The translations under genes and the position numbers were made by a program. The notes below the pieces were generated by a model. That model was not told the DNA's origin, made no database searches, and saw nothing but the letters and a program-made list of their open reading frames with translations. A stretch of DNA of 64,000 nucleotides from Minisyncoccota bacterium. GTDB taxonomy: Bacteria; Patescibacteriota; Minisyncoccia; Phycocordibacterales; Phycocordibacteraceae. The stretch is taken from NCBI GenBank assembly GCA_035548315.1, contig DASZTF010000010.1, positions 1,721-65,720 of the forward strand, in the 5' to 3' direction. Numbering within the stretch: the first letter of the stretch is position 1; each line of letters opens with the position of its first letter. Of this stretch, positions 1 to 64,000 are shown one piece after another.

Positions 1-393
1 GTTGCGGAGCTGGCGGCGGACTTCCTTGGATGCCTTCTCGCGGATGAAGTAGAGCTTCGCGCGGCGAACCTTGGAGCGACGGACGATGGTAATCGACTCA
101 ATAGCCGGAGAGTAGAGCGGGAAGATCTTCTCGACGCCGATGCCGCTCATCACCGCGCGTACAGTGAAGGTCGCGCCCGGCTCGGTGCCATGCTTCACCG
201 AGAGGACAAGGCCCTCGAACGCCTGGGTGCGGAAGGTCTGGGTGACCTTCTCCTTCTTGTCGGCGCCCTTCGATTTCTTCGCTTCCATGATCTTCTGCTC
301 CACGCGCACCGTATCGCCCGGGCGGATGCCGAGCTGTGCGCGTTCCTTTACTTTCACTGGGGAAATCACCCGAGAAATATTTTTACCTGACAT
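1..393 (-). CDS. rplS: 50S ribosomal protein L19 (C-terminal end runs off window start)
   Basis: Reverse translation from ATG at 393 gives MSGKNISRVISPVKVKERAQLGIRPGDTVRVEQKIMEAKK..., typical L19; truncated at window edge so absent from ORF track. Confidence 0.8.
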   Translation of the reverse strand, partial: MSGKNISRVISPVKVKERAQLGIRPGDTVRVEQKIMEAKKSKGADKKEKVTQTFRTQAFEGLVLSVKHGTEPGATFTVRAVMSGIGVEKIFPLYSPAIESITIVRRSKVRRAKLYFIREKASKEVRRQLRN

Positions 394-432
394 GTCGCAC
401 TACTGTACCATTCGCACCCTCAAAAAGCAAAG

Positions 433-1167
433 TCAGCCTATCTGCGCGAGTGCCGCGGCAAAATCGGCCGGGAATGGCGCCTCGAACACCTTTTTCTCTC
501 CTGACGGGAGCGTAATAGCGAGGGTGTAGGCATGGAGCGCGGGACGCGCAAAGCCGAGCACGGCCGGCCGGCCGGCCGCATAGAGCGGGTCGCAGACCAC
601 CGGATGATTCATATATTTAAAGTGCACGCGTATCTGGTGGGTGCGGCCCGTCTTGGGCACTGCCTCAAGCAGACTCACCTTCTCTCCCGTCGCCGCATCA
701 GCACCACGAGAAAGCACCTTCCACACAGTAACCGCTGCGCGGTGCTTCTTCTCTTCCCCAGCGCGGCGGATGCCCCAGCGCGGCGGTGTGGAGCGGATGC
801 GCACGATCTCGGCCTTGATCAGGCCCTTATCGCGTGCGGGATGCCCATACACAAACGCACGGTACGTCTTCTCCGTCGTGCGGTCCTGGAATTGCTGCTT
901 TAAGAATTCATACGCTTCCTGCGTCTTTGCGAGAATCACTACGCCCGAGGTCCCGCGGTCGAGCCGATGCACGATGCCCGGCCGCGCGATGACCTCACCC
1001 TGCGGCGATGTCCACGGTTCTCCCGCGGTAGCGGACTCCGGGTAGTGCTCCACCATCCACTCGGCGACCGACGGCTCCTCAGTCCGCCCATCCGAATGCA
1101 TGATCAGCCCTGCGGGTTTATTGATGACGACCAGATCGGTATCCTCATAGAGAATCGGCAACTCCAT
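433..1167 (-). CDS. RluA-family 23S rRNA/tRNA pseudouridine synthase
   Basis: 244 aa; HRLDRGTSGVVILAKT catalytic-Asp motif typical of RluA/RluD family. Confidence 0.85.
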   Translation of the reverse strand: MELPILYEDTDLVVINKPAGLIMHSDGRTEEPSVAEWMVEHYPESATAGEPWTSPQGEVIARPGIVHRLDRGTSGVVILAKTQEAYEFLKQQFQDRTTEKTYRAFVYGHPARDKGLIKAEIVRIRSTPPRWGIRRAGEEKKHRAAVTVWKVLSRGADAATGEKVSLLEAVPKTGRTHQIRVHFKYMNHPVVCDPLYAAGRPAVLGFARPALHAYTLAITLPSGEKKVFEAPFPADFAAALAQIG

Positions 1168-1258
1168 AGATTCACCATACTAGAGCGTTGACATAATTGC
1201 CATTTTTCGGCAGTATCCGGGCAGCCTAGTAATGGGCGGAAAACAACAGGAGTGCGTC

Positions 1259-1693
1259 ATGACGTTGAGATCAACAGCCGTCCTCGCCAGGTCAGACACC
1301 GGCACGAGCGGCGAGCGGTCAACACCAGCGACGAGTCCGCTGGCGGCCGTGAAAGCATCGCTCGCGGAATACATGCTCATCATGGGCCGCGTACAGGCGC
1401 TTACCAAAGCGATCAAGGAAGCGACCGACCGTACACCGACACAGTGCCTCATCCTGGTCGCACTGCTCGAGAAAGACGGCGTGAACCAGACCAACCTGGG
1501 CAAAAGAACGGGCATTCAACGCTCGTGTCTCGCCGAATGCGTCACTCGCATGGTCAGAAAGGAGCTGCTGCTGCGGAGCGACGTCGAAGGCGACAGCCGC
1601 CCGTGGAGTGTCACCCTCACCAACAGGGGTCGGGCCGTGGCGAGGAAACTCGTCATCGAGCTCGGCCACCTTCTGCCGCAAGAAGCAGAATGA
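1259..1693 (+). CDS. MarR-family winged-helix transcriptional regulator
   Basis: MarR-like HTH region (QTNLGKRTGIQRSCLAECVTRMVRKELL...WSVTLTNRGR); start moved to ATG at 1259 preceded by AGGAG. Confidence 0.55.
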   Translation: MTLRSTAVLARSDTGTSGERSTPATSPLAAVKASLAEYMLIMGRVQALTKAIKEATDRTPTQCLILVALLEKDGVNQTNLGKRTGIQRSCLAECVTRMVRKELLLRSDVEGDSRPWSVTLTNRGRAVARKLVIELGHLLPQEAE

Positions 1694-1738
1694 GGTCTCG
1701 GGTCGCCGAGGGAGTTCCCTTCGGCGACCCGGTCCGCA
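1694..1738 (+). terminator. GC-rich hairpin (ggtcgccgaggg ... cccttcggcgacc) after the MarR-like gene
   Basis: near-perfect 12-bp inverted repeat directly after stop codon. Confidence 0.55.
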
Positions 1739-2029
1739 CTATGCACCAAACCGCTCGGCTCTGCCGGCGGTTCGTTTTTTAATAGCGTGTGGGAAAAGAG
1801 AAAAGCCTACTAACCATGACGGTGTTCGGCCTTCCAGGGTGACCCCGCACTAGCATGAGAACCGTCAAGAGTTGGTGCACCCTCAGCGACACCGCTCGAA
1901 CTTTTCGATTTGGTGGCTGGGCATATAGACACAATACAGCTATGGAATGAGGCGGTCAAAGAGTTTTTAGCCCAAGAGTCCTTGGGAAATACGCTGTCGG
2001 TTCGCCTCTGAAATTGGTAAAATACGACC

Positions 2030-2311
2030 ATGGAAAAGAAGGACGCCCTCACGGATTTGGTGGAGTTTGTCCAAGGGACAGTCTCGACAGGGTCCGCCGG
2101 GTCCGGCCAAGTAGTGAATTCCCAAGGCGAAATCATCACCTTGGGCCATCCCGGCAAGGAAAGTGTATCTCCTCGGAGTAAGAGTGTTCCTCTCGAACTG
2201 GATGTTAGGGAATTTCAAGAGAAAGTCTCGACTCGAGTGCAAAAGAAACTCCTTTCGCTAATCGGAACCGCAAAAACCCGCGTTATAGGCGCGAGAATCA
2301 AAGAATCGTAA
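2030..2311 (+). CDS. hypothetical protein (island)
   Basis: 93-aa ORF, low-GC island, ATG start, abuts next ORF. Confidence 0.35.
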   Translation: MEKKDALTDLVEFVQGTVSTGSAGSGQVVNSQGEIITLGHPGKESVSPRSKSVPLELDVREFQEKVSTRVQKKLLSLIGTAKTRVIGARIKES

Positions 2312-2724
2312 TGCACCTCGACCATCTACCGAAAATGCACAAGCCGGAGGAATTCAAGCGGTTTGGCGCGTTCATGGCACTACCGAAGGAGGAACGGATG
2401 CTCGTCTTTGGCTTTACAACCGAAAAGCAGTTCGCGGAGCATTTCAAGGTCAGACCGGCAACCCTATCGGAATGGAAGCAACGAGAGGACTTTTGGAGCG
2501 TCAGGGACGCCTATTTGGCCCCGTTTAGGGCACATACGGCCCAAGTGATAGAAGCCCTTGCGAAACGGGCAGAGCGCACTGGAGACGCTTATCAGGTACT
2601 CACCTTTCTCAAGGTCGTAGAGGGATTTTCAGACAAGGGAAATGCCTTTTCTCTGAAGCAGAGGAAGCCGCCCTTCCGGGTTGAAATCGTGCACAATTTA
2701 GACCAAGCGTGCGCCGCTACTTGA
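2311..2724 (+). CDS. hypothetical protein, possible HTH (island)
   Basis: 137-aa ORF; segment ...VRPATLSEWKQRED... resembles phage small HTH proteins; weak. Confidence 0.35.
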   Translation: MHLDHLPKMHKPEEFKRFGAFMALPKEERMLVFGFTTEKQFAEHFKVRPATLSEWKQREDFWSVRDAYLAPFRAHTAQVIEALAKRAERTGDAYQVLTFLKVVEGFSDKGNAFSLKQRKPPFRVEIVHNLDQACAAT

Positions 2725-4531
2725 AGTCGGCGACATCTCCGTATACCTCGAGGAAAAGAGGTGAGCCGGTGAAAGAGAGTGGGGAAATCGGTCCGAAGAA
2801 CATGAACGGGAATTTCCGATTACTGCTCGGGTCGATGAACGACTTGTAGAGCTGAATCGCTGATGGATTATTCACGAACTCGCTGACCTTTCGGAGCTCG
2901 GAACCAGAGGTTAGGCCGTAGCCGAAGCCGAAAATTCTCATCTGCCGCAAAATCTCATCATCCAAGGACTCGATGGTCTGTGTGATGAACATATAGCCAA
3001 TTCCATATTTTCGAGTCGTGCGTACTGAGCCGATGATTTCTTGGGTGAGCTCCTTGATGCGGGGGTCCTGCGAAGTTGTGGAGATGAATCGATGGGCTTC
3101 GTCCATGACGATAAGGCAGTTTGCCTTCTTTCCATCCGCATAGAGTTGAGCCCCGAGCTCGACGATTTTTGCCTCAATCGTTTTGATAAAGACTGCTTGG
3201 AGGTTTTCGTTTTGAATCTCGCCGACTTGAGTGCCACTGATGTCGAGCACGATAAAATTCCCGTTCTCCAACACAACTTTTTTGACGAGTTCTTCAACAG
3301 TGAGTTTGTTTGTCTGGTCCTCTCGATTCTTGGTAAAAAGCTCGAGCGCGTTTCCCCATTTGCGCGTGATATTGGTTTCAGAGGCCAAGTGGTCCCGAAC
3401 ATGCTCCAACCTGTTCTGGAGACGCGTGCGCGTTTGTGGAGTTCCAAATATCGATATTACATAGGAGGTGAATCCGTCGGCCGTCTCCCGAGGTCCGGTC
3501 GGGGTAATAAACCGATTCAGCAATTCTTGAAGAAGTGCGGTCTTATTGGTAATTGAATTGAGGTTGAACCCGGGGACATTGGCACGCCCGCGAAGATACT
3601 CGACAACCGCGTCTCGCGCGGCCTCGACCTTGTCCGGGGTGTAGAGAGGACGGAAGGCCAGCTCGAGGAAGCCGTTATTTGCGAGCAAGTCGCCCAACAG
3701 CTCAAAGTTATCGCCCGGAAGACAGATGTCTTTCAGTACCTCGTACTTTTCGTACTTCATCCCGGCTTTTGTGATGTGGTCCTCCAATTTCTGGTCCGGT
3801 GGTAGCAAGTCCTTATCGGCGAAAAATTGCCGTTGCGGGTCAAGTACCAAGATGCTCATATTGTTCTTGTTCTTTGCATAGCCGAGAAGCATATAGGCCG
3901 CGGAAACGGTCTTGCCGGACCCGGTCCTGCCGAAGACGCCGATGTGGTACGCATCGCCAGCGCCCGTTTCGTTGTTCTCCTCGTCTGTCTTATCGAAATG
4001 TTTGAACCAAAACGGCAAGTCGACATCTGTGCCATAAACTTTACCCATGTAGGTAATGTCGCCGTCATGTTTCTTCATCAAGGCGGTCATGACCTCGTTA
4101 TTCATTTTTTGCACGCGCTCGCCGGTGGATGGTGAGGTTCCCAAGATGTGCCCCTCGGGATTCTCGGTGCCCAAGTTGTAGCAGGCTTGGACGCTTATCG
4201 TGGCAACGCGGTTGTCGGCCGTGCCGCTCAAGTGTGGAAGGCGACCATGGCGCTTGATGACGCCCTTGAATGAAGGGTCCTCATGCCATCGATTTTGTGT
4301 CTCTATACCGATGATTTGCCCGATGACGAGGATGTTCTGCCCGTCCTCGTTCACGACCACATAGACCATCTGACCCAAAGCCCGCTCGGCTTTGCTTTTC
4401 TCGGAAATGTCGATGACTATGTCGAGCGTCGTGCTCGGCGAGCCGGTGATGCCGATGAGCGTATCATCCTGATTCTTTATGACTTCGAGAAGGCTCTCGG
4501 AGATGGTCGGGTTTTGCGGGTCGTTTGCCAT
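2717..4531 (-). CDS. HerA-like ATPase (FtsK-HerA superfamily, DUF87-type)
   Basis: 604 aa; Walker A GVFGRTGSGKTVS at ~aa 200 and Walker B LIVMDEAHRF (hhhhDEAH) at ~aa 470, the HerA spacing and motif style; low-GC island. Confidence 0.7.
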   Translation of the reverse strand: MANDPQNPTISESLLEVIKNQDDTLIGITGSPSTTLDIVIDISEKSKAERALGQMVYVVVNEDGQNILVIGQIIGIETQNRWHEDPSFKGVIKRHGRLPHLSGTADNRVATISVQACYNLGTENPEGHILGTSPSTGERVQKMNNEVMTALMKKHDGDITYMGKVYGTDVDLPFWFKHFDKTDEENNETGAGDAYHIGVFGRTGSGKTVSAAYMLLGYAKNKNNMSILVLDPQRQFFADKDLLPPDQKLEDHITKAGMKYEKYEVLKDICLPGDNFELLGDLLANNGFLELAFRPLYTPDKVEAARDAVVEYLRGRANVPGFNLNSITNKTALLQELLNRFITPTGPRETADGFTSYVISIFGTPQTRTRLQNRLEHVRDHLASETNITRKWGNALELFTKNREDQTNKLTVEELVKKVVLENGNFIVLDISGTQVGEIQNENLQAVFIKTIEAKIVELGAQLYADGKKANCLIVMDEAHRFISTTSQDPRIKELTQEIIGSVRTTRKYGIGYMFITQTIESLDDEILRQMRIFGFGYGLTSGSELRKVSEFVNNPSAIQLYKSFIDPSSNRKFPFMFFGPISPLSFTGSPLFLEVYGDVADFK

Positions 4532-4533
4532 GG

Positions 4534-5721
4534 TTAGGTTCGATAAGAGAATAATAGACCAAACTTCCCTTGGTCAATTTTTAGGTCGGGCGAGAGGCGG
4601 ATGGCGTCGATGATGGCGAACATGCCAGTCGAGATGCTTTTCGCCATAAGGTCCACGAGGTACTGCGGGTATGGCTCCCGTATCTCCGGGAAGATGATTT
4701 GCTTCTTCAAGCTCCCGAGATAGCGCTCGAGCTTCGCGGAGTCCGTCGCCACCGCCTTTTTCAACTCGACGCGATAAGCTGGCCCGTCCATATATGGCCG
4801 GTAATAAGTGTAGTAAAGCTCCGACTCCTTTCCTCCTTTCGTCGTTATGGGCGCGATGGCATTCTTGAGTGCCGTGTTGAGAGCGTCCTTTTCGGGGATA
4901 TCCAAACTGCAAGCGATGTGAAGTTCGTTCCATATTTTCTCCCGCTCCTGCTTACTCTGCCCGACCGAGTGCGGAACGAGATACTCGTCTTCCGCCAAGC
5001 CGAGCGAGAAAAAGGTCTTATCATCGAGCTTTATTTCGCAGTCAGAAAGGAAGGCGTCGATGATGTCGGTAGAGGAACTGTATTTCGCGAGGGCGATAAT
5101 ATGTTCGTTGTTCTGCGCCGCGGTGATGATGTCCGGGATATCAGGAATGATTTTCGAGTATGTCTCCCGCAAGAAGTCGCGGAGGGCGGCCGCGTATTCA
5201 GGACCCGCACCTTCTTCCTTAGCGGACAACATGCTGTTTATCTTGAGTATCGGAGTGAAATGCGTCCCGTCCATTATGCGAATTTCGTGGTCGTCGTTCG
5301 CCAAGACGCTGAGCTCCATTAGGAACATGACCCCCTGTATGAGCCGCGCGTTCGCTTCGCCATGAGGTAGAACAGTCTGCCATTGATAGTACTGATTCTT
5401 GTCGGCGCCCCACGCCGTATCCTTGTCTTCAGACAGACCTTCAACGCCCACGGCGACGGCAAGGAGGACATCGGCGCCCGCTAGCTTCTCCGGGATATTG
5501 CCGCCATCGACAGCAATCAATGAATGAGAAGGTTCTACATCGGAAAGCTTCTTGATTTTCCCGGCGGCACGCAATTTCTCCATGCCTTTCGCTATCGGTT
5601 CGTCCTGTATATCAAACAGGCCATTCATTTTGTCGACCGTGTTCGGCACGCTCTCAAGAATCTTGCCCAAGAGTTCATCGGGCAAATGGGCGTAATTCCG
5701 GCTTTCTCCCTGCGGTGGCAT
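4534..5721 (-). CDS. NurA-like nuclease (putative partner of HerA)
   Basis: 395 aa; N-terminal SLIAVDGGN motif resembles NurA motif I (catalytic Asp in hhhhDGS); 2-nt gap to the HerA-like gene; tentative. Confidence 0.4.
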   Translation of the reverse strand: MPPQGESRNYAHLPDELLGKILESVPNTVDKMNGLFDIQDEPIAKGMEKLRAAGKIKKLSDVEPSHSLIAVDGGNIPEKLAGADVLLAVAVGVEGLSEDKDTAWGADKNQYYQWQTVLPHGEANARLIQGVMFLMELSVLANDDHEIRIMDGTHFTPILKINSMLSAKEEGAGPEYAAALRDFLRETYSKIIPDIPDIITAAQNNEHIIALAKYSSSTDIIDAFLSDCEIKLDDKTFFSLGLAEDEYLVPHSVGQSKQEREKIWNELHIACSLDIPEKDALNTALKNAIAPITTKGGKESELYYTYYRPYMDGPAYRVELKKAVATDSAKLERYLGSLKKQIIFPEIREPYPQYLVDLMAKSISTGMFAIIDAIRLSPDLKIDQGKFGLLFSYRT

Positions 5722-5724
5722 AGG

Positions 5725-6882
5725 CTAAATGTTTTTTGCTAGTTCCTCACATCGCTCGAGGTCAGAGATGGCATTCTCGACTAAACGGGTCGTGTCGATG
5801 GTCCGGTATGTCGAGTCTTTCTCTGCGCGCGGTTTCGCCCATTTCTCCTTCCAAAACTCTGCTAGCTCGTCGACAGAACGCCGATGCCATTTAGGTCGCG
5901 CATTCTTCTGAATGACATCCTTTACATTGCTCGCAAGCGGAAACAAGTAGACCGCCCGTTCGATGCCGTGGCTTGTTCCGTTAGGGAATCCGAGAAGGTC
6001 GAGAGCTTGAAGTATCAAACGCATCTTGCGCGAAGGCCCATTCCCGAAGCCGCGGCCTACCTCGTATCCTTTTTGCTCCAAGAAAGCGACCAAGTCCTCA
6101 TAAAGCGCATTTGGAATATGGAAAGACCCGGTCCCCCGCGTATAGCCGATGAATCGGGCGACCTCTTGCTCGTTGAACTTCAATCGGGAATACACGGGGC
6201 TCTTGCCGTATGCGCCGGTCGTAGTGAGGAACAGGAGACGGGCCGGGAGCTCCCGATTTTTGAGGAGTGTCTTCTTGCCGCGGTATTTGTCGGCAAACTT
6301 CTTTCTCACAACCTCCGAAGTCATGAGAGAAGCAACGAGCTTCCCGCCCAAAATGTAGTTGTAGGGCGGTAGGGCGCCGAGTCGTTGAGCGCTAAGCGAT
6401 TGATTGACCCAAAAATCCCTTTCCTCTGCGGGAATGCCCAAATGCTCATCGCGGACGCTCCAACTAAGGATGGGGCTTTGCAAGCCGATAAGACCGATGG
6501 GGCTCTTGTGGTACTCGTCCCAAACGACGAACCGCATTTGCCGGCCGTAAGATTGTTCATACGGCAGGCTCCACCAAGTCAGGTTCCACCAACGGAAAAT
6601 TGTCTCCCACTTCGTCCCGGTCTGAACCTCTATAAGGCGCGGCTTGATTTTCTCAACCTCCAATTTCCTGCCGTTTATGAAATGTTCCTTGATAAGCGGA
6701 GCGTTCCTTTCAACAAAATCCCGATGGCGAACGAGTCGTTCGGCCTTTGCGAAACGATGCGCGTCTTTCTTTGCCTCCCGGTCGTCTTGCTTGAGCGTGA
6801 ATGTGCCGAGCCGGGTGCTGTATCCCTGCTTACGCAAGATGCTCAATACATCACGCTTCAGTCTTGTCGCAGTCAGGGCCAT
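5725..6882 (-). CDS. hypothetical protein, first gene of the X-NurA-HerA operon
   Basis: 385-aa ORF ending 4 nt before the NurA-like gene; Trp-rich segment KWETIFRWWNLTWWSLPY; no family recognised with confidence. Confidence 0.5.
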   Translation of the reverse strand: MALTATRLKRDVLSILRKQGYSTRLGTFTLKQDDREAKKDAHRFAKAERLVRHRDFVERNAPLIKEHFINGRKLEVEKIKPRLIEVQTGTKWETIFRWWNLTWWSLPYEQSYGRQMRFVVWDEYHKSPIGLIGLQSPILSWSVRDEHLGIPAEERDFWVNQSLSAQRLGALPPYNYILGGKLVASLMTSEVVRKKFADKYRGKKTLLKNRELPARLLFLTTTGAYGKSPVYSRLKFNEQEVARFIGYTRGTGSFHIPNALYEDLVAFLEQKGYEVGRGFGNGPSRKMRLILQALDLLGFPNGTSHGIERAVYLFPLASNVKDVIQKNARPKWHRRSVDELAEFWKEKWAKPRAEKDSTYRTIDTTRLVENAISDLERCEELAKNI

Positions 6883-6919
6883 GTGTCCAAATTATAGCGC
6901 GGGAGGTGCCCCGTGCCTT

Positions 6920-7141
6920 TTACCTAAGAAAGTAGTCGACACTCTTTCCATACATCTTCGCAAACCGCTTGAGCTCGACGACATCGACCCTCTGCTGACC
7001 TGTTTCGACATTCGAGATGTGCGATTGGGGCCTGTCGAGCTTCTTTGCGGCCTGAGTCTGCGTCAAGCCCGCTTCAAGGCGCGCCGTCTTGAGTCGTCCC
7101 ACAAAGACGGCGTACTCCTTCGTGTGGATTGACTTCTTCAT
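6920..7141 (-). CDS. XRE-family (Cro/CI-type) HTH transcriptional regulator
   Basis: 73 aa; LTQTQAAKKLDRPQSHISNVETGQQRVDVVELKRFAKMYG is a canonical XRE HTH. Confidence 0.8.
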   Translation of the reverse strand: MKKSIHTKEYAVFVGRLKTARLEAGLTQTQAAKKLDRPQSHISNVETGQQRVDVVELKRFAKMYGKSVDYFLR

Positions 7142-7167
7142 AGGATAAATGCTCTATCCAAGAAGTC

Positions 7168-7190
7168 AATATCCAAAATCTGGATATTGT
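7168..7190. promoter_or_regulatory. perfect palindrome caATATCCAaaatcTGGATATtg in divergent promoter region (candidate operator)
   Basis: 9-bp arms, 5-bp spacer, between divergently transcribed XRE gene and the zinc-ribbon/recombinase genes. Confidence 0.5.
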
Positions 7191-7204
7191 GATACGCTAA
7201 CTAT

Positions 7205-7489
7205 ATGGCTACGAAACAAATCCAATGCCCGAACTGCAAGGGCTTCAATACCACGAGTATTTCGCCTCGCGCCGTCGCACGGATGATTTCGGTCGGACTT
7301 ATCATTCTCGGCTCGGTTTTTTCAGTTTTCATCATCGGCCTCCTTATCGGGATACCGATGTTTCTCCTCGGGCTTGTCCTCCTCCTCGTTTCTTTCTTCC
7401 TGCCCGAAAATGGCCGGATGCGGTGCCGCCAATGCCACTTCGTCTTTATGGCCAATTCTCAGGGTGAGGCGGGTCAGAAGGTCCCCTAG
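7205..7489 (+). CDS. small membrane protein with zinc ribbon (CPNC...CRQC) and two TM helices
   Basis: 94 aa; CxxC pairs flank two hydrophobic helices. Confidence 0.45.
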   Translation: MATKQIQCPNCKGFNTTSISPRAVARMISVGLIILGSVFSVFIIGLLIGIPMFLLGLVLLLVSFFLPENGRMRCRQCHFVFMANSQGEAGQKVP

Positions 7490-7538
7490 AGTCCGTAGCA
7501 AAGCGTAATAAAATGGGGATACCGGGCCCGGTATTTCA

Positions 7539-9173
7539 ATGGCAGACCTCACCACCACAAAGGAGCTTTTCGATACCCTAAAGCGCTTCTACGACCCCAC
7601 GGACGCAGACAAGGCAAACAAGCCATTGCGGTATGTCATCTATGCTCGAAAGAGCACGGATGACAGCGATAAGCAGACTCGCTCCCTTGGCGACCAGATG
7701 AGCGAGTGCTTGGAGTTTGCCGACCGGCACAACCTCTTGCTTGGTCGTCCCGCGCAGATTCAGGAAGCTATTAGTGCGAAGGTGAGCGACAAACGACCCG
7801 GGTTCCGAAGAATGATTGAGGATATCAAGAAGGGTCAGTACGACGGGATTATTGCATGGCACCCCGACCGGCTCGCTCGCAATATGAAGGATGCCGGAGA
7901 AATCATCGACCTCCTCGATAAGGGAACGATTAGGGACCTGCAGTTCGTTAGCTTCAATTTCGATAACACGCCCTCCGGGAAAATGAGTCTCGGGATTCAA
8001 TTCGTGATGTCCAAGCAATATAGCGACCAACTTTCCGTGAATGTATCGCGCGGCATCAGTCATTCGATTGAAGATGCGGAGTATATCAATCGCCCCAAGC
8101 ATGGGTACTTCAAGGATGACCGCCAATATCTCCGCCCGGACGGCCGGAATCATGGCCTCATAAAGAGCGCTTTTCAGCTCCGCCGACAAGGACGCACATT
8201 CAAGCAAATTGCTGATTGGTTGAACTCTCAACACTACGAACGCGCTTATGTAGACGGCTCGCATAAGTCCTTCAATTGGCGTCCGCAAATGGTCCAAAGG
8301 ATATTGCGGGACCCGGCATACGCGGGTGTCGTCGCGTATGGCGAGGGCCATCTTGTTGACCTGACAGAGGCTTACGACTTCGTTCCGGCCGTATCGGTGG
8401 CAGAGTTTTTCGAGTTGAATAATCTCCGTGGCGGAAACAAAGAACTCGCCAAGCTTGCACGCTCGTACCGCAAGGGAGACTCCATAAAAGCCGACCTCAT
8501 GCGCGGCATGGTGTATTGCTCTGAATGCGGCGAGCCCCGTTCTGCCGGCATTACCCGCAAGAAAGAAAAGGGTGGGACCACAAATTATTTTTATTATCGA
8601 TGCGAGACTCCCGGTTGCAAGCTCCGAAATCGGTCTACTCGAGCAAAGGTAGTGGTAGATTTCGTGAAAGCATTTCTTAGCAAGAAGCCTTTTTCTTCCA
8701 AGAAGGCATACGAACATTACGCGGCTGAGATGAAGCGTATAGAAGCGATGCGTGCGGAGGACAGGCGTGCATTACTAAGGACCCTTCAAGGAAAGGAAAA
8801 ATCACTTGCCTCTAAGCGAGAGCGCATCAAAGAATTCATTATCGACGAACAGAACCATGAATTCAGGGACGGCTTCAAGGGCGACCTTCTCAAGGCAGAG
8901 AAGGAGCATGAGGAAGTGCAAGCCGAAATCAAAAAGCTAAAGACGGCAATCGAGGCCGAAAAGAGCGCTATCCTCCTGATGCCGGAATTTCTCGAACAAA
9001 TGGATAAAATCGCCCAGATTATAGCTTCCCCGAAGAACATGCAGGAGCTCGACTTCTGCATCAAAAAGATGTTCTCGAACTTTTCGGTAGACCAAAAAAG
9101 CGTAGTATCTGCAACGCTCTCCGAGCCGTTCGCCCGACTCAAGGACCCGAAAGTTGCTTTAGGTGCGCGGTGA
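7539..9173 (+). CDS. large serine recombinase (integrase)
   Basis: 544 aa; resolvase N-terminal motif YVIYARKSTDDSDKQTRSLGDQ (Ser nucleophile), recombinase domain, zinc ribbon CSECGEP...YYRCETPGC, C-terminal coiled coil. Confidence 0.85.
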   Translation: MADLTTTKELFDTLKRFYDPTDADKANKPLRYVIYARKSTDDSDKQTRSLGDQMSECLEFADRHNLLLGRPAQIQEAISAKVSDKRPGFRRMIEDIKKGQYDGIIAWHPDRLARNMKDAGEIIDLLDKGTIRDLQFVSFNFDNTPSGKMSLGIQFVMSKQYSDQLSVNVSRGISHSIEDAEYINRPKHGYFKDDRQYLRPDGRNHGLIKSAFQLRRQGRTFKQIADWLNSQHYERAYVDGSHKSFNWRPQMVQRILRDPAYAGVVAYGEGHLVDLTEAYDFVPAVSVAEFFELNNLRGGNKELAKLARSYRKGDSIKADLMRGMVYCSECGEPRSAGITRKKEKGGTTNYFYYRCETPGCKLRNRSTRAKVVVDFVKAFLSKKPFSSKKAYEHYAAEMKRIEAMRAEDRRALLRTLQGKEKSLASKRERIKEFIIDEQNHEFRDGFKGDLLKAEKEHEEVQAEIKKLKTAIEAEKSAILLMPEFLEQMDKIAQIIASPKNMQELDFCIKKMFSNFSVDQKSVVSATLSEPFARLKDPKVALGAR

Positions 9174-9236
9174 GGGACTTGAACCCCCGACCATCCCGGT
9201 GTAAACGGGGTGCTCTACCAACTGAGCTAACCGCGC
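9164..9236 (-). tRNA. tRNA-Val (anticodon TAC)
   Basis: 73-nt cloverleaf folded by hand: acceptor GCGCGGT/ACCGCGC, anticodon loop TTTACAC, T-loop TTCAAGT; 3' end overlaps recombinase stop. Confidence 0.85.
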
Positions 9237-9269
9237 AGTAATGAAGTTGTAGCACATTTCACCTCGTTG

Positions 9270-9351
9270 TGGGCATGGGGAGACTCGAACTCCCAAGGAT
9301 TGCTCCATACGCTTCTGAGACGTACGCGTATACCAATTCCGCCACATGCCC
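9270..9351 (-). tRNA. tRNA-Leu (anticodon CAG), class II with long variable arm
   Basis: acceptor GGGCATG/CATGCCC, D-arm GCGGAATTGGTATACGC, anticodon loop CTCAGAA, variable arm, T-loop TTCGAGT. Confidence 0.8.
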
Positions 9352-9384
9352 GTGCGTACACTCTATCGTTGTCTATTAAAAGAA

Positions 9385-9421
9385 GGAAGCTGGCAGCGCT
9401 ATGTTTTGCGCTACCAGCTTC
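9385..9421 (-). terminator. hairpin GAAGCTGGCAGCGC-loop-GCGCTACCAGCTTC followed on the minus strand by CTTCTTTT
   Basis: 14-bp stem with one mismatch after the cupin gene stop. Confidence 0.5.
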
Positions 9422-9434
9422 GCATCGCACTGAC

Positions 9435-9902
9435 TTAAAGGTAATGCGTGTCGTCCGGTGCGATGGGAGGTAAAGAGCCCACCGCCACGAGCAAGGGATC
9501 TCCCTTGGTTCCTGGAATCCGGCGGAACCCGTGAGGGACGCCGGGATCGAGAATGATCGTTTGGCCGAGGTGAAGGGGCAACCACAGGTTGGTATTTGAG
9601 AGGCTGAACAACCCCTCAAAGTTCTTGTTGCCGCCGATTACCTGAACCACCGACCCGCTGCGGGTGTGGTAGTGAGGTCTCACATTCTCGACCTGAAGGC
9701 ATTCGAACTCGACACCGTCGAGCAGAGTTGTCTGATGGACAAGAGGCGCTGCAGCGCGGACTTGCCGGTCGAAATTGCAGTAGAGAACACCTTCTTCTTC
9801 GTTCCAATCCTCAGTACCCTCGAAGATACCGATCGGGCTCGCGTCACGAACCTGTTGAAGCGCGAGTGCGATAACACTCGATTTACTCATCGCACGTTCC
9901 AT
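9435..9902 (-). CDS. cupin-domain protein
   Basis: 155 aa; HYHTRSG ... PHGF histidine pattern of cupin fold. Confidence 0.5.
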   Translation of the reverse strand: MERAMSKSSVIALALQQVRDASPIGIFEGTEDWNEEEGVLYCNFDRQVRAAAPLVHQTTLLDGVEFECLQVENVRPHYHTRSGSVVQVIGGNKNFEGLFSLSNTNLWLPLHLGQTIILDPGVPHGFRRIPGTKGDPLLVAVGSLPPIAPDDTHYL

Positions 9903-9949
9903 AAAGGACTCCTATCTTGGTACGGGAATACTATACTATAAATGCTACA

Positions 9950-11632
9950 TTAATCAAGAAGCAGTCGTGCGAGGCGTATGTCGGCGTACGAGGCCTTGCC
10001 GTGCAGGGCGGCGAATATGGTCTTGAGTGCCTTCGACTTCTTTTTCCGGAACATCGCCTGGATGTCATCCAAGTGAGGCGCATCGTCTGCGAGGTACAGC
10101 ACCTCGCTACGCTCCACGCGCCCGGCCTCGCGCAGCTGCTCCAAGTGGTCGATGATCGTCTCCGGCTTCACGCCGCGCTCGTCTGCCATTTCCCCAAGCG
10201 GCATCTGCTCGCGCACGAGCGCGAGGGTCGCGTCGATGGTCGGCACCTTCGGCGCGCTTTTCTCCGCGCGGCGCTTAGCTGCAAGCGCGAGGTTCTCGGT
10301 GCCGCCGATAGCGAGTACGAATCGCTTCTCCAGCTTCTTGCGCTCGTCTTCTCCCATGTCGTCGAATGCTGCCTCTGCGCCCGCGGACGCGGCGCGGAAC
10401 TCTCGGTCCTTCTTCGCGATTTCCGGATGCACCAAAAGCGCGCGGTCATTCATCCCGTAGAGCGAGAGGCCATCGAGCGTGCGCACGCGCGAGAGCGCGA
10501 CGTAGCCCTGGCCGTATTCAAATGCTGCGGAGAGGTCGACCGTCGCCGCGTCGAGCGACATGCCCTGGCTCTTATGCACGGTGATGGCCCACGCAAGCCG
10601 CAGCGGGACTTGGCTGATGGTCGCGAGCGTCCTGCCGCCGTCTTCCATCTTCCACTCCACTGGTTCTGCCACGATCTCCTCACCCGTGACGAGCTCGACG
10701 ATCGGATACTTGTGCACCGCAGAGAATCCGAGAACGCTGCCGAGCGTGCCATTGGCGTAGCGATTCATCGGATCGTTCTTGGTGAACATCACGCGCGCGC
10801 CTTCTTTGAGCACCAATGTCTCTGGCGAGAGGCAGCCGCGCTTGAGATTCTCGACCAAGTGCGCGGCGCCCTTGCTCGTCATGATGAATCGCTCGCTGCG
10901 ACCGTCGATCGCCGCAAGCGCGGCATCGTTCATGCGGTCGACCGATGCGTTGTGCGTATAGAGGCGCGTCACTGGCGCATGCACATCACCGTCCATCACC
11001 GCTTCCCCATCCACCTGACGACTCTCGAGCAGCGCACGGTGCTGCGCCGTCACCGCCTCCGCACGAATAGCGGAGAGGAGCGCGAGGAGCGCGCTGTCTT
11101 CTTGGCGGTGCTGCTCGCTCAAGTAGCAGACCAGGGGATTCGCTGCTTTCCACGCATCCGCGTCGAATGCGAATGCTGCGCGGTGACTCTCGCGCGATAT
11201 CGGTGGCAGCTGAAAAAAGTCTCCGACGAACACCACCTGGAGTCCGCCGAATGGCCGCTCCGGGTTGCGGATCGCACGGCACACCTCCTCTACCATATCG
11301 AGCGTGTTCGCCGAGAGCATCGAAATCTCATCGATGATTAAAATGTGCGCAGACCGGACACGTTTGTTCACACGCTCGTTGTTCTGGATGCGGTCGAGGT
11401 CGTATGGCGTGAGCTGTTCGAGCACGCCAATCCCACTCCACGCGTGAATCGTCATGCCGCCGATGTGGGTCGCGGCGATGCCTGTGGAAGCCGTGATAGC
11501 AGGTTCGACTCCACGCTCGTGGAGCCATTTTACGTAGGCGTTTACCGTGTGCGTCTTGCCGCTCCCCGGCTCACCCGTGAGAAAGACATTCGCGCCGGTG
11601 GTGAGAATGGCGAGCGCTTCCCGTTGCGTCAT
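9950..11632 (-). CDS. RecD/PIF1-family ATP-dependent DNA helicase with C-terminal HTH
   Basis: 560 aa; Walker A FLTGEPGSGKTH, Walker B LIIDEISM, RecD-like C-terminal region. Confidence 0.75.
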   Translation of the reverse strand: MTQREALAILTTGANVFLTGEPGSGKTHTVNAYVKWLHERGVEPAITASTGIAATHIGGMTIHAWSGIGVLEQLTPYDLDRIQNNERVNKRVRSAHILIIDEISMLSANTLDMVEEVCRAIRNPERPFGGLQVVFVGDFFQLPPISRESHRAAFAFDADAWKAANPLVCYLSEQHRQEDSALLALLSAIRAEAVTAQHRALLESRQVDGEAVMDGDVHAPVTRLYTHNASVDRMNDAALAAIDGRSERFIMTSKGAAHLVENLKRGCLSPETLVLKEGARVMFTKNDPMNRYANGTLGSVLGFSAVHKYPIVELVTGEEIVAEPVEWKMEDGGRTLATISQVPLRLAWAITVHKSQGMSLDAATVDLSAAFEYGQGYVALSRVRTLDGLSLYGMNDRALLVHPEIAKKDREFRAASAGAEAAFDDMGEDERKKLEKRFVLAIGGTENLALAAKRRAEKSAPKVPTIDATLALVREQMPLGEMADERGVKPETIIDHLEQLREAGRVERSEVLYLADDAPHLDDIQAMFRKKKSKALKTIFAALHGKASYADIRLARLLLD

Positions 11633-11663
11633 CTCACTAGTGTACCAACTACTCTAAAATAGG

Positions 11664-11735
11664 TGCCCCCGCCTGGAATCGAACCAAGATCAAGAGCTTA
11701 GAAGTCTCCTGCACTATCCATTGTGCTACAGGGGC
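11664..11735 (-). tRNA. tRNA-Arg (anticodon TCT)
   Basis: acceptor GCCCCTG/CGGGGGC, D-arm GCAC-AATGGATA-GTGC, anticodon loop CTTCTAA, T-loop TTCGATT; one A-G mismatch at base of anticodon stem. Confidence 0.7.
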
Positions 11736-11752
11736 AGTGTTACCTTACCGCA

Positions 11753-12058
11753 CTACTTGGATGGGTCAACGAACTGATAGACCTTCTCATAATTCTGCAT
11801 CTCCGCAGCGCGCGTCTTGAATACCGCTTCCGCCGCGGTGACCGCGCTCGTGTCCGATGCGGGTGCGCTCGTCGACGTCATGCTCGACACCGCACTATTC
11901 TTCACGCTGGTGTAGATGAGCACGTTCGCCGCGACACTCGCACCAAGCAACACGACTGCGGCCACGAGCAGCACGAGCCAGTCGCGCACGGGATGCAGCC
12001 GTTCGCCGTAGCTGAACGTGGAGAGCGCGCGCTTCTCTATATCAGAAAGTGAGTTCAT
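11753..12058 (-). CDS. single-TM hypothetical protein downstream of pilMNO (PilP-position)
   Basis: 101 aa from internal ATG; one TM helix then Ala/Ser-rich region. Confidence 0.3.
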   Translation of the reverse strand: MNSLSDIEKRALSTFSYGERLHPVRDWLVLLVAAVVLLGASVAANVLIYTSVKNSAVSSMTSTSAPASDTSAVTAAEAVFKTRAAEMQNYEKVYQFVDPSK

Positions 12059-12588
12059 GGTGTTGTGGTGGCAGAGGAGGACGCCGTTCCCACCGAGAGC
12101 GTCATGGCGGCGGTCCACCCGGGTGTAGCGGTGGTATTGGTCGTACTCAAATTAAGCGAATGCACCGTGATGTCGTAGGGGCTGTACTCGATCGCGCCTA
12201 CGGTGCGCATGACTGCAGCGAACGACCCGCTGATCGCAAGGGCGAGGTCGAGGTGCGGTCGCGGATTCGGATTCGCCGTGACTGACACCACCGAGATCGC
12301 TGCACCGAGGCTCCGCCCAAGCGACTGCTGATCCTCAAGGAAGGTCACGATAGTGTCGGGGAGCACGGAATAATTCTGGATATCGCGCGCTGCAGGCGCG
12401 AGCTGCGCGAGTTCATCTGCGGCGTGGGCGGAACTCACTTCGTCCTGAGTGCGGCTGTTCACCTCTCCCACGAGTTGCGCTACTGCGGTCGTAGCCGCGG
12501 TCAGCATGGAATACCAGTAGGCATAGGCCCCAAGTGCGATTGCGAAGATCACGATCCACAGCACGAGCTGGTAGAGTGGGCGGTTCAT
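12055..12588 (-). CDS. PilO-like type IV pilus assembly protein
   Basis: 177 aa; N-terminal TM followed by periplasmic domain, downstream of pilN. Confidence 0.4.
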   Translation of the reverse strand: MNRPLYQLVLWIVIFAIALGAYAYWYSMLTAATTAVAQLVGEVNSRTQDEVSSAHAADELAQLAPAARDIQNYSVLPDTIVTFLEDQQSLGRSLGAAISVVSVTANPNPRPHLDLALAISGSFAAVMRTVGAIEYSPYDITVHSLNLSTTNTTATPGWTAAMTLSVGTASSSATTTP

Positions 12589-13154
12589 GGCATTGGTGCG
12601 AGCGTCCCAGTGATCGTCATCGAGAACGCGATGTCGGTATCCTCAGCGTACGCGCTAATCGGAAGGTCGACACTCGTGACAAACGGTGCTCCCGTGAGCG
12701 CGAGGTTGTAGCTGCGCAGTTCTTCGCGCGTAGCAGCGGTGCCCGAAAGCACCATTTTCGCGCTCTGTGCATTCCCGCCCGTTGGCGGCGTATAGGTGAT
12801 GCTCGCGAGCGAGACGCCTGGGTGCGGTACCCCAAGCACGACGCGCACGGCACCTGATGCAGATGGCGTGTTCTTGAGTTCAGCCAAGTGCGCCGCACTC
12901 GCCTTGAGCGTAGCGAGCTCGCTCGCGGCACTCTCTGCGGTTGCATCCGCATTCGCACTCGTGTTCACGAGCGCCGCTTGCTCTGCGCGGACCTCGGCGG
13001 TCGCATACAAGTACGACGGGAGAAGCAGGATGCCGTGGATCACCACCAGTGCGGTGAGCAGCATGAACGCTACCGTCGCGAGGCGGATGAAGTAATTCCG
13101 ACGGAATGCACGGCTGCGATCCGGCGGGAGCAAATTGATCATGTCATGGGACAT
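12585..13154 (-). CDS. pilN: type IV pilus assembly protein PilN
   Basis: start moved to MSHDMINLLPP; INLLP is the PilN signature, followed by a TM helix. Confidence 0.65.
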   Translation of the reverse strand: MSHDMINLLPPDRSRAFRRNYFIRLATVAFMLLTALVVIHGILLLPSYLYATAEVRAEQAALVNTSANADATAESAASELATLKASAAHLAELKNTPSASGAVRVVLGVPHPGVSLASITYTPPTGGNAQSAKMVLSGTAATREELRSYNLALTGAPFVTSVDLPISAYAEDTDIAFSMTITGTLAPMP

Positions 13155-14223
13155 ATTGTCGTAGCGCGAGCCCGATCGCGGTCGCGTATGCGAGCGACTC
13201 GGTGTAATCAATCGGCGGGAGCCAGTAGTCGCGTGAGGCGAAATTGGTAAACACGTCCCCGAGCTCGACCGGGATCTTGAGTCCCGCCGCAAGGTATTCC
13301 GGCAGACCCTTCACCGTCGCGTTCCCTCCCACGATGAGCGCGCGGGTGACGGGGTCGTGGCCACCACCCGCCACACCGCGCGTCTGCCAGTAATCAAGGC
13401 GCCGCGCAATCTCTTCCCGGATTGCTGACACCGTCGAGAGCATCGCCGCCAGATACTCGTCATTCCCATCACTCGCGACAAGCCCCCGGTCAGCCTTCAC
13501 GCGCTTCGCTTCTTCTTCGGTGACGCCAAAGTGTTTCTGCACCGCCATCGTAAGCGCGTGACCACCGATGTCGAGCGTGGTCGCGTAACGCGGGATGCGA
13601 TTCGCCACCACGATCAGTTTGGTGGTCGTGCGGCCGATGTCGATCACGAGCACGGTGGAAGGATCGCCGGGACGCAGGACAGCACGTGCGATTGAGAAAA
13701 GCTCGCTCTCGATCGCACGGATGCCGATACCAGCTTCATCAAACGCCTGGAGCGATTGCTCGATCACGCGACGCGCGTACCCCACGGCCACGAGGTGCGT
13801 CTGCTCCCCCACTTTTCCTGCTGCCATAAAGTCGTACGCGACTTCGGAGGGCGGGAGTGGTACGTATTCGTCGAGGTGCTGCTCGAGCGCCACCGACCAC
13901 GCTTCGGGTGTCTCGCCGGGAACGTCTGTCTCAAAGAGGTATGTACGCGATTCGGGCAGAGCAATATTGGCGAGTGCTGCGCCCTCACCGCGCGCGAGGG
14001 TAGAAATCCCCTTGGCCACCGCGCCGATGTCATTAATATCCGCTGAGGTGAAGGCGCCCTCCGGAAGTCGCGCTTCTTTGGCGGCCGCGAGCTCTATGCC
14101 GCGCGCCGTTTCCTTGAGCATCGCGAACTTGATGCTGCTTGCAGAGACGTCGATGCCCGCAGTGGGGAGCGTGAGGTAGCGCGGCGGCGCGAAGTTAACC
14201 GAAATGAAGCGCGGAAGCGACAT
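13144..14223 (-). CDS. pilM: type IV pilus assembly protein PilM (actin-like ATPase)
   Basis: 359 aa; GIDVSASSIKFAMLK N-terminus and actin/FtsA-like fold segments. Confidence 0.75.
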   Translation of the reverse strand: MSLPRFISVNFAPPRYLTLPTAGIDVSASSIKFAMLKETARGIELAAAKEARLPEGAFTSADINDIGAVAKGISTLARGEGAALANIALPESRTYLFETDVPGETPEAWSVALEQHLDEYVPLPPSEVAYDFMAAGKVGEQTHLVAVGYARRVIEQSLQAFDEAGIGIRAIESELFSIARAVLRPGDPSTVLVIDIGRTTTKLIVVANRIPRYATTLDIGGHALTMAVQKHFGVTEEEAKRVKADRGLVASDGNDEYLAAMLSTVSAIREEIARRLDYWQTRGVAGGGHDPVTRALIVGGNATVKGLPEYLAAGLKIPVELGDVFTNFASRDYWLPPIDYTESLAYATAIGLALRQYVP

Positions 14224-14253
14224 GCTTCCGCTAGTATACCGCGCTCGGGACGC

Positions 14254-14664
14254 TTAGTGTGCGCTCGTGCCCGGGGGAACCGGTCGATCGGGCGTAAGAA
14301 AGGCGAAGGTGTCGTCGTGTCCCACGGCAAAGAGCATGCCATTACTTTCGATGCCCTTGATCATGCGCGGCGCGAGGTTCGTGACATACGCAAACTGGTG
14401 CCCGACGAGCGACTCTGGCTCGGGCACGTACGCGGCGATACCCGAGACGATGGTGCGCGGCCCCGCTACTTCACCAAAGTCGACCGTGCACTTGATGAGC
14501 TTGTCCGTCTCCGGCACGCGCTCGGCGGCCTTCACGGTACCCACTTTCACTTCCACCTTTGCGAACTCGTCGATGGAAATCTTTGGTTCCGTCTTGGGCT
14601 CGGCCGTTGGCCCCTCTTCTTTCACTTCCCCTGCTGCCGGTACCGGATGCTGATCGTCAATCAT
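14254..14664 (-). CDS. tRNA-binding domain protein (CsaA/Trbp111/MetRS-C-like)
   Basis: 136 aa; FAKVEVKVGTVKAAERVPETDKLIKCTVDFGE...IVSGIAAY pattern of EMAP/tRNA-binding OB fold. Confidence 0.65.
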   Translation of the reverse strand: MIDDQHPVPAAGEVKEEGPTAEPKTEPKISIDEFAKVEVKVGTVKAAERVPETDKLIKCTVDFGEVAGPRTIVSGIAAYVPEPESLVGHQFAYVTNLAPRMIKGIESNGMLFAVGHDDTFAFLTPDRPVPPGTSAH

Positions 14665-15091
14665 GTTTTTTACTTAAATAGCTCGTAAGGATGAGTGCGG
14701 CGGCAGAGGCGTCGACGGCATCAGTGCTTTTCGGACTTCTGCCGGTAACCGACTCATCGCGCGCGCGGCGTGCCTCGGCACTCGTAAACATTTCTGGTTC
14801 ATAGTAAACCGGAACTTTTGCTTCATTCATTATGAACGTACCCAGCAACCGAGCAGCGTTAGCTATCGCATTGTCATTTCCTGCGAGATCCTTTGACTCT
14901 CCCATAACGACTGCGCCGACATTCTCACTCTTAATTATAAGGACGAGTTTGTCATAGAGCCCCGTATCATTTGGAATAATTTTATAAGGGAATCCCATGC
15001 TGCCGCCCTCGTCCGAGAGGGCGAGGCCGCATTTCCTGGTGCCGTAATCGATGCCGAGGTAGCGCATCCCCCTATGGTATACTCCCGGCAT
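14657..15091 (-). CDS. ruvX: YqgF/RuvX Holliday-junction-resolvase-like (pre-16S rRNA nuclease)
   Basis: 144 aa; LGIDYGTRKCGLALSD N-terminus typical of YqgF. Confidence 0.8.
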   Translation of the reverse strand: MPGVYHRGMRYLGIDYGTRKCGLALSDEGGSMGFPYKIIPNDTGLYDKLVLIIKSENVGAVVMGESKDLAGNDNAIANAARLLGTFIMNEAKVPVYYEPEMFTSAEARRARDESVTGRSPKSTDAVDASAAALILTSYLSKKHD

Positions 15092-15440
15092 GTATCATCC
15101 AATCGACGCAGGCATGTTTGGGTTCGGCCAGTTCGGTGCACTCTTCGGCGCGGGCTTTGCCGTATTCCTACTCGTCGCACTTATCTGGACGCTTCTATGG
15201 AAGGGTCTCGCGCTTTGGCACGCGGCACGCAGCGGTCAGTGGGTGTGGTTCATTGTGTTTCTTATCGTGAACACTGCCGGCATCCTCGAGATCGTATACC
15301 TGATCTGGTTCCGCGGAGACAAAAATAGCGAGAACCTCTTCCCCTTTGGTGCGGCACCGCAGCCGGTTACCCCAGCTACTACGGTGGTGGAAGAGGTCGT
15401 CGTCGTAGAAACGTCGTCAGACGATTCAGCGGCGGCGTAA
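15090..15440 (+). CDS. hypothetical small membrane protein
   Basis: 116 aa, three hydrophobic helices. Confidence 0.4.
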   Translation: MYHPIDAGMFGFGQFGALFGAGFAVFLLVALIWTLLWKGLALWHAARSGQWVWFIVFLIVNTAGILEIVYLIWFRGDKNSENLFPFGAAPQPVTPATTVVEEVVVVETSSDDSAAA

Positions 15441-15445
15441 GTGCG

Positions 15446-15530
15446 GGAGGAGTCGCATAGTGGTTTAGTGCACCGGTCTTGAAAACCGGAGTGTCGCAAG
15501 GCACCGCGAGTTCGAATCTCGCCTCCTCCG
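15446..15530 (+). tRNA. tRNA-Ser (anticodon TGA), class II
   Basis: acceptor GGAGGAG/CTCCTCC, anticodon stem-loop CCGGT-CTTGAAA-ACCGG, long variable arm, T-loop TTCGAAT. Confidence 0.85.
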
Positions 15531-15560
15531 CTTGTAGTGGTGGTATGATATTGCATAGGT

Positions 15561-16034
15561 ATGCCAAGACCGCCGATATTCGAGTGGGAAGGAACCGAAT
15601 ACACGTTCAAAGAAAAGACCGCTGACTGGTACTGGGCGGTCGGCATCATTGCGGTTGCCGCAGCGATTGCCTCACTTCTTTTTGGGAATGTCATCCTCGC
15701 TATCCTGATCATCGTCGCGGCGGCGTCGGTCGCCATCGCGGCTGCGAAGCAGCCGCGCGCGCATCGATTCGCCGTCACCGAGCAGGGACTCACTATTGGC
15801 GACCGTCTCTATCCGTACGACACGATGCTCCACTATTCCGTACTCGAATATGTCGACCTCGATCTTCCTCCTGCCCTCTCGATAAAGACGCGCAGCTTGT
15901 TCGCCCCACACCTCCTCATCCCGCTCGTGGATGTGGACCCCGACGAAGTCTATGAATACCTTTCACTCCATCTCGACGAGGGCAACCACCACACCTCCGT
16001 CGTCGATCGACTGGTAGAGATGTTCGAACTATAG
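15561..16034 (+). CDS. hypothetical membrane protein
   Basis: 157 aa, two TM helices near N-terminus. Confidence 0.4.
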   Translation: MPRPPIFEWEGTEYTFKEKTADWYWAVGIIAVAAAIASLLFGNVILAILIIVAAASVAIAAAKQPRAHRFAVTEQGLTIGDRLYPYDTMLHYSVLEYVDLDLPPALSIKTRSLFAPHLLIPLVDVDPDEVYEYLSLHLDEGNHHTSVVDRLVEMFEL

Positions 16035-16054
16035 TAGAGTCATTTCGTTAGCTC

Positions 16055-16126
16055 GCTCCCGTCGTTCAATGGATAGGACGTCTCCTTGCGGAGGAGATGA
16101 TGTGGGTTCGATTCCTGCCGGGAGCA
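16055..16126 (+). tRNA. tRNA-Arg, anticodon reads GCG (non-canonical for bacteria)
   Basis: acceptor GCTCCCG/CGGGAGC, anticodon stem TCTCC/GGAGA, loop TTGCGGA; backbone nearly identical to the adjacent tRNA-Arg(CCG). Confidence 0.65.
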
Positions 16127-16158
16127 CACCTGAGTGCAGTGTAGTATCGTGAGCGCAC

Positions 16159-16233
16159 GCTCTCGTCGTTCAATGGATAGGATATCTCCCTCCGAAGGAG
16201 GTGATGCTGGTTCGATTCCAGCCGAGAGCACCA
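16159..16233 (+). tRNA. tRNA-Arg (anticodon CCG), CCA encoded
   Basis: acceptor GCTCTCG/CGAGAGC, anticodon loop CTCCGAA, T-loop TTCGATT, genomic CCA at 16231-16233. Confidence 0.8.
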
Positions 16234-16237
16234 AAAG

Positions 16238-16270
16238 AAAACACCCGCTTTGTGCGGGTGTTTTCTTTTG
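16238..16270. terminator. bidirectional rho-independent terminator aaaacacccgc-TTTG-tgcgggtgttttctttt
   Basis: 9-bp GC-rich stem flanked by A-run and T-run; sits between tRNA-Arg (+) and rpsT (-). Confidence 0.7.
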
Positions 16271-16534
16271 TTAGGCCGATGCGCGCTTGAGGGCGGCGGC
16301 GAGGCGCGCCTTCTTGCGGGCTGCCGCGTTCGGCTTGATGATGCCGCGCTTGGCTGCCTTGTCGATGGCGCTGAACGCCTCCGAGAGTGCCTTCTGCGTA
16401 TCCTTGCCCTTCCCCGCGATAGCGGTCTTTGCGGCCTTGGTTGCGTCCGTGAGGGCGCGCTTGCGGCGCACGTTGAATACGCGCTTCTTGAGACTTGCGC
16501 GGTGGGCCTTCTTTGCTCCTTTAGTGATTGCCAT
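16271..16534 (-). CDS. rpsT: 30S ribosomal protein S20
   Basis: 87 aa basic protein MAITKGAKKAHRASLKKRVFNVRRKRALTDATKAAK... Confidence 0.85.
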   Translation of the reverse strand: MAITKGAKKAHRASLKKRVFNVRRKRALTDATKAAKTAIAGKGKDTQKALSEAFSAIDKAAKRGIIKPNAAARKKARLAAALKRASA

Positions 16535-16590
16535 GTAAGGCCTAATCTAAGCCATAGGACGAGAAACCGCAAGAGTGCTACGATTGGGCC

Positions 16591-17145
16591 ATGATTCGCG
16601 AGATCCACGGGAAGGTGCTTTCGGTCGAGCCCTTGGGGGCGGTCGTGGAGGTCGCGGGCTTTGGGATCTTCGTCCACTTGGCGAACCCTACCCTCGTTAC
16701 CGTGGGTGAACCGGCGCATATCAAGACCTATCTCGCAGTAAAGCAGGACGGGCTCGAGCTCTATGGATTCGTCGACGAAGCCGACCGCCGGTTCTTCGAG
16801 CTCGCGCTCTCGGTCTCGGGCGTCGGTCCCAAAACCGCCCTTTCCCTCCTGCGCCGCGCGCCGCGCGAGAAAATAGAAGAAGCAATTGGAAAGCGCGACG
16901 TGGCCTATCTCACTCGTGTAGTAGGCATGGGTAAAAAGAGCGCCGAGAAACTGGTCGTGGAGATCGGCGAGCGCATCAACCTCTCCGGAGAAAGCGCGGG
17001 CGGAGAAGACGCGGAGGTGTTTGACACGCTCGTCGCCCTTGGGTATACCGAGCGCGAAGCCCGCAGCGCGGTTTCCGCCATCCCCAAGGGCGTGAGCGGC
17101 AAGGACGCTCGGCTGCGCGCCGCGCTCTCGGGTGGACACAAGTAA
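16591..17145 (+). CDS. ruvA: Holliday junction branch-migration protein RuvA
   Basis: 184 aa; MIREIHGKVLSVEP...VEVAGFGIFVH N-terminal OB domain, HhH region, C-terminal domain. Confidence 0.85.
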   Translation: MIREIHGKVLSVEPLGAVVEVAGFGIFVHLANPTLVTVGEPAHIKTYLAVKQDGLELYGFVDEADRRFFELALSVSGVGPKTALSLLRRAPREKIEEAIGKRDVAYLTRVVGMGKKSAEKLVVEIGERINLSGESAGGEDAEVFDTLVALGYTEREARSAVSAIPKGVSGKDARLRAALSGGHK

Positions 17146-17148
17146 TTC

Positions 17149-18402
17149 ATGAAATCATTCCTGCAGTCATTCCTCCCTCGCGGAGCCTATCGCGCGCTCA
17201 CGCGCCCCTACCATTTTCTGTGGGCATTCTTTTCTGCGCTGCGGTACGGCATGCCAGCGCGCAAACTCACCGTAATCGGCGTCACCGGCACCAAGGGCAA
17301 GTCGTCGGTGTCGGAAATGCTGTTCGCCATACTCACCGCGGCGGGACACAAAACGGCAACCGCCGGCACCATCCGCTTTGCGATCGGCGCCGAGTCAGAA
17401 CCGAACAAATTTAAAATGACCGTGCCCGGCCACGGATTCTTGCAGAAATTCCTGCGGCGCGCCGTCAACGAGGGCGCGACCCACGCCGTGCTCGAGCTCA
17501 CGAGCGAAGCCGCGCTCCAGTACCGCCACCTGTTCCTCGACCTCGATGCGCTCGTGTTCACCAACCTCCAGCCCGAGCATCTCGAATCCCACGGAAGCAT
17601 GGAGAAGTATTTCCGTGCGAAGTTCTCGATCGGGGAATCGCTCGCGCGGTCGCCCAAGCGCCCGCGCGCCATCGTGGCAAATGCCGACGACGAATACGGC
17701 CGCCGATTCCTCGCGCTTCCCGTGGAGAAGCAGATTCCCTTCTCCTACACCGACGCTACCAACGGCATCATCAAGGACGGCAGCGTATCATTCATGTATA
17801 AAAATACGCGCTTTGATGTGCCCCACCCGGGTGCGATGAGTGTGATGAACGCGCTCGCTGCGGTGAAAGTTGCTGAGTTCCTCGGGGTCTCGCCCGAAGT
17901 GGCAGCACGTGCGCTCGCGAAGCTCGAGAAAATCCCGGGCCGCGCCGAGCGCATCGACCTCGGCCAGAACTTCCTCGCGATCGTCGACTACGCGCACACG
18001 CCCGATTCACTCAAGGCTCTCTACGCCGCGTACCCGCAGCACTACCGCAAGATCTGCGTACTCGGGAATACGGGCGGCGGTCGCGATACCTGGAAACGCC
18101 CACTCATGGGCAAGATCGCGGAGGAGTCGTGCGAAGAAGTAATTCTCACCAATGAAGACCCGTACGACGAGGATCCCGATGCAATCGTGAATGAAATGGC
18201 GGCGGGCATGGAAAAGAAGCCGCACATCGTGATGGACCGCCGCGAAGCAATTCGAAAGGCACTCTCGCTCGCCAAGGACGGTGACGTGGTGCTCGTGACG
18301 GGCAAGGGTACGGACCCCTTCATCATGGGCCCACGCGGGACCAAAGAGCCCTGGAGTGATGCACAGGTAGTCGAAGAAGAACTCGCGCAGCTGCTATCAT
18401 AA
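17149..18402 (+). CDS. Mur ligase family protein (MurE/MurT-like)
   Basis: 417 aa; P-loop VIGVTGTKGKSS, Mur-ligase middle-domain pattern FTNLQPEHLESHGSMEKYFRAK. Confidence 0.65.
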   Translation: MKSFLQSFLPRGAYRALTRPYHFLWAFFSALRYGMPARKLTVIGVTGTKGKSSVSEMLFAILTAAGHKTATAGTIRFAIGAESEPNKFKMTVPGHGFLQKFLRRAVNEGATHAVLELTSEAALQYRHLFLDLDALVFTNLQPEHLESHGSMEKYFRAKFSIGESLARSPKRPRAIVANADDEYGRRFLALPVEKQIPFSYTDATNGIIKDGSVSFMYKNTRFDVPHPGAMSVMNALAAVKVAEFLGVSPEVAARALAKLEKIPGRAERIDLGQNFLAIVDYAHTPDSLKALYAAYPQHYRKICVLGNTGGGRDTWKRPLMGKIAEESCEEVILTNEDPYDEDPDAIVNEMAAGMEKKPHIVMDRREAIRKALSLAKDGDVVLVTGKGTDPFIMGPRGTKEPWSDAQVVEEELAQLLS

Positions 18403-18408
18403 GGGCAC

Positions 18409-19359
18409 ATGCGCGGAGACGCCCTGCTTTTCATCGGCATCCTCGTCTTTCTCTTTATCGTGTGGGTCGCCATGGGCGGCACCGCGCACCCACTTTCCTT
18501 TAGCGGTATCGTCCCGCCATCAGCGACCGGCGTGGGTACCACGAGCAGCTTCAAGCTCGGCGCAAGCTGGGGCGTTTCATCATCGGGTCACAGCAGCAAT
18601 GCGAACGAGCTCGCGAAAGCGCAGCAAGGAGTCGTCGACCTTCAGGAGAACTATGTATCGAGCCAGCGGTTCGGCACGCCGTCGGTGTACAAAGGACTCG
18701 TCGCCATCCGGCACAGTGTGAGCCCATTTCTTTCCGAAGATCCCGACAAGGAATACCTCACCGTCACGGTCTCGAGCCGCGCACCCGAAGCCGGCGTCGA
18801 TATAAGCGGCTGGAGCGTGCTCGGCGAGGCAGAAGGTCGGTCGTTCACTATCCCGAACGGCGTGAACCTCCCCCATCTGGGGAATGTGAATCCCGCTGAG
18901 CCAGTGGTGCTCGCCCCAGGACAATCGGCCGTGATCACTATTGGCGATTCCCCGATCGGTATGTCATTCCGAGAAAATATGTGCAGCGGCTACTTCGACC
19001 AGTTCCAGGAATTCTCGCCACCGCTTCAGCACGCCTGCCCCGCACCCATGACCGACTTCAACCGCTCGTATCTCGGCGACCCCAAGAAATTAGACGCCTG
19101 CCGCGCGTATATCGAGGACGTGCGCGCCTGCACCGTGCCACTCGATGTGCCCGACGGACTCGGGAGTGATTGCAATCAGTTCATAGATCAATACCTGAAC
19201 TACAACGGCTGCGTAGACGCGCACTTGGGCGACCGCGGGTTCTTCGGCACTACCTGGCGCATCTATGTGGGGCGCAATAACGACTTCTTCACTAAAGACC
19301 ACGACACGGTAAAGCTGCTTGATAACGCAGGCAACACCGTCGACCTGCTGTCGTACTGA
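18409..19359 (+). CDS. hypothetical membrane-anchored or secreted protein, Cys-rich C-terminal half
   Basis: 316 aa; N-terminal TM helix; several Cys in C-terminal half. Confidence 0.4.
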   Translation: MRGDALLFIGILVFLFIVWVAMGGTAHPLSFSGIVPPSATGVGTTSSFKLGASWGVSSSGHSSNANELAKAQQGVVDLQENYVSSQRFGTPSVYKGLVAIRHSVSPFLSEDPDKEYLTVTVSSRAPEAGVDISGWSVLGEAEGRSFTIPNGVNLPHLGNVNPAEPVVLAPGQSAVITIGDSPIGMSFRENMCSGYFDQFQEFSPPLQHACPAPMTDFNRSYLGDPKKLDACRAYIEDVRACTVPLDVPDGLGSDCNQFIDQYLNYNGCVDAHLGDRGFFGTTWRIYVGRNNDFFTKDHDTVKLLDNAGNTVDLLSY

Positions 19360-19407
19360 CCTGTGCATTAGAAAAAGCATGGAGAAAGTGGTACAAATCA
19401 CACTATT

Positions 19408-19480
19408 GCGCCCGTAGCTCAGTCGGTAGAGCAGCTCCCTTTTAAGGAGACGGTCGGAGGTTCGAGCCCTCCCGGGCGCA
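19408..19480 (+). tRNA. tRNA-Lys (anticodon TTT)
   Basis: acceptor GCGCCCG/CGGGCGC, anticodon loop CTTTTAA, T-loop TTCGAGC. Confidence 0.85.
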
Positions 19481-19498
19481 CAGCGATATACTTCTCCT

Positions 19499-19972
19499 AT
19501 GGACCACGAGCACTACATGCGCATGGCGGTAGACGCAGCGCGACAAGCAGAAAAGGACGGTGCAGTAGCAATTGCTGCAATACTGGTAAAAGATGGCAAG
19601 GTTATTTCAAGCGGCGAAAGTACCACATGGATACAGAAAGATCCGTCAGGGCACGGCGAAATCAACTGCATACGTGCAGCGTGTAAGGAGCTGGATACAA
19701 CCGACCTGACCGGATGCGTTATGTACGGCACGCTTGAGCCTTGCGGCATGTGTTTGAGCTGCGCCGCGTGGGCGAACCTTGGCGCACTCTACTTTGGCGC
19801 GTACCGAAAAGATGTCGCAGGGAACGAATATGAAATTAAGGGCTGGAACTCCGAAGAAGCTGCAAAGAACATGCGACTCACCAACGGGGGTTCGATTCAA
19901 GTGACTGGCGGGATTCTGCGCGACGAGTGCGCGGCCTTGTTGAAAGAGTATAAAAACTGGACCAAACAATAA
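19499..19972 (+). CDS. CMP/dCMP-type nucleoside deaminase, TadA-like (tRNA adenosine deaminase) or guanine deaminase
   Basis: 157 aa; zinc-binding motifs HGE and TLEPCGMC; C-terminal GILRDECAALL closely resembles the TadA C-terminus. Confidence 0.65.
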   Translation: MDHEHYMRMAVDAARQAEKDGAVAIAAILVKDGKVISSGESTTWIQKDPSGHGEINCIRAACKELDTTDLTGCVMYGTLEPCGMCLSCAAWANLGALYFGAYRKDVAGNEYEIKGWNSEEAAKNMRLTNGGSIQVTGGILRDECAALLKEYKNWTKQ

Positions 19973-19975
19973 GCT

Positions 19976-20413
19976 ATGCCTAAAGAAATTTTTGAATTCC
20001 TGAACAGCAAACGCACCGGCGTTATCGCAATCCAGATGCTCGATGGAACACCGCACGCAGCGACAGTGCATTTCGCCAACACTACCCAGCCGGCTTTTAT
20101 CATTCTCACCAGTCCGACATACCGTAAGCTAGAGCCGCTTAATAAGAACGGTCGCGCACCGGCATCGTTGGTGATAGGTACTGAAGAAGAAATCCCGCAG
20201 AAGACACTCCAAATGGACGGTGAAGCAGTGTTGACCGACACTCCCGAAATTCGCGAAGTGTATTTCGCGAAGTTCCCCGATAAGAGTGGCAAGCACCCCG
20301 ATGATGTCTTTTTTACCTTCACCCCAACGTGGTGGCGATTTACTAAGTGGGAATCGAGCGGTAAAACAGTGATTACTTCAAACGGAAACACCGTCGTTAC
20401 CCCAAAGAGTTAA
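19976..20413 (+). CDS. pyridoxamine 5'-phosphate oxidase-like FMN-binding protein
   Basis: 145 aa; split-barrel PNPOx-like pattern (RTGVIAI...GTPHAATVHF...). Confidence 0.6.
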   Translation: MPKEIFEFLNSKRTGVIAIQMLDGTPHAATVHFANTTQPAFIILTSPTYRKLEPLNKNGRAPASLVIGTEEEIPQKTLQMDGEAVLTDTPEIREVYFAKFPDKSGKHPDDVFFTFTPTWWRFTKWESSGKTVITSNGNTVVTPKS

Positions 20414-21060
20414 AGCGACAGCGCCCACCGCTCAAGCGCGAGACCGAGGTCCAGAGATTCGGAGCGCGCGTCGGAGAGGAGCTCAATAAGATCCACAGAA
20501 AGTTTGCGAGATTCTGCCGGAGCCCATGCGCGGCTTCCTTTCTGCATCATGTCGCGCGCTTTCCAGTGGAGGAGGCCGTGGATCATTTCAGGTGCATCTC
20601 CCATACGGATCGCTTTCGCGATCTCTTCCCAGAGCGCTTCCCCATCCTTCGCAGCGAGCGCACTCACTAATTCAAAGTTAAATCCTCGCGACTCTTTCTT
20701 TTTTATAAGATCAAATTTAAATTCTTTCTCTGCTTTTGCTTCGAGCTTCTTGGTCTCGGCTGCTTTGAGTTTCGGCGCGACGATTGCAATCGGGTTTGGT
20801 GATTCCGCGAGCATCTTGAGTGCATCGAGCACCGCTTCCCCGCTGTCCTTGAGCGAGAATGGATCATCGATGAGCACTAACTGCTTGCAGAAAAAGAGTC
20901 CGCTCGCGCTCGCGGCATCCGCGAGCGCGTCCTCGGTCACGGCTTCGGGCGCAATACGCACGTACGGCGCATCGGGCTGCTTCTTGCGGGCCGCCTCTAC
21001 CCAGGCGAACGCCTTCGCACGTACCTTCCCCACATCCGAACCATGAAAGAGATACATCAT
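20410..21060 (-). CDS. holA: DNA polymerase III delta subunit-like (HolA)
   Basis: start moved to MMYLFHGSD preceded by AGGAGC; N-terminal pattern typical of short CPR-type HolA. Confidence 0.55.
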   Translation of the reverse strand: MMYLFHGSDVGKVRAKAFAWVEAARKKQPDAPYVRIAPEAVTEDALADAASASGLFFCKQLVLIDDPFSLKDSGEAVLDALKMLAESPNPIAIVAPKLKAAETKKLEAKAEKEFKFDLIKKKESRGFNFELVSALAAKDGEALWEEIAKAIRMGDAPEMIHGLLHWKARDMMQKGSRAWAPAESRKLSVDLIELLSDARSESLDLGLALERWALSL

Positions 21061-21110
21061 GCTCCTAGCATAGCAAAAGGCGCCCAGTGAAGAGGGCGCC
21101 ATTCGCGAGC

Positions 21111-21305
21111 TCAAAAGACGAGGTAGGCCACTGCTCCCCAGATCACTCCACACGTCGCAACGACGAAGGAGAATGTCAGGAGCGAGTGCCATTTCGCGGC
21201 TTCGTCCCTTTTCAGCCGCGCGGAAAGTTCGTCCGTTTTCAGTTGCGGGAAAAGTATGATTTGGGCCATTGCCGCCTCCATGTGTCTACGAGCATTATAT
21301 AGCAT
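21111..21305 (-). CDS. small hypothetical membrane protein
   Basis: 64 aa with one TM helix; may be spurious. Confidence 0.25.
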   Translation of the reverse strand: MLYNARRHMEAAMAQIILFPQLKTDELSARLKRDEAAKWHSLLTFSFVVATCGVIWGAVAYLVF

Positions 21306-21313
21306 TTGTTGCG

Positions 21314-23716
21314 TTAGTCTAGAGGCACCATCTCCCCCCAGCTCAACCCCGACTTGGCAGTAGCCAGAATTGGCACGCCTTTGGTTTGCTCAGGCATGAG
21401 CACTGTCTCCATGATTTCTTTGATCTTCTTCCATACGCTTAGATGCCCATCGGTCACTTCATACACGAGTTCGTCATGGACTTGGAGCAGCAGGTGCACG
21501 TCGTCCTGCGCACCTTCTTTCTTAAGGTATTCGTCGATGCGGACCATCGCGAGCTTGATGATGTCCGATTGCGTGCCCTGCATCGGCGCATTGATCGCCA
21601 TGCGCTCGCCCTGCGCGCGTACGTATGGCAGTGGCGATTTCATTTCTGGGAACTGGCGCCGGCGGCCAAACAGCGTCTCGGTGTACCCATGCTTGCGCGC
21701 GAACCCTTTGGTGCTCTCCAAGTATTCCGAGAGCGTCTTGAAGGTCGCAAAGTAGTCATCCAGGTACTGGTGCGCCTCTGCGATCGACGAGCCGAGTTGC
21801 TGTTTGAGCGCATTCGCACCCATACCGTAGAGGATGCCGAAGTTGATGATCTTCGCGCGGCGACGCATTTCGTGATCCACCTTTTCTGGGTCCACGCCGA
21901 GCACCATCGCTGCCACTTCTCGGTGAATGTCGCGCCCGCTCTTGAATATCGCGATCAGTTTCTCATCGCCCGAGAGAATCGCTGCGAGCCGCAGCTCGAT
22001 CTGCGAGTAATCGAGCCCCACAAGCGTCGAACCCTTGGGCGCGATGAATGCATCTCGAATAGCCCGCCCCCGCTCAGTGCGGATCGGGATATTCTGGATG
22101 CTCGGATTGGTCGTGGCCATGCGGCCCGTGACTGCGCCCGTCTGTATGAATTCGGGATGGATACGGTCGTGCGCATCGGCGAGCGCGGGCATCACGTCGA
22201 TATAGGTGGAAAGGAGCTTCCCGATCTCGCGGTACTCCATGATGTCGTCTACGATCGGATGGAGTTCGCGCAGCTTCTCGAGTTCCGACTCGCGCGTAGA
22301 GCGCTGCCCGCCCGCAGTCTTCTTCTGCCCTTTCACGACGAGCCCGAGTTTGTCGAACAGCACCTCACCGAGCTGCTTCGGTGAATTGATATTGAACTCG
22401 CCGCCCGCATGCTCATAAATGCGCGCCTGTACTGTCTCGAGTTCCGCGCGGTATTTCTTCCCCAGCTTCTCGAGCGCCTTCTTATCGATGAGGACACCAT
22501 ACTCCGTCGTCGACTGCAGCACCGGAATGAGTGGTCGTTCTATTTCTTCATACACCTCTTTCAATCTGCCCGTTGCGGCAATCTGCTTCTCGAGTTCTGC
22601 GTATGCAGCATCAAAGGTAGCGGCTTTGGTGAATGCCAGCACGTCTTCCTGCGACGGATTCGTGAAGTCGGACGCGAGCAGCCACAACATGACCTTGGCT
22701 TCGGCAAGCCGCGTCGGATCGACGTCGTCTTGCGCAGCAAGCGGTGCATCGTCACCACGTTCATCTTCTTCCTCCGGCGCTGCATTGCCACCGATCACGG
22801 CGCGCGCCCGCGCGCGGAGCGAGCGGAACCCGAGTTCATCAAACAGCGCGAGGATTTTATCGAGCCGATCGGTGACTTCCCAATCTTCCTTCGGCAGCTT
22901 GAATGCAATCGGCGCGTCGATGCGAATGGTCGCGAGCATTTTGGAGAAGAGCGCGTCTTCTTCGTGCTCCTTGAGGAGATTCACGATGCGCGGCTTGATG
23001 CCCTTGTCCGTGAGTTTCTTCTCGTCCTTCTTAACCGCTTTGTAAATAGCTTCGATACTGCCGAACTTCTGGATGAGCTCTGTGGCGGTCTTCTCACCGA
23101 TCCCCGGCACGCCCTTGATGTTGTCTGAAGGGTCACCGCGCAGACCCTTATAATCCGGCACGAGCTCCGGCGGGAATCCATAGCGTGCCTCCACGGCTTT
23201 CTCGTCGTACATGATGGTGTCATTGAGCCCTTTCTTGAGCGTGTACACCTTCACCCTACCCTTCTCCACGAGCTGGAGCGCGTCCATGTCACCGGAGGCG
23301 ATCACCACCTCAATGTTCGGCTGATCAGCGAGCTTCGCGACGATGGTGCCGATCACGTCGTCTGCTTCAAATCCTTCTTTCTCGTATACCGGGATGCAAA
23401 ATGCCTCGAGTACCCTGCGCGCTGTCGTGAGCTGCGCCACCAGCGCGTCTTCAAGCTGCGCGCGTGTGCCTTTGTAGTGTTCGTATGCTTCGTGACGCAC
23501 GGTGGGCTTCGGTAAGTCGTATGCTGCCACCACGTAGTCGGGCCGCAGGTCCTGCATGATCCGCAGGAGCATGGAAGCGAGTCCGAACAGCGCACCGGTC
23601 GGCTGGCCATCGGGCCCGGTGAATTCTGGAAGCGCATGGTACGCACGGTGGATGATCGCGTGAGAGTCGAGCACGATGAGCCGTTTCTTCCGGGTGATTT
23701 CTTTGGTCTTAGGCAT
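21314..23716 (-). CDS. polA: DNA polymerase I (5'-3' exonuclease plus polymerase domains)
   Basis: ~800 aa; FEN/5'-nuclease N-terminus (LVLDSHAIIHRAYHA), Pol A motifs (DYSQIELR, QVHDELV). Confidence 0.9.
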   Translation of the reverse strand: MPKTKEITRKKRLIVLDSHAIIHRAYHALPEFTGPDGQPTGALFGLASMLLRIMQDLRPDYVVAAYDLPKPTVRHEAYEHYKGTRAQLEDALVAQLTTARRVLEAFCIPVYEKEGFEADDVIGTIVAKLADQPNIEVVIASGDMDALQLVEKGRVKVYTLKKGLNDTIMYDEKAVEARYGFPPELVPDYKGLRGDPSDNIKGVPGIGEKTATELIQKFGSIEAIYKAVKKDEKKLTDKGIKPRIVNLLKEHEEDALFSKMLATIRIDAPIAFKLPKEDWEVTDRLDKILALFDELGFRSLRARARAVIGGNAAPEEEDERGDDAPLAAQDDVDPTRLAEAKVMLWLLASDFTNPSQEDVLAFTKAATFDAAYAELEKQIAATGRLKEVYEEIERPLIPVLQSTTEYGVLIDKKALEKLGKKYRAELETVQARIYEHAGGEFNINSPKQLGEVLFDKLGLVVKGQKKTAGGQRSTRESELEKLRELHPIVDDIMEYREIGKLLSTYIDVMPALADAHDRIHPEFIQTGAVTGRMATTNPSIQNIPIRTERGRAIRDAFIAPKGSTLVGLDYSQIELRLAAILSGDEKLIAIFKSGRDIHREVAAMVLGVDPEKVDHEMRRRAKIINFGILYGMGANALKQQLGSSIAEAHQYLDDYFATFKTLSEYLESTKGFARKHGYTETLFGRRRQFPEMKSPLPYVRAQGERMAINAPMQGTQSDIIKLAMVRIDEYLKKEGAQDDVHLLLQVHDELVYEVTDGHLSVWKKIKEIMETVLMPEQTKGVPILATAKSGLSWGEMVPLD

Positions 23717-24146
23717 AGGTGAGGTGGCGCGAACCATCGGCGTCTGGGACGAGTGCGATGCGCACATCAGCGGGCGGGAGTATCTCCTGCACCATCTCGG
23801 GCCATTCGAGCATGATCAAATTGTCCGCTTGTTTCAGCGTCTCGTCAAAATGCAGTGGGTTCAACTCTTGCCCGCTCTTCAAGCGATACGCATCTATATG
23901 AACGAGTGTTTTAAATGCTTGATCGTGGAGCGGATAATTCTTTTGTATGACAAAGGTGGGGCTCGTGAGTTCATCAGTGACTCCGAGCGCTCTCGCCACG
24001 GCTTTTGTAAATGCCGTCTTCCCTGCGCCGAGCTCTCCTGAGAGCGTGACGAGTGTGGCGCGGCCGTCAGCCGGGCGCAGTCCAGAGGCAAAGCGCGTCG
24101 CTTCAGCCGCAAGCGCTGCCACATCGGGGAGGACTTTCTCCATCAC
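23709..24146 (-). CDS. tsaE: tRNA t6A37 biosynthesis ATPase TsaE (YjeE)
   Basis: 145 aa; P-loop GELGAGKT and the TsaE-typical LTSPTFVIQKNYPL. Confidence 0.8.
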   Translation of the reverse strand: MMEKVLPDVAALAAEATRFASGLRPADGRATLVTLSGELGAGKTAFTKAVARALGVTDELTSPTFVIQKNYPLHDQAFKTLVHIDAYRLKSGQELNPLHFDETLKQADNLIMLEWPEMVQEILPPADVRIALVPDADGSRHLTYA

Positions 24147-24215
24147 CCCATTGTACTGGGTATAGAAAAACGCGCCTCACCTTTCGGCAAAGCGCGCTTA
24201 ACTCGTTTGGTACCG

Positions 24216-24782
24216 TCAGTGGTGACGGTACCGCGATCCGGGAGGTCCCCAGCCAGGTCCCACCGTCAGTCCCCGAGGAGGGGGCGAGCGGTAGTTGTGG
24301 AATTCGCGCTGACGCTCGTGGCGCCAGTACGGATCCACCGGCATGGTCGAGTCGTCGATGAGGACGACTCGGGTGTCGAGGACCGGGCGGCGACGCCAGG
24401 CGTACCCGACGATTACTCTGCCCGCTTCGCGATAGGTGCACTGCTCCCGGACGCCGGGGTAGGTGGTGCAGTGGGCCTTGTAGTTGACCTCCCACACTCT
24501 GCCCTCATCGTCCGGAGGCAGCACGCGATGCGCGGTGCCAGTCCTCACCAGGATCACCGCAGGCGCAGGCGCAGACACTTGAGGTGCCGGGGCCGACGCT
24601 ACCACGGGCGGAGCGCTGGTGCGCGACGCCGGAGTAGCTGCGGGAGGTGCGGCGGGCGCGGGGGCCTGCGACACGGGACGATCCTGGCCGACGAAGTCGC
24701 CGAGCATCAGGGGTGGCTTGGCATACGCCGCGCCAAACGAGATAGAAAGGACGATGACTGCGAGGCTACACACTGATTTCAT
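24216..24782 (-). CDS. hypothetical secreted Pro/Ala-rich protein
   Basis: 188 aa; signal peptide, then PAPAAPP repeats, then Cys-containing domain. Confidence 0.45.
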   Translation of the reverse strand: MKSVCSLAVIVLSISFGAAYAKPPLMLGDFVGQDRPVSQAPAPAAPPAATPASRTSAPPVVASAPAPQVSAPAPAVILVRTGTAHRVLPPDDEGRVWEVNYKAHCTTYPGVREQCTYREAGRVIVGYAWRRRPVLDTRVVLIDDSTMPVDPYWRHERQREFHNYRSPPPRGLTVGPGWGPPGSRYRHH

Positions 24783-24812
24783 GGCTTTCTCCTCCTAATA
24801 GCCTTACTGTAA

Positions 24813-24841
24813 ATATACACCTATTTAATATAAATGTCAAG
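24813..24841 (-). promoter_or_regulatory. sigma70-type promoter TTGACA-N17-TATATT plus AGGAGG SD for gene 24216..24782
   Basis: minus-strand consensus -35 and near-consensus -10 with 17-nt spacer, strong SD 8 nt before ATG. Confidence 0.5.
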
Positions 24842-24882
24842 TATTCCAAAATGGCGCCGCTGCGCGGTGGTATCATTTCGGT

Positions 24883-26553
24883 ATGTCGGTTCCTTTTGAT
24901 ACGAAAGCAGAGGATGAGAAACTGCACGCGCTGCATGAGGCGGAGGAAGAAGACGTCGCGCAGCTCCTCGCACAGAAGTATGGCCTCGAATATGCGAACC
25001 TCGTGGCCTCCCCTATCGACATGGACGCCCTGCGTCTCATCCCCGAGGAAAAAGCGCGCGCCGCACTCGCCGTCGCATTCCGCAAAGACGGCCCGCAGCT
25101 CGCGCTCGCGCTCGCGCAGCCCAATAACGAGCTGGTAAACGGACTCGTGGAAGAGCTCGGGAGTCGCGGACTCAAGGTGACGCAGTATTTGGTGACCAAG
25201 CGCAGCTTCGAGCACGCGCTCGAGCGGTACAAAGAGCTCTCCTATGCATCCGCGAGCCAGAAGGGTGTCTTCTCGATTTCAGAAGCAGAGCTCCAGAAGC
25301 TGGCGAGCTCGGTGACCGGGATCCCGGCACTCCAGCAGTATCTCTCAGCGACCCTCACCGATAAGCACACCGCGGAAGTCTCACGGCTTTTCGAAGGCAT
25401 TATGGGCACCGCCTTTGCCATGAAGGCGTCCGACATCCACATCGAGCCTGAAGAGACCGAAGTGCGCCTGCGCTTCCGCCTCGATGGCGTACTCACGGAT
25501 GTATTCACCTTCGATGCGCACACATACCGATTCCTCGCGTCCCGCATCAAACTGCTCTCCGGGCTTAAATTGAACGTGCACGATCGCGCGCAGGACGGAC
25601 GCTTCTCCGTGCTCGTGGGCGGTACCGAGATTGAAATCCGCACCTCGCTCATCCCGGGTAACTACGGTGAGTCATTCGTGATGCGCCTTCTTGACCCACG
25701 CTCGATCCGTATTCCGTTTGAATCGCTCGGCATCCACCCTAAATTGCTCGCACGCCTCGAGAAAGAAATCACGCGGCCTAACGGCATGCTGCTTACCACG
25801 GGCCCCACCGGTTCTGGTAAGACCACGACGCTCTACGCGTTCCTCCAGAAAATCCAGACGCCGGATATCAAAATAATTACGATCGAAGACCCGGTGGAAT
25901 ATCACCTCCAGGGCATCGTGCAGACGCAGACTAATGGCAAGGACTACACGTTCGCCTCGGGGCTCCGCTCGATCGTGCGCCAAGACCCGGACGTGATCAT
26001 GGTGGGAGAAATCCGCGATGGCGAAACGGCGGGTATCGCGATCCAAGCGGCGCTCACGGGCCACTTCGTGTTTTCCACCATCCACACGAACGACGCTGCG
26101 GGTACCTTCCCCCGCCTCGTGGACCTCGACGCGGACCCGAAGGAATTCGCATCGGCGATCACGGTGGCCATGGCACAGCGCCTCGTGCGCAAGCTCGACC
26201 CTGATGCACGTAAAGAAGTGCCGCTGGAGGGCGAGAATAAAAAGTTGGTAGAGAAAATTCTCGCATCAGTCGTAGATAAAACACTCCTTCCGGCAAAAAC
26301 CGATACGCTGTGGGTACCGGACCCCAAAGACGGCAGCAATGGATACAAAGGTCGCGTCGGTCTCTACGAAGCGATATTTATGGATGACCAGCTCGGCACG
26401 TTCCTGCGCGACAATCCGTCTGCGGCAGACATCCGCAAAGAAGTCGCGCGCCAGGGCTACCTCACGATGGCGCAGGACGGTGTGATCAAAGCGCTCCAAG
26501 GTCTCACCTCGCTTGAAGAAGTGCTCGATATCGTCGATATCCAGCGCGATTGA
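24883..26553 (+). CDS. pilB: type II secretion/type IV pilus assembly ATPase (GspE/PilB family)
   Basis: 556 aa; T2SSE N-domain, Walker A GPTGSGKTTT, Asp box and His box typical of GspE/PilB. Confidence 0.85.
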   Translation: MSVPFDTKAEDEKLHALHEAEEEDVAQLLAQKYGLEYANLVASPIDMDALRLIPEEKARAALAVAFRKDGPQLALALAQPNNELVNGLVEELGSRGLKVTQYLVTKRSFEHALERYKELSYASASQKGVFSISEAELQKLASSVTGIPALQQYLSATLTDKHTAEVSRLFEGIMGTAFAMKASDIHIEPEETEVRLRFRLDGVLTDVFTFDAHTYRFLASRIKLLSGLKLNVHDRAQDGRFSVLVGGTEIEIRTSLIPGNYGESFVMRLLDPRSIRIPFESLGIHPKLLARLEKEITRPNGMLLTTGPTGSGKTTTLYAFLQKIQTPDIKIITIEDPVEYHLQGIVQTQTNGKDYTFASGLRSIVRQDPDVIMVGEIRDGETAGIAIQAALTGHFVFSTIHTNDAAGTFPRLVDLDADPKEFASAITVAMAQRLVRKLDPDARKEVPLEGENKKLVEKILASVVDKTLLPAKTDTLWVPDPKDGSNGYKGRVGLYEAIFMDDQLGTFLRDNPSAADIRKEVARQGYLTMAQDGVIKALQGLTSLEEVLDIVDIQRD

Positions 26554-26789
26554 GTATGAAAAAGGAATGGCTACGAAGTACCATAAACGTTCTCTTGGCT
26601 ATCGGGGGAATAGTTCTTGTTGGAATATTTCTCAATAGCTGGGATGAAAGTAAGGGAGCGGAGCAAGCAAAGAACATTCAGCAATTTTGCTCTTCTTTTT
26701 TGGATAAGGACTCCTCACTTTATGATCGATGCATAGATAATGCTCAATCTTACTTCTACCCAAGCGGCTCGCCTTCTCAAGACTACTAA
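26550..26789 (+). CDS. small hypothetical membrane protein
   Basis: 79 aa, one TM helix, start overlaps pilB stop. Confidence 0.3.
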   Translation: MSMKKEWLRSTINVLLAIGGIVLVGIFLNSWDESKGAEQAKNIQQFCSSFLDKDSSLYDRCIDNAQSYFYPSGSPSQDY

Positions 26790-27073
26790 AATAGAAAAAT
26801 CCTGCGCGCTATCTTCGAGGCGATCGCATCAACATGTGATGCGTGGACAAATTGCCTGAGGATACCCCCAGCGCTCCGCACGAATGCGGTACCAGAGGGT
26901 CCTTGGGAAGAAGCCCGAAGCCGTCAAGCCTTGCCTCGAAGAGAGTGAGCAGGATTTCCTGAAGAATCCTATTTCACTTGGGTATTTTTAATCCGGGCAC
27001 CGCTTGCGCGATGTCCGGAAGGTTCTTTCGAGCCGCTTGCTCGTGTGATAGAATACTAGCATACCCTGTTTTT

Positions 27074-28078
27074 ATGTCAACCCCTCCCCAGGAAAATGCT
27101 AAGGTAGCCGACCAGCAATTGGACGCTGCACTGCGCCCCTCGTCCTGGGATGAATACGCCGGCCAGGCACATGTGAAAGCAAATGTGCGCATCGTCATCG
27201 ACGCCGCGCGACGCCGTAGCGGCATGCCCGAGCACTTTCTTTTCTACGGACCGCCAGGCGTTGGGAAAACGACCCTCGCGCACCTCATCGCGGTGTCGCT
27301 CGAAGCGCCGGTAAAGACGACTTCCGGTGTCGCGATCGAGCGCGCGGGCGATCTGGCCGCGATCCTCACCAACCTCGAGCCAAACACGGTGCTGTTTATC
27401 GATGAAATCCATCAGCTCTCACGCAAAATTGAGGAGCTCCTCTACCCCGCGCTTGAGTCCGGCCATCTCGACATCATCCTTGGTAAAGGGCCGTCCGCGC
27501 GCACGGTGGAACTCGCGCTCCCGCCGTTCACCCTCGTGGGTGCGACGACGAAAGTCGCCTCACTCTCTTCCCCACTGCGTTCGCGCTTCGGCGGTGGCGT
27601 ATACCAGCTCGATTTCTACTCAGACGAGGACATGCAGATGATTATCAAGCGCTCTGCAAAGAAACTCGGTCTCAAAGTGCCCGACGAAGTCATTGAAATG
27701 ATTGCGGCGCGCAGTCGCGCGACCCCGCGCATCGCGAATGCACTTCTCAAGCGCGTGCGCGACTTCTCAGAAGTGCAGGAACGTCCGATCACGCCAGAAC
27801 TCTGCGACGAAGCATGCAAACTGTTCGGCATCGATGAGCTCGGCCTTACCAAGGACGACCGCCGCTATCTTGAGACACTCGAGAAAGGATTCCGCGGTGG
27901 CCCGGCCGGCATCCGCGCCTTGGCAAGTTCCATGCATGAAGACGAGGAAACACTCGAGATGGTGTATGAGCCGTATCTCCTGCGCCTCGGGTTCATCGAG
28001 CGCTCGCTGCGCGGTCGTATGCTCACCCAAAAAGGCCACGCGTATCTAAAAGGTGAAGGTACTGAGACACTCCTATGA
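27074..28078 (+). CDS. ruvB: Holliday junction DNA helicase RuvB
   Basis: start moved to MSTPPQ; Walker A GPPGVGKTTLA, Walker B LFIDEIH, RuvB C-terminal winged helix. Confidence 0.9.
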   Translation: MSTPPQENAKVADQQLDAALRPSSWDEYAGQAHVKANVRIVIDAARRRSGMPEHFLFYGPPGVGKTTLAHLIAVSLEAPVKTTSGVAIERAGDLAAILTNLEPNTVLFIDEIHQLSRKIEELLYPALESGHLDIILGKGPSARTVELALPPFTLVGATTKVASLSSPLRSRFGGGVYQLDFYSDEDMQMIIKRSAKKLGLKVPDEVIEMIAARSRATPRIANALLKRVRDFSEVQERPITPELCDEACKLFGIDELGLTKDDRRYLETLEKGFRGGPAGIRALASSMHEDEETLEMVYEPYLLRLGFIERSLRGRMLTQKGHAYLKGEGTETLL

Positions 28079-28527
28079 ATCAGAGAGAGGTTGAGCAGCT
28101 AGTCGATTATATCGCTGAGCATGGCGCTAAGGCCCTTACTGAGAAAACCAACTCTCCCGCCGCCCTCGACTACGTAGCAGTTTTTAGCAAGAACTCAGCG
28201 GAGTTCGAGGAACTACTTGCATGTGCAAAGACGCTCGGAGAGGAGGTCGACAGCCTGACACAGAAAACTGGCCACACATTTAAGCTGCGTGCGCCGATGC
28301 ATACGTTAGTCGGCGACCTCTCCTTGCTTAAGGTAAGGAGGCCAGACATCACGAGGCCGCAGCGAGGAGCTCCCGATTTTGTCGTACCCGATTATGAAGG
28401 ATTCAAGAAAACGTATCTACCGACCAGCGGCGATTTCACCCTCATGTTTCATCCGCACGCAGAGATGGTCGAATTGAAAGGTGACGATGTTCTTGTGTAT
28501 ATTAAGGAACGACATTTAACTCTTTAG
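28075..28527 (+). CDS. hypothetical protein
   Basis: 150-aa ORF overlapping the ruvB stop; no recognisable motif. Confidence 0.4.
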   Translation: MNQREVEQLVDYIAEHGAKALTEKTNSPAALDYVAVFSKNSAEFEELLACAKTLGEEVDSLTQKTGHTFKLRAPMHTLVGDLSLLKVRRPDITRPQRGAPDFVVPDYEGFKKTYLPTSGDFTLMFHPHAEMVELKGDDVLVYIKERHLTL

Positions 28528-28529
28528 AT

Positions 28530-29096
28530 ATGGCGGGACACAGCAAATGGGCACAAATTAAGCGAGCGAAGGCGGTGACGGACGCTGCGAGGAGCCGCGT
28601 GTTCTCGCGTTTTGCTCGACTGATTACGCTTGAATCCAAGAAGACCGGCGGGAAAGTAGACTCCCCTACGCTCAAAGCCGTCATCGACCGCGCGAAGGCG
28701 GCGAACATGCCCAAGGACAACATCGAGCGCGCCGTGGCGAAAGGTATTTCCAAAGACTCTGGAGACCTCGAGCAGGTCGTGTATGAAGCATACGGACCAG
28801 GGGGCGTCGCGATTGTCGTCGATGCGCTTACTGATAGCAGGAACCGCACCACGCAGGAAGTGAAGCTGGTATTTACGAAAAACGAAATTGAGATGGCGAC
28901 ACCAGGCAGCGCTTCATGGGCATTCACCAAGTCGTACGAAGGATTCACGGCGAACGAACCGCTCATGGATATCGCGGGCGAAGACGAAGAAAAACTCCAG
29001 AACCTCCTTTCCCAGCTCGATGAGCAGGACGATGTGCAGGCCGTGTACACAAATGCTCGTGGCTATGAATCGACCGCAGAAAGTGAGGGTGAGTAA
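28530..29096 (+). CDS. yebC: YebC/PmpR-family transcriptional regulator
   Basis: 188 aa; MAGHSKWAQIKRAK N-terminus is diagnostic. Confidence 0.85.
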   Translation: MAGHSKWAQIKRAKAVTDAARSRVFSRFARLITLESKKTGGKVDSPTLKAVIDRAKAANMPKDNIERAVAKGISKDSGDLEQVVYEAYGPGGVAIVVDALTDSRNRTTQEVKLVFTKNEIEMATPGSASWAFTKSYEGFTANEPLMDIAGEDEEKLQNLLSQLDEQDDVQAVYTNARGYESTAESEGE

Positions 29097-29562
29097 CCGC
29101 GTACTCGCGGTGGACCCAGGATACGACCGACTCGGACTCGCCGTGCTTGAAGGCGACCCGAGTAAACCCACACTCGTGTGGAGCGACTGCGTGACTCCAG
29201 AGAAAGGTGACGCATACGAGCGGCTCGGCGCGGTGCTTGGAGCAGTGGAGAGCGCGATCAAGAAACACAAACCAAATGCGCTCGCGATCGAGACACTGTT
29301 CTTCAGTAAAAATGTGAAGACCGCACTCGGTGTGGCGGAAGCGCGGGGGGCGATACTGGCCGCAGCCGGGAAGGCAGGGCTGCGCGTGATGGAATTCTCC
29401 CCTGCCCATGTGAAGATCGCGGTGACTGGATATGGCAACGCAGATAAAAAGGCCGTGGCGAGTATGGTGCCCAAACTCGTCACGCTTTCAAAAAAGAAGC
29501 GGCTCGACGACGAGCTCGACGCCATCGCCGTGGGCATCGCAGCGTTGCCATCGCTTCGGTAA
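29065..29562 (+). CDS. ruvC: crossover junction endodeoxyribonuclease RuvC
   Basis: LAVDPGYDRLGLAV catalytic-Asp N-terminus and RuvC fold; start ambiguous (ATG 29065 or GTG ~29089). Confidence 0.8.
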   Translation: MNRPQKVRVSNRVLAVDPGYDRLGLAVLEGDPSKPTLVWSDCVTPEKGDAYERLGAVLGAVESAIKKHKPNALAIETLFFSKNVKTALGVAEARGAILAAAGKAGLRVMEFSPAHVKIAVTGYGNADKKAVASMVPKLVTLSKKKRLDDELDAIAVGIAALPSLR

Positions 29563-29754
29563 CCTTCCCGAGACAGCCGCGGCGCGGAGCAGGCATTGTC
29601 CGAGCAGGGGCTGACTGCCGAGCGGCATGAGCGTACCCTGCGAGGGCGATGCCTGCGGAGCGCCGGCTATCCACACACCGACTTTTACACACTTGCCAAT
29701 GGCAATCGGTTTGAGAAACTAGGGACACTCCGATGCGGAGTTAACTAATTTCAC

Positions 29755-29859
29755 ATGGACGAACAGGACAAGGACATGGGCGACGAGATGGAGAGCGAGG
29801 ACGAGATGGGCGGAGACGCCGATGAGTCCGAGGAAGAAGGCGACGACGCAGCGATGTGA
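29755..29859 (+). CDS. candidate 34-aa highly acidic micro-protein
   Basis: ATG with GGAG 10 nt upstream; MDEQDKDMGDEMESEDEMGGDADESEEEGDDAAM; immediately followed by a strong terminator. Confidence 0.3.
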   Translation: MDEQDKDMGDEMESEDEMGGDADESEEEGDDAAM

Positions 29860-29860
29860 C

Positions 29861-29892
29861 CAAAAAGCCCCGCACTACGCGGGGCTTTTTCG
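29861..29892 (+). terminator. rho-independent terminator aaaaagccccgc-acta-cgcggggctttttcg
   Basis: 8-bp GC stem plus T-run. Confidence 0.7.
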
Positions 29893-29907
29893 TGGTAGCA
29901 TGCCCGC

Positions 29908-32040
29908 ATGGCGCGCAAGCACCACCCCATCCGCGATCCGCACCCCGTGCTGAAAATTGTGTTCTTCGCTGTCGGCATCGGACTCGTGCTCGGCGCGCTC
30001 GGCATCCTCTGGATCGCGCTCACCCCTACCCCGGACCTCTCCTCGTTTGAAAATCGTAAGATCACTGAGTCGACCAAGATCTACGACCGCACCGGCACCA
30101 CCGTGCTCTACGACCTCGACACCGACGCCAAGCGCGATAGCGTCTCGCTCTCCGATATCGCACCCAATGTCCAGCACGCGACGATCGCTATCGAGGACGC
30201 TGGGTTCTACCAGCACGGTGGCATCAGCATCACGGGCATCATCCGCTCGCTCATCGCAGACATATTCTCAGGAGGGTTCAGCCAGGGCGGGTCCACCATA
30301 ACCCAGCAGGTGGTGAAGAACACGCTGCTTACCGGTGATAAAAGCATCTCGCGCAAGATCCATGAGTGGATCCTCGCGATCAAACTGGAACAGGTGTACA
30401 GCAAAGACCAAATCCTCGAGTTCTACCTGAACGACACGCCCTACGGCGGCCCCTACTACGGCGTGGAGGCAGCGTCGGAAGCGTTCTTCGGCAAGTCCGC
30501 GAAGGATGTCGACCTCGCAGAGGCCGCATACCTCGCCGCGCTCCCCCAGGCACCCACCTACTACTCGCCGTATGGCGATAACCGCGCCGCGCTCGACGCA
30601 CGCAAGAACACCGTACTCGACCGCATGCTCGAGCTCGGCTACATCACGCAGGACGAGCGCGACCAGGCGAAGGCAGAAGTAGTGGCGTTCAACCCGCAGT
30701 CATCATCCTCCATCATCGCGCCGCACTTCGTCTTCTACATCGAGCAGTACCTCGAGAATAAATACGGGCCAGACGCCGTCGATAGCGGGCTCAAGGTGAT
30801 CACCACGCTCGATACCGACCTCCAGCACGATGTGGAGACCACCGTCGCGCAGTACGCACCGGGGAATCTCAAGAATTTCAAAGCAAGCAATGAAGCCGTC
30901 GTGGCAATCGATCCCAAGACCGGTCAGATACTCGCGATGCTCGGTAGTAAGAATTACTTCGACCCGACAATCGACGGTAATTACAACTCCGCGCTGGCTA
31001 ATCGCCAGCCAGGATCGTCCTTCAAGCCATTCGTGTATGCGGCTGCGCTCGCCAAGGGCTACACGCCAGACACGGCGATATTCGACTTGCCCACGCAGTT
31101 CTCCACCTCCTGCTCGCCGACCGACAACACGAACGACACCCCGCCCTGCTATTCTCCGAGCGACTACGATGGAAAGTTCCGTGGCCCGATGACATTCACC
31201 ACCGCGCTCGCGCAGTCGATCAACGTCCCGGCGGTGAAGGTGCTCTACCTCGCGGGTATCCAGAACGTGATCAATCTCGCCACCGCTGCGGGTATCAGTA
31301 CGCTCGACACACCCGCGCACTACGGCCTCTCGCTCGCGCTCGGTGCGGCAGAAGTGAAACTGCTCGATCTCACCGACGCCTACGCGACGCTCGCGAATGG
31401 CGGCGTACATAATCCGCCGACCGGCATCCTCTCGGTCACGGACGCAAGCGGCAATGTGCTCGAGCAGTACCAGCCCCAGCAGACACAGGTGATCGACCCG
31501 AGTGTGGCCGCGGGTGTGTCGTCGATGCTCTCGAATAACGCAGCACGCTTCCCCGAATATCCACCGGATAACCCGCTCAATTTCAGCGGCTACGACGTGG
31601 CCGTGAAGACGGGTACGACGAACGACTACCGCGACGCATGGACCGTGGGCTACTCGCCGAACATCGTGATCGGTGCGTGGGCGGGTAACAATGACAACAG
31701 CCCGATGGTGAAGGAAATCGCAGGGTACATCGTGGCGCCGATGTGGCACGCCATCATGGCGCAGGCGCTCGCCAAGTATCCGGTCGCATATTTCGACCAG
31801 CCACCAGCCACGCCGCAGGATGCAAAGCCCGTGTTCTTCGGTAACTACTCCGCGAGCGGCGTCCACAGCCTGCTCTACTATGTGAACCGCAGCGATCCCA
31901 CCGGCCCCACGCCGTCATTCCCCGCGAGCGATCCGCAGTACACCTACTGGGAATACCCTGTCCAGCTCTGGGCCGCTGGCAATCCCGGCGCTGCGCAGCA
32001 GAATCAAAACCAGTTCACCTCAACTACGACCGGTCAGTAG
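29908..32040 (+). CDS. penicillin-binding protein 1A (bifunctional transglycosylase/transpeptidase)
   Basis: 710 aa; N-terminal TM, GT51 motifs (EDAGFYQHGG, TITQQ), transpeptidase SxxK/KTG motifs. Confidence 0.85.
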   Translation: MARKHHPIRDPHPVLKIVFFAVGIGLVLGALGILWIALTPTPDLSSFENRKITESTKIYDRTGTTVLYDLDTDAKRDSVSLSDIAPNVQHATIAIEDAGFYQHGGISITGIIRSLIADIFSGGFSQGGSTITQQVVKNTLLTGDKSISRKIHEWILAIKLEQVYSKDQILEFYLNDTPYGGPYYGVEAASEAFFGKSAKDVDLAEAAYLAALPQAPTYYSPYGDNRAALDARKNTVLDRMLELGYITQDERDQAKAEVVAFNPQSSSSIIAPHFVFYIEQYLENKYGPDAVDSGLKVITTLDTDLQHDVETTVAQYAPGNLKNFKASNEAVVAIDPKTGQILAMLGSKNYFDPTIDGNYNSALANRQPGSSFKPFVYAAALAKGYTPDTAIFDLPTQFSTSCSPTDNTNDTPPCYSPSDYDGKFRGPMTFTTALAQSINVPAVKVLYLAGIQNVINLATAAGISTLDTPAHYGLSLALGAAEVKLLDLTDAYATLANGGVHNPPTGILSVTDASGNVLEQYQPQQTQVIDPSVAAGVSSMLSNNAARFPEYPPDNPLNFSGYDVAVKTGTTNDYRDAWTVGYSPNIVIGAWAGNNDNSPMVKEIAGYIVAPMWHAIMAQALAKYPVAYFDQPPATPQDAKPVFFGNYSASGVHSLLYYVNRSDPTGPTPSFPASDPQYTYWEYPVQLWAAGNPGAAQQNQNQFTSTTTGQ

Positions 32041-32041
32041 G

Positions 32042-32614
32042 TTAGTTGCTTCTAGCAGCCGCCTTCTTCCAACCACCTCTAAGAGTCAGCGAGTCTGGTT
32101 TCTGGTAAATAATTTTGGCCATACTTATTAATTTCTGATTGACGGTCAACCCCCATCCCTTCATGCCACCGTTCCAATACTTCAAGGCCATAAATTGATC
32201 CCAAGTTAGCTCAAGGATTAAGTCTGCCTGTAGGTCCCGGTCGAGGACAACAATTACCACGTACTCGAATTTCTGTTCTGTCGGTTCTTGATGACTTTCG
32301 GCAAGACCGGCAAATATTCCCGTGTTCACGGTCTTTTGCGAAACAGTTTTTATGGTATACCGCTTCCCCTCTCCACTAAGAGCGTCGACGTTCTTAGTTA
32401 GCTCTCGTGCTGCTTGGAGTTTCGGGAGGCCTATTGTCTCTTTGTAAGCCTTTATCGCCAGAAACTCTCCGCGCTCGCCTGTTATATTGCGCGTTCGGAC
32501 CAACTTTCTATCCCTTAACTCTTGAACTAGGTGCGCGTATAAACCCCAAACCGTATCATCAGAAACTTTTGCTACTTCCTTCTTCAAATTCTCGAGTTCG
32601 AGATTTTTGCTCAT
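32042..32614 (-). CDS. hypothetical protein, low-GC single-gene insertion (possible nuclease fold)
   Basis: 190 aa; ~45% GC versus ~62% flanks; ATG overlaps dnaN stop (ATGA); no confident family assignment. Confidence 0.5.
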   Translation of the reverse strand: MSKNLELENLKKEVAKVSDDTVWGLYAHLVQELRDRKLVRTRNITGERGEFLAIKAYKETIGLPKLQAARELTKNVDALSGEGKRYTIKTVSQKTVNTGIFAGLAESHQEPTEQKFEYVVIVVLDRDLQADLILELTWDQFMALKYWNGGMKGWGLTVNQKLISMAKIIYQKPDSLTLRGGWKKAAARSN

Positions 32615-33711
32615 TGATTCATCGGCATTACTAAGTAGAGGAAGGAGGCGTCGCCTTGGCCACGGATGACGAGGGGGCGCCCGATACCGCCTGAGGAGAG
32701 GGTGAGGTTCTCGGTAGAGATGAGCGGGAGCGGCGCGGCGAGGTACCGGTGGTTGAATGAGAGCTCGACTCCCTCCCCCGTGGTGGCTGCAGCGATGTCC
32801 TCACTCGACTCGCCCACGTCGGAATTGCGCGAGGAGAACACAAGGTGCTTGCCTTTTATATCGAACCCAAGCCGCACCTTCTGGAATGAGTCTGAGAACA
32901 CCGACACGCGGCGCACTGCCGCTTCAAAGTCCTTCCGGAGCACCGTCGCTTCCGCAGCAAAGTGCTTCGGGATGATCTGGGTGTAGTCCGGGTACTGCGC
33001 CGCGACGAGGCGCGTCGTGATCACCCCTCCCTTCCATGCGCACGCGCACTGGTGTTCATCCACCGTGAGAGTCACGTCTACACCCTCTGGAAGCGTCCCT
33101 AGGATGTCTGCCGCATTCTTTGCAGGGATGAGTACTTTAAATGGTTTACCGCCCTTTTCCGCCGGAATTTTCTTCTCTGAGAGGCGGAATGAGTCTGATG
33201 CCGCCGCGATAAGCATGCCGCCCTCGCTCGCAAGCATCACACTCGCGAGTTCTGGGCGCACGGTGGAGGTCGACGCACACGCTACTACCGAGCCGATAAG
33301 GCTCCCGAGCGTGCTCGAGGGTAGGGTGAAAGTGAGGTCGCCGGACTTGGGTATAGGAATGACTGGGAAATCCTCGGCGGGGAGTGTCTTGAGGGTGCTT
33401 TTCCCCGCGCCCGTGATGACGGCAGTGTCCCCCGCGTGCTCGATGGTGATAGAGCCCGAGCCGGAAAGAGATCCTGCCACCTCGCGGAGGATATTGGCCG
33501 GGAGTACCATCACTCCCTCACTCTTGATCAAGCCCTCGACCCGCAGGTCGATACCGGTCTCGAGGTTCGTAGCGCGCATTTTGATGCCGTCATCCCCTGC
33601 GACAATCGCAATGCCTGAAAGCGCAGGAAGGGTCGCCGAGCGCCGCTCCGCGAATCGAGCTGCGATGTGGACTGCGTCTTTGAATGCATTTTTTTCTATA
33701 GTGATAACCAT
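32611..33711 (-). CDS. dnaN: DNA polymerase III beta sliding clamp
   Basis: 366 aa, three-domain clamp; position downstream of dnaA. Confidence 0.85.
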   Translation of the reverse strand: MVITIEKNAFKDAVHIAARFAERRSATLPALSGIAIVAGDDGIKMRATNLETGIDLRVEGLIKSEGVMVLPANILREVAGSLSGSGSITIEHAGDTAVITGAGKSTLKTLPAEDFPVIPIPKSGDLTFTLPSSTLGSLIGSVVACASTSTVRPELASVMLASEGGMLIAAASDSFRLSEKKIPAEKGGKPFKVLIPAKNAADILGTLPEGVDVTLTVDEHQCACAWKGGVITTRLVAAQYPDYTQIIPKHFAAEATVLRKDFEAAVRRVSVFSDSFQKVRLGFDIKGKHLVFSSRNSDVGESSEDIAAATTGEGVELSFNHRYLAAPLPLISTENLTLSSGGIGRPLVIRGQGDASFLYLVMPMNQ

Positions 33712-33927
33712 ACCTATGTTTATTATTAGGGGTGTTGATATGGGGAGAACCCAATTTCACGGCTTATTTCCAAGCTATCCTGGCGACTCTCTATTTGATA
33801 ACTCACGGAAAGAGCTGGGACAGCACTGGGGAAACTTTCACCCGACCCCATGGTCCTTAGAAAACCCCTCATTTCTTCCCCACCCGTTTTCATCATTGTC
33901 CGCAGGTTTTCCATACCATTATCCCCA
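33712..33927. promoter_or_regulatory. candidate oriC / DnaA-box region (AT-rich dnaA-dnaN spacer)
   Basis: 216-bp AT-rich spacer with DnaA-box-like 9-mers ttatcccca (33919-33927), ttttccata (33907-33915), ttgtccgca (33896-33904). Confidence 0.4.
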
Positions 33928-35274
33928 TCATACCAACAGCCCACGCACGTTCTGTATCTCCTTCGCAAGCACGGCGTCCTCGGCTACCTCCTTCTTTATT
34001 TTCTCGCAGGAGTGGATCACGGTCGTGTGGTCCCTACCCCCGAGCTTGGTCCCGATCGCGGGATAAGAGACGTTGAAGTCCTCGCGCAGGATGTACATGA
34101 TCACCTGGCGCGGGCGCACAATCTCCTTACGCCGTGTCTTTTCATAGATCGATTCCTCATCGATGCCGTAGAATTCCGCCACCTTCGATACTACGTTCTT
34201 AATCGACACCGTCTTTGCAGGGCGCGAGAAGGAGCGCAGCGACTGGCGGATCTCAGCGAGATCGGGCGCGGTACCCTTCACCTGCGCGTGGCACACCACT
34301 GAATTGATCACACCCTCGAGTTCGCGGATCGAACCTGGGACCGAGGTCGCGATGTACTCGATGACGTCTTCCCCAAGCGTAATGCCATGGATAGCGACCT
34401 TTTTCCGTACGATGGCGATGCGGCTCTCAGTATCGGGTTCCCCGATATCGATGGTCATACCGCTCGCGAGGCGCCCGCGCAGGCGCTCGGCGATATCAGG
34501 GATGGACGCGGGCGATCTATCGGACGAGAAGATGATCTGCTTGTTGTTGTCGTAGAGGGCGTTGAAGAGGTGGAAGAGCTCCTCCTGCATTTTTTCTTTC
34601 TTCGAGAGGAACTGGATGTCGTCCATGATAAGGAGGTCGTACTGGCGGTACTTCTCCTTGAAACGGTTGGCGGTACCGGAGCCGATCGAGTCGGTGTAGT
34701 CGACGCCGAACTTCTCCGAGGTGAGATAGAAGACCTTTCTGTTGGGATAGAGCTTCTTGTACTGGTTCCCGATGGCCTGGATGAGGTGGGTCTTACCGCG
34801 CCCCGTGTCTCCGTAGAGGAAGAGTGGGTTGTAGGTGATCCCGGGGCGGTTGATCGCTGCCTCTGCTGCCTTGTACGCGAGTTCATTAAAGGCGCCGATC
34901 ACGAACGTATCGAAGGTGTAGCGGGGGTTGAGGTTGTCGCTCTTATTAATATAGAACTCGTCGAGCGGGAGTTTGCTCTCTTCTCGGGAGACCTTTACTT
35001 CCTTGGGTTTGCGGCGGTCGTCTTTGACGATGAGGTACTCGATATTGCGGTACTCATACGACACGGTGCGGACGATCTTGAGAAGGAGGGTATGAAACTT
35101 CCGGAGGTACCAGTCCCGGAAGAACTGGCTCGGGACGCCTACGTAGACGATGCCGTCCTCGATTTTCACTATGGAGGAGTCGCGGAACCAGGTGTTGAAG
35201 TTCGCTGGACTGACCGAGAGCTCTACCTGGGTGAGCATATGTTCCCAGAGTTCTCGAGGGTCGGAGCGATTCAT
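33928..35274 (-). CDS. dnaA: chromosomal replication initiator DnaA
   Basis: 448 aa; AAA+ Walker [11 protein letters not shown] and C-terminal DnaA-box-binding domain. Confidence 0.9.
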
Positions 35275-35361
35275 GCCCCGTCATTATACGCTTGCCGCTC
35301 ACAAGCGAAAGCCCGAGCTTTCTTGCGTACCGGTGGGGAAACTGTTAACATCCTGTGCATA

Positions 35362-35499
35362 ATGGCGAAGCGAACATACCAGCCCAAGAAACGGAAGCGC
35401 GCTCGCACGCACGGCTATCGCAGCCGCGCGACGTCCTCGACGGGTCGCCGGGTCATCTCCCGTCGCCGCCGCAAGGGCCGCGCTCGCCTCACGGTCTAG
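35362..35499 (+). CDS. rpmH: 50S ribosomal protein L34
   Basis: [45 protein letters not shown]; the long ORF-track entry 34387..35499 is antisense to dnaA and only its last 46 codons are real. Confidence 0.85.
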
Positions 35500-35502
35500 C
35501 CT

Positions 35503-35814
35503 ATGCTGAAACGGACCTCCCGCCTCCCGCGGGAGGGCTTTCAGTCTGTCGCAGGGGGAAGGCGCCTTATTGCGCCGCATTTCAGCATTTCCTACCGCCC
35601 TGGGGCTGGCCAGGGGGCCGTGGTGGTGTCTAAGAAGGCCGCGCCCAAGTCCGTGGATCGCCACCTGGTGAAGCGTCGGGTCATGGACCTCATCCGCCCC
35701 CACATCGGGCACGGGGTATCGTTCATCGTCTATGCTCGCAAGGGCGCCGCTGCCCTGCCCTTCCGCGCTATCCGCGGGGAACTTGAGCCCTTATTTGCTA
35801 CACTGCACGTATGA
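35503..35814 (+). CDS. rnpA: ribonuclease P protein component
   Basis: 103 aa basic protein after rpmH; KRRVMDLIRP-type RnpA region. Confidence 0.8.
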   Translation: MLKRTSRLPREGFQSVAGGRRLIAPHFSISYRPGAGQGAVVVSKKAAPKSVDRHLVKRRVMDLIRPHIGHGVSFIVYARKGAAALPFRAIRGELEPLFATLHV

Positions 35815-36563
35815 TCGGCGCGCTCTTCCACACCTACCTCAGCATCCCTATCTATAACCTCCTCGTATTTTTTATCGGCATCATGCCTGGCGGCGATGTG
35901 GGTCTTGCCGTAATCGCAGTCACGCTCGTGGTGAAGATCATCATCCTCCCCCTTTCCTACTCTGCGGTGCGCACCCAGCGCGCGATGAAAGTGATCGAGC
36001 CCGAGCTCGCGGCTATCAAGGAAAAGTTCAAGAACGACAGCGGCGAACAAGCCCGCGAGCAGTTCGCGCTTTATAAAAAGTACAAAATCAATCCATTCGC
36101 AAGTTTCTTCACGCTGCTCATCCAGCTCCCCATCCTGCTCGCGCTTTACTGGGTATTCCGCGGTGAGGCGCTCCCCGCGATCGACGTGACCTCGCTCTAT
36201 TCATTCGTCTCGATTCCGGTCCACATCTCTACACAGCTGCTTGGCGTGTTCTTGGTCGTGGGCAAGAGCATCACGCTCGCGGTGCTCGCGGGCATCACGC
36301 AGTACCTCCAGGCGGTGTTCGCGATACCCACGCCACCTAAGACCAAGAACGGCGGCATGACCGAAGACTTTGGTCGTGCGATGGCGATGCAGGCACGTTT
36401 TGTGATCCCGTTCATCATCGCGCTCGTGTCCTATGAGACTTCAGGTGCCGTCGCGCTATACTTCGTCACGAGCAATATCGTGACACTCTTCCAGGAATTT
36501 CTCGTGCGCAAGCGCCCGCTCATCCCGCACACGGCCCGCACGGTAGAGGCAGTAGAAGTTTAA
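35811..36563 (+). CDS. yidC: membrane protein insertase YidC/Oxa1 (short form)
   Basis: 250 aa, five TM helices, conserved YidC core; rpmH-rnpA-yidC synteny. Confidence 0.85.
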   Translation: MIGALFHTYLSIPIYNLLVFFIGIMPGGDVGLAVIAVTLVVKIIILPLSYSAVRTQRAMKVIEPELAAIKEKFKNDSGEQAREQFALYKKYKINPFASFFTLLIQLPILLALYWVFRGEALPAIDVTSLYSFVSIPVHISTQLLGVFLVVGKSITLAVLAGITQYLQAVFAIPTPPKTKNGGMTEDFGRAMAMQARFVIPFIIALVSYETSGAVALYFVTSNIVTLFQEFLVRKRPLIPHTARTVEAVEV

Positions 36564-37816
36564 AGGCTGTACGCCCAGAGCGTATCATCGCGCTTGTTCA
36601 TGAACACGAGCGTGCTTTCGTTCGCGTCGATCGTGAGGGAGACCGCGTCGATGGGTGCGGAGACGAGCGTGGGCAGGTCGGCGACCTGGGTCGCGACGCG
36701 TGCCGTGAAGTCTATTTTCCAGATGCGGTCGGTGAACGCCGTGGTGCCGAGGTACCAGTCATCGGGAAGCGTGCCCGTGGGCACCGAGACCGGTGACGCG
36801 CAGAAGGCGCTCGCGCCGTCTGGAGCCCACACGCATTTATCAGTGAAAGTAGAGAGCGGAAGTAGCGTCGTGGCGTGGTTACTCGTATCATAGTATGCCA
36901 GACGCACTACGCCACTGCCGTCTACGTAGCTCATGAGGATGCGGGTACCGGACGGGCTCGGCAGCACAGAGAGGCCTTTCAAGGGGCCGAGGATAGAGGT
37001 GAAAACACCCGTCTTTTGGTTCACCAGGAATGCGTAACCATTTAAGTTCGCAGAGGGTTTCGTGTAGGCGACCATTGCGCCTGCGGAGCTGCGTACGGTG
37101 ATAGCGGAAAGTTGCGAGGTAAAGAGTACGGTCGGATTCATGCCGTCGGGCTGCTCGAGGTAGCCGATGGAGCCGGCGCTATTGGGTGAGAGGGTGAACA
37201 CACTCGTTAGGTTCTGCGGAATCACTTGCATGAGGTCTTCGGCGAGGAATGCGCCATCGCTGCCGTCCGCGGGGAGTTCATAGGTATTCACGTGCTCGTC
37301 GCTTCCCTGCCCTGGCGTGATGAAGCGCAAGAACGCCGCGGTGCCATTCGGGAGCCAGCTTACTTCCTGCACGCCCGGTACGGTGTGATTGGTGAGCCGC
37401 GTCGACGCGTTTGACGCGGTTGAGTACTCATACATATTTCCGCTCTCTCGATCGATATAGCGCACCGCCGCGCCCGTGGTGACCTCGCTCGTCGATGCCG
37501 TTGTGCTAGCTACAGGGTCAAGCACGATGAATCCTTTCCCGACCGGTGCATTAGTGACCTGGACCAGTTTCGGTGCGACCTGTGCGGGGATGTTGCCGCT
37601 CTCGCTCGTCCCGGTGTCGCCAGGAGCGCTGGCGTTGCCGGTATTCGTGGCCGCACTGCCCGAATCGCCAAATGGATTACCCGACGACGCGGTGTCCGCG
37701 GTGAGCGTAGGCCCCGGCTTGTAGAAGAAGAAAAAGTACACGCCGGCAATGATCCCGAGGACGACGACCGTAGTGGCGGTGATGGCGACGATTTGTTTCA
37801 TAGCTATGGCTTGCAT
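36560..37816 (-). CDS. hypothetical membrane-anchored extracytoplasmic protein (last gene of T4SS-like operon)
   Basis: 418 aa; N-terminal TM then Thr/Ser-rich beta-rich domain; start overlaps upstream gene. Confidence 0.4.
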   Translation of the reverse strand: MQAIAMKQIVAITATTVVVLGIIAGVYFFFFYKPGPTLTADTASSGNPFGDSGSAATNTGNASAPGDTGTSESGNIPAQVAPKLVQVTNAPVGKGFIVLDPVASTTASTSEVTTGAAVRYIDRESGNMYEYSTASNASTRLTNHTVPGVQEVSWLPNGTAAFLRFITPGQGSDEHVNTYELPADGSDGAFLAEDLMQVIPQNLTSVFTLSPNSAGSIGYLEQPDGMNPTVLFTSQLSAITVRSSAGAMVAYTKPSANLNGYAFLVNQKTGVFTSILGPLKGLSVLPSPSGTRILMSYVDGSGVVRLAYYDTSNHATTLLPLSTFTDKCVWAPDGASAFCASPVSVPTGTLPDDWYLGTTAFTDRIWKIDFTARVATQVADLPTLVSAPIDAVSLTIDANESTLVFMNKRDDTLWAYSL

Positions 37817-38886
37817 TGCGTGTAGAGATCGTTTTGAAGGTCACATCCGAATTGCCCGCCTGCGTGCACGGCGGATTTAATATTTTTTGTTTTCCGGTCG
37901 CGACAAATATGGTCATAGACAGTGCCGGGCGGGGTATTCGTTGTGCATTTTTGATCAGACGCAGAGCACGTTCCCCATACCCCCTGGTCGCTTGTGGACT
38001 CATCGCACATGTAGAAGTTGTATCCCCCGTCGTAATACCACTGGTCGCCCTTCGTGCCCTTATAACAATCGATGTAGTTGTAGCTGCCCTCAGCACATTT
38101 ATATGGCGGATTTACCGGGGTGTACTCTCCCGTCTGCTGGTCTCGGCAGACGTAACTTGCTGTCCCACCGCCTGCTTCACACGTATTCTTCTGGGGCTCA
38201 CAGCTGTCTTGGTTACATCGTAGGTATTGGTGGCCGTCATCGCCATTTTGAGCCCCGCTCGTGCCGTCGTTGTTGCTTCCGGCACCTGGACCAGCGGACT
38301 GGTATCCGCTGTTGGAGCCGTTTACGTTCACTGTGAGTCCACTGGTGTTGATGTTCAAAGTGAGTATGGCTGGGTTGATGAGCTTGAAGACGAGGTACGG
38401 AGAGAGCACGAGCACGAGACCCAAGACCGATGCCCCGATGAGGTGTCGGGCCTCTTCCTTGCTCGTAAGGCTTTCCGCGAGCATGTAGGTGATGCCCGCG
38501 CGCGCGAGCTGGAGCACGGCGATTACTACAGCGATGCCGATGCAGATGTAGTAAATCGAGTTGAGTGCGACCGGGAGGCCTGCGCTTGGGTTGAAACTGG
38601 TAAAGACCGGGATGTCGGTAAGCGGGACAAATGGCTGGTTGTCTCCCACCTGAGTATTCCCGCCGGGTGTTTGGGTGCCGCCACCTCCTCCCGGTGCGTC
38701 ACCCCACGGCGTACAGATGCCCGTCGTGTTACCGGGTGTTTTGTAGCAGCCGTACTGGATATTGCCCTGGTCGTCACACTCTTCATCATTGGAGCAAGTA
38801 CCATTTGGTCCCACTGCGAATACCGCGGTCGGTAGAGAGAGCGCGAGTGGGAGGCACAGGAGCAGCGCTAGGAGTAATTTTTTCAT
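37804..38886 (-). CDS. pilin-like / Cys-rich surface protein (VirB2-like hydrophobic hairpin plus Cys-rich C-terminal domain)
   Basis: 360 aa; signal peptide, two adjacent TM helices, then a C-terminal domain with more than 20 Cys. Confidence 0.4.
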   Translation of the reverse strand: MKKLLLALLLCLPLALSLPTAVFAVGPNGTCSNDEECDDQGNIQYGCYKTPGNTTGICTPWGDAPGGGGGTQTPGGNTQVGDNQPFVPLTDIPVFTSFNPSAGLPVALNSIYYICIGIAVVIAVLQLARAGITYMLAESLTSKEEARHLIGASVLGLVLVLSPYLVFKLINPAILTLNINTSGLTVNVNGSNSGYQSAGPGAGSNNDGTSGAQNGDDGHQYLRCNQDSCEPQKNTCEAGGGTASYVCRDQQTGEYTPVNPPYKCAEGSYNYIDCYKGTKGDQWYYDGGYNFYMCDESTSDQGVWGTCSASDQKCTTNTPPGTVYDHICRDRKTKNIKSAVHAGGQFGCDLQNDLYTQCKP

Positions 38887-39884
38887 AGGCCGAAGATGCT
38901 ATGGCTGGTCGATTGCCCAAACTGGACGGTCATTTCTCGAGACGCGCTGACGTAGCTTCCGGGGAACGACGCGGTCGCGGATACCGTCGCGCTTCCTGCA
39001 CCCGTGCCCGTAGGGCGCAGCGTAATGGTGGGTTGCGAGACGCTTGGAGTGCCATTCACGCTCCAATTAATTGTGGGGAAGGTCGAGAATGAGTACCCTA
39101 CGGCGCGGAAGCTGTCTTCGTCTCCCACGAGCGAGTAAAAGTCGCCAATTGCGGTGTCGAAATTGGGGCCGATGAGCGGCCCATCGCGGTAGAACAAAAT
39201 AGTGGGATCGGTAGGTGCGAGTGTGGCGCTCGCGCTCCCGGTGATGCTGCCGTCCTGGGTCGAGACCGTAACCGACACGGTCTCATCTCGGTACTGCATC
39301 GGGGCGACCACACTCACCGAGGACTTCCCAATGCCCGAGTTGCTCTCGAGCGCTTGGCTGTCGACATGCCAGGAGTAGACCAGTTTCGCAGGGTCAAGCG
39401 GGGCGCCGTTTGCGCTCGTACGCAGGTCCGCCATGGCTACGAAGCGGACTTCCCCCTGTATGGCTACTTGCGCAGCGCCTTCGTAGAAAGGATGCGTCGT
39501 GGATACGGGTTCCTCTATGAGGGCGACGTTCGTGGGGTGTACGGTGGCAGTCGTTTGGTAGCTGCCCTCGGGTGAATTCGCCGACACCGTGATAGTGTTG
39601 CTCGATCCCGCGCCGCCGGCGGTAAATGATGCGCTCCCCCCGCCCGTGCTCTGGGCCACTACTTTCCCATCTACCGATATGGTGACAGTCGCGCGTGCGA
39701 GGTCGATGAGCGTACTCTGCGGTGTCACCGTCACCGTCTGATAGGGTGCCGGATATTGCGGCGAAAGGAGAATAGTAAGCGGCTGTGCACCGAGCACTTG
39801 TGCATGCGTTGCGCTCGTACTCAAAAGAAAGAGCAAGCTCAGCAGCCCCGCCGTTTTCCTCATGGATGTATTATACAGCCCCAT
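38883..39884 (-). CDS. hypothetical secreted protein
   Basis: 333 aa with signal peptide MRKTAGLLSLLFLLSTSATHA. Confidence 0.4.
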   Translation of the reverse strand: MGLYNTSMRKTAGLLSLLFLLSTSATHAQVLGAQPLTILLSPQYPAPYQTVTVTPQSTLIDLARATVTISVDGKVVAQSTGGGSASFTAGGAGSSNTITVSANSPEGSYQTTATVHPTNVALIEEPVSTTHPFYEGAAQVAIQGEVRFVAMADLRTSANGAPLDPAKLVYSWHVDSQALESNSGIGKSSVSVVAPMQYRDETVSVTVSTQDGSITGSASATLAPTDPTILFYRDGPLIGPNFDTAIGDFYSLVGDEDSFRAVGYSFSTFPTINWSVNGTPSVSQPTITLRPTGTGAGSATVSATASFPGSYVSASREMTVQFGQSTSHSIFGL

Positions 39885-39901
39885 ACTCCATGAATAGGCA
39901 A

Positions 39902-40738
39902 TTATCTACCGCGACCACGAGCACGCACGAGCTGTTGACTTGGATCGGGTGGAGGAGGTGCTTCCGGTGGTAGTCGCATCCCGTACTTATTGCGCCGCGG
40001 TTCGATTTGGCGTCGCATCGCTTCGAGCTCTTCGGGGGTACGTGAACTCCGGGGCGGGGGGCGTAGCGCCGTTCTTGTGCGCATCGGCGTAGCCGCCTTG
40101 CCATGGTTTCCACCAAACGGGTTGTCGTTTGCTGGTGCGCCCGCCGGGGGGCGCTGTGGAGACGGGGTATGCTGGTGCGTTGTACTCGTGGCGGGAGAGG
40201 CGCTTGGCTTAGGGAGTGCACGTCCGACACTGCCTCCTACTCGCGCACCGCCCGCACTCGAGGCAAGCCCGCCGGCTGCCTTCCCTGCTGCACCACCCAC
40301 CGCGGAGGCCGCGCCCGCTACCGCACCACCGATCTTCGCAAGCCCTCCGAGAATCCCTGAGCCACTTGAGGCGTATGCTTTAACGATCATGTAGAAAACC
40401 GTGGGAGAAGTGAAGGGGAAATCATCGATCTCGGGCACGAGGTCTGCTGCCGAGACGCCGAGCGTGAGCAAGAAATAGGCATTTGAATTTTTTGGTGATT
40501 TATAGATCCCCACCATCCAGAGTCCACCGAAGACGACGACCACTTCCACCACTGATATGTAGAACGAGAGGACTACACTCAGCGGTATTCCGACCTCAGG
40601 AATAAGTTGGACAAAGAAAACCGCGCCCTTCGCGAGGTCGCACACGAGCGCCACAATGAAGAACAGCCAAGCGAACGGGCTCACGCGGTTATCGTTTGCG
40701 GGGTCGAGGCTGTTGTCGTTTGCCGATGACGGAGGCAT
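39902..40738 (-). CDS. hypothetical polytopic membrane protein with Gly/Ala-rich tail
   Basis: 278 aa; three to four TM helices then GGAAGKAAGG repeats and Pro-rich C-terminus. Confidence 0.4.
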   Translation of the reverse strand: MPPSSANDNSLDPANDNRVSPFAWLFFIVALVCDLAKGAVFFVQLIPEVGIPLSVVLSFYISVVEVVVVFGGLWMVGIYKSPKNSNAYFLLTLGVSAADLVPEIDDFPFTSPTVFYMIVKAYASSGSGILGGLAKIGGAVAGAASAVGGAAGKAAGGLASSAGGARVGGSVGRALPKPSASPATSTTHQHTPSPQRPPAGAPANDNPFGGNHGKAATPMRTRTALRPPPRSSRTPEELEAMRRQIEPRRNKYGMRLPPEAPPPPDPSQQLVRARGRGR

Positions 40739-40741
40739 GGC

Positions 40742-42565
40742 TTATGCAGCGCCGCCGGATTCGAGCCGGCCCTTCTCGCGCTGGATGGAGAGGAGCTGCG
40801 ACGGGTCGGAAGTGATGATCTGGTCCTCGGTGTAGGAGGCGACGATCTTAATTGCGACATGTTTGAGTCCTGCGAAGAACAGCCCCTCCCCTACTCCGGA
40901 CTCAAGGAGCAGATACTTTTCCTCATCGGTGAGGTTGAAGGTCTGCTGGAGCACATCGATCGTGGTCGGTGACTGCTTGAGCAGCAGCTGGATCGAGGAG
41001 TTCGTGAGGATCGGGCGGCCGTAGGAAGAACGCAGGAAGTCTTCCACGTCCTGCGTGATCGTGGAGACGCCGAGATAATATTTGCGGCCGCGCTTCGCGA
41101 GGCTGTAGAGGAAGGAAGCGGTATCTTCCGACTTCATCATCCACCAGGCTTCGTCGATCACGAGGAGGCGCCTCTTGAGCTCGCGGCGGATCGCATTCCA
41201 GATGTAGTGCGTGATGATGTACATCGCGACCGGTTTGAGCTCGTCCTCCATGTCGCGCACCGAGAACACGATGAACTGGCGATTGATGTCGATGTTGGTC
41301 GCCTGATTCATGAATCCGGCCCACGTACCGCGGGTGTACTTGCTCAAGCGCTCCACGAGCGATTCCGATCCCTCCATGCCCGAGAGCACCGACTCAAAGT
41401 CGGAGAGGAGGGGCGGTTCGACGCCGGTGAAATCCCGGTCACCGGTGATGTCCTTGAGCGCGTATGTTTCAGTGATCGCGCGGTCGATGATCGCGTCTTC
41501 TTCTGGCGTGAGGCCCCCGAGCATGATGCGGAAGAGGCCGACCAAATTGATGATGTTGTTGCGCAGGATATCGCCTGGCTCCTCGTCCTCGCGCACCGCA
41601 GGAAGGTCGAACGGATTGATGTGATGCTCGGACGAAAGCGAGATATTGAAGTTGCGCCCGCCCGCCGCTTCTGCGAGGTTCTCGTATTCGCGCTCGGGAT
41701 CGATCACGATGACGTCGGTATCGAACATCAGGGAACGCAGGATCTCGAGTTTCACCGCGTACGATTTACCGGAGCCCGACTTCGCGAAGGTCACGGAATT
41801 GTAGTTCTCAAGCGAGAACCGATCGAAAAGGATGAGTGAAGAATTGTGACGGTTGATGCCAAAGAGGATGCCGCGGTCGCTCGTGAGGTCAAAGGACACG
41901 AATGGAAAGTACGATGAAAGTGAGGATGTCTTTTGTTTGATGTCGACTGCAAGCTCGTCGTTGCCCAGCGGGAGCGTTGAGCGGAACCCCTGTTCCTGCT
42001 GGAAGAGGGCGGGTTTGGTGTAGACAAGTCGTTGACTTAGCGTGCCAGAGATTTCGCTTTCTACTTTGTCGAGTTCTTCCTTAGAATCAGCGTAAATCGT
42101 GATGTAGAGGCCAACGTCGAATACCTTCTCCTGCGCTTGCTGGAGCTCATCGCGCAGCTGCTCGATATTGCTATTTGCCGCTTCGAGCATAGGATCGCGG
42201 ACGATGCCCTTAGCCTCTTTCTCGTTGATCTGACTCTCTACTTCTGCAACTTTCTTCTGGAGCTGGCGCAACATAACACCGGTCTCTACAGGGTGGATGA
42301 AGATGCCTATATCCATCACCTTGTCCGTGTTGATGATCGGCGAGAGCCAGCTGTCCGCGAGGAACGCTGGATACGAGATCGTGTACAGCGTGCGCGCGAA
42401 TTTCTCCCCGAGCTCGAGCTCGCGCGCGCCCACTTTAAGCGCCGCCGGTGCGATCATGTCGGCGAGCTCGAGCTCCCCCTGCGCGTAGATGTCTTTGGGG
42501 AGCACCGGCGCTACGGGCGGCGTTTCGTCTTTTTTATTGCGGTTGAGGAAATCGAGGAGTGCCAT
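40742..42565 (-). CDS. VirB4/TraC-family type IV secretion ATPase (ATPase domain part)
   Basis: 607 aa; Walker A AKSGSGKSY, Walker B RLLVIDEAWW, conserved VirB4 C-terminal motifs; starts 1 codon after an in-frame TAA. Confidence 0.8.
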   Translation of the reverse strand: MALLDFLNRNKKDETPPVAPVLPKDIYAQGELELADMIAPAALKVGARELELGEKFARTLYTISYPAFLADSWLSPIINTDKVMDIGIFIHPVETGVMLRQLQKKVAEVESQINEKEAKGIVRDPMLEAANSNIEQLRDELQQAQEKVFDVGLYITIYADSKEELDKVESEISGTLSQRLVYTKPALFQQEQGFRSTLPLGNDELAVDIKQKTSSLSSYFPFVSFDLTSDRGILFGINRHNSSLILFDRFSLENYNSVTFAKSGSGKSYAVKLEILRSLMFDTDVIVIDPEREYENLAEAAGGRNFNISLSSEHHINPFDLPAVREDEEPGDILRNNIINLVGLFRIMLGGLTPEEDAIIDRAITETYALKDITGDRDFTGVEPPLLSDFESVLSGMEGSESLVERLSKYTRGTWAGFMNQATNIDINRQFIVFSVRDMEDELKPVAMYIITHYIWNAIRRELKRRLLVIDEAWWMMKSEDTASFLYSLAKRGRKYYLGVSTITQDVEDFLRSSYGRPILTNSSIQLLLKQSPTTIDVLQQTFNLTDEEKYLLLESGVGEGLFFAGLKHVAIKIVASYTEDQIITSDPSQLLSIQREKGRLESGGAA

Positions 42566-42568
42566 AGA

Positions 42569-43201
42569 TTAAGTGCGTGAGAGGCGGATAGGATTCTCGA
42601 GCTCGCCCAGGTTGAACGAGCGGTATAAGAGCTCGATGATTTCTTCGGTACCGAGCGCGGCGGCGCGCACGCCCGATTGCGCGAGGCCACCCGCCACAAG
42701 CGACATGCGCTGTTCGAGCTGGATGCGGTGCTCTTCAAAGTCGTCCGAAGTGTTCGTTTGGGTCGCCGGTCCGCGGTTGAGGAAAGGAATTGCACTTTTA
42801 ACCGCCGTTACCACGGCCGGGGTATATGGGACCACCACGTAGAACGTCTTGGTCATGATATTTGCTTGCTCTGCAAATCCCCGCACGAACTGCTCGTACT
42901 CACGGATCTGGATGCGCATAAGATCAGTTTGCTGCTTATCCTCGCGTGCGCGTAGCAGCTCGAGGTAGGGGCGGATGTCCATTTTGCGTGAGTGCACCAC
43001 GATCTCTACGGAAAAATCGAGCGTGTTGAGGAAGTTCTGGAAGCCGCCGATGATACCCTTCTGTTCGTCGTCTGATTTGAGGGCGAAGTTCACGGACGAG
43101 CACATCAGGATACCGCGGTAGCCGCCCTCTTTGAGGATAATAGTGCCGCTCCGGACTTCTTTTACCGGGACGAAGGCTTGGGCTGGTTGAGAAGCAGGCA
43201 T
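42569..43201 (-). CDS. VirB4 N-terminal-domain-like protein (split from the ATPase by an in-frame TAA)
   Basis: 210 aa; pattern KEVRSGTIILKEGGYRGILMCSSVNFALKSDDEQ resembles the N-terminus of Gram-positive-type VirB4 proteins; same reading frame as 40742..42565. Confidence 0.5.
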   Translation of the reverse strand: MPASQPAQAFVPVKEVRSGTIILKEGGYRGILMCSSVNFALKSDDEQKGIIGGFQNFLNTLDFSVEIVVHSRKMDIRPYLELLRAREDKQQTDLMRIQIREYEQFVRGFAEQANIMTKTFYVVVPYTPAVVTAVKSAIPFLNRGPATQTNTSDDFEEHRIQLEQRMSLVAGGLAQSGVRAAALGTEEIIELLYRSFNLGELENPIRLSRT

Positions 43202-43204
43202 ACG

Positions 43205-43633
43205 TTATGGTTGTGGGTTCTCGCGGTCCTGGATATCGAGCGACCAGGCAAGGTCATGCAGTTTCCCTCGATCAAGTGCGATTGCTGGGCGTGCAGGGGC
43301 AGCAGGCACCGGATTCTGCGGGAGCGTCGAGGGTGCTTTGTCTGTCTTCGGCTCCTTACGCCAGAGGTAGAGGCGGCTCCCCGTGATGTAGTAGTTGAAT
43401 CCAGCTTCGAGGATGTCTTCGAAGGGCTTGTTGTTCACTTTGTAGAATGCGAGTGCGCCCGCGAGTCCTGCGATCGGGATCGCGACCACGATCGCGATGA
43501 CGAGGGGGAGATAGAAGAAGGCAATCGCGCACATACCGACGCCGCCCGCCACGTAGATGAACTGCTTCAGCGTAAACGGGCCAAAAATTTTGTCTTCCAC
43601 CTCAATGAACTGCGGCACTTGGTATTCCATCAC
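43205..43633 (-). CDS. VirB3-like small two-TM protein
   Basis: 142 aa, two TM helices, immediately upstream of VirB4. Confidence 0.4.
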   Translation of the reverse strand: MMEYQVPQFIEVEDKIFGPFTLKQFIYVAGGVGMCAIAFFYLPLVIAIVVAIPIAGLAGALAFYKVNNKPFEDILEAGFNYYITGSRLYLWRKEPKTDKAPSTLPQNPVPAAPARPAIALDRGKLHDLAWSLDIQDRENPQP

Positions 43634-43691
43634 TCACTAGTATAGCAAGATGCGGGCCGTTGCCCGCATCTGGCGACTGCGTGTATTTCGA

Positions 43692-44282
43692 TTAATGGCC
43701 GCCGTGATTTCCTCCTCCCCCGCTGTGCCCGCCGCCGATGCTCACGCTCGCGCCGCCCACGGCTTTATTAATGTATTGGAGTAGATTCGCAATGATCCAG
43801 GGCGATGCAAGTGCGATGCCTACTGGTGCGAGAAATTTTCCTGCAATAATAGCAGCGCCCTTGATAGCCGCGCCGCTCACGAGAGGGTGCCCCACAAGCC
43901 ACGTGGAGACGAAGTTCACGACCCCCATGCCAGCCGTGCCCTCCATAAGCATGAACGCTGCCGCGCCTTCTACCACCACCCCAGCACCGAGCAACATCCC
44001 GGAGGCTCCCTTCGTGGCTTTCCAGATAGCCTTCCCCATTGTCTTCTCTTTCGGCGCGTCAGCGATATTTTTCGCCTGCTCTTGGAAGAAGTTGGGCGGC
44101 TTGCGATGTTCGTGGCCTGCCTGCGGGCCTTCATGGCGGCGGAGCCGCTCGAGCCTTGAAGCGGCTTCGGCTACGTCTGCGGCGCTCCGGTTGACGTTCA
44201 CCGGAGCTGTCTCACCCATACGAGAAGGGGAGCTGGTATGTGCTCGTTCTGCGGAATTTGTCGCTGGGCGTTCTGCACTCAT
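43692..44282 (-). CDS. hypothetical membrane protein (possible VirB2-like pilin)
   Basis: 196 aa; Gly/Ala-rich hydrophobic core with two TM segments. Confidence 0.3.
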   Translation of the reverse strand: MSAERPATNSAERAHTSSPSRMGETAPVNVNRSAADVAEAASRLERLRRHEGPQAGHEHRKPPNFFQEQAKNIADAPKEKTMGKAIWKATKGASGMLLGAGVVVEGAAAFMLMEGTAGMGVVNFVSTWLVGHPLVSGAAIKGAAIIAGKFLAPVGIALASPWIIANLLQYINKAVGGASVSIGGGHSGGGGNHGGH

Positions 44283-44297
44283 GGCCCAATCCTAGCA

Positions 44298-45035
44298 CTA
44301 TTCTGGCGCTTCGCGGTACGGGTCGACGCCGTATGACTTGAGTACATCGTGGAGCGCAGACTTGTTAGCTGCGGACCCGGTTTCGATGGGCGGCATAGCT
44401 CCGGGAAGATTCTCGGGCGGCATGCCGGTACGTGCCGCTGGTGCTGGCGGCATGGGAGCGCGTGGCGTTGGCGCAGGCATCGGGGCTGGTGCCGGCCGCG
44501 GTGCGGGAGGCGGTGGTGGTATCGGTCGCGGCGCTGGCGGGGGTACCACTGGTTGCACAGGAGCGGGTGCCGGAGCCATCGTAACTGCGGGCGGCGGGAC
44601 CATCGGCTGGGGTGCTCGCGGTGCCGGTACGGGCGTAGGTGCCGCAGGTGGTGGAACGGCTGCTGCGGATACTGGTGCAGAAGCGGGTTCTTCTGCCTCA
44701 GGTTCAGCTGGTGCGGGCGGTGCAGCCATCACTTTATCGTGGAGCGGCTTGAATATTTTCGTATTGAGCTCCGCGATGACAGCCTTTGCGATCTGGGCGT
44801 CTACGTCACGAGACACCAATTCCCCGAGTATCTCGGTCGGTGTGACGAGCCCGCAGAGCATATAGCTTGTCGCTTGGGAAAGCGCGCCGGTCGTGTCGAC
44901 GTGGAGATTAAACTGCTGGCCAATGGCTTGGACATCAGCATTGAATTCCTTACTGAGCAGGTATGCGCGCACGGTTTCCGGCAATTTGCCGAATGCTTCT
45001 AGTAACTGGTCTTGTGAGAATGTAATCATGGCCAT
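44298..45035 (-). CDS. hypothetical protein with extended Pro/Ala-rich linker
   Basis: 245 aa; globular N-domain then ~100-aa PAPAP-rich region. Confidence 0.4.
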   Translation of the reverse strand: MAMITFSQDQLLEAFGKLPETVRAYLLSKEFNADVQAIGQQFNLHVDTTGALSQATSYMLCGLVTPTEILGELVSRDVDAQIAKAVIAELNTKIFKPLHDKVMAAPPAPAEPEAEEPASAPVSAAAVPPPAAPTPVPAPRAPQPMVPPPAVTMAPAPAPVQPVVPPPAPRPIPPPPPAPRPAPAPMPAPTPRAPMPPAPAARTGMPPENLPGAMPPIETGSAANKSALHDVLKSYGVDPYREAPE

Positions 45036-47239
45036 CCACCTATGAGACCTGACTGGAGGTTCGTATCTTTATCAAAGAAAGCATCAAGCTCCTTTCCTGC
45101 GGGGGTACCTCGCTTTTTCAACAGAGCAGTCTTCATCTTTGCAAGTTGAGCCTTATTGAATTTTGATTTCACCAGCGCAGCATTCACGTCAGGGGCGTTG
45201 AAGGTATCAAGCAGTTCGGAGTTATCTGCGATTGTGCTTGCCTTCACCTTCATCTTATCCTCGGCCGTCAGGTTTTCAAAGAGAGCAACGGCATCAGCAT
45301 GCTTAGCGGTTCCGATCCAGTTCTCCACGCGACCTGCTTTGGAATTCTGCTTCGCGAGCTGGCGGACCTCGCGCGAGACGTTATTGCTCTTGGCCACGAA
45401 CTCATTCTGCTCGTCACTAAACAGACTTTCTTTCTCGCTGTTTGAAGACGCGATGATTTTAGAGAAGAGTCGGCTGTCGTACTTCGCGAGGAGCTCAGCG
45501 TCCTTGGTGCCGAGGTCGCGCAGGCGCTTCTGGAGGTCCTTGCGTTTATCATCCGGCATCGTGTCAATGTCGACGTTCTTAAGATAGTCGAACGATCCAA
45601 ACCGGCCACGACTAAGCGAGTGCTGCGCTTCCGGAGACACGTCCTTGTCGTTCATGAGTTTGTCGTACGTGTCGGCACTGAGGATCTCGCCGAGCATCTG
45701 GAGCTGCGCGTCGTTGCACTTGGTGATGGTCTCCTTGAGCGTCGAGAGGCTCATCTTCTGGGCGATCTTCTCCGCCAAGTCTGCACGGCCGGCAGCGAGT
45801 GCTTCCCTAAGCTCTGCTGCTTCCGCCGCATGCTTTGAATGATCGGCAAACTGCTTCTTCTCCTTCTGGTAGTCGTCGTATGAGGTATGGCCACCCACCT
45901 TTGCCTTCGCAGGAGCCTTGAGGGCGCCGTAGATAGCCTGGTCAGCTCCCGTGAACTTGAGGACGGCCGCGGTGCGATTGCCCCACTTCGAGCGCTTCTT
46001 CTTATCGCGACCCACCCAGTTCTGGACGCGCTCAGCGCCCTTATTGCCAAGCCAGCTCACCGGCCGGCTCACCAGTGCGAACGGATACGAGACCGCGCTC
46101 GTGGCCATGCCGATCGCGAACTGGGCGCCGATAGCGCCGAGCTGCTTTGCCGACATGAGCGCAGCGACGAGGAATCCGATGATCACGGCGAAGATCACTA
46201 CTGATCCAATTGCGGTGACGTTGCCGTAGGCGAGTGCGTTCATGAGGTTCACGTTCTGCCCCGCGATACCCTGTGCTACTTTAAGCCCCACGAGCACGAG
46301 GAGTATATAGATGGGCGCGAAGAACGCCTGGGAGAGGAGTTTATCCCACCACATGTGCGCGTATTTCTCGAGCGGCGGCACCGCGAGCCCGGCGAACCCG
46401 AGCGGCGACAGCACCATGAGGAACGCGAGCAGAATGCCGCGTGCCACCAGCATGACCACACCCGCAAGGAGCACCACAGAGAGTATCGTCACGAATATCG
46501 CCATGCCGATATACGCGATGCCCCAGTGGGTGTGGTCGGGAGAAGCGCCCTCGTTACTCGTGTTTGCCGAGAACGTACTTGCGATACCCGAGAGCTGGAA
46601 CACCGCGCCCGAAATGCCGCTGCTACTCCCCCCGCTCGCACACTGTTGCTGGGTTCCACTGGTACAGGTCTGGCTCGCCTGATTGTAGAGGAGCGCGGCG
46701 AATGCGTTCGCGGTATCGATCACCGCTTCCGACGCGAGCAGACTGAAATTGAGCAGGATTGCAAAGATAATGAGGCGCGGTAGCGTCTTCTTTACTTCGT
46801 AGCCGTGTATGTCGAGGATCGTCGCGACGCCAAGCATCACGAACCCGAAAATGAGGATGATGTTCGCGACGTCGCGCAGCACGCCCCAGCCCGCAAGTAG
46901 TCCCGCAGAATTGCCGAAGTAATCGCCGAACTGGAACACCGTATAAATAATGACCTCATTGAAGAGCGCGCCGACCATATAGATGAGTAGGTTCGCGATG
47001 GAGAGGACCACGAGTCCGATGCCCTCGATGAGGAGACCGAACGTCCAGTCGGCGGCTTTCCCCGCGAGCCAGCCGAGAAAGTCGGCGTGCGCAGTGTGCG
47101 GTATGCCGAAGACAAAGAGGACAAGTATCAGAGCTGCTGATGCGCCGAATACCGAGCGGAAGATCGCTGAGGTGCCGCGGACCGTATCGAGTATGGCGAG
47201 GAGTTTTGCTTTCATAGTATTAGCCGCCGCATTGCGCAA
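45026..47239 (-). CDS. VirB6/TrbL-like polytopic membrane protein with long cytoplasmic C-terminal domain
   Basis: 737 aa; at least 7 TM helices in the first ~400 aa, charged coiled-coil-like C-terminus. Confidence 0.55.
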   Translation of the reverse strand: MRNAAANTMKAKLLAILDTVRGTSAIFRSVFGASAALILVLFVFGIPHTAHADFLGWLAGKAADWTFGLLIEGIGLVVLSIANLLIYMVGALFNEVIIYTVFQFGDYFGNSAGLLAGWGVLRDVANIILIFGFVMLGVATILDIHGYEVKKTLPRLIIFAILLNFSLLASEAVIDTANAFAALLYNQASQTCTSGTQQQCASGGSSSGISGAVFQLSGIASTFSANTSNEGASPDHTHWGIAYIGMAIFVTILSVVLLAGVVMLVARGILLAFLMVLSPLGFAGLAVPPLEKYAHMWWDKLLSQAFFAPIYILLVLVGLKVAQGIAGQNVNLMNALAYGNVTAIGSVVIFAVIIGFLVAALMSAKQLGAIGAQFAIGMATSAVSYPFALVSRPVSWLGNKGAERVQNWVGRDKKKRSKWGNRTAAVLKFTGADQAIYGALKAPAKAKVGGHTSYDDYQKEKKQFADHSKHAAEAAELREALAAGRADLAEKIAQKMSLSTLKETITKCNDAQLQMLGEILSADTYDKLMNDKDVSPEAQHSLSRGRFGSFDYLKNVDIDTMPDDKRKDLQKRLRDLGTKDAELLAKYDSRLFSKIIASSNSEKESLFSDEQNEFVAKSNNVSREVRQLAKQNSKAGRVENWIGTAKHADAVALFENLTAEDKMKVKASTIADNSELLDTFNAPDVNAALVKSKFNKAQLAKMKTALLKKRGTPAGKELDAFFDKDTNLQSGLIGGWP

Positions 47240-48827
47240 GCTGCTTCAGGTAGTCGAGAAGCGTCTGCAGGTATCCCGTGCCCCCGCTCCCTCCGGTGGT
47301 GTCTCCTGACTGTATTTGCTGCGCCTCTTGGTGGGCATTCGCTATGTCGGTATTGCTTGGGGTTGCGGGGCTCGCAAGAAACGCCTGGAATTCAGTCGAA
47401 ACTTGGGTGATACTCGGCAGACTTGACGTCACGGTAGAGAGTCCGGTGCCAGCGCCTGCGAGCGCCGCCGTCGCATCATTTGAGATCTTCTGCAGTCCAG
47501 CTATCGCCGTCGCTGTCTTTGCCTGCTCGGCCTGGATCTGGGTAATGATGCCCGCGATGCCGTTCTCGGTGGTAGAGCCGGTGTTGTTACATTGTCCTGC
47601 GGCGAGTTTACCCTGCTGCGCGGCCGTGAGAACGGTGCCGAGGTCAGTCTGGTATTGCTGGAGTGATTGCAGCTCGCTGTTAATAGACGTCGCAAGCGTA
47701 GCGTTTTCGGTGGAGGTTGCTTGCGCACCCGTGATCTGGCTTGGGTCAGTCGCGCGGGCGAGATAGCCGGAAGACGAAACACCCGAGAGACCAGTGCCGC
47801 CGAGCACCTGTGACACGAGCTGCGAGAGCAGCGCACCGATCACCTCATTGAATTCATCTGCCGTGACGAGCGTGTCGCCCTGGATGCCGAGCGTCTTGTT
47901 GAGCTGTGCCTGAATTACCGAGCCCGGTGTCTGTATGGTGCCGGTAGCACCGTCCTTGGTGGTGCACGTCTGGGCAGTGGTGCCATCGAGCTGCGGGTCT
48001 ACCGCGCAGTGCCCTTCCGGGGGGTCGACACACGCAAGCGACCCGGCGCAGTCATCGTCGGTGTGGCACGAGCCGCCTTCATTTGCACCACCACCACCAC
48101 CGGTCGCGTCACCGCACCAGGAAAGGAATCCCTGGCCCCAGCTTGCCTGGGTTGTGTGCTGCGCTTGTGCCTTGTCGATCTGGGCCTGGAGCGCAGAGGC
48201 AGCGACGAGGCGCGCGCCGAGCGGATTATTCTGTGGGTACTGGCTTGCGGCATACCACGCACCCCACCCACCCTGCGAGAAATTACCTGCAAGGAATGCG
48301 CTGTCGTTGCTCGTGATTTTGTTGAGTCCATACGCGATCGATGTGAAGAAGCCCGTCTGGCTCGAGCCAAGCGCATACTGCTGCGCGGTTGCTTGTGCCA
48401 CCTGGGATTGAAATGGTGACTTGAGTGCGCTGTTGGAACTCAGCTGGCTGATGAAGCTGTGCGCGGTCACGTCCGCGACCTGGGTGAGGAATCCCTGGAA
48501 GTTCGTGATGAACGACGGTGAACCTTTGAAGCCCGAGTTGATCCAGTTCACCACACTTTTGGTCATCATCTGGATAGCTATCTTCCCGATCGTCCAGCCA
48601 AGTGTGTCGAGACTGATGCCGGTGCCGAGCGGTCCTTTGCGTGCCTGATACGCAGCCGCGAGTGTAGTATTAACCGCGAGGTTAGCCGGATCGAGCGTAA
48701 CGCTGCCCGGAAGGGTGATTACGGCGTCTACGCCAATTGCGTACGCAGGGCGCGGTGCGGTCACGATCGAGCCACCGAGCGTCGCGAGCATGAGGACGAT
48801 GAGCGTCGTGCGCGTGAAGTACGTCAT
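47220..48827 (-). CDS. large hypothetical secreted protein (Thr/Gly/Ala-rich, Cys cluster)
   Basis: 535 aa; signal peptide ...SIVTAPRPAYA; internal cluster CGDATGGGGGANEGGSCHTDDDCAGSLAC. Confidence 0.45.
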   Translation of the reverse strand: MTYFTRTTLIVLMLATLGGSIVTAPRPAYAIGVDAVITLPGSVTLDPANLAVNTTLAAAYQARKGPLGTGISLDTLGWTIGKIAIQMMTKSVVNWINSGFKGSPSFITNFQGFLTQVADVTAHSFISQLSSNSALKSPFQSQVAQATAQQYALGSSQTGFFTSIAYGLNKITSNDSAFLAGNFSQGGWGAWYAASQYPQNNPLGARLVAASALQAQIDKAQAQHTTQASWGQGFLSWCGDATGGGGGANEGGSCHTDDDCAGSLACVDPPEGHCAVDPQLDGTTAQTCTTKDGATGTIQTPGSVIQAQLNKTLGIQGDTLVTADEFNEVIGALLSQLVSQVLGGTGLSGVSSSGYLARATDPSQITGAQATSTENATLATSINSELQSLQQYQTDLGTVLTAAQQGKLAAGQCNNTGSTTENGIAGIITQIQAEQAKTATAIAGLQKISNDATAALAGAGTGLSTVTSSLPSITQVSTEFQAFLASPATPSNTDIANAHQEAQQIQSGDTTGGSGGTGYLQTLLDYLKQLAQCGG

Positions 48828-49837
48828 GGGGTGGTAGCGGCCGCAACCTGCGCTTCAGCGACGTTTGTGAGATGGAAGAACGAGTGGCCGGGGTCCGTGT
48901 CTGTGAGTGTCACTCCGTCGGCAACAAACACCGCGTTCATTGTCTGGAGGGCGGTCGCGAGCTGCGCCGCGTCATCGGGGTACTGTTGGAGTCCGAGCAT
49001 TGCGCGGATGGGATCATTCGTCACCGATCCGAGGTCGGTAATGGTAGACCCGAGCTGCGCCATCGCATTCACCACTGCAAGGTGCGCTGCGGCTGCTTCT
49101 TCGGGCACGGGGACTTTTACTGCGGCTTGCGCGATCTTTGCATACGCAGCGCCAATTTCCTGCACATGGGCAAGTGCTGTCGAATCGTTCTTCTCCACTG
49201 CGTCGCTGAAGTAGGTCAGTTCGTCATAGGGGAGCTGCACGGTATTGCCGGCGAACGCGTTGTCCATGCCCGCTGCGTAGGCTTTGAGCACATCGGCACC
49301 CTGCCCTTTTACTATCGTGTCGCTCGTACTGTAGGCAGACGTGTGCAGGCGGCTCGCTTCAAGCTCCGTGATAGCGTCTTGAACAAACGACTGCATTTCA
49401 TCTGAGGTTGGGGGTGTTGCGCCGCGCTGATTCATGTAGGTGCTAAAGAACAGCTGGGAGAACTGATCCGTAATAGACCCAGCTGCTGCTGTAGGTCCGG
49501 GCACGGTCTGTGTTTTTGGCGTATGGGCGGTCGCCGCAGTGTTCGTATATGTCGGGGTGACGAGTCCCTGCGCCACTGCTTGGCTGTCAGTCACACTCGC
49601 ACGCACGGAGTGCGCGTTATTGGGGTCGGTGCCGTAGAGGGTTTCTTCCCAGTCGGGGAGGCCGTCGCCATCGCTGTCCTTTGCGGCGTAGGCTTTGAGG
49701 AGTTCCTGTGTCGATTCAGCGCTTGCTGGTGTGGAGAGCGAGAGGGTATGGCCTGAAAAGTAGAATGCGCCGACGATAAGCACTACCGCAACTACAAGCG
49801 ATAGTCCAATCGTCCTCGATCGTGTGTCAGGTGCCAC
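48824..49837 (-). CDS. hypothetical membrane-anchored protein with DSDGDGLPDWEE calcium-binding-like motif (GTG start)
   Basis: 337 aa; N-terminal TM; thrombospondin-type-3-like DxDxDGxxDxxE motif; first gene of the operon. Confidence 0.45.
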   Translation of the reverse strand: MAPDTRSRTIGLSLVVAVVLIVGAFYFSGHTLSLSTPASAESTQELLKAYAAKDSDGDGLPDWEETLYGTDPNNAHSVRASVTDSQAVAQGLVTPTYTNTAATAHTPKTQTVPGPTAAAGSITDQFSQLFFSTYMNQRGATPPTSDEMQSFVQDAITELEASRLHTSAYSTSDTIVKGQGADVLKAYAAGMDNAFAGNTVQLPYDELTYFSDAVEKNDSTALAHVQEIGAAYAKIAQAAVKVPVPEEAAAAHLAVVNAMAQLGSTITDLGSVTNDPIRAMLGLQQYPDDAAQLATALQTMNAVFVADGVTLTDTDPGHSFFHLTNVAEAQVAAATTP

Positions 49838-49883
49838 GGCGAATACGTATAAATAGTATCACGCAAGTCGCTTAACAAGCCCT

Positions 49884-50678
49884 TCATTGTGCATTACTAC
49901 GCGAGGTTAGAAGCTTTTCTGAAAACGATTGCCAGGTTTTGAGTGAAAGGTCTTCCGCCCGGGCCTTTTCGGGTATCCCCGCTGCGGCAAATGCATTCAA
50001 AATCGTTTCTCGGGTTGCAATGTCAGTGAGGTTACTTGCCAAGAGCTTGCGCTTATGTGCAAATCCGGCCCTGACGACCTTGAAAAAGTGGGTTTCCGCG
50101 TGGCGCGAGGCAAAGGGCGAGCGAATATTTCGTATAGAAATGACTGCGGAGTCCACATTCGGGGCTGGCTTGAACGCGCCGCGCGGCACCGTGAACTCGT
50201 ATTTGGGTACCCCGTACACTTTCACAGAAATCGAGAGCAAGCTTTCTTTTTTACTCCGCGCGATTCTTTCGGCAACTTCTTTTTGCACGAGCAGTGTCAT
50301 CGAGGCCGGCTTGTGGTCAGCGGTAAGGAACGTGCGGATGATCTCCCCCGTGAGGTAGTACGGAATATTTGCGACGAGCGCATAGGCGCCAGTAATAGAT
50401 GAAGGGTCGAACGCGCGGATGTCGCTCGCGATAAGTGTGAGCTTCTTTTCTTTGATCTCATGCGCGAATGTTTCTTCGAGCACATCGACTAGCTCCGTGT
50501 CAGCTTCCACGGCGATCACGTGCTTCGCGCGCGCGAGAAGTGGCTTCGTGAGGAGTCCGGTGCCCGGCCCGATTTCAAGCACGGTGTCGTGTTCCTCGAT
50601 GCCGCTAGCAAGCGCGATGCGCTCAGCCGTCTGCGCGTGCATGAGGAAGTTCTGCCCGAGCGACTTTTTAGCCTTCAT
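49884..50678 (-). CDS. rsmA: 16S rRNA (adenine1518/1519-N6)-dimethyltransferase
   Basis: 264 aa; LGQNFL start and SAM motif VLEIGPGTGLLT. Confidence 0.85.
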   Translation of the reverse strand: MKAKKSLGQNFLMHAQTAERIALASGIEEHDTVLEIGPGTGLLTKPLLARAKHVIAVEADTELVDVLEETFAHEIKEKKLTLIASDIRAFDPSSITGAYALVANIPYYLTGEIIRTFLTADHKPASMTLLVQKEVAERIARSKKESLLSISVKVYGVPKYEFTVPRGAFKPAPNVDSAVISIRNIRSPFASRHAETHFFKVVRAGFAHKRKLLASNLTDIATRETILNAFAAAGIPEKARAEDLSLKTWQSFSEKLLTSRSNAQ

Positions 50679-50680
50679 AG

Positions 50681-52612
50681 TTAGAGGTATATCGAGGGGA
50701 GCGTATCACGTTCGCTCTCCGAATACACGGCGAGCGCGTCGCCGAGATCACTGAGGAATGCTGACGGCTCCGATACATAATCGCTTCCGTAGATACGACG
50801 TATGCGCGCGAGCGTGAGGTACACACGCTTTTTTGCGCGCGTCACCGCCACGTAAAAGAGTCGCCGCTCCTCTTCTTGGTCGCGGTCTTCGTCTTCCATA
50901 CCTTCGTGCGGGAAGAGTCCTTGTTCCATACCGGTGACAAATACGGTGTCGAACTCGAGCCCTTTCGCTGCGTGCACCGTCATGAGTGTCACGCCACGCG
51001 CTTCTTTTTTGCGATCCATTTCGTCTTGATCGCTCGCGAGCGCGGCATCGGCGAGGAATGCGGAGATGCCGTCCTTGCCCGGCATTTCATCGTACCGGCT
51101 TGCGAAGGTCGCGAGCTCCTGGATATTCTCCAACCGCTCGGCGTCGTCTTCCCCGCCCTTCTTGAGCGCGTCTTCAAGGCCGCTTTTCTCGATGATGGTC
51201 TTCACGAAGGCCGAGGGGAACGCCGCCTCTGCAGTCCGAGAAAGCGAGGCAATTACTGCGTCAAATGCCTCTACCTTAGCCCGTTCCGCGGGCTTGAGCG
51301 TATCGTATTTTCCCGCGAGCACCTTGCCGAGTGTGACTTTCCCGATGCCGCGCGAGGGCGCTTGGACGGCACGAACCTTATCAGCTTCGCGCTCTGGGTC
51401 GACTGCGAGTCGCGCCCACGCGAGCACGTCTTTTACTTCTTTGCGGTCGAAGAACCGCGTACCGAGCAGTCGATACGGCAATCCTTCGTGGAGAAATGCT
51501 TCTTCGAGCGCGCGCGATTGGAAATTGGTGCGGAAGAGCACCGCCATTGTTTCCGGTGCTTCGCCTGCGCGTACGAGACGCTTCGCTTCCTGCGCAATCC
51601 ACGCTGCTTCTCCCTCCGCGGTGTCCGCAGCGTGGATGCGGATGAGTTCACCTTCTGCATTTTGCGTCACCGACTTTTTCTCTTTGCGATTTTTATTTTT
51701 CTCGATGATACGGTTCCCTGCTTCCACGATGCGCTTGGTCGAGCGGTAGTTTTCTTCGAGGATGATCGTCTTCGCATCGGGATAGGTTTCGTCGAACGTG
51801 AGCAGGTTGTCGATGGTCGCGCCACGCCACGTATAAATAGTCTGGTCGATGTCACCCACCACGAAAAGGTTGCGATGCTTTGCCGCGAGCATCGTCGCGA
51901 GCTCTCCCTGCAGTGCGTTCGTGTCTTGATATTCATCGATGTGAATGTAATCCCAGCGTTCTTGCGCATCGCGCCGTGCACTCTCGTGTTCGCGCAAGAG
52001 CTGCACCGGCTTCGTGATGAGGTCGTCGAAGTCGAGGGCTTTTTCTTTCGCGAGCACGGTGTCGTACTTCTCCCACACCTGCGCCGCCACGCGCGAGCGG
52101 AATGATTCGTGTGCGTGACGTGATTGGAATGCTTCGCGGGTGAGTCCCTCGCCCTTTGCACTACTGATACGTCCGAGTATCGCGCGCGGCGGAACTTCTT
52201 TTGGGTCGATGGCGAGTTCCTTGAGCGCTTCCTTCACTGCACGTTCGGAGTCATCACGATCAAATATGGAAAAATACCGCGGCACCCCGATGGCGCGACC
52301 ATAGGTCTCAAGGAGTTCGCGCCCGAGTCCGTGGAAGGTCGCGACGAACGGCAGCTCGCGCGAGCGGCGACCGGGCTCGTAGGAGAACCCAAGCAGTGCA
52401 GCGATACGCTCGCGCATCTCTCGGGCGGCCTTATTGGTGAAGGTCACTGCGAGTATCTTCTCGGGGAGTACGCCCTCGCGGATGAGGTGGTAGATCCGGG
52501 TGGTGAGTACCCGTGTTTTCCCTGACCCGGCTCCGGCGAGCACGGAAATCGGTCCCGAGGTCGAAAGAACAGCGTCTTTCTGCGCATGATTAAGACCATC
52601 GAGGTACGACAT
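50681..52612 (-). CDS. uvrD: UvrD/PcrA-family ATP-dependent DNA helicase
   Basis: start at MSYLDGLNHAQKDAV; Walker A AGAGSGKTRVL, UvrD motifs throughout. Confidence 0.85.
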   Translation of the reverse strand: MSYLDGLNHAQKDAVLSTSGPISVLAGAGSGKTRVLTTRIYHLIREGVLPEKILAVTFTNKAAREMRERIAALLGFSYEPGRRSRELPFVATFHGLGRELLETYGRAIGVPRYFSIFDRDDSERAVKEALKELAIDPKEVPPRAILGRISSAKGEGLTREAFQSRHAHESFRSRVAAQVWEKYDTVLAKEKALDFDDLITKPVQLLREHESARRDAQERWDYIHIDEYQDTNALQGELATMLAAKHRNLFVVGDIDQTIYTWRGATIDNLLTFDETYPDAKTIILEENYRSTKRIVEAGNRIIEKNKNRKEKKSVTQNAEGELIRIHAADTAEGEAAWIAQEAKRLVRAGEAPETMAVLFRTNFQSRALEEAFLHEGLPYRLLGTRFFDRKEVKDVLAWARLAVDPEREADKVRAVQAPSRGIGKVTLGKVLAGKYDTLKPAERAKVEAFDAVIASLSRTAEAAFPSAFVKTIIEKSGLEDALKKGGEDDAERLENIQELATFASRYDEMPGKDGISAFLADAALASDQDEMDRKKEARGVTLMTVHAAKGLEFDTVFVTGMEQGLFPHEGMEDEDRDQEEERRLFYVAVTRAKKRVYLTLARIRRIYGSDYVSEPSAFLSDLGDALAVYSESERDTLPSIYL

Positions 52613-52896
52613 CGCTTCACTATACGCTATCGCTGAAAAAGCTAGCAAATAAGCCGTATTTTTATCCCTTCCCCGCCTGTCCACACGGAGTGTCCCCAGT
52701 GGTTGACCCGGGTCTTCATCTCCGCTACACTTTGAGGATTGCCTGACACGGATGCACGAAAGTGGCTTAGGTAAGCCATAGTTTACGGAAGAACGACTCT
52801 CGACCCTACCTGCGTATCAATTTTCACCCCAAACTGTTCCGCGCGACTGCAAAAGGCAGCAGCAGAACTGCATACTGGTTCGGAGGTGTTACTCTA

Positions 52897-53964
52897 GTGG
52901 CCGCGCTTGCCCTAAGCACCGTGGCTTTTGCCTTTCCTAAGCAAACCCACGCACTTTGCTTCCTCACCTGCTTTACCCCTTCTGCCGAGGCGAACTCGGG
53001 TGCGGTGGTCCCCGATAGTGGGCTCGCGCTTTTGACGGCGGCCACCAACCCTGACCCGAATCCGGCGAAGGGCGCAAGCGACCTTAACCTCACTGAGGGT
53101 TCTGCCCTTATCGCCGAGGCGGGCCCCGGCGGTTCCGCTCCGGACACCATTTCCGTACCCAAGAGCTCGAGCATTTCGAGCTACACCGTCGTCGAGGGCG
53201 ATACGCTCTCCGAGATCGCCGAGAAGTTCGGCGTTTCTACTAATACGATCCTGTGGGCGAACAACCTCACTCTCAAATCGACCATCAAGCCGGGCATGAC
53301 ACTCCTCATCCTCCCGGTCTCGGGCGTGGAGCATACGGTGCTTTCGGGGGAAACGCTCGCGTCGCTCGCGACAAAGTACCACGCTGACGCGACAGAAATT
53401 GCGACGTACAACGGTCTTGAATCGAGCGCATCGCTTACTGCGGGCACCAAGATCATCATCCCGGGCGGCGAGATCGCGTCGACAGCGTCGAGTGCAAAAT
53501 CGAGCTCGACGGTCAAGAGTAGCTCCGCGAAGTCGCCATCTACACCGAGGGGCCTCTCCGGTTCTGGTGGTAGAGACCTTTCTTCCTTCTGGACCAGTAA
53601 TCCGCTTCCTCATGCCATTCTCACGCAGGGCATCCACGACACGAACGCCGTCGACCTCGGCTCTCCGGTTGGCACGCCGATCAGCGCTATCGGCCCGGGC
53701 AAGGTCATCTTCGTCTCGCGTAACGGCAGCTACAACCACGGCTGGGGTAACGATGTGATCATCGACCACGGCAATGGCGTGCAGACGCTCTACGCGCATA
53801 TGAGCACCGTCTCCGTATCGGTGGGCCAGAGCGTTTCGGGCGGCACGGTGATCGGCGCGGTCGGTATGACGGGCGACACCACGGGCCCGCATCTCCATAT
53901 CGAAGTCCGCGGTGCCCTAAGTCCATTCGCCAAGTGCACCCTCCGTTCCCTCTGCACGCTCTAA
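52897..53964 (+). CDS. LysM-domain peptidase M23 (peptidoglycan endopeptidase)
   Basis: 355 aa; signal peptide, LysM repeats (YTVVEGDTLSEIAEKFGV...), M23 motifs HxxxD and HLHIEV. Confidence 0.8.
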   Translation: MAALALSTVAFAFPKQTHALCFLTCFTPSAEANSGAVVPDSGLALLTAATNPDPNPAKGASDLNLTEGSALIAEAGPGGSAPDTISVPKSSSISSYTVVEGDTLSEIAEKFGVSTNTILWANNLTLKSTIKPGMTLLILPVSGVEHTVLSGETLASLATKYHADATEIATYNGLESSASLTAGTKIIIPGGEIASTASSAKSSSTVKSSSAKSPSTPRGLSGSGGRDLSSFWTSNPLPHAILTQGIHDTNAVDLGSPVGTPISAIGPGKVIFVSRNGSYNHGWGNDVIIDHGNGVQTLYAHMSTVSVSVGQSVSGGTVIGAVGMTGDTTGPHLHIEVRGALSPFAKCTLRSLCTL

Positions 53965-54070
53965 TTGCGTAGGGATTTTGTTATACACACCGGCCGCGCC
54001 TGTACTAACGGAGCGCTGCTACTTTGGGTCTAGAACGTGCGACTCGCGTGCGTTTAGAAAGGGGCATACG

Positions 54071-54436
54071 ATGCGTTCTTTATCACTCGGATTGCTTTTC
54101 GCCGCTGTCGCTTTTGTTGGAGACGTGCACGCCGTTGAGCAGAAAACCATCACTGTCGTTAACGACACGCCCTACTCGATCGTCGAATTCAACGTATGGC
54201 CTGAGTCCGATGGACCGTCGTCTCAAGTCACACCCTTTACCGGCTTTCCGGATGACAACGGCATGGTGACTGGATCACTCGGCGCGCTCGAGACAGCTCG
54301 TGTGTATGTCGACAAGCGCCACTGCATGTATCTGTTTACTGGAGAAACCGATTTCGGGCGTCTGTTTACGGGAGAAATTAATACGTGTGATCCTGCAGTC
54401 ACCGGTGTCCGTCTCTCGACCACCATGTCTGCATGA
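54071..54436 (+). CDS. hypothetical small secreted protein
   Basis: 121 aa from MRSLSLGLLFAAVAFVGDVHA signal peptide. Confidence 0.4.
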   Translation: MRSLSLGLLFAAVAFVGDVHAVEQKTITVVNDTPYSIVEFNVWPESDGPSSQVTPFTGFPDDNGMVTGSLGALETARVYVDKRHCMYLFTGETDFGRLFTGEINTCDPAVTGVRLSTTMSA

Positions 54437-54488
54437 TCTGTTGAATACGAATGGGCCGGCTTCGCACGAAGTCGGCCTCTTCTTTTTG

Positions 54489-56057
54489 CTATTCAAATCC
54501 AAACAGCCCGCGCGGGCGGTACTGGAGCGCTTCGGAGACGTGCACGGAGATAACGTCATCGGCGCCCGCGAGGTCGGCGATAGTGCGCGCGACCCGCATG
54601 ATGCGGTGGTAGGCGCGCGGGGAGAGGTCGAGCCGGTATGCGGCAGAGAGCAGCGTCTCTTTTGCTTCGGGTGTGAAGCGTGCTCGTTCGTCGAGCTCCT
54701 TGCCCGAGAGCCGGCCATTTACCGCGCCGACTTTCCCCATGCGCGCTTCTGCGCGGGCTCGCGCGGCCACGACGCGCTCGCGCACGCAGTAGGAAGCCTC
54801 GCCTTCCTTAAGACTCGCGAGCGTCTCGTGGGGGATGTGCGGCACTTCTATCCACAGGTCGAGCCGGTCCACAATCGGTCGTGAGATTTTCCGCGCCTGC
54901 TTCATCGCTTGGCGCACGGCTACGTCGCGGTCGACCGAGAGTGTGTCCGCGGGATTCATCGCCGCCACGATCATGCAGTCTGCGGGGAATGTGATGGTCG
55001 CACGTGCGCGCGATATGGTGACGTTCCTATCCTCGAGCGGTTGCCGCAGCGACTCGAGCACGCGCGATTCGAACTCTACGAACTCATCGAGGAACAGCAC
55101 GCCCTTGTGCGCGAGCGTTACTTCTCCGGCCTTGGGATACGTACCGCCGCCCACGATCGCCGTATGCGAGATCGTGTGGTGCGGCGCGCGGAACGGCGGC
55201 CAGAGTATCGCTTCCCCACCGCTCAGCGTGCCTGCGGTCGAGTGGATCGCGGTGGCCTCGAGTATTTCGTCGGGCGTGAGCGGCGGAAGTATTCCCGGGA
55301 GCGCACGAGCCAAGAGCGTCTTGCCCGTGCCCGGCGGGCCATACAGCACGAGATTATGTCGGCCGGCTGCGGCGATCTCGAGCGCACGCTTCGCGCTCTC
55401 CTGCCCTTTCACTTCTGCGAGGTCAATGGCGATGGGCGCAGTAGCACGGCGTTTCTCGGGCGTGTGCACGATAAGAATTTTCTCGCCATGTAAATGTGCG
55501 ACCACCTCACGGAGGTGTTTCGGTGCATACACCCGCATGCCTTCGGCGAGCGCGGCTTCGTCTGCATTCCCGGGCGGCACGTACACGGTATCGATGCCCG
55601 CGCGTTTCGCTGCGAGCACTTGCGGGAGTATGCCGCGGGTACTGCGCAGCGATCCATCGAGTGCGAGTTCACCGGCAAACAGCGCCGCGTCTTTCTGCTC
55701 TTCCAAATCTCCTGCCGCGATTAGGTAGCACAGTGCGAGCGGAAGATCGTAGTGTGACCCCTCTTTCTTCAGGTCTGCTGGAGAGAGCGAAAGGATGATG
55801 CGCTTGTTCTGCATCTTCGGCGACTTGAATCCTGAATGCCGTATCGCCGCGCTGATGCGGTCCCGCGCTTCCTCGACGGCCTTGTCCGCGAGTCCCACGA
55901 CCGAGAATGAATGCAGTCCGCGCGTGAGATCTGCTTCGATCGTCACGATTTCTGCAGCAGCGCCAATCGGTTGCGCAGCACGGAGCGCCGCGTAGCCGCG
56001 GGTGCTTGGATCCTGCTTCTTGGTAACCGGTGCGAGCGGTTCGGGCACTGCAGGCAA
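54489..56057 (-). CDS. comM: YifB/ComM-family Mg-chelatase-like AAA+ ATPase
   Basis: 522 aa; Lon-like N-domain, Walker [13 protein letters not shown], Walker [11 protein letters not shown]-terminal ChlI domain. Confidence 0.85.
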
Positions 56058-56117
56058 GTATATCGGTAAAACACAGCCACGCCCGCATGTGCGGGCGCGG
56101 CTGTGTTGATTACTTTG

Positions 56118-56804
56118 TTACTCCGCTTGGACAAGCGGCAGCGTTTCTTGTCCTCCTCCGAGTATGCGGTAGGCGTGCACTATCGCGAACGTAGTCACAG
56201 GGATCGTTACGAGAAGCCCCACGAGGATCGCGATCGCGCCCAGGATATTTAGAAGGACGAACGTAAGGAAGAGTCCGAGGATGCGAAGCCGGTGTCCCTT
56301 GGTGATGCGGATGCTTTCTTTAATCGCTGCTACCGAGCCGAGATTCTTCTCGATCACCACGTAGTACATGAATGCGAATGACGCGATCACGAAGAGTCCC
56401 GGGATGATGAGCAGTACAAGGCCGAGGACGACGGCGATAGTCCCGAGGATCATCACGCCGAGGTAGTGCCAGAAGCGGTCGAGACGGGGCTTGAGGTCCG
56501 CGAGAGTGACGTTGAGCGGTGCATCGTGCGCGTGCAGCGAGAAAGAGACCCCCGCCATGCTCACGAGCGCGCTGCCACCGATCATCACGACGACAGAGAC
56601 GATGCCCCCCACCACGCCGAACACATCCGGGTGCGCGCCGAGTACGTTCGCGACCCAGCGCACGATGATGTCAGCCAGAGTGACGAGGACGAACGCGCCG
56701 ATGAACAGGCCTGGTCGCGACCAGAATGTCTTCCACCCGAATCGCACGCACTCGCCGATGGTGAAAGTAGCGGGCATAGGGATTACGCCATGTGCGCTTT
56801 GCAC
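56118..56804 (-). CDS. hypothetical polytopic membrane protein
   Basis: 228 aa, about six TM helices. Confidence 0.4.
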   Translation of the reverse strand: MQSAHGVIPMPATFTIGECVRFGWKTFWSRPGLFIGAFVLVTLADIIVRWVANVLGAHPDVFGVVGGIVSVVVMIGGSALVSMAGVSFSLHAHDAPLNVTLADLKPRLDRFWHYLGVMILGTIAVVLGLVLLIIPGLFVIASFAFMYYVVIEKNLGSVAAIKESIRITKGHRLRILGLFLTFVLLNILGAIAILVGLLVTIPVTTFAIVHAYRILGGGQETLPLVQAE

Positions 56805-57130
56805 GTGCGCGCTGCGGGATCAGCATCGAGGCGGTCTTCTTCGATCGCTTCCCCACTCACTTCGCACGTGCCATAGGTGCCGTGCTCGATACGCGCGAGT
56901 GCGTCATTCACTTCCGCATAGCGCTTTTCGAGGTCGGTGAGGATGGCGTCGTTGGTGCCGAACTCTTGCTGGTTCGTCGCCTCATCATTTGGATCAGCTT
57001 CCATTTCATCGGGTGCTGCCGCCTCCCAGTCGCTTCCCTTTCCTGGATTCTTGCGGCCCACGCTCGCAAGCTCGCTTTCCAACTTCACTTTCTCCGCCGT
57101 AAGGCGCTTTTTATATTCGGTGGTTTCCAT
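56783..57130 (-). CDS. DksA/TraR-family C4 zinc-finger protein
   Basis: 115 aa; coiled-coil N-terminus and CEVSG...CKAHMA zinc finger. Confidence 0.65.
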   Translation of the reverse strand: METTEYKKRLTAEKVKLESELASVGRKNPGKGSDWEAAAPDEMEADPNDEATNQQEFGTNDAILTDLEKRYAEVNDALARIEHGTYGTCEVSGEAIEEDRLDADPAARTCKAHMA

Positions 57131-57147
57131 GCCCCGTATGGTAGCAC

Positions 57148-58809
57148 CTACTGTGATGCCGACAACCGAGCGAGGAGCGTGGTGAATGCGGTTTCATCGC
57201 GCGCGATGATGAGCGTGTTCTGATCGCGGAATCCATACAAGAGGACGGTCCGATTCTGGCTGTCTTTGAGTGCACGTACATCGTGGTTCGCGACGGTCTC
57301 GTCCACAAAGCGCGGTGGGAGTGGCACCGCGGGGGTCGTCGATGCGTTCGGGTCTTGGGTGATAGCGTAGCTCGGGTAGAGCTGCGCGAGGTCTTGGCCG
57401 ATCGTCGGCTCCCACGAGAGCATGCCCGCGAATGTTCGTTCGTACGAGGTCGCAGCAAGTATGAAGAATACCCGCGTCTCGTCGCCTGCGTGGATTACGC
57501 CCACGCTGCTTGCGTCGCTTATATTGCGCAGCAGGATGCTCGGCGCGGGGAGCTGCAGCGCGTTGACCAGTGCTCCCCCGCCCTCCGTGCTCGTCCCGAC
57601 CGTAAGGTACACGAGCGCTACGTCACCCTGCGGAACGCCGTTTGCGGCGACGCCGGAGAGTGCGCTCATGAGCTGGCTTCCGTTCCCGGAGATCGTGGTG
57701 CTGGTGTCGCCCGTGATGGTGCCGGTGGGCGCGGTAGCGATGACTTCGACCGGGCTGCGAGCCACAAAGTAGTTGTAGGTGAAGTAGAGCACGAGCGAAC
57801 CACCGACCAGAAGCACGGTCGCGGCCAGCGCATAGGCAAGTCCGTGATTGCTGCGCGTCTGGACGGTGGTCGTCTGGGTAACTGCTCGCGGTGCGTCTGC
57901 TTGCGCTGCAAGAATGGAGAATGCAGACTCGCGCCCGTTACGAGTTTCGCTACGCACGTCGCCGCTAAAGGTGCGCAGACGTTCCGGCGTTACTACACCA
58001 GTGACACTTTGTTGGCCGTAAGATGTTGCAGAAGGCCGCAGGTACTGGGTATCTGGGAGAGGGGTCGGAAATGTCTCCGGTGTTGTGACACTTTTTTCCG
58101 GATACGAGGAAACGCGGGCACGCAAGCGCGCGAGTACCGCCTCGCGTTCAGCAGCTTCTTCTGCAGCTGCCGTCGAGGGAATCTGCGAGCCAATCGGTGG
58201 CTCGATGCCGGTGACCTGCGCGGGCACGGGTGGCGGCACATAGCTCGGGGTATAGCTTGGCGTGGCTGCGATAATCGGCGGTGCCGGCGTCGCGGGGCGC
58301 GAGCTAAAGAGCGCGTAAAAGAGCCGAGAGAAAAATGACGGCGGCCGCTCCTCGACGAATCGCTCGGTAATCGGTGCGGGCGCTGTGCGCGGGACTGGCG
58401 GCGGCACGGCTTCCGGACGCTGCACGTACATGGCCCCTTCTTTATGAAGCGGTGGGAGGCCAGCGGGGGTCGGTGGTTCGGGTGCGCGCGCAGATTCCGT
58501 CGGCATGCTGATGTTCGATACGGCTTCCTGGAGTGTCGCGTGCGGTCGTGGTGCTGACGGCATCGGTGCAGGTCGCGGCGTGGGCGGTGGCGTGGACGCT
58601 GCAGCGGACGGTGATGTCGGCGCCGTCTGCGTCCTCGGCATCGGTGCCGCACCGCTTTGGAGTGCTTCTAGGTCCGAAGCGAACGTGCGGATCACGCGCT
58701 TTGGGTTTGCGGGGAGTTGGTCGCTTGCAAGTCGCGCGACCGGCATACCGCCCGACCAAACGGGCTGCGCCGGTTGCTGTGTCGTCTCGTTTATGGGAGC
58801 GTCTGCCAT
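57148..58809 (-). CDS. hypothetical protein, Pro-rich N-terminus, one TM, C-terminal globular domain
   Basis: 553 aa; PAPMPSAP repeats, one TM helix near aa 330. Confidence 0.4.
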   Translation of the reverse strand: MADAPINETTQQPAQPVWSGGMPVARLASDQLPANPKRVIRTFASDLEALQSGAAPMPRTQTAPTSPSAAASTPPPTPRPAPMPSAPRPHATLQEAVSNISMPTESARAPEPPTPAGLPPLHKEGAMYVQRPEAVPPPVPRTAPAPITERFVEERPPSFFSRLFYALFSSRPATPAPPIIAATPSYTPSYVPPPVPAQVTGIEPPIGSQIPSTAAAEEAAEREAVLARLRARVSSYPEKSVTTPETFPTPLPDTQYLRPSATSYGQQSVTGVVTPERLRTFSGDVRSETRNGRESAFSILAAQADAPRAVTQTTTVQTRSNHGLAYALAATVLLVGGSLVLYFTYNYFVARSPVEVIATAPTGTITGDTSTTISGNGSQLMSALSGVAANGVPQGDVALVYLTVGTSTEGGGALVNALQLPAPSILLRNISDASSVGVIHAGDETRVFFILAATSYERTFAGMLSWEPTIGQDLAQLYPSYAITQDPNASTTPAVPLPPRFVDETVANHDVRALKDSQNRTVLLYGFRDQNTLIIARDETAFTTLLARLSASQ

Positions 58810-58866
58810 TGCTCACTTTATTCTAACCCACTGTTCGTGATGCTTGGTACGAAATCACCGCCGCAG

Positions 58867-59220
58867 TCATACAGACTCCGGCAGTGCATTTTCGAGTTCG
58901 GGTGTGGTGGGATCAAGGATGGCGCGACAATAGTCGAGGATTTTTTTCGGACACGTGTGCGGTCCGTAGCGGAATGCTGCGAAGGTTTCGTAGCTGTTTC
59001 CAAATCCTGCAGCGACAAACACTGCGACATCATCCATGTCCCGCTCTTCTTTCATGCGATTGAAGATCCCGAGAACCATTGTTCCGGTGAATTGCTCTTC
59101 CTGCGTAAGTGGTGGCTTGGGCCACGGAAACTGCGAACGGAAGATTTCCACTCGTTGGTATCGGAGCATGGCTTTTGAGCTGAGAAGAGCAGCTCGGTGC
59201 GTGTCAGCAACTGCTTCCAT
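58867..59220 (-). CDS. hypothetical protein
   Basis: ORF from MEAVADTHRAALL; start chosen to avoid overlap with the neighbouring small ORF. Confidence 0.3.
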   Translation of the reverse strand: MEAVADTHRAALLSSKAMLRYQRVEIFRSQFPWPKPPLTQEEQFTGTMVLGIFNRMKEERDMDDVAVFVAAGFGNSYETFAAFRYGPHTCPKKILDYCRAILDPTTPELENALPESV

Positions 59221-59270
59221 AGCGCACCTCCTTTCTGCAGTAGTAAACCACCGATATCTGCGGTGGGTTA

Positions 59271-59453
59271 CTAGCGCCGGCGTTTCCGCCCGCTCCCCGA
59301 CTTCTTCCCACCACCGCTTTCTTTGTTCACGGTCGCCCACGCGCGGCGCTCGGCTTCTTTCTTGCTGGTGCCGCGCTTTTCATATCCTTCTTCAATATGT
59401 TCTGCCTCACGCTTCTGCTTGTCGGTATATTTTGATTTGCTTCCTCGTGCCAT
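59271..59453 (-). CDS. small Lys/Glu-rich hypothetical protein
   Basis: 60 aa, MARGSKSKYTDKQKREAEHIEEGYEKRGTSKKEAERRAWATVNKESGGGKK; composition typical of small stress-type proteins. Confidence 0.35.
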   Translation of the reverse strand: MARGSKSKYTDKQKREAEHIEEGYEKRGTSKKEAERRAWATVNKESGGGKKSGSGRKRRR

Positions 59454-59539
59454 ACGTGAAAGTTAGTAGGTAATGAAACTCACGTAAGTATCGTTTCTAC
59501 GGGGTGAAAAATAAGTGAGCGTTCTGGTATCATGCGCGC

Positions 59540-60334
59540 ATGCGTATCGCTTCCTGGAATGTGAACGGCATCCGCGCCGTGCACCGCAAGGGTCTCTTTG
59601 TGCCGTTCGTACATAAAGTAAAGCCAGACATTATCTGTCTCCAGGAGACCAAGGCAAAAGAAGATCAGTCAGAAGTCGACCTCCCCGACTACCACGAGTA
59701 CTGGAATTCTGCAGAGAAAGCTGGCTACAGCGGCACCGCGATTTTCTCTAAAGAAGAGGCGCTCGATGTGCGTCTCGGGCTCCCCGATGACCTCGCGGAG
59801 AAGTACGGCCTCCATACCGATTCGTATGGCGACCCCAACTCCGAGGGCCGCGTGATCACTGCGGAATATGAAGATTTCTTCGTCGTGAGTGCGTACACGC
59901 CAAACGCCAAGCCCGACCTATCTCGCCTCTCGCTCCGCCACACGCAGTGGGATCCAGCGTTCCTTGAATATATGAAGCGCTTGGAAGAAGATAAGCCGGT
60001 GGTGTTCTGTGGCGATCTCAACGTCGCGCATATGGAAGACGACCTCGCGAACCCTAAATCCAATAAAGGCGAACACGGGTTCACCGATGAAGAGCGCGAG
60101 GGCATCGACCTCATACTCGGTGCCGGATTCGTGGACACCTTCCGCCTCTTTCACCAGGGCAAGGGTTTCTATACCTGGTGGAGCCACTTCGGCCATGCGC
60201 GCGAGCGCAACGTGGGCTGGCGCATCGACTACATATTCGTGAGCAAGGCGCTCAAGAATAAAGTAAAGAAAGCAGCAATCTACCCCGACCTCCTCGGCTC
60301 CGACCACTGCCCTGTCTCTGCGGATATTGCCTAA
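59540..60334 (+). CDS. xth: exodeoxyribonuclease III (AP endonuclease)
   Basis: 264 aa; MRIASWNVNGIRA start and conserved SDHCPV C-terminus. Confidence 0.9.
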   Translation: MRIASWNVNGIRAVHRKGLFVPFVHKVKPDIICLQETKAKEDQSEVDLPDYHEYWNSAEKAGYSGTAIFSKEEALDVRLGLPDDLAEKYGLHTDSYGDPNSEGRVITAEYEDFFVVSAYTPNAKPDLSRLSLRHTQWDPAFLEYMKRLEEDKPVVFCGDLNVAHMEDDLANPKSNKGEHGFTDEEREGIDLILGAGFVDTFRLFHQGKGFYTWWSHFGHARERNVGWRIDYIFVSKALKNKVKKAAIYPDLLGSDHCPVSADIA

Positions 60335-61146
60335 GACTTAACCCGCGCTAAGCGCGCGTCGAATATTGTATCCTCGGCTAGCGCCAATGTTTCAACGGTG
60401 CTGAATCCAGCAGATCGTAGTGAAGATTCAAGCTCCGGGAATGTGAGATCGTAGGATACATTCGGTGTCGCCAAAATAGTTCCATCTTCTTGCTCGCGCA
60501 CCATCGATGCGTTGCGTATTTTCTGTTCGGGGAGTCGCTCGGTCCAGAAGATAAGTTTTTGCTTCCCTTCGCCTGGTGCCGTTATTTCCGCTACTTGGTC
60601 TCGATGGGAATGTTCCTCATCTTTAAATTTGTCGATGTACAGGAGACCACCAGGCCTGAGTAGTTTTTTAAATATATCGGCCGTTTCAGCATAGGTAGCA
60701 AGTGCTGTAGCTGGATCAATGGAAATGTCGCTATTCCAGCCCCCAAGTGCGTATACGAACGAGTTGCCGCGGCACAAAATTAAATCGTATGAGTTCGATT
60801 CGTATGCCGAAAGCAAATCTTTCCAGAGAACTTGTTTTGCCACAGAAGAAAGACCCCGCTCAGTCGCGCGCCTGTTGTACAGAGCCACTTCGTCCGCGAA
60901 TCCATCAGAGCTCTCTACGTTGTAACCCCGCTTTATAAGTTCAAGAGACGGGAATCCGCCGCCTGCGGCGACGTCGAGTATCTTTGAATCTTTGGTAATA
61001 CCGTTTGCGGCGAATACGGTTTCAAGCTCGTCACAATATGCGCGCTCATTATAGAGAAATTTATATACACACATCTCCCACAACTCAGCGAATGTGGGTT
61101 TGTGATCGAAGCGCTCAATATTTTTATGATTTGGTATTGATTCCAT
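60331..61146 (-). CDS. class I SAM-dependent methyltransferase
   Basis: 271 aa; SAM motif I ILDVAAGGGFPSLEL. Confidence 0.8.
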   Translation of the reverse strand: MESIPNHKNIERFDHKPTFAELWEMCVYKFLYNERAYCDELETVFAANGITKDSKILDVAAGGGFPSLELIKRGYNVESSDGFADEVALYNRRATERGLSSVAKQVLWKDLLSAYESNSYDLILCRGNSFVYALGGWNSDISIDPATALATYAETADIFKKLLRPGGLLYIDKFKDEEHSHRDQVAEITAPGEGKQKLIFWTERLPEQKIRNASMVREQEDGTILATPNVSYDLTFPELESSLRSAGFSTVETLALAEDTIFDARLARVKS

Positions 61147-61154
61147 AAGGATTT

Positions 61155-61228
61155 ACTCGATGAGGCCTCGAATTGCTTCAAGCTCTCAATAGAGGGGAGA
61201 AGTCTCACCTTCCCCCAGATTCAGCCGC
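61155..61228 (-). repeat. hairpin-containing intergenic element, copy A (ctcgatgagg ... ctcaat-agaggggagaag-tctcac-cttccccc-ag)
   Basis: shares the ctcgatgagg box and a GGGGAGAAG/CTTCTCCC hairpin with copy B. Confidence 0.5.
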
Positions 61229-61559
61229 CTTTCTCTGTGTGACGAACATGTTTACCACGAACAGCAGGTTCCTCTTGCTGTCTGCCCCGGTTGCGCCCGC
61301 TTCGATGGCGTGCCGATTTTTCGCGGCATCATCCGACAAGAAGTAAACCGGAGGGAGCATTTTGCTTTGCGCCCGCCACTCCTGCAACACTTTCGGCGAG
61401 GCTAGTGCACCGTCGAGGATGACGAAGTCAAAGCAGTCCTTCCCAAGCGCCTTAGCAGCCTCCTCGGTTGTGGGCACATATATCGCTTGGTCGCAGTCCC
61501 GAAGAAACATGTTGAACGCGCATTTACTGCAGTTAGAATCGAGGACTAGTAGTTTCATG
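61205..61559 (-). CDS. single-domain receiver (CheY-like) protein
   Basis: 118 aa from MKLLVLD; conserved acidic positions (LVLDSN, FVILDG); upstream in-frame codons belong to the conserved leader. Confidence 0.45.
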
Positions 61560-61596
61560 ATGGCCTCCCAGGCGTTGGTTTGAAAGATCAATTTCT

Positions 61597-61675
61597 CGAT
61601 GAGGATTCCATTCGTAAGAATCGTCTCCTCAATGAAGGGGAGAAGTTTTAGCTTCTCCCAGTTTGATAGTTTCTT
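61597..61675 (-). repeat. hairpin-containing intergenic element, copy B (ctcgatgagg ... ctcaat-gaaggggagaag-ttttag-cttctccc-ag)
   Basis: perfect 8-bp stem GGGAGAAG/CTTCTCCC; same flanking boxes as copy A. Confidence 0.5.
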
Positions 61676-61700
61676 TCGGCGGGATATCAGCCCGCTCCAC

Positions 61701-62270
61701 TCACTTCTTGGTTTTCACGCCTTCCATCAGTTCGTCCAATGCCCGGCGCCAGTTCTTCACCCGAAGCAGACCATGGAAGTCGAGCCATTTCTCCGCTGGA
61801 GGATATTTTTTCTTACCCTCTTCGCTCTCGAGAAACTCATAGCTCACTTCCGTGCCAGCGAGGGGATCGATCCACGTCTGAAACTGGTCTTGGCCGAACA
61901 GGACGAGAGCGTCGCCAACCGCGAATACCCCACCCCAGGTTAAATAGTCTGTCGCTGCAGACGCTGGATGGTTGTGGTGATTGGTCTGCGTCAGAACTGC
62001 CACCCGCTTCACGCCCTTTTTGAGAGCGAAGAATGCAGTGATGGTTCCGAGAGGCATTTCCTGCCCCACAAACTTGTACGCATCTGGTGCGAGGGTTTCC
62101 TTTGAAGCTGGAAGCATCAGGTCGCCCAGGTAAGCGTCGATGTTCCCCTTGTTCAGGAGTCTGCACACCTCCTCGCCGTAGGTCTCGACGATTGTAACGT
62201 CGTGCCCCTTAAGCAGAATCGCGGCAGCCTTACGGTTTGCCTCGGAGTCGTCAAGAACGAGAATCTTCAT
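61701..62270 (-). CDS. response-regulator receiver domain protein with ~90-aa C-terminal domain of unknown function
   Basis: 189 aa; MKILVLDDSEANRK...YLGDLMLP receiver motifs. Confidence 0.55.
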   Translation of the reverse strand: MKILVLDDSEANRKAAAILLKGHDVTIVETYGEEVCRLLNKGNIDAYLGDLMLPASKETLAPDAYKFVGQEMPLGTITAFFALKKGVKRVAVLTQTNHHNHPASAATDYLTWGGVFAVGDALVLFGQDQFQTWIDPLAGTEVSYEFLESEEGKKKYPPAEKWLDFHGLLRVKNWRRALDELMEGVKTKK

Positions 62271-62339
62271 GGTAGTGCCCTCCTTGGGCGGTGGCGGCGA
62301 AGCGCCGGTTTCAGTGGACTTGATTTCTGCTATAAGTAT

Positions 62340-62410
62340 AGCTTAATCATACATAATGTCAAGTATTAATGATGATGAAATATTGACAAGAAACGTATGA
62401 AAATATAGAG
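62340..62410. promoter_or_regulatory. divergent sigma70-type promoters (minus: TTGACA-N16-TATACT plus GGAGG SD; plus: TTGACA-N16-TATAGA)
   Basis: AT-rich 150-bp divergent region; consensus -35 hexamers on both strands. Confidence 0.4.
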
Positions 62411-62422
62411 TATTTTGCATAG

Positions 62423-63193
62423 ATGTCAGGAAAGATTGATGAAATTTCAGAAAAGGATTTGCTCGATAAGCTTAAAGATATAGGCCTTTCCGATAAGGAT
62501 TCTCTGGTCTATTTAGCCCTTCTCCCCCGCCACGACGTCGGCTCCTCGAAGATAATCAATGCCACCGGCCTCCATGGGCAGTTTGTATACGATTCTCTAG
62601 AACGCTTGGAAAAAATGGGCCTTGCTAAGCACGTTATCCAGAACGGCCGTAAGAAATTCAGTGCCAACCCGCCCATGCGTCTAGTGTCGATCGTCGAGGA
62701 GAAGCGCCTGGCAGCCCAGTCTATTGCTAAACAGCTGCAGGAGCGGTACAGCGGTCAGCACGAGCAAGACTTCGAGGTGTTCCAGGGCGAAAGTGCCTTT
62801 ATGGCCCACCAGTACGACATGCTCGAGAATGTCGCCGAAGGTAGTGAAGTAGTTGCTATATGCGGTCCTACGGAAAAGTACCTGTTCACTTTTGGCGCCG
62901 AAGCAGATGCCTTCGAAGAACGTCGTATAGAAAAGCGCATGAGCGTGCGCTACATCGGCATGGAGCCTATGCGCGAGCGCCTCGCAGAGATGCGCAAGTG
63001 GCGCAAGCTCTGGGAATATCGGATCCTTCCTGGCGGTATGTCCACCGGGCTCGTGGATACGGATATCTGGCCCGATAACATCACGCTGAATATGTTCGGC
63101 GACCCCATTCTCTCTTTTACAATCACCAATAAAGCGATGGCAGAGGGGTACCGCGAGTTCTTCGAAGCGCTCTGGAAACTTTCCAAGCCATAA
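62423..63193 (+). CDS. TrmB-family transcriptional regulator
   Basis: 256 aa; N-terminal winged helix (LSDKDSLVYLALL...INATGLHGQFVYDSLERLEKMGL) and TrmB-like C-terminal domain. Confidence 0.55.
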   Translation: MSGKIDEISEKDLLDKLKDIGLSDKDSLVYLALLPRHDVGSSKIINATGLHGQFVYDSLERLEKMGLAKHVIQNGRKKFSANPPMRLVSIVEEKRLAAQSIAKQLQERYSGQHEQDFEVFQGESAFMAHQYDMLENVAEGSEVVAICGPTEKYLFTFGAEADAFEERRIEKRMSVRYIGMEPMRERLAEMRKWRKLWEYRILPGGMSTGLVDTDIWPDNITLNMFGDPILSFTITNKAMAEGYREFFEALWKLSKP

Positions 63194-63225
63194 AGGACAC
63201 TTATGCACAGGGCGTGTCCTTTACA
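63194..63225 (+). terminator. hairpin AGGACAC-loop-GTGTCCT followed by TTTAC
   Basis: 7-bp stem with 12-nt loop directly after the TrmB-like gene; weak T-tract. Confidence 0.35.
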
Positions 63226-63546
63226 GTGTCTGATAGAGGAATACAATGTCTTTTAGGTGGGCGCGCGGAGTACCTTGCTAGATCTATCGTGCGAGCGCCA
63301 ATGCGTAACGGCAAAACAAAGACCACGGGGCTGACCCGTATGAAATCAACGTTTTCGCTCACTACCGCAGAAACGCTAGTTTTCTGGATTGTTCTTTGTT
63401 TCTATAAAGAACCGCCCAAACAGACACGCTTCTACGCGACGACTGCCAAACAACTGCCCCTTCCCCAATCAATTGAAGTCGCCGCCGTGTCTCGGGCGGT
63501 TCTCTTATTTCTATAGAGTGTTGCACGTGAAAACTAGCCCTCAGGA

Positions 63547-64000: not shown

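What the first reader, a model, noticed from the sequence alone, without database searches (positions are those of the whole stretch)
1790..9236. Low-GC integrative island ending in a serine recombinase that overlaps the 3' end of tRNA-Val
GC composition falls from ~62% to ~50% between ~1.79 and 9.17 kb. The island contains an XRE repressor, a palindromic operator, a zinc-ribbon membrane protein and a 544-aa large serine recombinase. The recombinase's last ~3 codons and stop codon are encoded inside the 3' end of tRNA-Val(TAC), with tRNA-Leu(CAG) immediately beyond. An integrase sitting next to a tRNA 3' end is the classic signature of a tRNA-targeting integrative element. I could not find an exact direct repeat of the tRNA 3' end at the left side; only a weakly similar segment near 1875-1905, so the left boundary is set by composition alone.
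Basis: partly seen in the sequence, partly recalled or inferred. Interest (0 to 1): 0.7.

Follow-up and report, generated by a model that had tools for sequence, protein, structure and literature searches.

The report
Split serine-integrase island capping tRNA-Val
A 7.3-kb mobile island carrying a candidate anti-phage operon is inserted at the very 3' end of a tRNA-Val gene by a serine integrase whose own gene spans its attachment site, so each insertion swaps the enzyme's last 45 amino acids; this design recurs widely in ultra-small (CPR) bacteria.

Summary
A 7,288-bp segment (about 1875-9164) has 52.2% GC against 58.0% for the rest of the window. It ends in a 544-aa large serine recombinase (LSR) whose last 3 codons and stop lie inside the 3' end of tRNA-Val(TAC).

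The "weakly similar segment" at 1875-1905 is the true left end (attL). Related elements in four other genomes start being homologous exactly there, while their left flanks differ. attL and attR share only GGTGC, which is normal for serine integrases.

New points:
- The integrase ORF spans attP. Joining the int 3' end to attL keeps the frame open for a conserved 45-codon tail. This holds in 12/12 integrated relatives. A 4.9-kb contig that appears circular carries the uninterrupted gene.
- The tRNA T-loop motif CTYGAAC sits 5 bp further out in the element arm than in the tRNA arm. This matches the published attP/attB rule for LSRs.
- The recombinase ORF stops inside a convergent tRNA in 38 fetched loci.
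- The cargo is an XRE-DruA-NurA-HerA operon, probably defensive.

No empty site was found, and the function of the tail is unknown. I rate this a new variant of a known kind.

The parts
1874..1878 (+). attL common core GGTGC. The probable crossover dinucleotide is GT at 1875-1876. To its left lies host DNA, including the original TGG (CCA) end of tRNA-Val at 1873-1875.
   Evidence: Shared with attR. Homology to the elements in L095, L099, L097 and L002 starts here while the left flanks differ.
1874..2011 (+). Detached 3' exon of the integrase gene (P' arm plus 45 codons plus stop): GAPSATPLELFDLVAGHIDTIQLWNEAVKEFLAQESLGNTLSVRL*. It is in frame with int across a reconstituted attP.
   Evidence: profile E=2e-22; ends exactly at a stop codon; third-codon-position bias among relatives.
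1895..1901 (+). CTCGAAC motif of the P' half-site, at +19..+25 from the GT. This is 5 bp further out than the same motif in the tRNA.
   Evidence: same position in 12/12 elements. The 5-bp attP/attB shift rule is from PMC3783163.
2018..2023 (+). Conserved -10-like box TAAAAT, 6 nt upstream of the next ATG.
   Evidence: A TAnAAT box sits at the same place in 10 of 13 elements, counting GATAGAAT in L003; none was seen in L006, L007 or L008. Function is inferred.
2030..2311 (+). Small conserved backbone ORF (93 aa, MxKKDxLTDxVE...QVVxxxGExITLG). It is a candidate directionality factor or regulator.
   Evidence: Present right after the tail in 12 of 13 elements, absent in L007. tblastn gives 41-44% identity to L095/L097. 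No Pfam, PHROG or PADLOC match. The role is inference only.
2311..2724 (+). 137-aa protein with a weak HTH signature; a second backbone gene.
   Evidence: Pfam HTH_Tnp_1_2 E=0.006, sub-threshold. Homologous to the ORF in the same position in L004 (32% over 79 aa, E=2e-8).
2717..4531 (-). HerA-like ATPase (604 aa); cargo.
   Evidence: Pfam DUF87/HerA 8e-11; PADLOC mad8 3e-15 and HerA 1.5e-11.
4534..5721 (-). NurA-like nuclease (395 aa); cargo.
   Evidence: Pfam NurA 4.9e-8, above cut-off. A 66% identical copy sits next to DruA in L080.
5725..6882 (-). DruA/DUF4338 protein (385 aa); cargo.
   Evidence: Pfam DruA 2e-62; PADLOC DruA 3e-90. 61% identical copy in L080.
6920..7141 (-). XRE-family HTH regulator (73 aa), first gene of the XRE-DruA-NurA-HerA operon.
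   Evidence: Pfam HTH_31/HTH_3 about 1e-12; PADLOC capH/control-protein-like. An XRE also heads the L080 operon.
7128..7189 (.). Divergent control region with two perfect palindromes: ATTGACTTCTT/AAGAAGTCAAT and CAATATCCA-N5-TGGATATTG.
   Evidence: A promoter-like site lies on the minus strand at 7169-7142. An operator role is inferred.
7205..7489 (+). 94-aa CxxC...CxxC protein with a hydrophobic core (putative zinc-ribbon membrane protein).
   Evidence: Sequence. Only sub-threshold Pfam matches.
7539..9173 (+). Large serine recombinase, integrated allele (544 aa). Residues 542-544 (G-A-R) and the stop are read from the antisense of tRNA-Val. The episomal allele would be 586 aa.
   Evidence: Closest solved structure is SPbeta SprA (E=2e-11). 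PHROG integrase 1e-68.
9162..9166 (+). attR common core GGTGC, with GT at 9163-9164 (tRNA positions C74/A73). The P arm to its left supplies ...TTTAG, so the tRNA gene now reads ...ACC-T instead of ...ACCA.
9162..9236 (-). tRNA-Val(TAC), the target gene. Nucleotides 1-73 are host-derived. The T-loop motif CTTGAAC at 9178-9184 lies at +14..+20 from the GT (B' half-site).

Best explanation
Window 1876-9164 is a 7.29-kb integrative island of a Candidatus Paceibacterota (CPR/Patescibacteria) bacterium. It was inserted by its own large serine recombinase (LSR) at the extreme 3' end of tRNA-Val(UAC).

Shown:
1. The island is bounded by attL (1874-1878) and attR (9162-9166), which share only GGTGC. 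The exchange must lie within GTGC, most likely at the non-palindromic GT that corresponds to tRNA A73-C74.
2. The whole tRNA body stays host-derived. Only the CCA end and the trailer are replaced by element DNA.
3. attP lies inside the integrase ORF, 45 codons before its stop. Integration therefore detaches a conserved 45-aa C-terminal tail, left at attL (1874-2011), and the integrated allele instead ends after three antisense-tRNA codons (GAR*). Excision would rebuild a 586-aa protein.
4. The right-hand half-sites follow the LSR rule. The T-loop motif CTYGAAC is at +14..+20 in the tRNA (B') and at +19..+25 in the element (P').
5. The backbone is the tail, a -10 box, a small conserved ORF, an HTH protein and int. 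The cargo here is an XRE-DruA-NurA-HerA operon.

Inferred:
- The zinc-ribbon domain of the integrase reads the universally conserved T-loop. The acceptor stem sets which tRNA is used, which would explain how the family has spread over many tRNA species.
- The cargo is an anti-phage or anti-plasmid system.
- The tail swap changes integrase behaviour between the episomal and integrated states (direction or activity), possibly together with the small ORF acting as a directionality factor. This last step is the least supported.
For: Composition.

LSR identity: Pfam Resolvase, Recombinase and Zn ribbon. In alignment A1 the motif RKS(39)T, WHPDRLARN and four Cys are invariant. The AF2 model of homologue P0088 shows the coiled-coil hairpin at 379-464. 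SPbeta SprA is the closest solved structure.

Boundaries: blastn homology of the window to L095, L099 and L002 starts at 1871-1875 and resumes at int. The left flanks are unrelated (MarR; TsaD/412-aa gene; UppS-RluD; RplS; ArgRS) and the right flank is tRNA-Val.

Split gene: joining P to P' gives an open frame ending after exactly 45 codons in the window, L095, L099, L002 and L005. The tail profile finds one hit per element, always ending at a stop, in 12 integrated elements plus L101. At attR the GT sits at codon positions 2-3 of the int frame in 12/12 elements. The tail's first codon at attL is xGT in 11/12, and GGG in the L002 fossil. Differences between tails fall 97/65/171 on codon positions 1/2/3, and L097 versus L002 shows 16 synonymous-only against 5 amino-acid-changing codons.

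Episomal form: Logan contig L101 (4,929 bp) has a 30-bp terminal overlap (k-1), carries no tRNA, and holds the uninterrupted 577-aa int with its tail.

Family habit: the ORF stops 12-69 nt inside a convergent tRNA in 38 loci. The C-termini of most of the best 120 homologues read as antisense-tRNA peptides (GAR*, GARCRTRTCD..., GGRGGTRTP...).

5-bp shift: 12/12 elements, matching PMC3783163.

Turnover at one site: the window, L097 and L099 are syntenic around tRNA-Val but carry different cargo.

Cargo context: a DruA-NurA pair, 61-66% identical, lies in L080 behind an XRE, a PLD-SNF2 helicase and a type IIG restriction-modification enzyme.
Against: - No empty attB and no attP junction were found for this particular element. 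The MarR flank has no homologue other than itself among 5.8 billion proteins, so no close island-free relative could be examined.
- The exact exchange position is bracketed to 4-5 bp, not determined.
- The left half-sites (P, inside int; B, tRNA trailer) show no clear mirror image of CTYGAAC at the expected distance, so the site is less symmetric than textbook LSR sites.
- Circularity of L101 rests on a k-1 terminal overlap only.
- Nothing shows that the truncated 544-aa enzyme is active, and AF2 gives the tail pLDDT 31-46, so its role is open.
- The defence function of DruA-NurA-HerA is by association only. NurA has no PADLOC model, and the trio is not a described system in the library searched.
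Confidence: 0.85

Rival explanations
1. The island is a fixed fossil. It was inserted once by the recombinase but can no longer move, and the integrated, tail-less integrase is inactive (a 'suicidal' integration like SSV-type archaeal integrases).
For: No empty site or circle was found for this element. All three syntenic genomes have the site occupied. L002 shows that such fossils exist: its attL GT has mutated to GG and its attR abuts a degenerate tRNA remnant that ARAGORN does not call. SSV-type integrases are inactivated by integration (PMC7253208).
Against: In the window, int is full length with all catalytic and Cys residues. Both GT cores are intact. The detached tail keeps its 45-codon frame and stop. 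Tails of integrated copies evolve under a coding constraint, which needs recurrent reconstitution of the gene. Cargo differs completely between syntenic relatives, and a relative that appears circular exists. Only 45 of 586 residues are lost, and none belongs to a recognised domain.
Confidence: 0.15
2. The tail swap is a neutral by-product. attP simply has to mimic a tRNA 3' region, and in a compact element it came to lie in the end of int. The tail has no role in controlling recombination.
For: AF2 gives no confident structure or docking for the tail. The tail has no family match. The integrated enzymes tolerate arbitrary antisense-tRNA tails of 3-22 residues.
Against: Length (45 codons; 47 in L017), stop position and the motifs LELF...WN(E/D)...F(L/M) are kept between integrases only about 43-50% identical. 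LLELF-type tails are seen down to 37-39% identity. Substitutions are biased to third positions. A dispensable appendix would not be expected to stay this constant.
Confidence: 0.3
3. The exchange takes place deeper in the tRNA, at the acceptor/T-stem junction or T-loop as in many tyrosine-integrase islands, and the element supplies the tRNA's 3' strand.
For: The P' arm looks tRNA-like (GCACCCT-CAG...CTCGAAC). In L099, attL and attR are alike over about 20 nt. The midpoint between the AAAAGTTGC and CGAACTTTT motifs of a reconstructed attP lies about 6-9 nt right of the GT (my reading).
Against: In the window and L097, the acceptor 3' strand at attR pairs 7/7 with the host 5' strand, whereas the attL version does not (window GCACCCT, L097 GCTCTTA). 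The nucleotides right of GTGC at attL are therefore element DNA, not displaced host tRNA. Identity between attL and attR ends after GTGC in L097 and after GGTGC in the window.
Confidence: 0.07
4. The segment is a remnant of a prophage or phage satellite rather than a self-contained island.
For: LSRs are typical phage integrases (PHROG integrase hit). An XRE repressor with palindromes resembles an immunity region. Two 35-37% identical relatives lie on IMG/VR contigs next to tRNA-Gly.
Against: There are no capsid, terminase, portal, tail or replication genes among the nine ORFs. Relatives are 3.3-9 kb with the same minimal backbone and varied non-phage cargo. The episomal relative is only 4.9 kb.
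Confidence: 0.05

Closest known systems
Phage and ICE large serine integrases (Listeria A118/LI, SPbeta SprA, Bxb1, phiC31, TP901-1)
   Same: Same domain order: catalytic Ser domain, recombinase domain, zinc ribbon with inserted coiled coil. A short common core. A recognition motif placed 5 bp further from the centre in attP than in attB half-sites. int lies next to an attachment site.
   Different: - The known enzymes target protein genes or intergenic DNA; this clade targets the exact 3' end of tRNA genes.
- attP lies inside the integrase ORF, so integration changes the enzyme's C-terminus.
- The left half-sites are not obviously symmetric.
- Sequence relationship to SprA is remote (E=2e-11).
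SSV-type 'suicidal' tyrosine integrases of archaeal viruses and plasmids (SSV1, pT26-2; PMC7253208)
   Same: attP is inside the integrase ORF, the target is a tRNA gene, and integration partitions the integrase gene between the two ends of the element.
   Different: Those are tyrosine recombinases of archaea, and the split yields two inactive pseudogenes. Here the enzyme is a bacterial serine recombinase that loses only a 45-aa tail and keeps every recognised domain.
tRNA-targeting genomic islands with tyrosine integrases (Islander/TIGER type)
   Same: An island at a tRNA 3' end with int next to the tRNA, foreign composition, cargo of accessory or defence genes, and tRNA function preserved.
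   Different: There is no tyrosine integrase and no long (tens of bp) direct repeat or displaced tRNA fragment. The tRNA body is not rebuilt from element DNA; only C74-A76 and the trailer change. Mageeney et al. 2020 found t(m)RNA use by only 14/297 S-Int islands and called it previously unreported (PMC7192596).
Integration-dependent immunity of mycobacteriophages (BPs, Brujita; M. abscessus prophages, PMC8092301)
   Same: attP sits inside a coding sequence, so integration replaces the C-terminus of a protein and thereby changes its properties.
   Different: There the gene is the repressor and the recombinase is a tyrosine integrase. Here it is the serine integrase itself, and the consequence is unknown.
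Engineered integrase-RDF fusions (PMC5737554; SprA-SprB fusion structures 9dxd)
   Same: A C-terminal appendage on an LSR can set the direction of recombination.
   Different: Those are artificial. The tail here is natural, unrelated in sequence, and present in the state that needs integration, not excision. Its effect is untested.
Druantia type I (DruA-E) and HerA-NurA / HerA-based defence systems (cargo only)
   Same: The DruA/DUF4338 protein matches the PADLOC DruA model at 3e-90. HerA plus NurA form a helicase-nuclease pair as in archaeal end resection and in HerA-containing defence systems.
   Different: There is no DruB-E. DruA is instead coupled to NurA and HerA behind an XRE regulator. 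This trio is not a system in PADLOC-DB v2 and was not found described in the paper library.

Membership tests
Large serine recombinase (serine integrase) | N-terminal resolvase-type catalytic domain with the nucleophilic serine | tested here: met
   Pfam Resolvase 1.6e-22. R37, S39, R111 and R114 are invariant in 28 homologues.
Large serine recombinase (serine integrase) | Recombinase domain plus zinc ribbon with four Cys and an inserted coiled coil | tested here: met
   Pfam Recombinase 1.7e-10. Zn_ribbon_recom scores 24.0 bits, just under the 25.3 cut-off. C327, C330, C355 and C360 are invariant. The AF2 model of homologue P0088 has a helical hairpin at 379-464.
Large serine recombinase (serine integrase) | Short common core and crossover at a non-palindromic central dinucleotide | tested here: inconclusive
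   The core is 4-11 bp in six elements. GT is conserved at attR in 12/12 elements and at attL in 11/12, with GG in the L002 fossil. The cleavage position itself cannot be read from sequence.
Large serine recombinase (serine integrase) | Zinc-ribbon recognition motif 5 bp closer to the centre in attB than in attP half-sites (Rutherford 2013) | tested here: met
   CTYGAAC lies at +14..+20 in B' and +19..+25 in P' in 12/12 elements (rule quoted). This is met for the right half-sites only; no mirror motif was seen in P or B.
Large serine recombinase (serine integrase) | Catalyses attP x attB recombination; excision needs a directionality factor | not testable with these tools
   Needs a recombination assay. 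The conserved 93-aa ORF is only a candidate factor.
Integrative genomic island | Foreign composition and sporadic or variable content at a conserved site | tested here: met
   GC and tetranucleotide shift. Different cargo at the same tRNA-Val in the syntenic L097 and L099.
Integrative genomic island | Empty site (attB) and excised circle (attP) observable | tested here: inconclusive
   No empty site was found. A circle is seen only for a 48% identical relative, L101.
Tyrosine-integrase tRNA island (Islander type) | Tyrosine recombinase, plus a direct repeat made of a displaced tRNA 3' fragment | tested here: not met
   No Phage_integrase domain in any ORF. Only 5 bp are repeated, and the tRNA-like stretch at attL is coding element DNA.
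SSV-type suicidal integrase | attP inside the integrase ORF, so the gene is split by integration | tested here: met
SSV-type suicidal integrase | Tyrosine recombinase; the split inactivates the enzyme | tested here: not met
   It is a serine recombinase. All recognised domains remain in the 544-aa integrated allele.
Druantia type I | DruA together with DruB, DruC, DruD and the DruE helicase | tested here: not met
   Only DruA matches. Its neighbours are NurA and HerA.
Prophage | Structural, packaging or lysis genes | tested here: not met
   None among the island's ORFs.

The most novel reading that the evidence does not exclude
The 45-aa tail is a built-in state sensor. The episomal 586-aa integrase and the integrated 544-aa integrase have different directionality, with full length favouring attP x attB and the tail-less form, alone or with the 93-aa ORF, permitting attL x attR. 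In that case these elements control integration and excision through remodelling of the recombinase by its own reaction. In addition, the family reads the universal tRNA T-loop with its zinc-ribbon domain, which would make target choice re-settable through the acceptor-stem contacts.
Probability: 0.25. Interest if true: 0.85.

Novelty: new variant of a known kind. Interest (0 to 1): 0.68.

Why it matters
1. It gives a large, coherent set of natural cases in which large serine integrases use tRNA genes. In 2020 such use was said to be unreported and to need proof (PMC7192596). That paper asked why tyrosine but not serine integrases favour tRNA genes. Here the answer can be tested: one half-site is the conserved T-arm.

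2. A serine integrase whose ORF spans attP is a bacterial, non-suicidal counterpart of the archaeal SSV-type arrangement. It offers a simple experiment on whether a C-terminal tail can set LSR direction.

3. LSRs are prized genome-engineering tools. A clade with a universal, conserved target motif and naturally varied tRNA specificities could be useful, not least for genetics in CPR/Patescibacteria, which have few tools.

4. It shows how bacteria with tiny genomes exchange defence genes on 3-9 kb cassettes, including a DruA-NurA-HerA combination that has not been described.

Tried and rejected
- L002 as a free attP form. Its int is followed by a tRNA-like stretch and no tRNA, but the locus is chromosomal (ArgRS, Tmk, SHMT, ThyA, NusG, L11) and has its own attL at 4806. 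It is an integrated fossil next to a decayed tRNA-Val.
- Empty-site search through the MarR flank. The protein has no homologue but itself. The PIF1 flank has no exact record.
- Direct-repeat search with the tRNA 3' half. It gave only 8-12-nt chance-level hits. L005's 11-mer turned out to be real; L008's and L009's did not.
- Tail-profile search for more episomal integrases. It returned only 16 short ORFs called at attL sites, and the word index probably limits sensitivity.
- AlphaFold2 of the uninterrupted integrase P0088. The body is confident, but the tail has pLDDT 31-46, so nothing can be said about docking.
- An alignment that added tail ORFs (A5) was misaligned by MAFFT and was discarded.
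- Looking for a mirror-image CTYGAAC in the P and B arms. None was found at the expected distance.
- DruA relatives in IMG/VR: none.
- PHROGs for the small ORFs: none.
- Literature searches for CPR serine recombinases at tRNAs and for DUF4338 with HerA/NurA found no description.


Full report
OBSERVATION

The window comes from a Candidatus Paceibacterota (CPR/Patescibacteria) genome; the recombinase is identical to an NCBI MAG protein of that name.

GC falls from 0.58-0.63 to 0.49-0.55 between about 1.8 and 9.9 kb. With the boundaries derived below, the element is 52.2% GC against 58.0% for the rest of the window. None of 237 other 7.3-kb windows is below 55.3%, and tetranucleotide distance from the window average is highest over 2.5-10 kb (0.29-0.31 against 0.12-0.19 in 20 of the other 22 chunks; the two exceptions are 0.22 for the chunk overlapping the island's left end and 0.13 for the chunk overlapping its right end).

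ARAGORN finds tRNA-Val(tac) at 9162-9236 and tRNA-Leu(cag) at 9269-9351, both on the minus strand. The 544-aa ORF at 7539-9173 has Resolvase, Recombinase and zinc-ribbon domains. Its last codons, GGT GCG CGG TGA, are the reverse complement of the tRNA's ...TCACCGCGCACC 3' end, an overlap of 12 nt. The XRE gene, the CxxC membrane-like ORF and perfect palindromes are all present.

THE OVERLAP WITH THE tRNA IS A FAMILY TRAIT

The recombinase has more than 2,400 relatives at E<=1e-20. The named ones are all from Patescibacteria. In nine of nine genome loci with 41-51% identical proteins (Saccharibacteria, Paceibacteria and others), the ORF runs convergently into the 3' end of a tRNA (Val-tac x4, Leu-tag x2, Leu-cag, Pro-tgg, Pro-ggg) and stops 13-56 nt inside it. 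A script over 93 fetched loci found the same in 38, down to about 28-43% identity and covering Pro, Gly, Val, Glu, Leu, Ser, Tyr, Trp, Gln, Lys and Asn tRNAs. In an alignment of 28 proteins the conserved body ends at ...LSEPFxxLxDxKVxx. It is followed by tails that are plain translations of antisense tRNA, such as GAR*, GARCRTRTCDLLSVNELLYQLS* and GGRGGTRTPNPF....

THE LEFT END

Contexts of the closest relatives (71-77% identity) were fetched. blastn shows that the window shares only two stretches with them: int, and a block that begins at 1871-1875. The matches are window 1875-2065 to L095 4178-4368 (78%), window 1872-1976 to L099 6394-6498 (82%), and window 1871-1977 to L002 4803-4909 (78%). 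L097 and L099 share the same block with each other.

To the left of that block every locus has different host genes: MarR in the window, a 412-aa gene and TsaD in L095, UppS-RluD in L099, RplS in L097 and ArgRS in L002. To the right of int lies tRNA-Val, or a decayed copy of it in L002.

The window, L097 and L099 are syntenic outside the element (RplS on one side; tRNA-Val, tRNA-Arg(tct), pilus genes and tRNA-Ser on the other). Yet their elements have unrelated cargo and lengths of 7,288, about 4,709 and 5,216 bp. This is the pattern of a mobile cassette that turns over at one site.

ATTACHMENT SITES

Aligned attL and attR sequences share GGTGC in the window (1874-1878 and 9162-9166), TTGGTGCACC in L099, GTGCGC in L095, GTGC in L097 and CAATTGGTCGG in L005. 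Such short cores are what serine integrases have (5-8 bp in M. abscessus Int-S prophages, PMC8092301).

The nucleotides right of GTGC at attL cannot be a displaced host tRNA end. In the window (GCACCCT) and L097 (GCTCTTA) they do not pair with the tRNA's 5' strand, whereas the attR version pairs 7/7. The nucleotides left of it differ between attL and attR. The exchange therefore lies within (G)GTGC.

A GT, corresponding to tRNA A73-C74, is present at the same place at attR in all 12 integrated elements. It is also present at attL in 11 of them, and mutated to GG in the L002 fossil. GT is the best candidate for the central dinucleotide. TG is not excluded, and GC would be palindromic.

Rebuilding attB gives ...GAGTTGGTGCGCGGTGAGGG..., that is, a tRNA-Val ending in a perfect ...GCACCA. 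After integration the gene reads ...GCACC-T, so only C74-A76 and the trailer are element-derived.

THE INTEGRASE GENE SPANS attP

Joining the int 3' end to attL at the core keeps the frame open for exactly 45 more codons. In the window this gives ...KVAL-GAPSATPLELFDLVAGHIDTIQLWNEAVKEFLAQESLGNTLSVRL*, with the stop at 2009-2011. L095, L099, L002 and L005 give equivalent results.

A profile of these tails, run against six-frame translations of all loci, hits once per element. Each hit lies upstream of int on the same strand and ends at a stop codon, in 12 integrated elements (E from 1e-17 to 1e-24). The consensus is GAxxxTPLELFDxxxxxxxxIQxWNExVxxFLAxERxxxxLxVxL*. In all 12, the GT at attR occupies codon positions 2-3 of the int frame. 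The first tail codon at attL is xGT in 11 of them and GGG in L002.

Differences among five tails fall 97/65/171 on codon positions 1/2/3. L097 and L002 differ by 16 synonymous-only codons against 5 replacement codons. The detached segment is therefore under coding selection even though it is separated from int in every one of these genomes.

A looser scan found LLELF-type tails in L019 and L020 (37-39% identity). It found further candidates lacking that motif in L034 and, more doubtfully, in L033 and L038; all five sit at tRNA-Pro.

Among the 120 best homologues one protein, P0088 (577 aa), carries the tail uninterrupted. Its Logan contig (L101, 4,929 bp) has identical 30-nt ends (k-1 for k=31) and no tRNA. 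It encodes int, the small ORF and an OLD/AriA-like ATPase. I read it as a 4.9-kb circular episome or excision product.

HALF-SITES

In the tRNA (B' arm) the T-loop complement CTYGAAC lies at +14..+20 from the GT. In the P' arm of all 12 elements the same motif lies at +19..+25 (window 9178-9184 and 1895-1901). [quoted passage not shown] The match is exact.

It suggests, as an inference, that the zinc-ribbon domain reads the universally conserved T-loop while the recombinase domain reads the acceptor stem. That would explain the spread of the family over many tRNAs. The left arms (P, within the codons for ...DPKVxx; B, the T-rich tRNA trailer) show no mirror motif, which I cannot explain.

BACKBONE AND CARGO

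After the tail's stop, 10 of 13 elements have a TAnAAT box (counting GATAGAAT in L003; none was seen in L006, L007 or L008). Twelve of 13 then have a small ORF with MxKKDxLTDxVE...QVVxxxGExITLG; the window copy is at 2030-2311, with the box at 2018-2023, and L007 lacks the ORF. It has no database match. By position and size it is a candidate directionality factor, but that is a guess.

The next ORF (2311-2724) is homologous to the ORF in the same place in L004.

Cargo varies across the family: OLD/AriA ATPase, Mrr-like nuclease, PDC-S13, SPFH protein, amino-acid permease, LD-carboxypeptidase.

The window's DruA and NurA recur at 61% and 66% identity in metagenome contig L080. There they follow an XRE gene, a PLD-SNF2 helicase (DrmD-like) and a type IIG restriction-modification enzyme, 7.5 kb from a 32% identical LSR. 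That places the XRE-DruA-NurA-HerA operon in a defence context. It is not Druantia, because DruB-E are absent, and I found no description of the trio.

MECHANISM, WITH LEVELS OF SUPPORT

- Shown from sequence comparison: the element's limits; the short core; the split reading frame and its conservation; the 5-bp motif shift; the preservation of tRNA nucleotides 1-73; the existence of an uninterrupted, apparently circular relative.
- Inferred from the LSR literature: a dimer on attP and a dimer on attB synapse and exchange at a 2-bp stagger, and excision would need a change in coiled-coil interactions, usually brought by a directionality factor.
- Hypothesis: the tail, present only when the element is episomal, alters direction, activity or stability. 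AlphaFold2 modelled the body of P0088 well (mean pLDDT 79, coiled-coil hairpin at 379-464) but the tail at pLDDT 31-46, so structure gives no help.

COMPARISON WITH KNOWN SYSTEMS

The enzyme is a member of the large serine recombinases. The domain, cysteine and att-site tests are met, and SPbeta SprA is the closest solved structure at E=2e-11. The element works like a tRNA-targeting genomic island but fails the defining features of the tyrosine-integrase type.

Mageeney et al. found t(m)RNA use in 14/297 S-Int islands. [quoted passage not shown] Tycheposon-like elements of Prochlorococcus include a minority with LSRs (bioRxiv 10.1101/2020.12.28.424599).

An integrase ORF that contains attP and is split on insertion into a tRNA is the hallmark of archaeal SSV-type 'suicidal' tyrosine integrases (PMC7253208). 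Here the chemistry is different and the enzyme keeps all its domains. Integration-dependent immunity in mycobacteriophages changes a repressor's C-terminus in the same way. Engineered Int-RDF fusions show that a C-terminal appendage can set LSR direction (PMC5737554).

I found no paper on this clade or on serine recombinases at tRNAs in Patescibacteria. The library is incomplete, so prior description cannot be excluded.

VERDICT

The finding is real and its interpretation is supported. The left boundary moves to 1875/1876. The particular island is an ordinary kind of object, but it belongs to a widespread, apparently undescribed variant: large serine integrases that cap tRNA genes and are themselves remodelled by integration. 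Confidence in the structural account is 0.85; confidence in a regulatory role for the tail is about 0.25. Interest is 0.68.

Noticed in passing
window 2717-7141 (-); L080 130-9225 (-): XRE-DruA(DUF4338)-NurA-HerA operon. DruA is normally part of Druantia type I, but here it is coupled to a NurA-HerA nuclease/ATPase pair. The DruA-NurA pair recurs at 61-66% identity in L080, behind an XRE, a PLD-SNF2 helicase and a type IIG R-M enzyme. The trio is not a system in PADLOC-DB v2, and no paper was found.
   Followed up: partly
window 9352-11661: A 2.3-kb block lies between tRNA-Leu(cag) and tRNA-Arg(tct), holding a 155-aa ORF with no family match (9435-9902, GC about 0.54) and a PIF1-family helicase (9950-11632, GC 0.62-0.64). 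In the syntenic L099 the two tRNAs are only 24 nt apart, so the block is an insertion. A 48% identical PIF1 lies on IMG/VR contig L108.
   Followed up: partly
L099 2617-4653 and tRNA-Leu(gag) 4218-4300: A second large serine recombinase (called as 678 aa) in the same contig reads straight through a convergent tRNA-Leu(gag). One genome therefore carries two such elements at different tRNAs.
   Followed up: no
L002 4806 and 11618-11660: A fossil element. The attL GT is mutated to GG, and at attR the integrase ORF runs into GGTGCGCCCTGTAGAAGTCGAAC..., a degenerate tRNA-Val 3' half that ARAGORN does not call. The int frame then stays open for 846 codons over an antisense gene.
   Followed up: yes
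L007 11598-11614, L008 6886-6902, L003 11573-11589 (P arm inside int); weaker in window 9140-9156: A 5-bp inverted repeat with a 7-nt spacer (GAGAC-N7-GTCTC or GATAC-N7-GTATC) lies just before the tRNA end and shows compensatory changes between loci. It encodes [DE]T..[KN]VS. It could be a binding site, or a hairpin in the new tRNA 3' trailer. Unexplained.
   Followed up: no
L006 6170, L007 3525, L008 1067; proteins P0131, P0135, P0136: In the Saccharibacteria subclade the detached tail has a Met at position 5 (GAGCMSPLELFD...), and gene callers annotate 41-aa ORFs there. The tail might be made as a free micro-protein in the integrated state.
   Followed up: no
L001 (Logan SRR12170511), end = window 9191: The identical Logan contig stops exactly 30 nt after the last element-specific base (A9161). 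That is what a k=31 graph does where a path joins sequence shared with another molecule, such as another tRNA-Val, an empty site or a related species. The left junction is not broken.
   Followed up: partly
window 59000-64000: A second lower-GC stretch (0.51-0.54) holds an exonuclease III-like gene (59540-60334), a methyltransferase (60331-61146), a TrmB-type regulator (62423-63193) and, at the window edge (63547-63993, minus strand), a weak sub-threshold match to the C-terminal domain of tRNA nucleotidyltransferase. If that is the CCA-adding enzyme, it would repair the ...ACC-T end created at tRNA-Val.
   Followed up: partly
window 14500-15250: A short GC dip (0.52-0.54) lies immediately upstream of tRNA-Ser(tga) at 15446-15531. 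There is no recombinase or tail match there.
   Followed up: no
window 7519-7534: A perfect 16-bp palindrome, ATACCGGGCCCGGTAT, lies 4 nt upstream of the integrase start codon. It is a possible operator for int, or a terminator for the preceding CxxC gene.
   Followed up: no

Follow-up and report, generated by a model that had tools for sequence, protein, structure and literature searches.

The defence system Druantia type I (DruABCDE), reportedly described by Doron et al. in 2018, comprises five genes, among them, in canonical loci, one for a DEAD/DEAH helicase of about 1850 aa. This helicase, DruE, is the defining component of Druantia, and the system as a whole is large and hard to dissect. 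To our knowledge, DruA has been without an assigned function since the 2018 description. The NurA-HerA pair, on the other side, is among the best-understood couples of a nuclease and a motor, for which both structures and assays exist. A phosphorothioate-dependent defence, TdpABC, is said to have been reported by An et al. in Nat Chem Biol in 2025 (PDB 8wet). It is a precedent for the association of a modifier with a NurA-like and a HerA-like protein, in which phosphorothioation by TdpC shields self DNA from TdpAB (PMC12914056). No paper in the literature searched joins DUF4338, DruA or Druantia with NurA, PADLOC holds no model for a druA-nurA-herA trio, and no earlier description of this combination was found in that literature. 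Here, we analyze such a trio in a 64,000-nucleotide stretch of a Minisyncoccota bacterium contig (DASZTF010000010.1), called the window below, and compare it with its relatives and with the known systems.

Gene identities and catalytic motifs

A sequence-only reading of the window had proposed a minus-strand trio of closely packed genes preceded by an XRE gene, and the four ORFs are indeed present at 2717-7141 (Table 1). In the ORF listing the spacer between druA and nurA is 3 nt (5722-5724) and that between nurA and herA is 2 nt (4532-4533); the stop of the XRE gene is separated from the start of druA by 37 nt, and the druA-nurA-herA operon has a size of 4.2 kb.

Table 1. Features of the cassette and of its surroundings, in positions of the window
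Feature	Position	Strand	Size	Remarks
herA	2717-4531	minus	604 aa	HerA/FtsK-clade ATPase
nurA	4534-5721	minus	395 aa	NurA-family RNase H-like nuclease
druA	5725-6882	minus	385 aa	DruA/DUF4338 protein
XRE-family HTH regulator gene	6920-7141	minus	73 aa	
Promoter-like site TTGACT-16 nt-TATCCT	7142-7188	minus		Upstream of the XRE gene; sequence reading and promoter scan
Large serine recombinase gene	7539-9173	plus	544 aa	Divergent from the XRE-druA operon
tRNA-Val(TAC)	9162-9236	minus		ARAGORN; 12-nt overlap with the 3' end of the recombinase gene

The first protein of the trio had been thought to match nothing that could be named. Its Trp-rich segment WWNLTWWSLPY is there as described (residues 98-108); Pfam, however, does give the protein a name, since DUF4338 (PF14236), its sole Pfam family, matches with E 2e-62 over profile positions 6-295 of 297, and the PADLOC DruA model with E 3e-90. 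The bona fide type I DruA of the Ralstonia solanacearum UW163 plasmid pUW163a, an example of Druantia type I, is 35% identical to it over 94% of the protein. A core at about residues 80-250 has the GNAT-like alpha/beta fold and is accompanied by variable regions at the N terminus (about 1-95) and at the C terminus (about 330-385). The top structural match of DruA is Mom of phage Mu, a DNA-modifying enzyme that has the GNAT fold and acts as a DNA adenine methylcarbamoylase. A link between DruA and Mom at the level of sequence was rejected (hhalign probability only 0.5%), and single-sequence and profile searches of DruA against PDB chains gave noise only. The invariant DruA motif PPYN-x3-GGK (172-181), which follows the strand at 162-170, sits where the acyl-CoA pyrophosphate-binding loop of a GNAT (pattern Q/R-x-x-G-x-G/A) would be expected.

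The 395-aa protein combines an RNase H-like fold with the Asp-Glu-Asp triad of the HerA-NurA complex; this acidic triad, D72/E136/D151, is conserved, as are D357, K213 and Y214. The hhhhDGG motif that had first suggested a NurA-like nuclease is the segment SLIAVDGG, which includes D72, and the assignment holds. The annotation of NurA at NCBI is "DNA double-strand break repair nuclease". Single-sequence and profile comparisons with PDB chains returned noise only, so that its likeness to the solved NurAs is one of fold.

The 604-aa protein carries the two motifs for which it had been called HerA-like, the Walker A GRTGSGKT (about 201-208) and the Walker B LIVMDEAH (DEAH at 477-480). Some 270 residues are inserted between them, and a block with the Arg finger and the sensor, RTTRKYGIGYMFITQ, follows at 504-518. 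It thus possesses the HerA signature of a RecA-like core with Walker A and B, Arg finger, Gln sensor and helical insertion (PMC10853773). Residues K207, D477, E478, R504, R507 and Q518 are invariant across the family, and in the family alignments the catalytic residues of all three proteins, DruA, NurA and HerA, are invariant. Pfam DUF87 matches HerA with E 8e-11, and its best PADLOC matches are mad8 (3e-15) and defence-associated HerA models; against the PDB, the family profile finds TdpA (5e-10), a HerA (6e-10) and the Sulfolobus HerA (3e-9). The TdpABC entry 8wet is among the structure-database matches of the cassette proteins. Pfam HAS-barrel gave no match in HerA at E<=0.1, and the alignment to the HerA-like chain 9c1m extends back to residue 94. 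Judged by its sequence, the protein is a HerA-clade ATPase and not a VirB4/TraC: a conjugation ATPase of that kind had been the envisaged alternative, and the NCBIfam models for it reach just 18-29 bits, over the Walker B region only, where the cut-offs are 567-643.

Distribution, horizontal transfer and modular evolution

A scan of GTDB, with one genome from each of 185,579 species, yielded 54 related loci, and the cassette is accordingly both rare and patchy. They span more than 10 phyla, all of them represented by uncultured organisms. In 46 of the 54, druA is followed directly by nurA, with order and strand preserved; herA comes next in 42 of these 46, the remaining four being interrupted by a contig end or belonging to a degraded copy. 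The intergenic gaps range from overlaps to about 54 nt and are mostly under 15 nt, and a reverse search that started from NurA again found DruA and HerA adjoining it. Because the same order and the same tight packing recur in dozens of unrelated genomes, the arrangement is not a matter of chance, and the trio is found together well beyond the window.

The cassette has spread by horizontal transfer. This follows from amino acid identities of 50-70% across the phyla and from a nucleotide identity of about 90% that, in two pairs of loci (L022/L046 and L007/L008), is limited to the cassette and flanked by unrelated sequences. A transposon-like, self-mobile cassette was considered and found no support: in both pairs the homology stops at the ORF ends, and terminal inverted repeats and target duplications are absent from them.

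The evolution of the trio is modular. NurA and HerA co-evolve closely (Spearman rho 0.92) and DruA is decoupled from them (0.49 and 0.48); between L005 and L046, for example, NurA is 94% and HerA 91% identical, DruA just 56%. Alternative partners of DruA include DruBCDE and also a kinase-ORC/CDC6 ATPase with an HFX_2341-like protein, and phages and giant viruses have DruA-like proteins devoid of partners. Since DruA is decoupled from NurA and HerA and is paired elsewhere with other sets, it behaves as a portable front-end, one that joins no fewer than three distinct sets of ATP-dependent effectors.

The neighbours of the cassette are unrelated housekeeping genes, toxin-antitoxin genes, DNA methylases (which flank a minority of the copies only) and recombinases. 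A conserved fourth gene was sought among 139 flanking ORFs and nothing consistent emerged; the same ORFs gave two weak SMC_N matches and no metallophosphatase among the 25 commonest families shown, as regards a linkage to mre11-rad50. No conserved Sir2, DUF4297 or methylase component was found in the cassette loci. The counts of B12/radical-SAM and DUF3047 genes appear to come mostly from syntenic Nitrospirales loci.

The upstream regulator and the carrier island

The small XRE protein matches Pfam HTH_31/HTH_3 (E 3e-12), PADLOC capH (E 7e-10) and the restriction-modification (R-M) Control_protein model (E 1e-4). An orthologue was found in none of the other druA-nurA-herA loci, and where HTH genes do lie upstream, in L046 and L067, the former is 30% identical to it and the latter has no detectable similarity; a role as conserved controller was rejected on these grounds. 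The XRE gene is an accessory of some lineages that stands outside the conserved trio. A palindrome, AATATCCA-N5-TGGATATT (7188-7181, 7175-7168), overlaps the promoter-like site, and a third half-site, TGGATA, is located at 7160-7155; together they form a putative autoregulated operator. Promoter-like sites are no more numerous in this region than in shuffled sequence, and for that reason the XRE promoter site is suggestive only.

The cassette lies in a low-GC stretch of about 7.4 kb, from about 1800 to about 9173-9300, where the GC content is 0.49-0.55 against about 0.60 in the flanks and from which it has returned to >=0.61 beyond about 9900; we regard it as a putative integrated island. The large serine recombinase (Pfam Resolvase, Recombinase and Zn_ribbon_recom; PHROG integrase E 1e-68) is probably the island's integrase, and the tRNA-Val gene likely marks its right edge. 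No att-like direct repeats, inverted repeats or copies of a tRNA fragment were found over positions 1-10000, so the island's ends are approximate and depend on the GC content and the tRNA. Five other loci (L007, L010, L011, L020, L053) have related recombinases no more than a few kb away from the trio. The recombinase, like the XRE gene, is an accessory of some lineages only; the earlier picture of an XRE-controlled trio on a recombinase-bearing island is plausible for the window and does not extend to the cassette in general.

Possible function and relation to known systems

The reading towards which we lean, by a little, is that of a self-contained, horizontally moving cassette for defence against phages or other invading DNA, with NurA-HerA degrading and DruA discriminating; it agrees with the defence side of the suggestion, made from the sequence alone, of an uncharacterised defence or element-maintenance module of HerA, a NurA-like protein and a third component. 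HerA is predicted to be a hexameric, ATP-driven translocase of double-stranded DNA upon which, we infer, a NurA dimer docks; the close co-evolution of the two proteins speaks indirectly for such a complex. Starting at a free end, the complex would thread the DNA and degrade it, as do archaeal and bacterial HerA-NurA and TdpAB, and DruA would be the module that chooses which DNA is attacked. It could do so by acylating host DNA or a DNA-bound factor, with the result that self DNA stalls or escapes NurA-HerA. In this lineage the small XRE repressor, acting through the operator-like palindrome, may set the timing of expression or hold it down, and a serine-recombinase island beside tRNA-Val would carry the cassette. 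By analogy with TdpABC, DruA may follow a restriction-modification logic, an acyl mark being set on self, and this more specific proposal we put forward tentatively. A still more particular version, that DruA places an undescribed covalent mark on host DNA and NurA-HerA destroys unmarked, free-ended DNA, is speculative and on balance doubtful. It is suggested by the TdpABC precedent, the top fold match to Mom, a gene order that puts the modifier first and includes an R-M-like controller, the way in which DruA shuffles on its own, and the DruA-like genes without partners in phages and giant viruses.

A defence cassette could also employ DruA otherwise than as a marker of self, that is, as a sensor and activator or as a suicidal co-effector. 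On infection, DruA would then acetylate NurA or HerA, a phage protein, a host target or a tRNA, and either NurA-HerA would be switched on or growth would be arrested (abortive infection). Several observations speak against this possibility, which we hold to be rather unlikely, and none of them is decisive: druA comes first in a tightly coupled operon with, in some lineages, an R-M-style controller upstream, the partner-less DruA-like genes of phages fit self-protective modifiers more easily, and in TdpABC the chemistry of the DNA does gate a NurA/HerA-like motor.

Two readings would do without defence. The cassette might provide housekeeping resection of double-strand breaks in hosts lacking RecBCD/AddAB, DruA then being an acetyltransferase with a regulatory role, and the NCBI label of NurA, the match of its fold and catalytic triad to repair enzymes, the high sequence conservation and the many copies amid housekeeping genes, one of which adjoins ruvABC, are in keeping with it. 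This is nonetheless improbable for a cassette so rare and patchy, transferred precisely between phyla, borne by a recombinase island here and accompanied by recombinases in five other loci, whose neighbourhood has no consistent link to mre11-rad50, whose DruA is otherwise known from a defence system only, and whose HerA is placed by sequence profiles nearest to TdpA and the defence-associated HerAs. The cassette might instead work for the island and not for its host, HerA pumping DNA for conjugation or packaging and NurA processing it, given that ATPases of the HerA/FtsK class are DNA pumps of conjugative elements and phages as well (PMC10853773), that HerA has weak matches to PHROG terminase and Zot and to VirB4/TraC, and that a recombinase island carries the cassette here. 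Near most copies, though, there is no recombinase, relaxase, coupling protein or capsid gene, the scores for VirB4/TraC fall short of their cut-offs by a factor of more than 20, and the homology does not go past the ORF borders, where terminal repeats are absent. We also know of no NurA-HerA pair in a transfer system, and regard this last reading as very improbable.

With DruA lying beside NurA-HerA in so small an operon, the question of its role becomes directly testable, and the cassette may offer a simple route to learning it. If true, the covalent-mark proposal would represent a new chemical class of restriction-modification and would explain what DruA contributes to Druantia type I. As a defence module, the cassette would add a NurA effector to the HerA-based immune modules. 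Among CPR/Patescibacteria and other lineages without cultured members, where defence repertoires are poorly known, it seems to be a frequent accessory.

Among the known systems, Druantia type I resembles the cassette in having a full-length DruA/DUF4338 protein first in the operon, followed by an ATP-dependent DNA motor, and in being carried on mobile DNA. Within positions 1-14000, however, there is no ORF or Pfam match for DruE (DUF1998/YprA-family helicase), and the PADLOC models for DruB, DruC and DruD miss both of the genes after druA; the NurA nuclease and the HerA ring translocase replace DruB/C/D and DruE. In the archaeal and Deinococcus/Thermus HerA-NurA systems, too, nurA and herA are neighbours, NurA has the RNase H-like fold with the D-E-D triad, and HerA has the Walker, Arg-finger and Gln-sensor motifs; a common action of loading on DNA ends, translocation and cleavage is predicted; in contrast to these resection complexes, the cassette is rare, horizontally mobile, free of a link to mre11-rad50 and always headed by druA. 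With Sir2-HerA, DUF4297-HerA, mad8 of MADS and the "HerA/FtsK capture" of DndH it shares a HerA-clade ATPase coupled to an effector in a compact operon, but its effector is NurA, where those systems have Sir2, DUF4297/Cap4 or a restriction endonuclease. TdpABC, finally, unites a HerA-like TdpA with a NurA-like TdpB, as the cassette does with its own HerA and NurA, although the sequence similarity between the two pairs is remote; and whereas TdpC makes the DNA phosphorothioate, the third gene here encodes DruA, a PF14236 protein with the GNAT fold.

Gene layout and protein identities

The sequence-only reading had placed three tightly spaced minus-strand genes here, preceded by an XRE gene, and quoted several motifs from their products. 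The ORF list bears out the genes, with spacers of 3 and 2 nt between the three large ones and 37 nt from the stop of the upstream XRE gene to the first of these, and all the motifs are found in the window proteins.

Features of the window (left column) and their coordinates
Feature	Position	Strand	Source
Small ORF, 93 aa	2030-2311	plus	
Small ORF, 137 aa	2311-2724	plus	
herA, 604 aa	2717-4531	minus	ORF list
nurA, 395 aa	4534-5721	minus	ORF list
druA, 385 aa (ATG at 6882)	5725-6882	minus	ORF list
Perfect TATAAT	6891-6896		
XRE gene, 73 aa	6920-7141	minus	ORF list
ORF, 94 aa	7205-7489	plus	
tRNA-Val and tRNA-Leu	9162-9351		
Pif1/RecD-like helicase	9950-11632	minus	
tRNA-Arg	11662-11735		
Right-end low-GC stretch (GC 0.51-0.53)	59000-64000		
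EEP-family endo/exonuclease	59540-60334		
SAM-methyltransferase-like protein	60331-61146		
TrmB-like regulator	62423-63193		

The 385-aa product was correctly delimited but had been said to match nothing that could be named with confidence; by its profile matches it is DruA/DUF4338, the family of the first gene in Druantia type I. It covers nearly the whole of Pfam PF14236 (E 2e-62), matches the PADLOC DruA model (E 3e-90), is identical to a Candidatus Paceibacterota MAG protein that NCBI names DruA, and shares 35% identity over 94% of its length with its counterpart in the complete DruABCDE operon of Ralstonia pUW163a, a plasmid whose host strain is cited as bearing full type I Druantia (PMC7251935). 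The DruA family is small: at 50% identity it comprises 1448 clusters among 1.84 billion representatives. All its subtypes keep the GNAT core and several Gly- and Arg-rich loops invariant, and the first ~95 and last ~55 residues are variable.

The 604-aa protein, earlier assigned to the HerA/FtsK superfamily, is a HerA-clade ATPase. It matches Pfam DUF87, its family profile finds TdpA, a HerA and Sulfolobus HerA among solved structures at 5e-10 to 3e-9, and Walker A/B, R504/R507 and Q518 are invariant in the family, a pattern that agrees with the HerA/FtsK signature in PMC10853773. A VirB4/TraC identity was ruled out, since scores fell far under the model cut-offs. NurA matched no model in PADLOC-DB v2.0.0; its predicted structure is of moderate quality.

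An XRE/HTH gene precedes the trio only in the window and two other loci, L046 and L067; the window XRE is only 30% identical to the former and has no detectable similarity to the latter. Its best PADLOC matches are capH and R-M control proteins, and its promoter-like site is overlapped by the palindrome AATATCCA-N5-TGGATATT. The TATAAT stands 8 nt before the druA start codon, which has no obvious Shine-Dalgarno; the hexamer could be an internal promoter that gives a near-leaderless druA mRNA independently of the XRE promoter.

Recurrence and transfer of the cassette

The order DruA-NurA-DUF87 is seen at three of three DruA homologues, one on a 499-kb JGI metagenome contig and one in a MAG each from Pyrinomonadaceae and Brocadiales. 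A GTDB scan (one genome per species) gave 54 loci, all in uncultured organisms, from more than 10 phyla, although, since every homologous locus comes from a MAG or a single-cell assembly, binning artefacts may lie behind some of the phylum assignments. The occurrence of these loci on a range of complete MAG chromosomes (e.g. L024, L030, L040, L056) argues that their breadth is real. The neighbourhood conservation that the sequence-only reading had named as a check is found: by tblastn and ORF mapping, nurA lies immediately 3' of druA in 46 of the 54 loci, and herA then follows in 42 of these, the other four being contig ends or a degraded copy (L059); in two further loci the sequence breaks off at druA, and the remaining six have different surroundings. 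Gaps between the genes run from overlap up to ~54 nt, and the window proteins share 50-70% amino-acid identity with homologues across phyla. A search begun from NurA homologues recovers the same trio. Some copies seem to have decayed: druA and herA of Candidatus Zeuxoniibacter abyssi (L056:10471-14140) each match as two pieces, and in a Bdellovibrionales genome (L059:10001-10926) only druA and nurA fragments are left.

In two pairs of loci, the members of each pair being from different lineages, ~90% nucleotide identity is limited to the cassette, amid unrelated flanks. In the Falkowbacteria and Wolfebacteria MAGs (L022/L046, 9991-14175) the 90% identity begins precisely at the druA ATG and ends precisely at the herA stop; in L007/L008 the shared stretch starts 124 nt upstream and ends 21 nt downstream of the cassette. 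No terminal repeats were found at the borders of either pair. Neighbouring genes are varied housekeeping genes, with some toxin-antitoxin, DNA methylase, NUDIX hydrolase and recombinase genes; a conserved fourth gene was sought among them and none was found.

In the window the cassette lies within a low-GC stretch of ~7.4 kb, a putative island with approximate ends, bounded by a terminator-like hairpin after a MarR-like gene and by tRNA-Val. It also holds a large serine recombinase gene, and five other loci have related recombinases close to the trio. The two small ORFs at its left end might serve island excision or regulation; the 137-aa one has weak HTH matches (IS-transposase, CI-repressor) and is convergent with herA, whose 3' end it overlaps by 8 nt. 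The 94-aa ORF, which separates the XRE gene from the recombinase gene, has a hydrophobic middle flanked on either side by terminal CxxC motifs, with only weak zinc-ribbon and DUF5362 matches and no PHROG match. Just past the island, between tRNA genes, lies the Pif1/RecD-like helicase with its C-terminal HTH_40 domain; a second low-GC stretch, at the right end of the window, contains the last three genes tabulated.

Independent exchange of DruA

Among 39 complete trios (38 loci and the window), the identities of NurA closely track those of HerA (Spearman 0.92), whereas those of DruA follow NurA and HerA only loosely (0.49 and 0.48). L005 and L046 are 94% identical in NurA and 91% in HerA but only 56% in DruA. 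The nearest NurA and HerA relatives of the window proteins among the compared loci, in a Kaiserbacteria MAG (L018:9087-14239), are 86% and 91-92% identical, and its DruA only 54-56%; there druA is convergent with nurA-herA and preceded by a divergent HTH-SocA/Panacea antitoxin-like gene. In L001, L011 and L047 a similar DruA (43-60% identical) goes with NurA and HerA that are distant (23-34%).

DruA is found at the head of other gene sets as well. One is DruBCDE; in another, a protein kinase-ORC/CDC6-like ATPase precedes an HFX_2341-like protein. This second, uncharacterised cassette (L048:9977-14826, L050:10001-13663, L051:10001-14152, L052:10004-14918) has a DruA 42-45% identical to that of the window, then a ~780-850-aa protein, in which Pfam finds the kinase-ATPase fusion in L048, L050 and L052. 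A further ORF encodes 374, 147 and 401 aa in L048, L051 and L052 (none is listed in L050), the 374-aa protein giving the sub-threshold HFX_2341-like match; in L052 druA and its partner genes converge. DruA-like genes that have no partners are known from Thermaerobacter (L049), Pelagibacter phage Mosig and cyanophages, and DruA-like folds from Klosneuvirinae giant viruses were matched in BFVD. In the T4-like Mosig (L064:4551-5849) the 432-aa DUF4338 protein is encoded beside 2OG-Fe(II) oxygenase, peptide deformylase and MazG genes. At L057:7505-10738 a truncated DruA-like ORF (250 aa) is divergent from a TOTE-system AEP primase-helicase (Pfam AEP-TOTE E 3e-98).

Possible mode of action and known systems

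From homology and co-evolution, and from what is established for HerA-NurA (PMC3326311, PMC9960219), we infer that NurA-HerA would act as a ring translocase on which a nuclease dimer is docked, predicted to load on free DNA ends and degrade them. TdpABC joins a HerA-like TdpA and a NurA-like TdpB to a single modification enzyme, TdpC (An et al. 2025, as cited in PMC12914056). By analogy, our tentative working model is that DruA might mark self, which NurA-HerA would then spare. Its supporting points are the first place of DruA in the operon, the R-M-like controller sometimes found upstream, the exchange of DruA independently of the motor, and its partner-less copies in phages. To these may be added that the first slot of Druantia type II is reportedly held by a methylase, DruM. 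Phosphorothioate on self DNA is reported to halt the TdpAB motor.

The main rival, nearly as likely, makes DruA a sensor or co-effector acting on protein or RNA, in parallel with a suggestion for a fused GNAT in PMC10853773. A housekeeping repair role for the trio is improbable and a role in element transfer or packaging more improbable still, both fitting poorly with its distribution and contexts.

No literature linking DUF4338, DruA or Druantia to NurA was found in the library searched, which leaves out most subscription journals, so an earlier description is possible. Lacking DruB-E, the trio is not Druantia type I; rarity, mobility and the lack of mre11-rad50 linkage set it apart from the canonical repair HerA-NurA; and its different effector excludes Sir2-HerA and DUF4297-HerA. 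TdpABC, the nearest known three-gene analogue, is excluded by its different third gene. In its working the trio would be most like TdpAB or HerA-NurA, to which a Druantia front-end has been added.

Follow-up and report, generated by a model that had tools for sequence, protein, structure and literature searches.

Restriction endonucleases of the BisI family cleave only GCNGC-type sites that carry two or more 5mC or 5hmC residues (Xu 2016, Szafran 2024). In these enzymes, a glutamate of helix alpha1 has a catalytic role and an internal-methyl-binding dipeptide of the form (H/R)(V/I/T/M) lies near the C-terminus. In NhoI, Asn42 reads the central minor groove, and Arg84 of the external-methyl pocket is replaced by Thr or Val in about half of the BisI members (PMC11347163). 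Most BisI-type enzymes are solitary, and it has been proposed that their genes are disseminated singly by horizontal transfer (PMC4926085). The nearest classical enzyme according to the authors of the BisI work is PvuII (PMC11347163), a Type IIP enzyme (CAG^CTG) that is paired with an N4-cytosine methyltransferase (MTase). The same core fold and dimer-type architecture are found in the catalytic domain of the Type IIM enzyme DpnI (Gm6ATC), which carries a winged-helix methyl sensor in addition.

A 190-aa hypothetical protein of Candidatus Paceibacterota is probably a stand-alone, modification-dependent restriction nuclease related to these enzymes. Its gene lies in a 64-kb stretch of DNA, which was analysed as a whole and is called the window in the following.

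Position and origin of the predicted endonuclease gene

The protein is encoded on the minus strand by an ORF with an ATG start at 32042..32614, between dnaN and the gene for a PBP1A-type protein, as the first-pass annotation of this DNA had described. With a GC content of 0.459 and a GC3 of 0.497, it has the lowest GC among the 63 long ORFs of the window, in which GC averages 0.573 (sd 0.043) and GC3 0.657 (sd 0.076). The flanking genes have GC contents of 0.596 (dnaN) and 0.606 (PBP1A). Upstream and in the same orientation, dnaN (32611..33711, minus strand) encodes the 366-aa beta clamp of DNA polymerase III, which matches the Pfam families DNA_pol3_beta, _2 and _3 and is 51-75% identical to its orthologues in 80 related species. 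The convergent downstream neighbour (29908..32040, plus strand) encodes a class A penicillin-binding protein of the PBP1A type (710 aa), which has the Pfam domains Transgly and Transpeptidase and lies in conserved synteny.

The gene is packed tightly between these neighbours. Its stop codon (32042-32044) is separated from the end of the PBP1A gene (32040) by 1 nt (32041) and not by 2 nt as noted earlier, while the reported overlap of its ATG with the dnaN stop codon is found at 32611..32614 (minus strand) as an ATGA. The coding strand reads AAT CAA TGA at this site, with the ATG embedded in the end of dnaN (caATGa). In the relatives, DnaN ends with the same C-terminus, LYLVMPMNQ*, and the stop codon is TAG or TAA; TGA is found in the window only. 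The ATGA overlap implies that the endonuclease gene would be co-transcribed and translationally coupled with dnaN. No sigma70-like promoter was detected in 31700-34200, and scans of the locus for promoters, terminators and DnaA boxes yielded no signals beyond those expected by chance.

The order of dnaA and dnaN, followed by the convergent PBP1A gene, is kept in all 80 related Paceibacteria species, and none of these (0/80) has the endonuclease gene in the slot between dnaN and PBP1A; in the closest relative, the two genes are separated by a 5-nt spacer only. Orthologues with host-like composition at the same position in most relatives, set in advance as the finding that would speak against a foreign gene, were searched for and did not turn up. 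The endonuclease gene is thus a horizontally acquired insertion, in agreement with the first-pass annotation. Its GC content matches that of the contigs that carry relatives from the same subclade (0.44-0.46), and its GC3 of 0.50 lies between the values of these relatives (0.34-0.43) and of the host (0.66), which is consistent with retention in the host for some time.

The expectation that a small conserved gene would usually occupy this slot was borne out in part: a DciA-like gene of about 83 aa is found there in 34 of the 80 relatives, and no match to it was obtained in the 64-kb window. The window ORF is not related to any occupant of the slot in the relatives and is neither DciA/DUF721-like nor recF. 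Other defence candidates are among the occupants of the slot in the relatives.

Family, fold and active site

The protein had been described as lacking a recognisable family, which does not hold. Residues 9-174 match positions 4-168 of the 172 positions of the PADLOC mREase_II profile PDLC03205 (E=4.9e-46, 154.4 bits), and thus the match is full-length. This profile represents a REBASE-derived cluster named 'Type II methyl-directed restriction enzyme', a label that is based on homology and is itself a prediction; no biochemical assay of any member of the PDLC03205 clade was found in the literature, and the RefSeq name is 'hypothetical protein'. The relatives score 145-202 bits against the profile, with the subclade that contains the window protein (145-159) below the main clade (185-202). 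The characterised enzyme Eco15I also matches PDLC03205 (E=1.8e-12) and is in turn the PDB entry found with a profile of the window-protein family (E=5e-5), and a comparison of profiles by hhalign connects this family to the characterised BisI enzymes with a probability of 95.4% (E=1.7e-8). Single-sequence searches with the window protein gave no match in NCBIfam, in PHROGs or, by phmmer, in the PDB, and no homologue was found in phage records. The Pfam family DUF6998 (PF22522), apparently the Pfam model for the BisI fold family, is matched with 17.3 bits (E=0.0046), below its gathering cut-off of 27 bits, which is passed by Eco15I (39.2 bits) and by the subclade member P0007 (32.3 bits).

The AlphaFold (AF2) model of the protein has a pLDDT of 88.9. 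When it was compared with known structures by Foldseek, the top 11 matches were all chains of NhoI or Eco15I, the best of them with E-values of 1e-9 to 1e-7 and target-normalised TM scores of 0.72-0.80 (0.77-0.80 for those at E~1e-9), followed by DpnI and then PvuII (E 4e-5 to 1e-3). The model has the PvuII-like PD-(D/E)XK protomer fold with the upstream dimerisation helix alpha0. The earlier suggestion of a small nuclease-like fold is thereby supported, and the peptide segments on which it had been based are present in the translation. With PvuII and DpnI the window protein has no match at the level of sequence, and the methyl sensor of DpnI is absent. The BisI family is the best structural as well as the best profile match; by these comparisons, the 190-aa protein is a remote (12-19% identity to the tested BisI enzymes) but clear relative of this structurally solved family. 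Features shared with it include the size of 150-190 aa, the fold, the N-terminal dimerisation helix and a solitary, single-gene, horizontally mobile lifestyle. An extra N-terminal helix of the window protein is one of the differences.

All 34 residues that are invariant in the family are kept in the window protein, including Glu50, Asp77 and Lys89. These three residues and Asn43 do not vary within the clade and correspond in the alignment to Glu50, Asp70, Lys82 and Asn42 of NhoI, so that the alpha1 glutamate, the 'PD' aspartate, the lysine of the QxK motif and the linker asparagine of BisI enzymes are all present. Glu50 (codon at 32465..32467, minus strand), the predicted catalytic glutamate of alpha1, aligns with the corresponding residues of NhoI and Eco15I and is found in 79 of 79 main-clade sequences and in each of the four subclade sequences of full length; a fifth subclade sequence, P0088, lacks part of its N-terminus. 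Asp77 is encoded at 32384..32386 (minus strand), and its distance to the following motif, D-X9-(Q/S/T)xK, is identical to that in NhoI and Eco15I. This motif, Thr87-Ile88-Lys89 (32348..32356, minus strand), is a variant of QxK with Lys89 as the predicted catalytic lysine. The metal-binding Gln is replaced: Thr87 takes this position in the window protein, Ser in 75 of 79 main-clade sequences and Ala in three subclade members. Since the Q72A variant of Pam7902I keeps partial activity (PMC8281217), the missing Gln is no sign of inactivity. Asn43 (32486..32488, minus strand) lies in the linker between alpha0 and alpha1, within the sequence RTRN.

The residues that read the methyl groups in BisI enzymes are less well conserved. 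Gly150-Met151 (32162..32167, minus strand) align with the internal-methyl dipeptide His139-Val140 of NhoI, but do not correspond to the BisI motif; Gly150 is outside the permitted (H/R), and Met151 is permitted at the second position. The main clade has T-M (67 sequences) or R-M (8) at this site and the window subclade G-M. Val91 aligns with Arg84 of NhoI; this position is Ile or Val in the clade, which fits the Thr/Val alternative of the external-methyl pocket and is not diagnostic. For the beta-strand that carries Ser98 and Arg101 in NhoI and has a role in recognition, no reliable alignment to the window protein was obtained. Due to the remote identity, the Thr in place of Gln, the G-M dipeptide and this unalignable strand, the sequence does not allow a dependence on 5mC or a GCNGC target to be deduced.

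Restriction cassettes around the relatives

Published BisI homologues are mostly encoded without a companion MTase (PMC4926085), whereas most relatives from the clade of the window protein are found inside cassettes with C5 MTases and Vsr. A C5 MTase is located within 2 kb of the nuclease gene at 28 of 40 well-flanked family loci (about 70%), and 12 of the 40 have neither an MTase nor Vsr. The neighbouring MTases are apparently active, with the PCQ and ENV motifs kept in 48 of 49 full-length sequences. Many cassettes encode a classical restriction enzyme of their own, which belongs to another family and is HpaII-like (3e-103), HaeII-like (4e-130) or HinP1I-like (3e-88), and the small nuclease is highly conserved across these cassettes. 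REBASE-type restriction-modification (R-M) subunits are present in some cassettes. One conserved nuclease could not be protected by MTases of at least three specificities and must therefore tolerate these MTases.

The clade might be a dedicated companion module of m5C R-M/Vsr cassettes (a 'second blade') or be functionally coupled to Vsr, with the deep-branching, solitary subclade, characterised by G-M and T/A-x-K, having evolved a new recognition or modification specificity by which it can act on its own in CPR bacteria. We regard this as rather unlikely. If true, the second blade would cut cytosine-hypermodified DNA that escapes the methylation-sensitive HpaII-, HaeII- or HinP1I-like enzyme of the cassette.

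Vsr is encoded at 32 of 87 family loci and at 18 of the 40 well-flanked ones. Where present, it directly adjoins the small nuclease in either gene order, mostly with -8 to +3 nt between the two genes in 22 measured pairs, and this pairing is also found on plasmids of Rhizobium and Sinorhizobium. The tight adjacency hints at a Vsr-linked role and is left unexplained by a function in defence. It has to be considered that the nuclease is not mainly a defence enzyme and instead assists in the maintenance or repair of m5C together with Vsr, for example by processing T:G or 5-methylpyrimidine sites, and that the window copy is a stray with reduced or changed function. BisI-family enzymes tolerate T in place of 5mC, including T:G mispairs (PMC11347163), which would fit such a role. 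Nevertheless, it appears improbable: more than half of the family loci are without Vsr, genes are closely spaced in these compact genomes in general, the literature searches gave no precedent, and the window contains neither Vsr nor a C5 MTase, although the gene is intact and belongs to a subclade that is under purifying selection in solitary contexts.

The cassettes also bear on the idea that the protein is a classical, modification-blocked Type IIP enzyme whose protective MTase is encoded elsewhere in the genome. The PvuII-like fold would be compatible with this, as small dimeric Type IIP enzymes have this appearance, and so would the C5 MTases near 70% of the family members, the lack of conservation of the BisI methyl-pocket dipeptide and the scope of the MTase search, which covered about 64 kb of the genome. 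It is nonetheless a poor candidate, because many cassettes already have a separate classical enzyme or REBASE-type R-M subunits beside the conserved small nuclease, no MTase is found at 30% of the well-flanked loci or in any context seen for the subclade, and the arrival of a lone classical enzyme by insertion of a single gene would kill the recipient. For the family as a whole, the cassette anatomy with its separate classical enzymes rules out that the nuclease is the cognate restriction enzyme of the adjacent C5 MTase. A classical GCNGC enzyme of the Bsp6I/Fnu4HI type, which came into consideration by the size of R.Bsp6I, about 174 aa, was rejected; no restriction enzyme family of Pfam or NCBIfam was matched, and the classical enzymes identified in the cassettes are others.

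Solitary state and proposed mode of action

No C5 MTase and no Vsr were detected in the 64-kb window with locally built HMMs even at E<=10, and all contexts seen for the window subclade are solitary as well. The gene thus lacks a linked cognate MTase within the window, which agrees with the BisI family and not with classical Type II R-M systems, and its description as a solitary restriction-like gene was upheld. Within the subclade, pN is 0.22-0.34 and pS about 0.9; synonymous sites are saturated, so that dN/dS was not computable and only pN and pS were compared. By this comparison, the subclade is under purifying selection.

The earlier proposal of an orphan from a decayed element, meaning an inactive remnant with no current function, is difficult to reconcile with these results. 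For a remnant, one would expect a lone foreign gene that lacks partners, the Thr or Ala in place of the metal-binding Gln and the truncation of P0088, which adjoins a transposase-like ORF. However, the ORF is full-length with all family-invariant residues, pN values in the subclade are much smaller than pS, the gene is precisely packed with its start overlapping the dnaN stop, the Gln is dispensable in Pam7902I (PMC8281217) and the intermediate GC3 fits retention for some time, all of which leaves a remnant with little probability. A solitary toxin or abortive-infection nuclease, which would attack the DNA of its host upon a trigger and not in a sequence- and modification-specific manner, is very improbable: relaxed specificity, with nicking or cleavage of unmodified DNA, is described for some BisI homologues, for which self-killing has been suggested (PMC8281217, PMC4926085), and the slot carries other defence candidates in relatives, but an antitoxin or sensor partner is missing, constitutive coupling to dnaN would be dangerous for a toxin, and of the PADLOC models mREase_II was matched and those for Abi and TA systems were not.

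The window protein is best read as an intact, selected and solitary modification-dependent restriction endonuclease with a predicted activity. With moderate confidence, we favour a BisI-superfamily endonuclease of the PDLC03205 clade, which was acquired by single-gene transfer, is coupled to dnaN and acts as a stand-alone barrier to cytosine-modified DNA. According to this model, the gene would have been gained horizontally from a donor of lower GC content and inserted where dnaN and the PBP1A gene converge, into a spacer of 5 nt that is a site of variable cargo in this Paceibacteria clade. It would now be expressed from the dnaA-dnaN transcript through translational coupling. The product, a small PvuII-like PD-(D/E)XK endonuclease, would probably be a homodimer that clamps duplex DNA without base flipping, as NhoI and Eco15I do, and reads a short symmetric site together with the 5-methyl groups of modified cytosines. 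Both strands would then be cut inside the site with Glu50, Asp77, Lys89 and Mg2+. A partner MTase would not be needed since the host would make no such modification. In this way, the enzyme may form a stand-alone barrier to incoming DNA with (hyper)methylated cytosines, either from phages with 5mC or 5hmC or from DNA marked by foreign m5C methyltransferases.

On this reading, the gene is an ordinary kind of defence gene; the relatives in its branch are mostly found together with restriction cassettes that methylate cytosine. The habit of these relatives, which combines a C5 MTase, a classical restriction enzyme and Vsr with the small nuclease, had not been reported before and leads to the testable idea of dual-mode restriction, in which one enzyme would cleave unmodified DNA and the second one hypermodified DNA. 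In this clade of Paceibacteria, accessory and defence genes have repeatedly been inserted at the dnaN/PBP1A junction beside the replication genes. BisI-type enzymes are useful epigenetic tools, and a clade with a variant active site and a variant methyl pocket could give new specificities.

An inserted gene between dnaN and PBP1A

The window gene is a 190-aa ORF on the minus strand (32042-32614); its product is identical to a protein deposited as "hypothetical protein VHC20_00380", which stems from a MAG of Candidatus Paceibacterota. The first-pass annotation had described a lone, low-GC, apparently foreign gene between dnaN and PBP1A, and this observation as a whole was confirmed. Both neighbors are supported by precomputed Pfam matches (three DNA_pol3_beta domains for DnaN, Transgly and Transpeptidase for PBP1A), and the proposed overlap of the ATG with the dnaN stop codon is visible on the coding strand (...AAT CAA TGA, with the ATG embedded as caATGa). 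The convergent stop codons of the window gene and PBP1A do nearly abut, but the gap is 1 nt instead of the 2 nt originally given, with a single base between the end of PBP1A (29908-32040, plus strand) and the stop codon of the window gene. With a GC content of 45.9% and a GC3 of 49.7%, the gene has the lowest GC of the 63 long ORFs of the window (mean GC 57.3%, sd 4.3; mean GC3 65.7%, sd 7.6); the flanking genes dnaN and PBP1A have 59.6% and 60.6%, respectively.

The window gene has been inserted at this position. When one genome per GTDB species was scanned with DnaN, 80 related Paceibacteria loci were obtained with DnaN identities of 51-75% to the window DnaN, in which the gene order YidC-DnaA-DnaN-><-PBP1A-YebC-RuvB is conserved. 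A homolog of the window ORF was found in none of these 80 loci by tblastn (1e-5) and profile search, so that orthologs at the same position, as for a core gene, are absent. In the closest relative, L002 (DnaA 92%, DnaN 75% identical), the stop codons of dnaN and PBP1A are 5 nt apart. The DnaN C-terminus LYLVMPMNQ* is identical in the window and the relatives; the stop codon is TAG or TAA in the relatives and TGA in the window only, which gives rise to the ATGA overlap.

The slot is variable, with a gap between dnaN and PBP1A of 0-4.7 kb across 77 relatives. In 34 of the 80 relatives, dnaN is directly followed by a DciA-like gene of about 83 aa (e.g., L012:5512-5766, L013:7107-7361, L052:7223-7474) that the Pfam DciA model matches weakly (19 bits, under the cut-off) and that is found neither in the window nor in L002. 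Unrelated cargo, mostly of low GC, occupies the slot in about 25 relatives (examples of slots between the ends of dnaN and PBP1A are L015:7101-11811, L010:7101-9787, L079:7103-8661, and L069:7109-7786); PNPOx, DedA/VTT, NUDIX, SDR, and DKNYY genes were among those sampled. Defense candidates also occur as cargo, namely a PDC-M43A/B pair in L079 and a DUF4145/PD-T7-4-like gene in L069. The dnaN/PBP1A junction is a cargo hotspot in Paceibacteria, of which no report was found in the searchable literature.

Elsewhere in the window, GC is lower in a block at 2311-9173 (0.51-0.53 vs. a window mean of 0.57), which is probably an integrated mobile element. It contains the genes of a large serine recombinase (7539-9173) and of a HerA/DUF87-type ATPase with weak similarity to T4SS coupling proteins (2717-4531), as well as two unannotated ORFs. 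The ORF with the second-lowest GC (60331-61146, minus strand; GC 0.475, GC3 0.474) may also be foreign; its only matches are weak ones to families of small-molecule SAM methyltransferases (TehB, Methyltransf_31), and the HMM for C5 DNA methyltransferases does not match it. A 150-aa ORF between ruvB and yebC (28075-28527, plus strand; GC 0.503) overlaps the ruvB stop and has no Pfam match; in relatives, the equivalent YebC-RuvB spacer is often variable. In the dnaA-dnaN intergenic region (33712-33927), GC dips to 48-51%. The window shows no enrichment of consensus DnaA boxes (TTATCCACA, at most 1 mismatch; 9 vs. 6.6 expected), and one match lies in this intergenic region at 33919-33927.

Family, fold, and active site

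The earlier statement that the protein belongs to no recognizable family proved wrong. It is matched over its full length by the PADLOC mREase_II model PDLC03205 ("Type II methyl-directed restriction enzyme"; E=4.9e-46) and also by three sister models. Pfam yielded DUF6998 alone, below threshold, and searches with the single sequence against NCBIfam, PHROGs, and PDB gave no matches. Among 5.8 billion proteins, 165 homologs were found; apart from the identical record they share 46-69% identity, and all are unnamed or "hypothetical". An exhaustive search of 1.84 billion cluster representatives with the family profile returned 501 matches at E<=1e-3, 260 at E<=1e-10, and 68 at E<=1e-30, and the family is small.

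A profile built from 40 homologs matched Eco15I (8q5m) in PDB over almost its whole length (E=5e-5), and its hhalign comparison with NhoI and Eco15I, the two solved 5mC-dependent endonucleases of the BisI family, gave a probability of 95.4% (E=1.7e-8). The AlphaFold2 model is confident (pLDDT 88.9, pTM 0.84), and Foldseek ranked NhoI and Eco15I first in PDB (E~1e-9, target-normalized TM 0.77-0.80), followed by the DpnI catalytic domain and PvuII. This order is expected, because PvuII has been named the classical enzyme nearest to the BisI family (PMC11347163). For calibration, the characterized Eco15I was run against the same models: its best PADLOC model was PDLC03212, PDLC03205 also matched (1.8e-12), and it exceeded the Pfam DUF6998 cut-off (39 vs. 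27 bits). PDLC03205, PDLC03212, and DUF6998 all describe one superfamily.

Residues were mapped using NhoI numbering recovered from the PDB chain and published residue roles (PMC11347163). The minor-groove reader Asn42, the catalytic Glu50 of helix alpha1, the "PD" aspartate Asp70, and the catalytic Lys82 correspond to family-invariant residues (Asn43, Glu50, Asp77, and Lys89 in the window protein), and the D-X9-xxK spacing is that of NhoI. The window protein is full length and retains all family-invariant residues. The QxK metal ligand Gln80 is replaced by Ser in 75 of the 79 main-clade sequences and by Thr or Ala in the small subclade of the window protein (Thr87). The Q72A variant of Pam7902I retains partial activity (PMC8281217), and replacement of this Gln therefore does not imply inactivity. 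By this mapping, the nuclease machinery is conserved.

The residues reading methyl groups and sequence, in contrast, are conserved in part only, and the methyl-pocket residues differ from those of the solved BisI enzymes. Arg84 of the external-methyl pocket corresponds to Ile or Val (Val91 in the window protein), a position occupied by Thr or Val in about half of the BisI members (PMC11347163). The internal-methyl dipeptide His139-Val140 is T-M (67) or R-M (8) in the main clade and G-M in the subclade (Gly150-Met151), compared with the BisI motif (H/R)(V/I/T/M) (PMC11347163). The alignment of the NhoI Ser98/Arg101 strand to the family is unreliable.

Companion genes and proposed role

We consider it fairly probable that the window gene was acquired alone, is expressed together with dnaN, and encodes a solitary restriction endonuclease that depends on DNA modification (BisI-like, Type IIM/IV). 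Three homologs (about 50% identical) lie in operons between a C5 methylase and Vsr; the classical restriction-modification reading of these operons was corrected by a wider sample of 80 metagenome loci plus the earlier loci, which were searched for MTase and Vsr genes with custom-built HMMs. In the 40 loci flanked on each side by 1.5 kb or more, a C5 MTase lies within 2 kb in 28, of which 18 also have Vsr; the other 12 have neither. Published BisI homologs, in contrast, are mostly without a companion MTase, and BisI itself adjoins an inactive one (PMC4926085). A three-gene candidate defense system, PDC-M33A/B/C, recurs beside the BisI-like gene (E=2e-94, 1e-44, 8e-36), both with the MTase/Vsr cassette (L083:9298-12741) and without it (L158:1250-5000), and also in L091 and L097.

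Vsr, where it occurs, is always directly adjacent to the BisI-like gene, in both gene orders; the adjacent pairs that were measured are mostly spaced by -8 to +3 nt. This tight adjacency would fit a Vsr-linked role of the family in repair or maintenance, which comes first in a rough ranking of the alternatives, as would the acceptance of T:G instead of 5mC:G known from BisI enzymes, but solitary copies that are still under selection do not fit it.

A classical REase with a distant MTase is disfavored. The part of the genome inspected comprised no more than about 64 kb, with no C5 MTase or Vsr in the window even at E<=10 with the same HMMs, but the cassette anatomy speaks against this explanation. 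Many cassettes have their own classical REase of another family (HpaII-like, 3e-103; HaeII-like, 4e-130; HinP1I-like, 3e-88), and the PCQ and ENV motifs are kept in 48 of 49 full-length MTases. The family nuclease cannot be the cognate, methylation-blocked REase of the cassette MTases, because one conserved nuclease coexists with apparently active m5C MTases of at least three specificities. It must target modification patterns its hosts do not make or have a non-restriction role.

In a neighbor-joining tree, MTase-linked and solitary members are intermixed in the main clade, and the window protein falls into a small deep branch with the homologs P0002, P0003, P0007, and the truncated P0088. 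All contexts seen in this subclade are solitary: P0003 is flanked by an RNase H-like gene and superoxide dismutase, P0007 by a Cys-rich protein and a membrane protein. At 44-46%, the GC of their contigs is in line with that of the window gene. In P0088 (L170:498-947), the N-terminal helices are missing, the GERGE catalytic helix among them; its neighbors are a SEC-C protein and a transposase-like ORF, and it has the appearance of a decaying copy from the same gene lineage. Within the subclade, pN is 0.22-0.34 and pS is saturated at about 0.9; the protein is therefore under purifying selection. An inactive remnant is accordingly disfavored, the window gene being intact and under selection. An abortive-infection toxin is the least probable explanation, as no partner is present and a toxin constitutively coupled to dnaN would be hazardous.

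As a solitary BisI-like endonuclease, the window protein would clamp duplex DNA as a dimer, depend on 5-methyl or 5-hydroxymethyl cytosine, and cleave inside the site. Its gene may be expressed by coupling to dnaN, because of the ATGA overlap and since no sigma70-like promoter was found close by. A horizontally acquired defense gene as such is unsurprising, and the protein is a divergent addition to the predicted Type IIM/BisI-like enzymes already in PADLOC. Its clade is habitually found with cassettes of C5-MTase, classical REase, and Vsr, a pairing of which no report was found in the searchable literature. This association suggests dual-mode restriction, which would shut the escape route of hypermodification.
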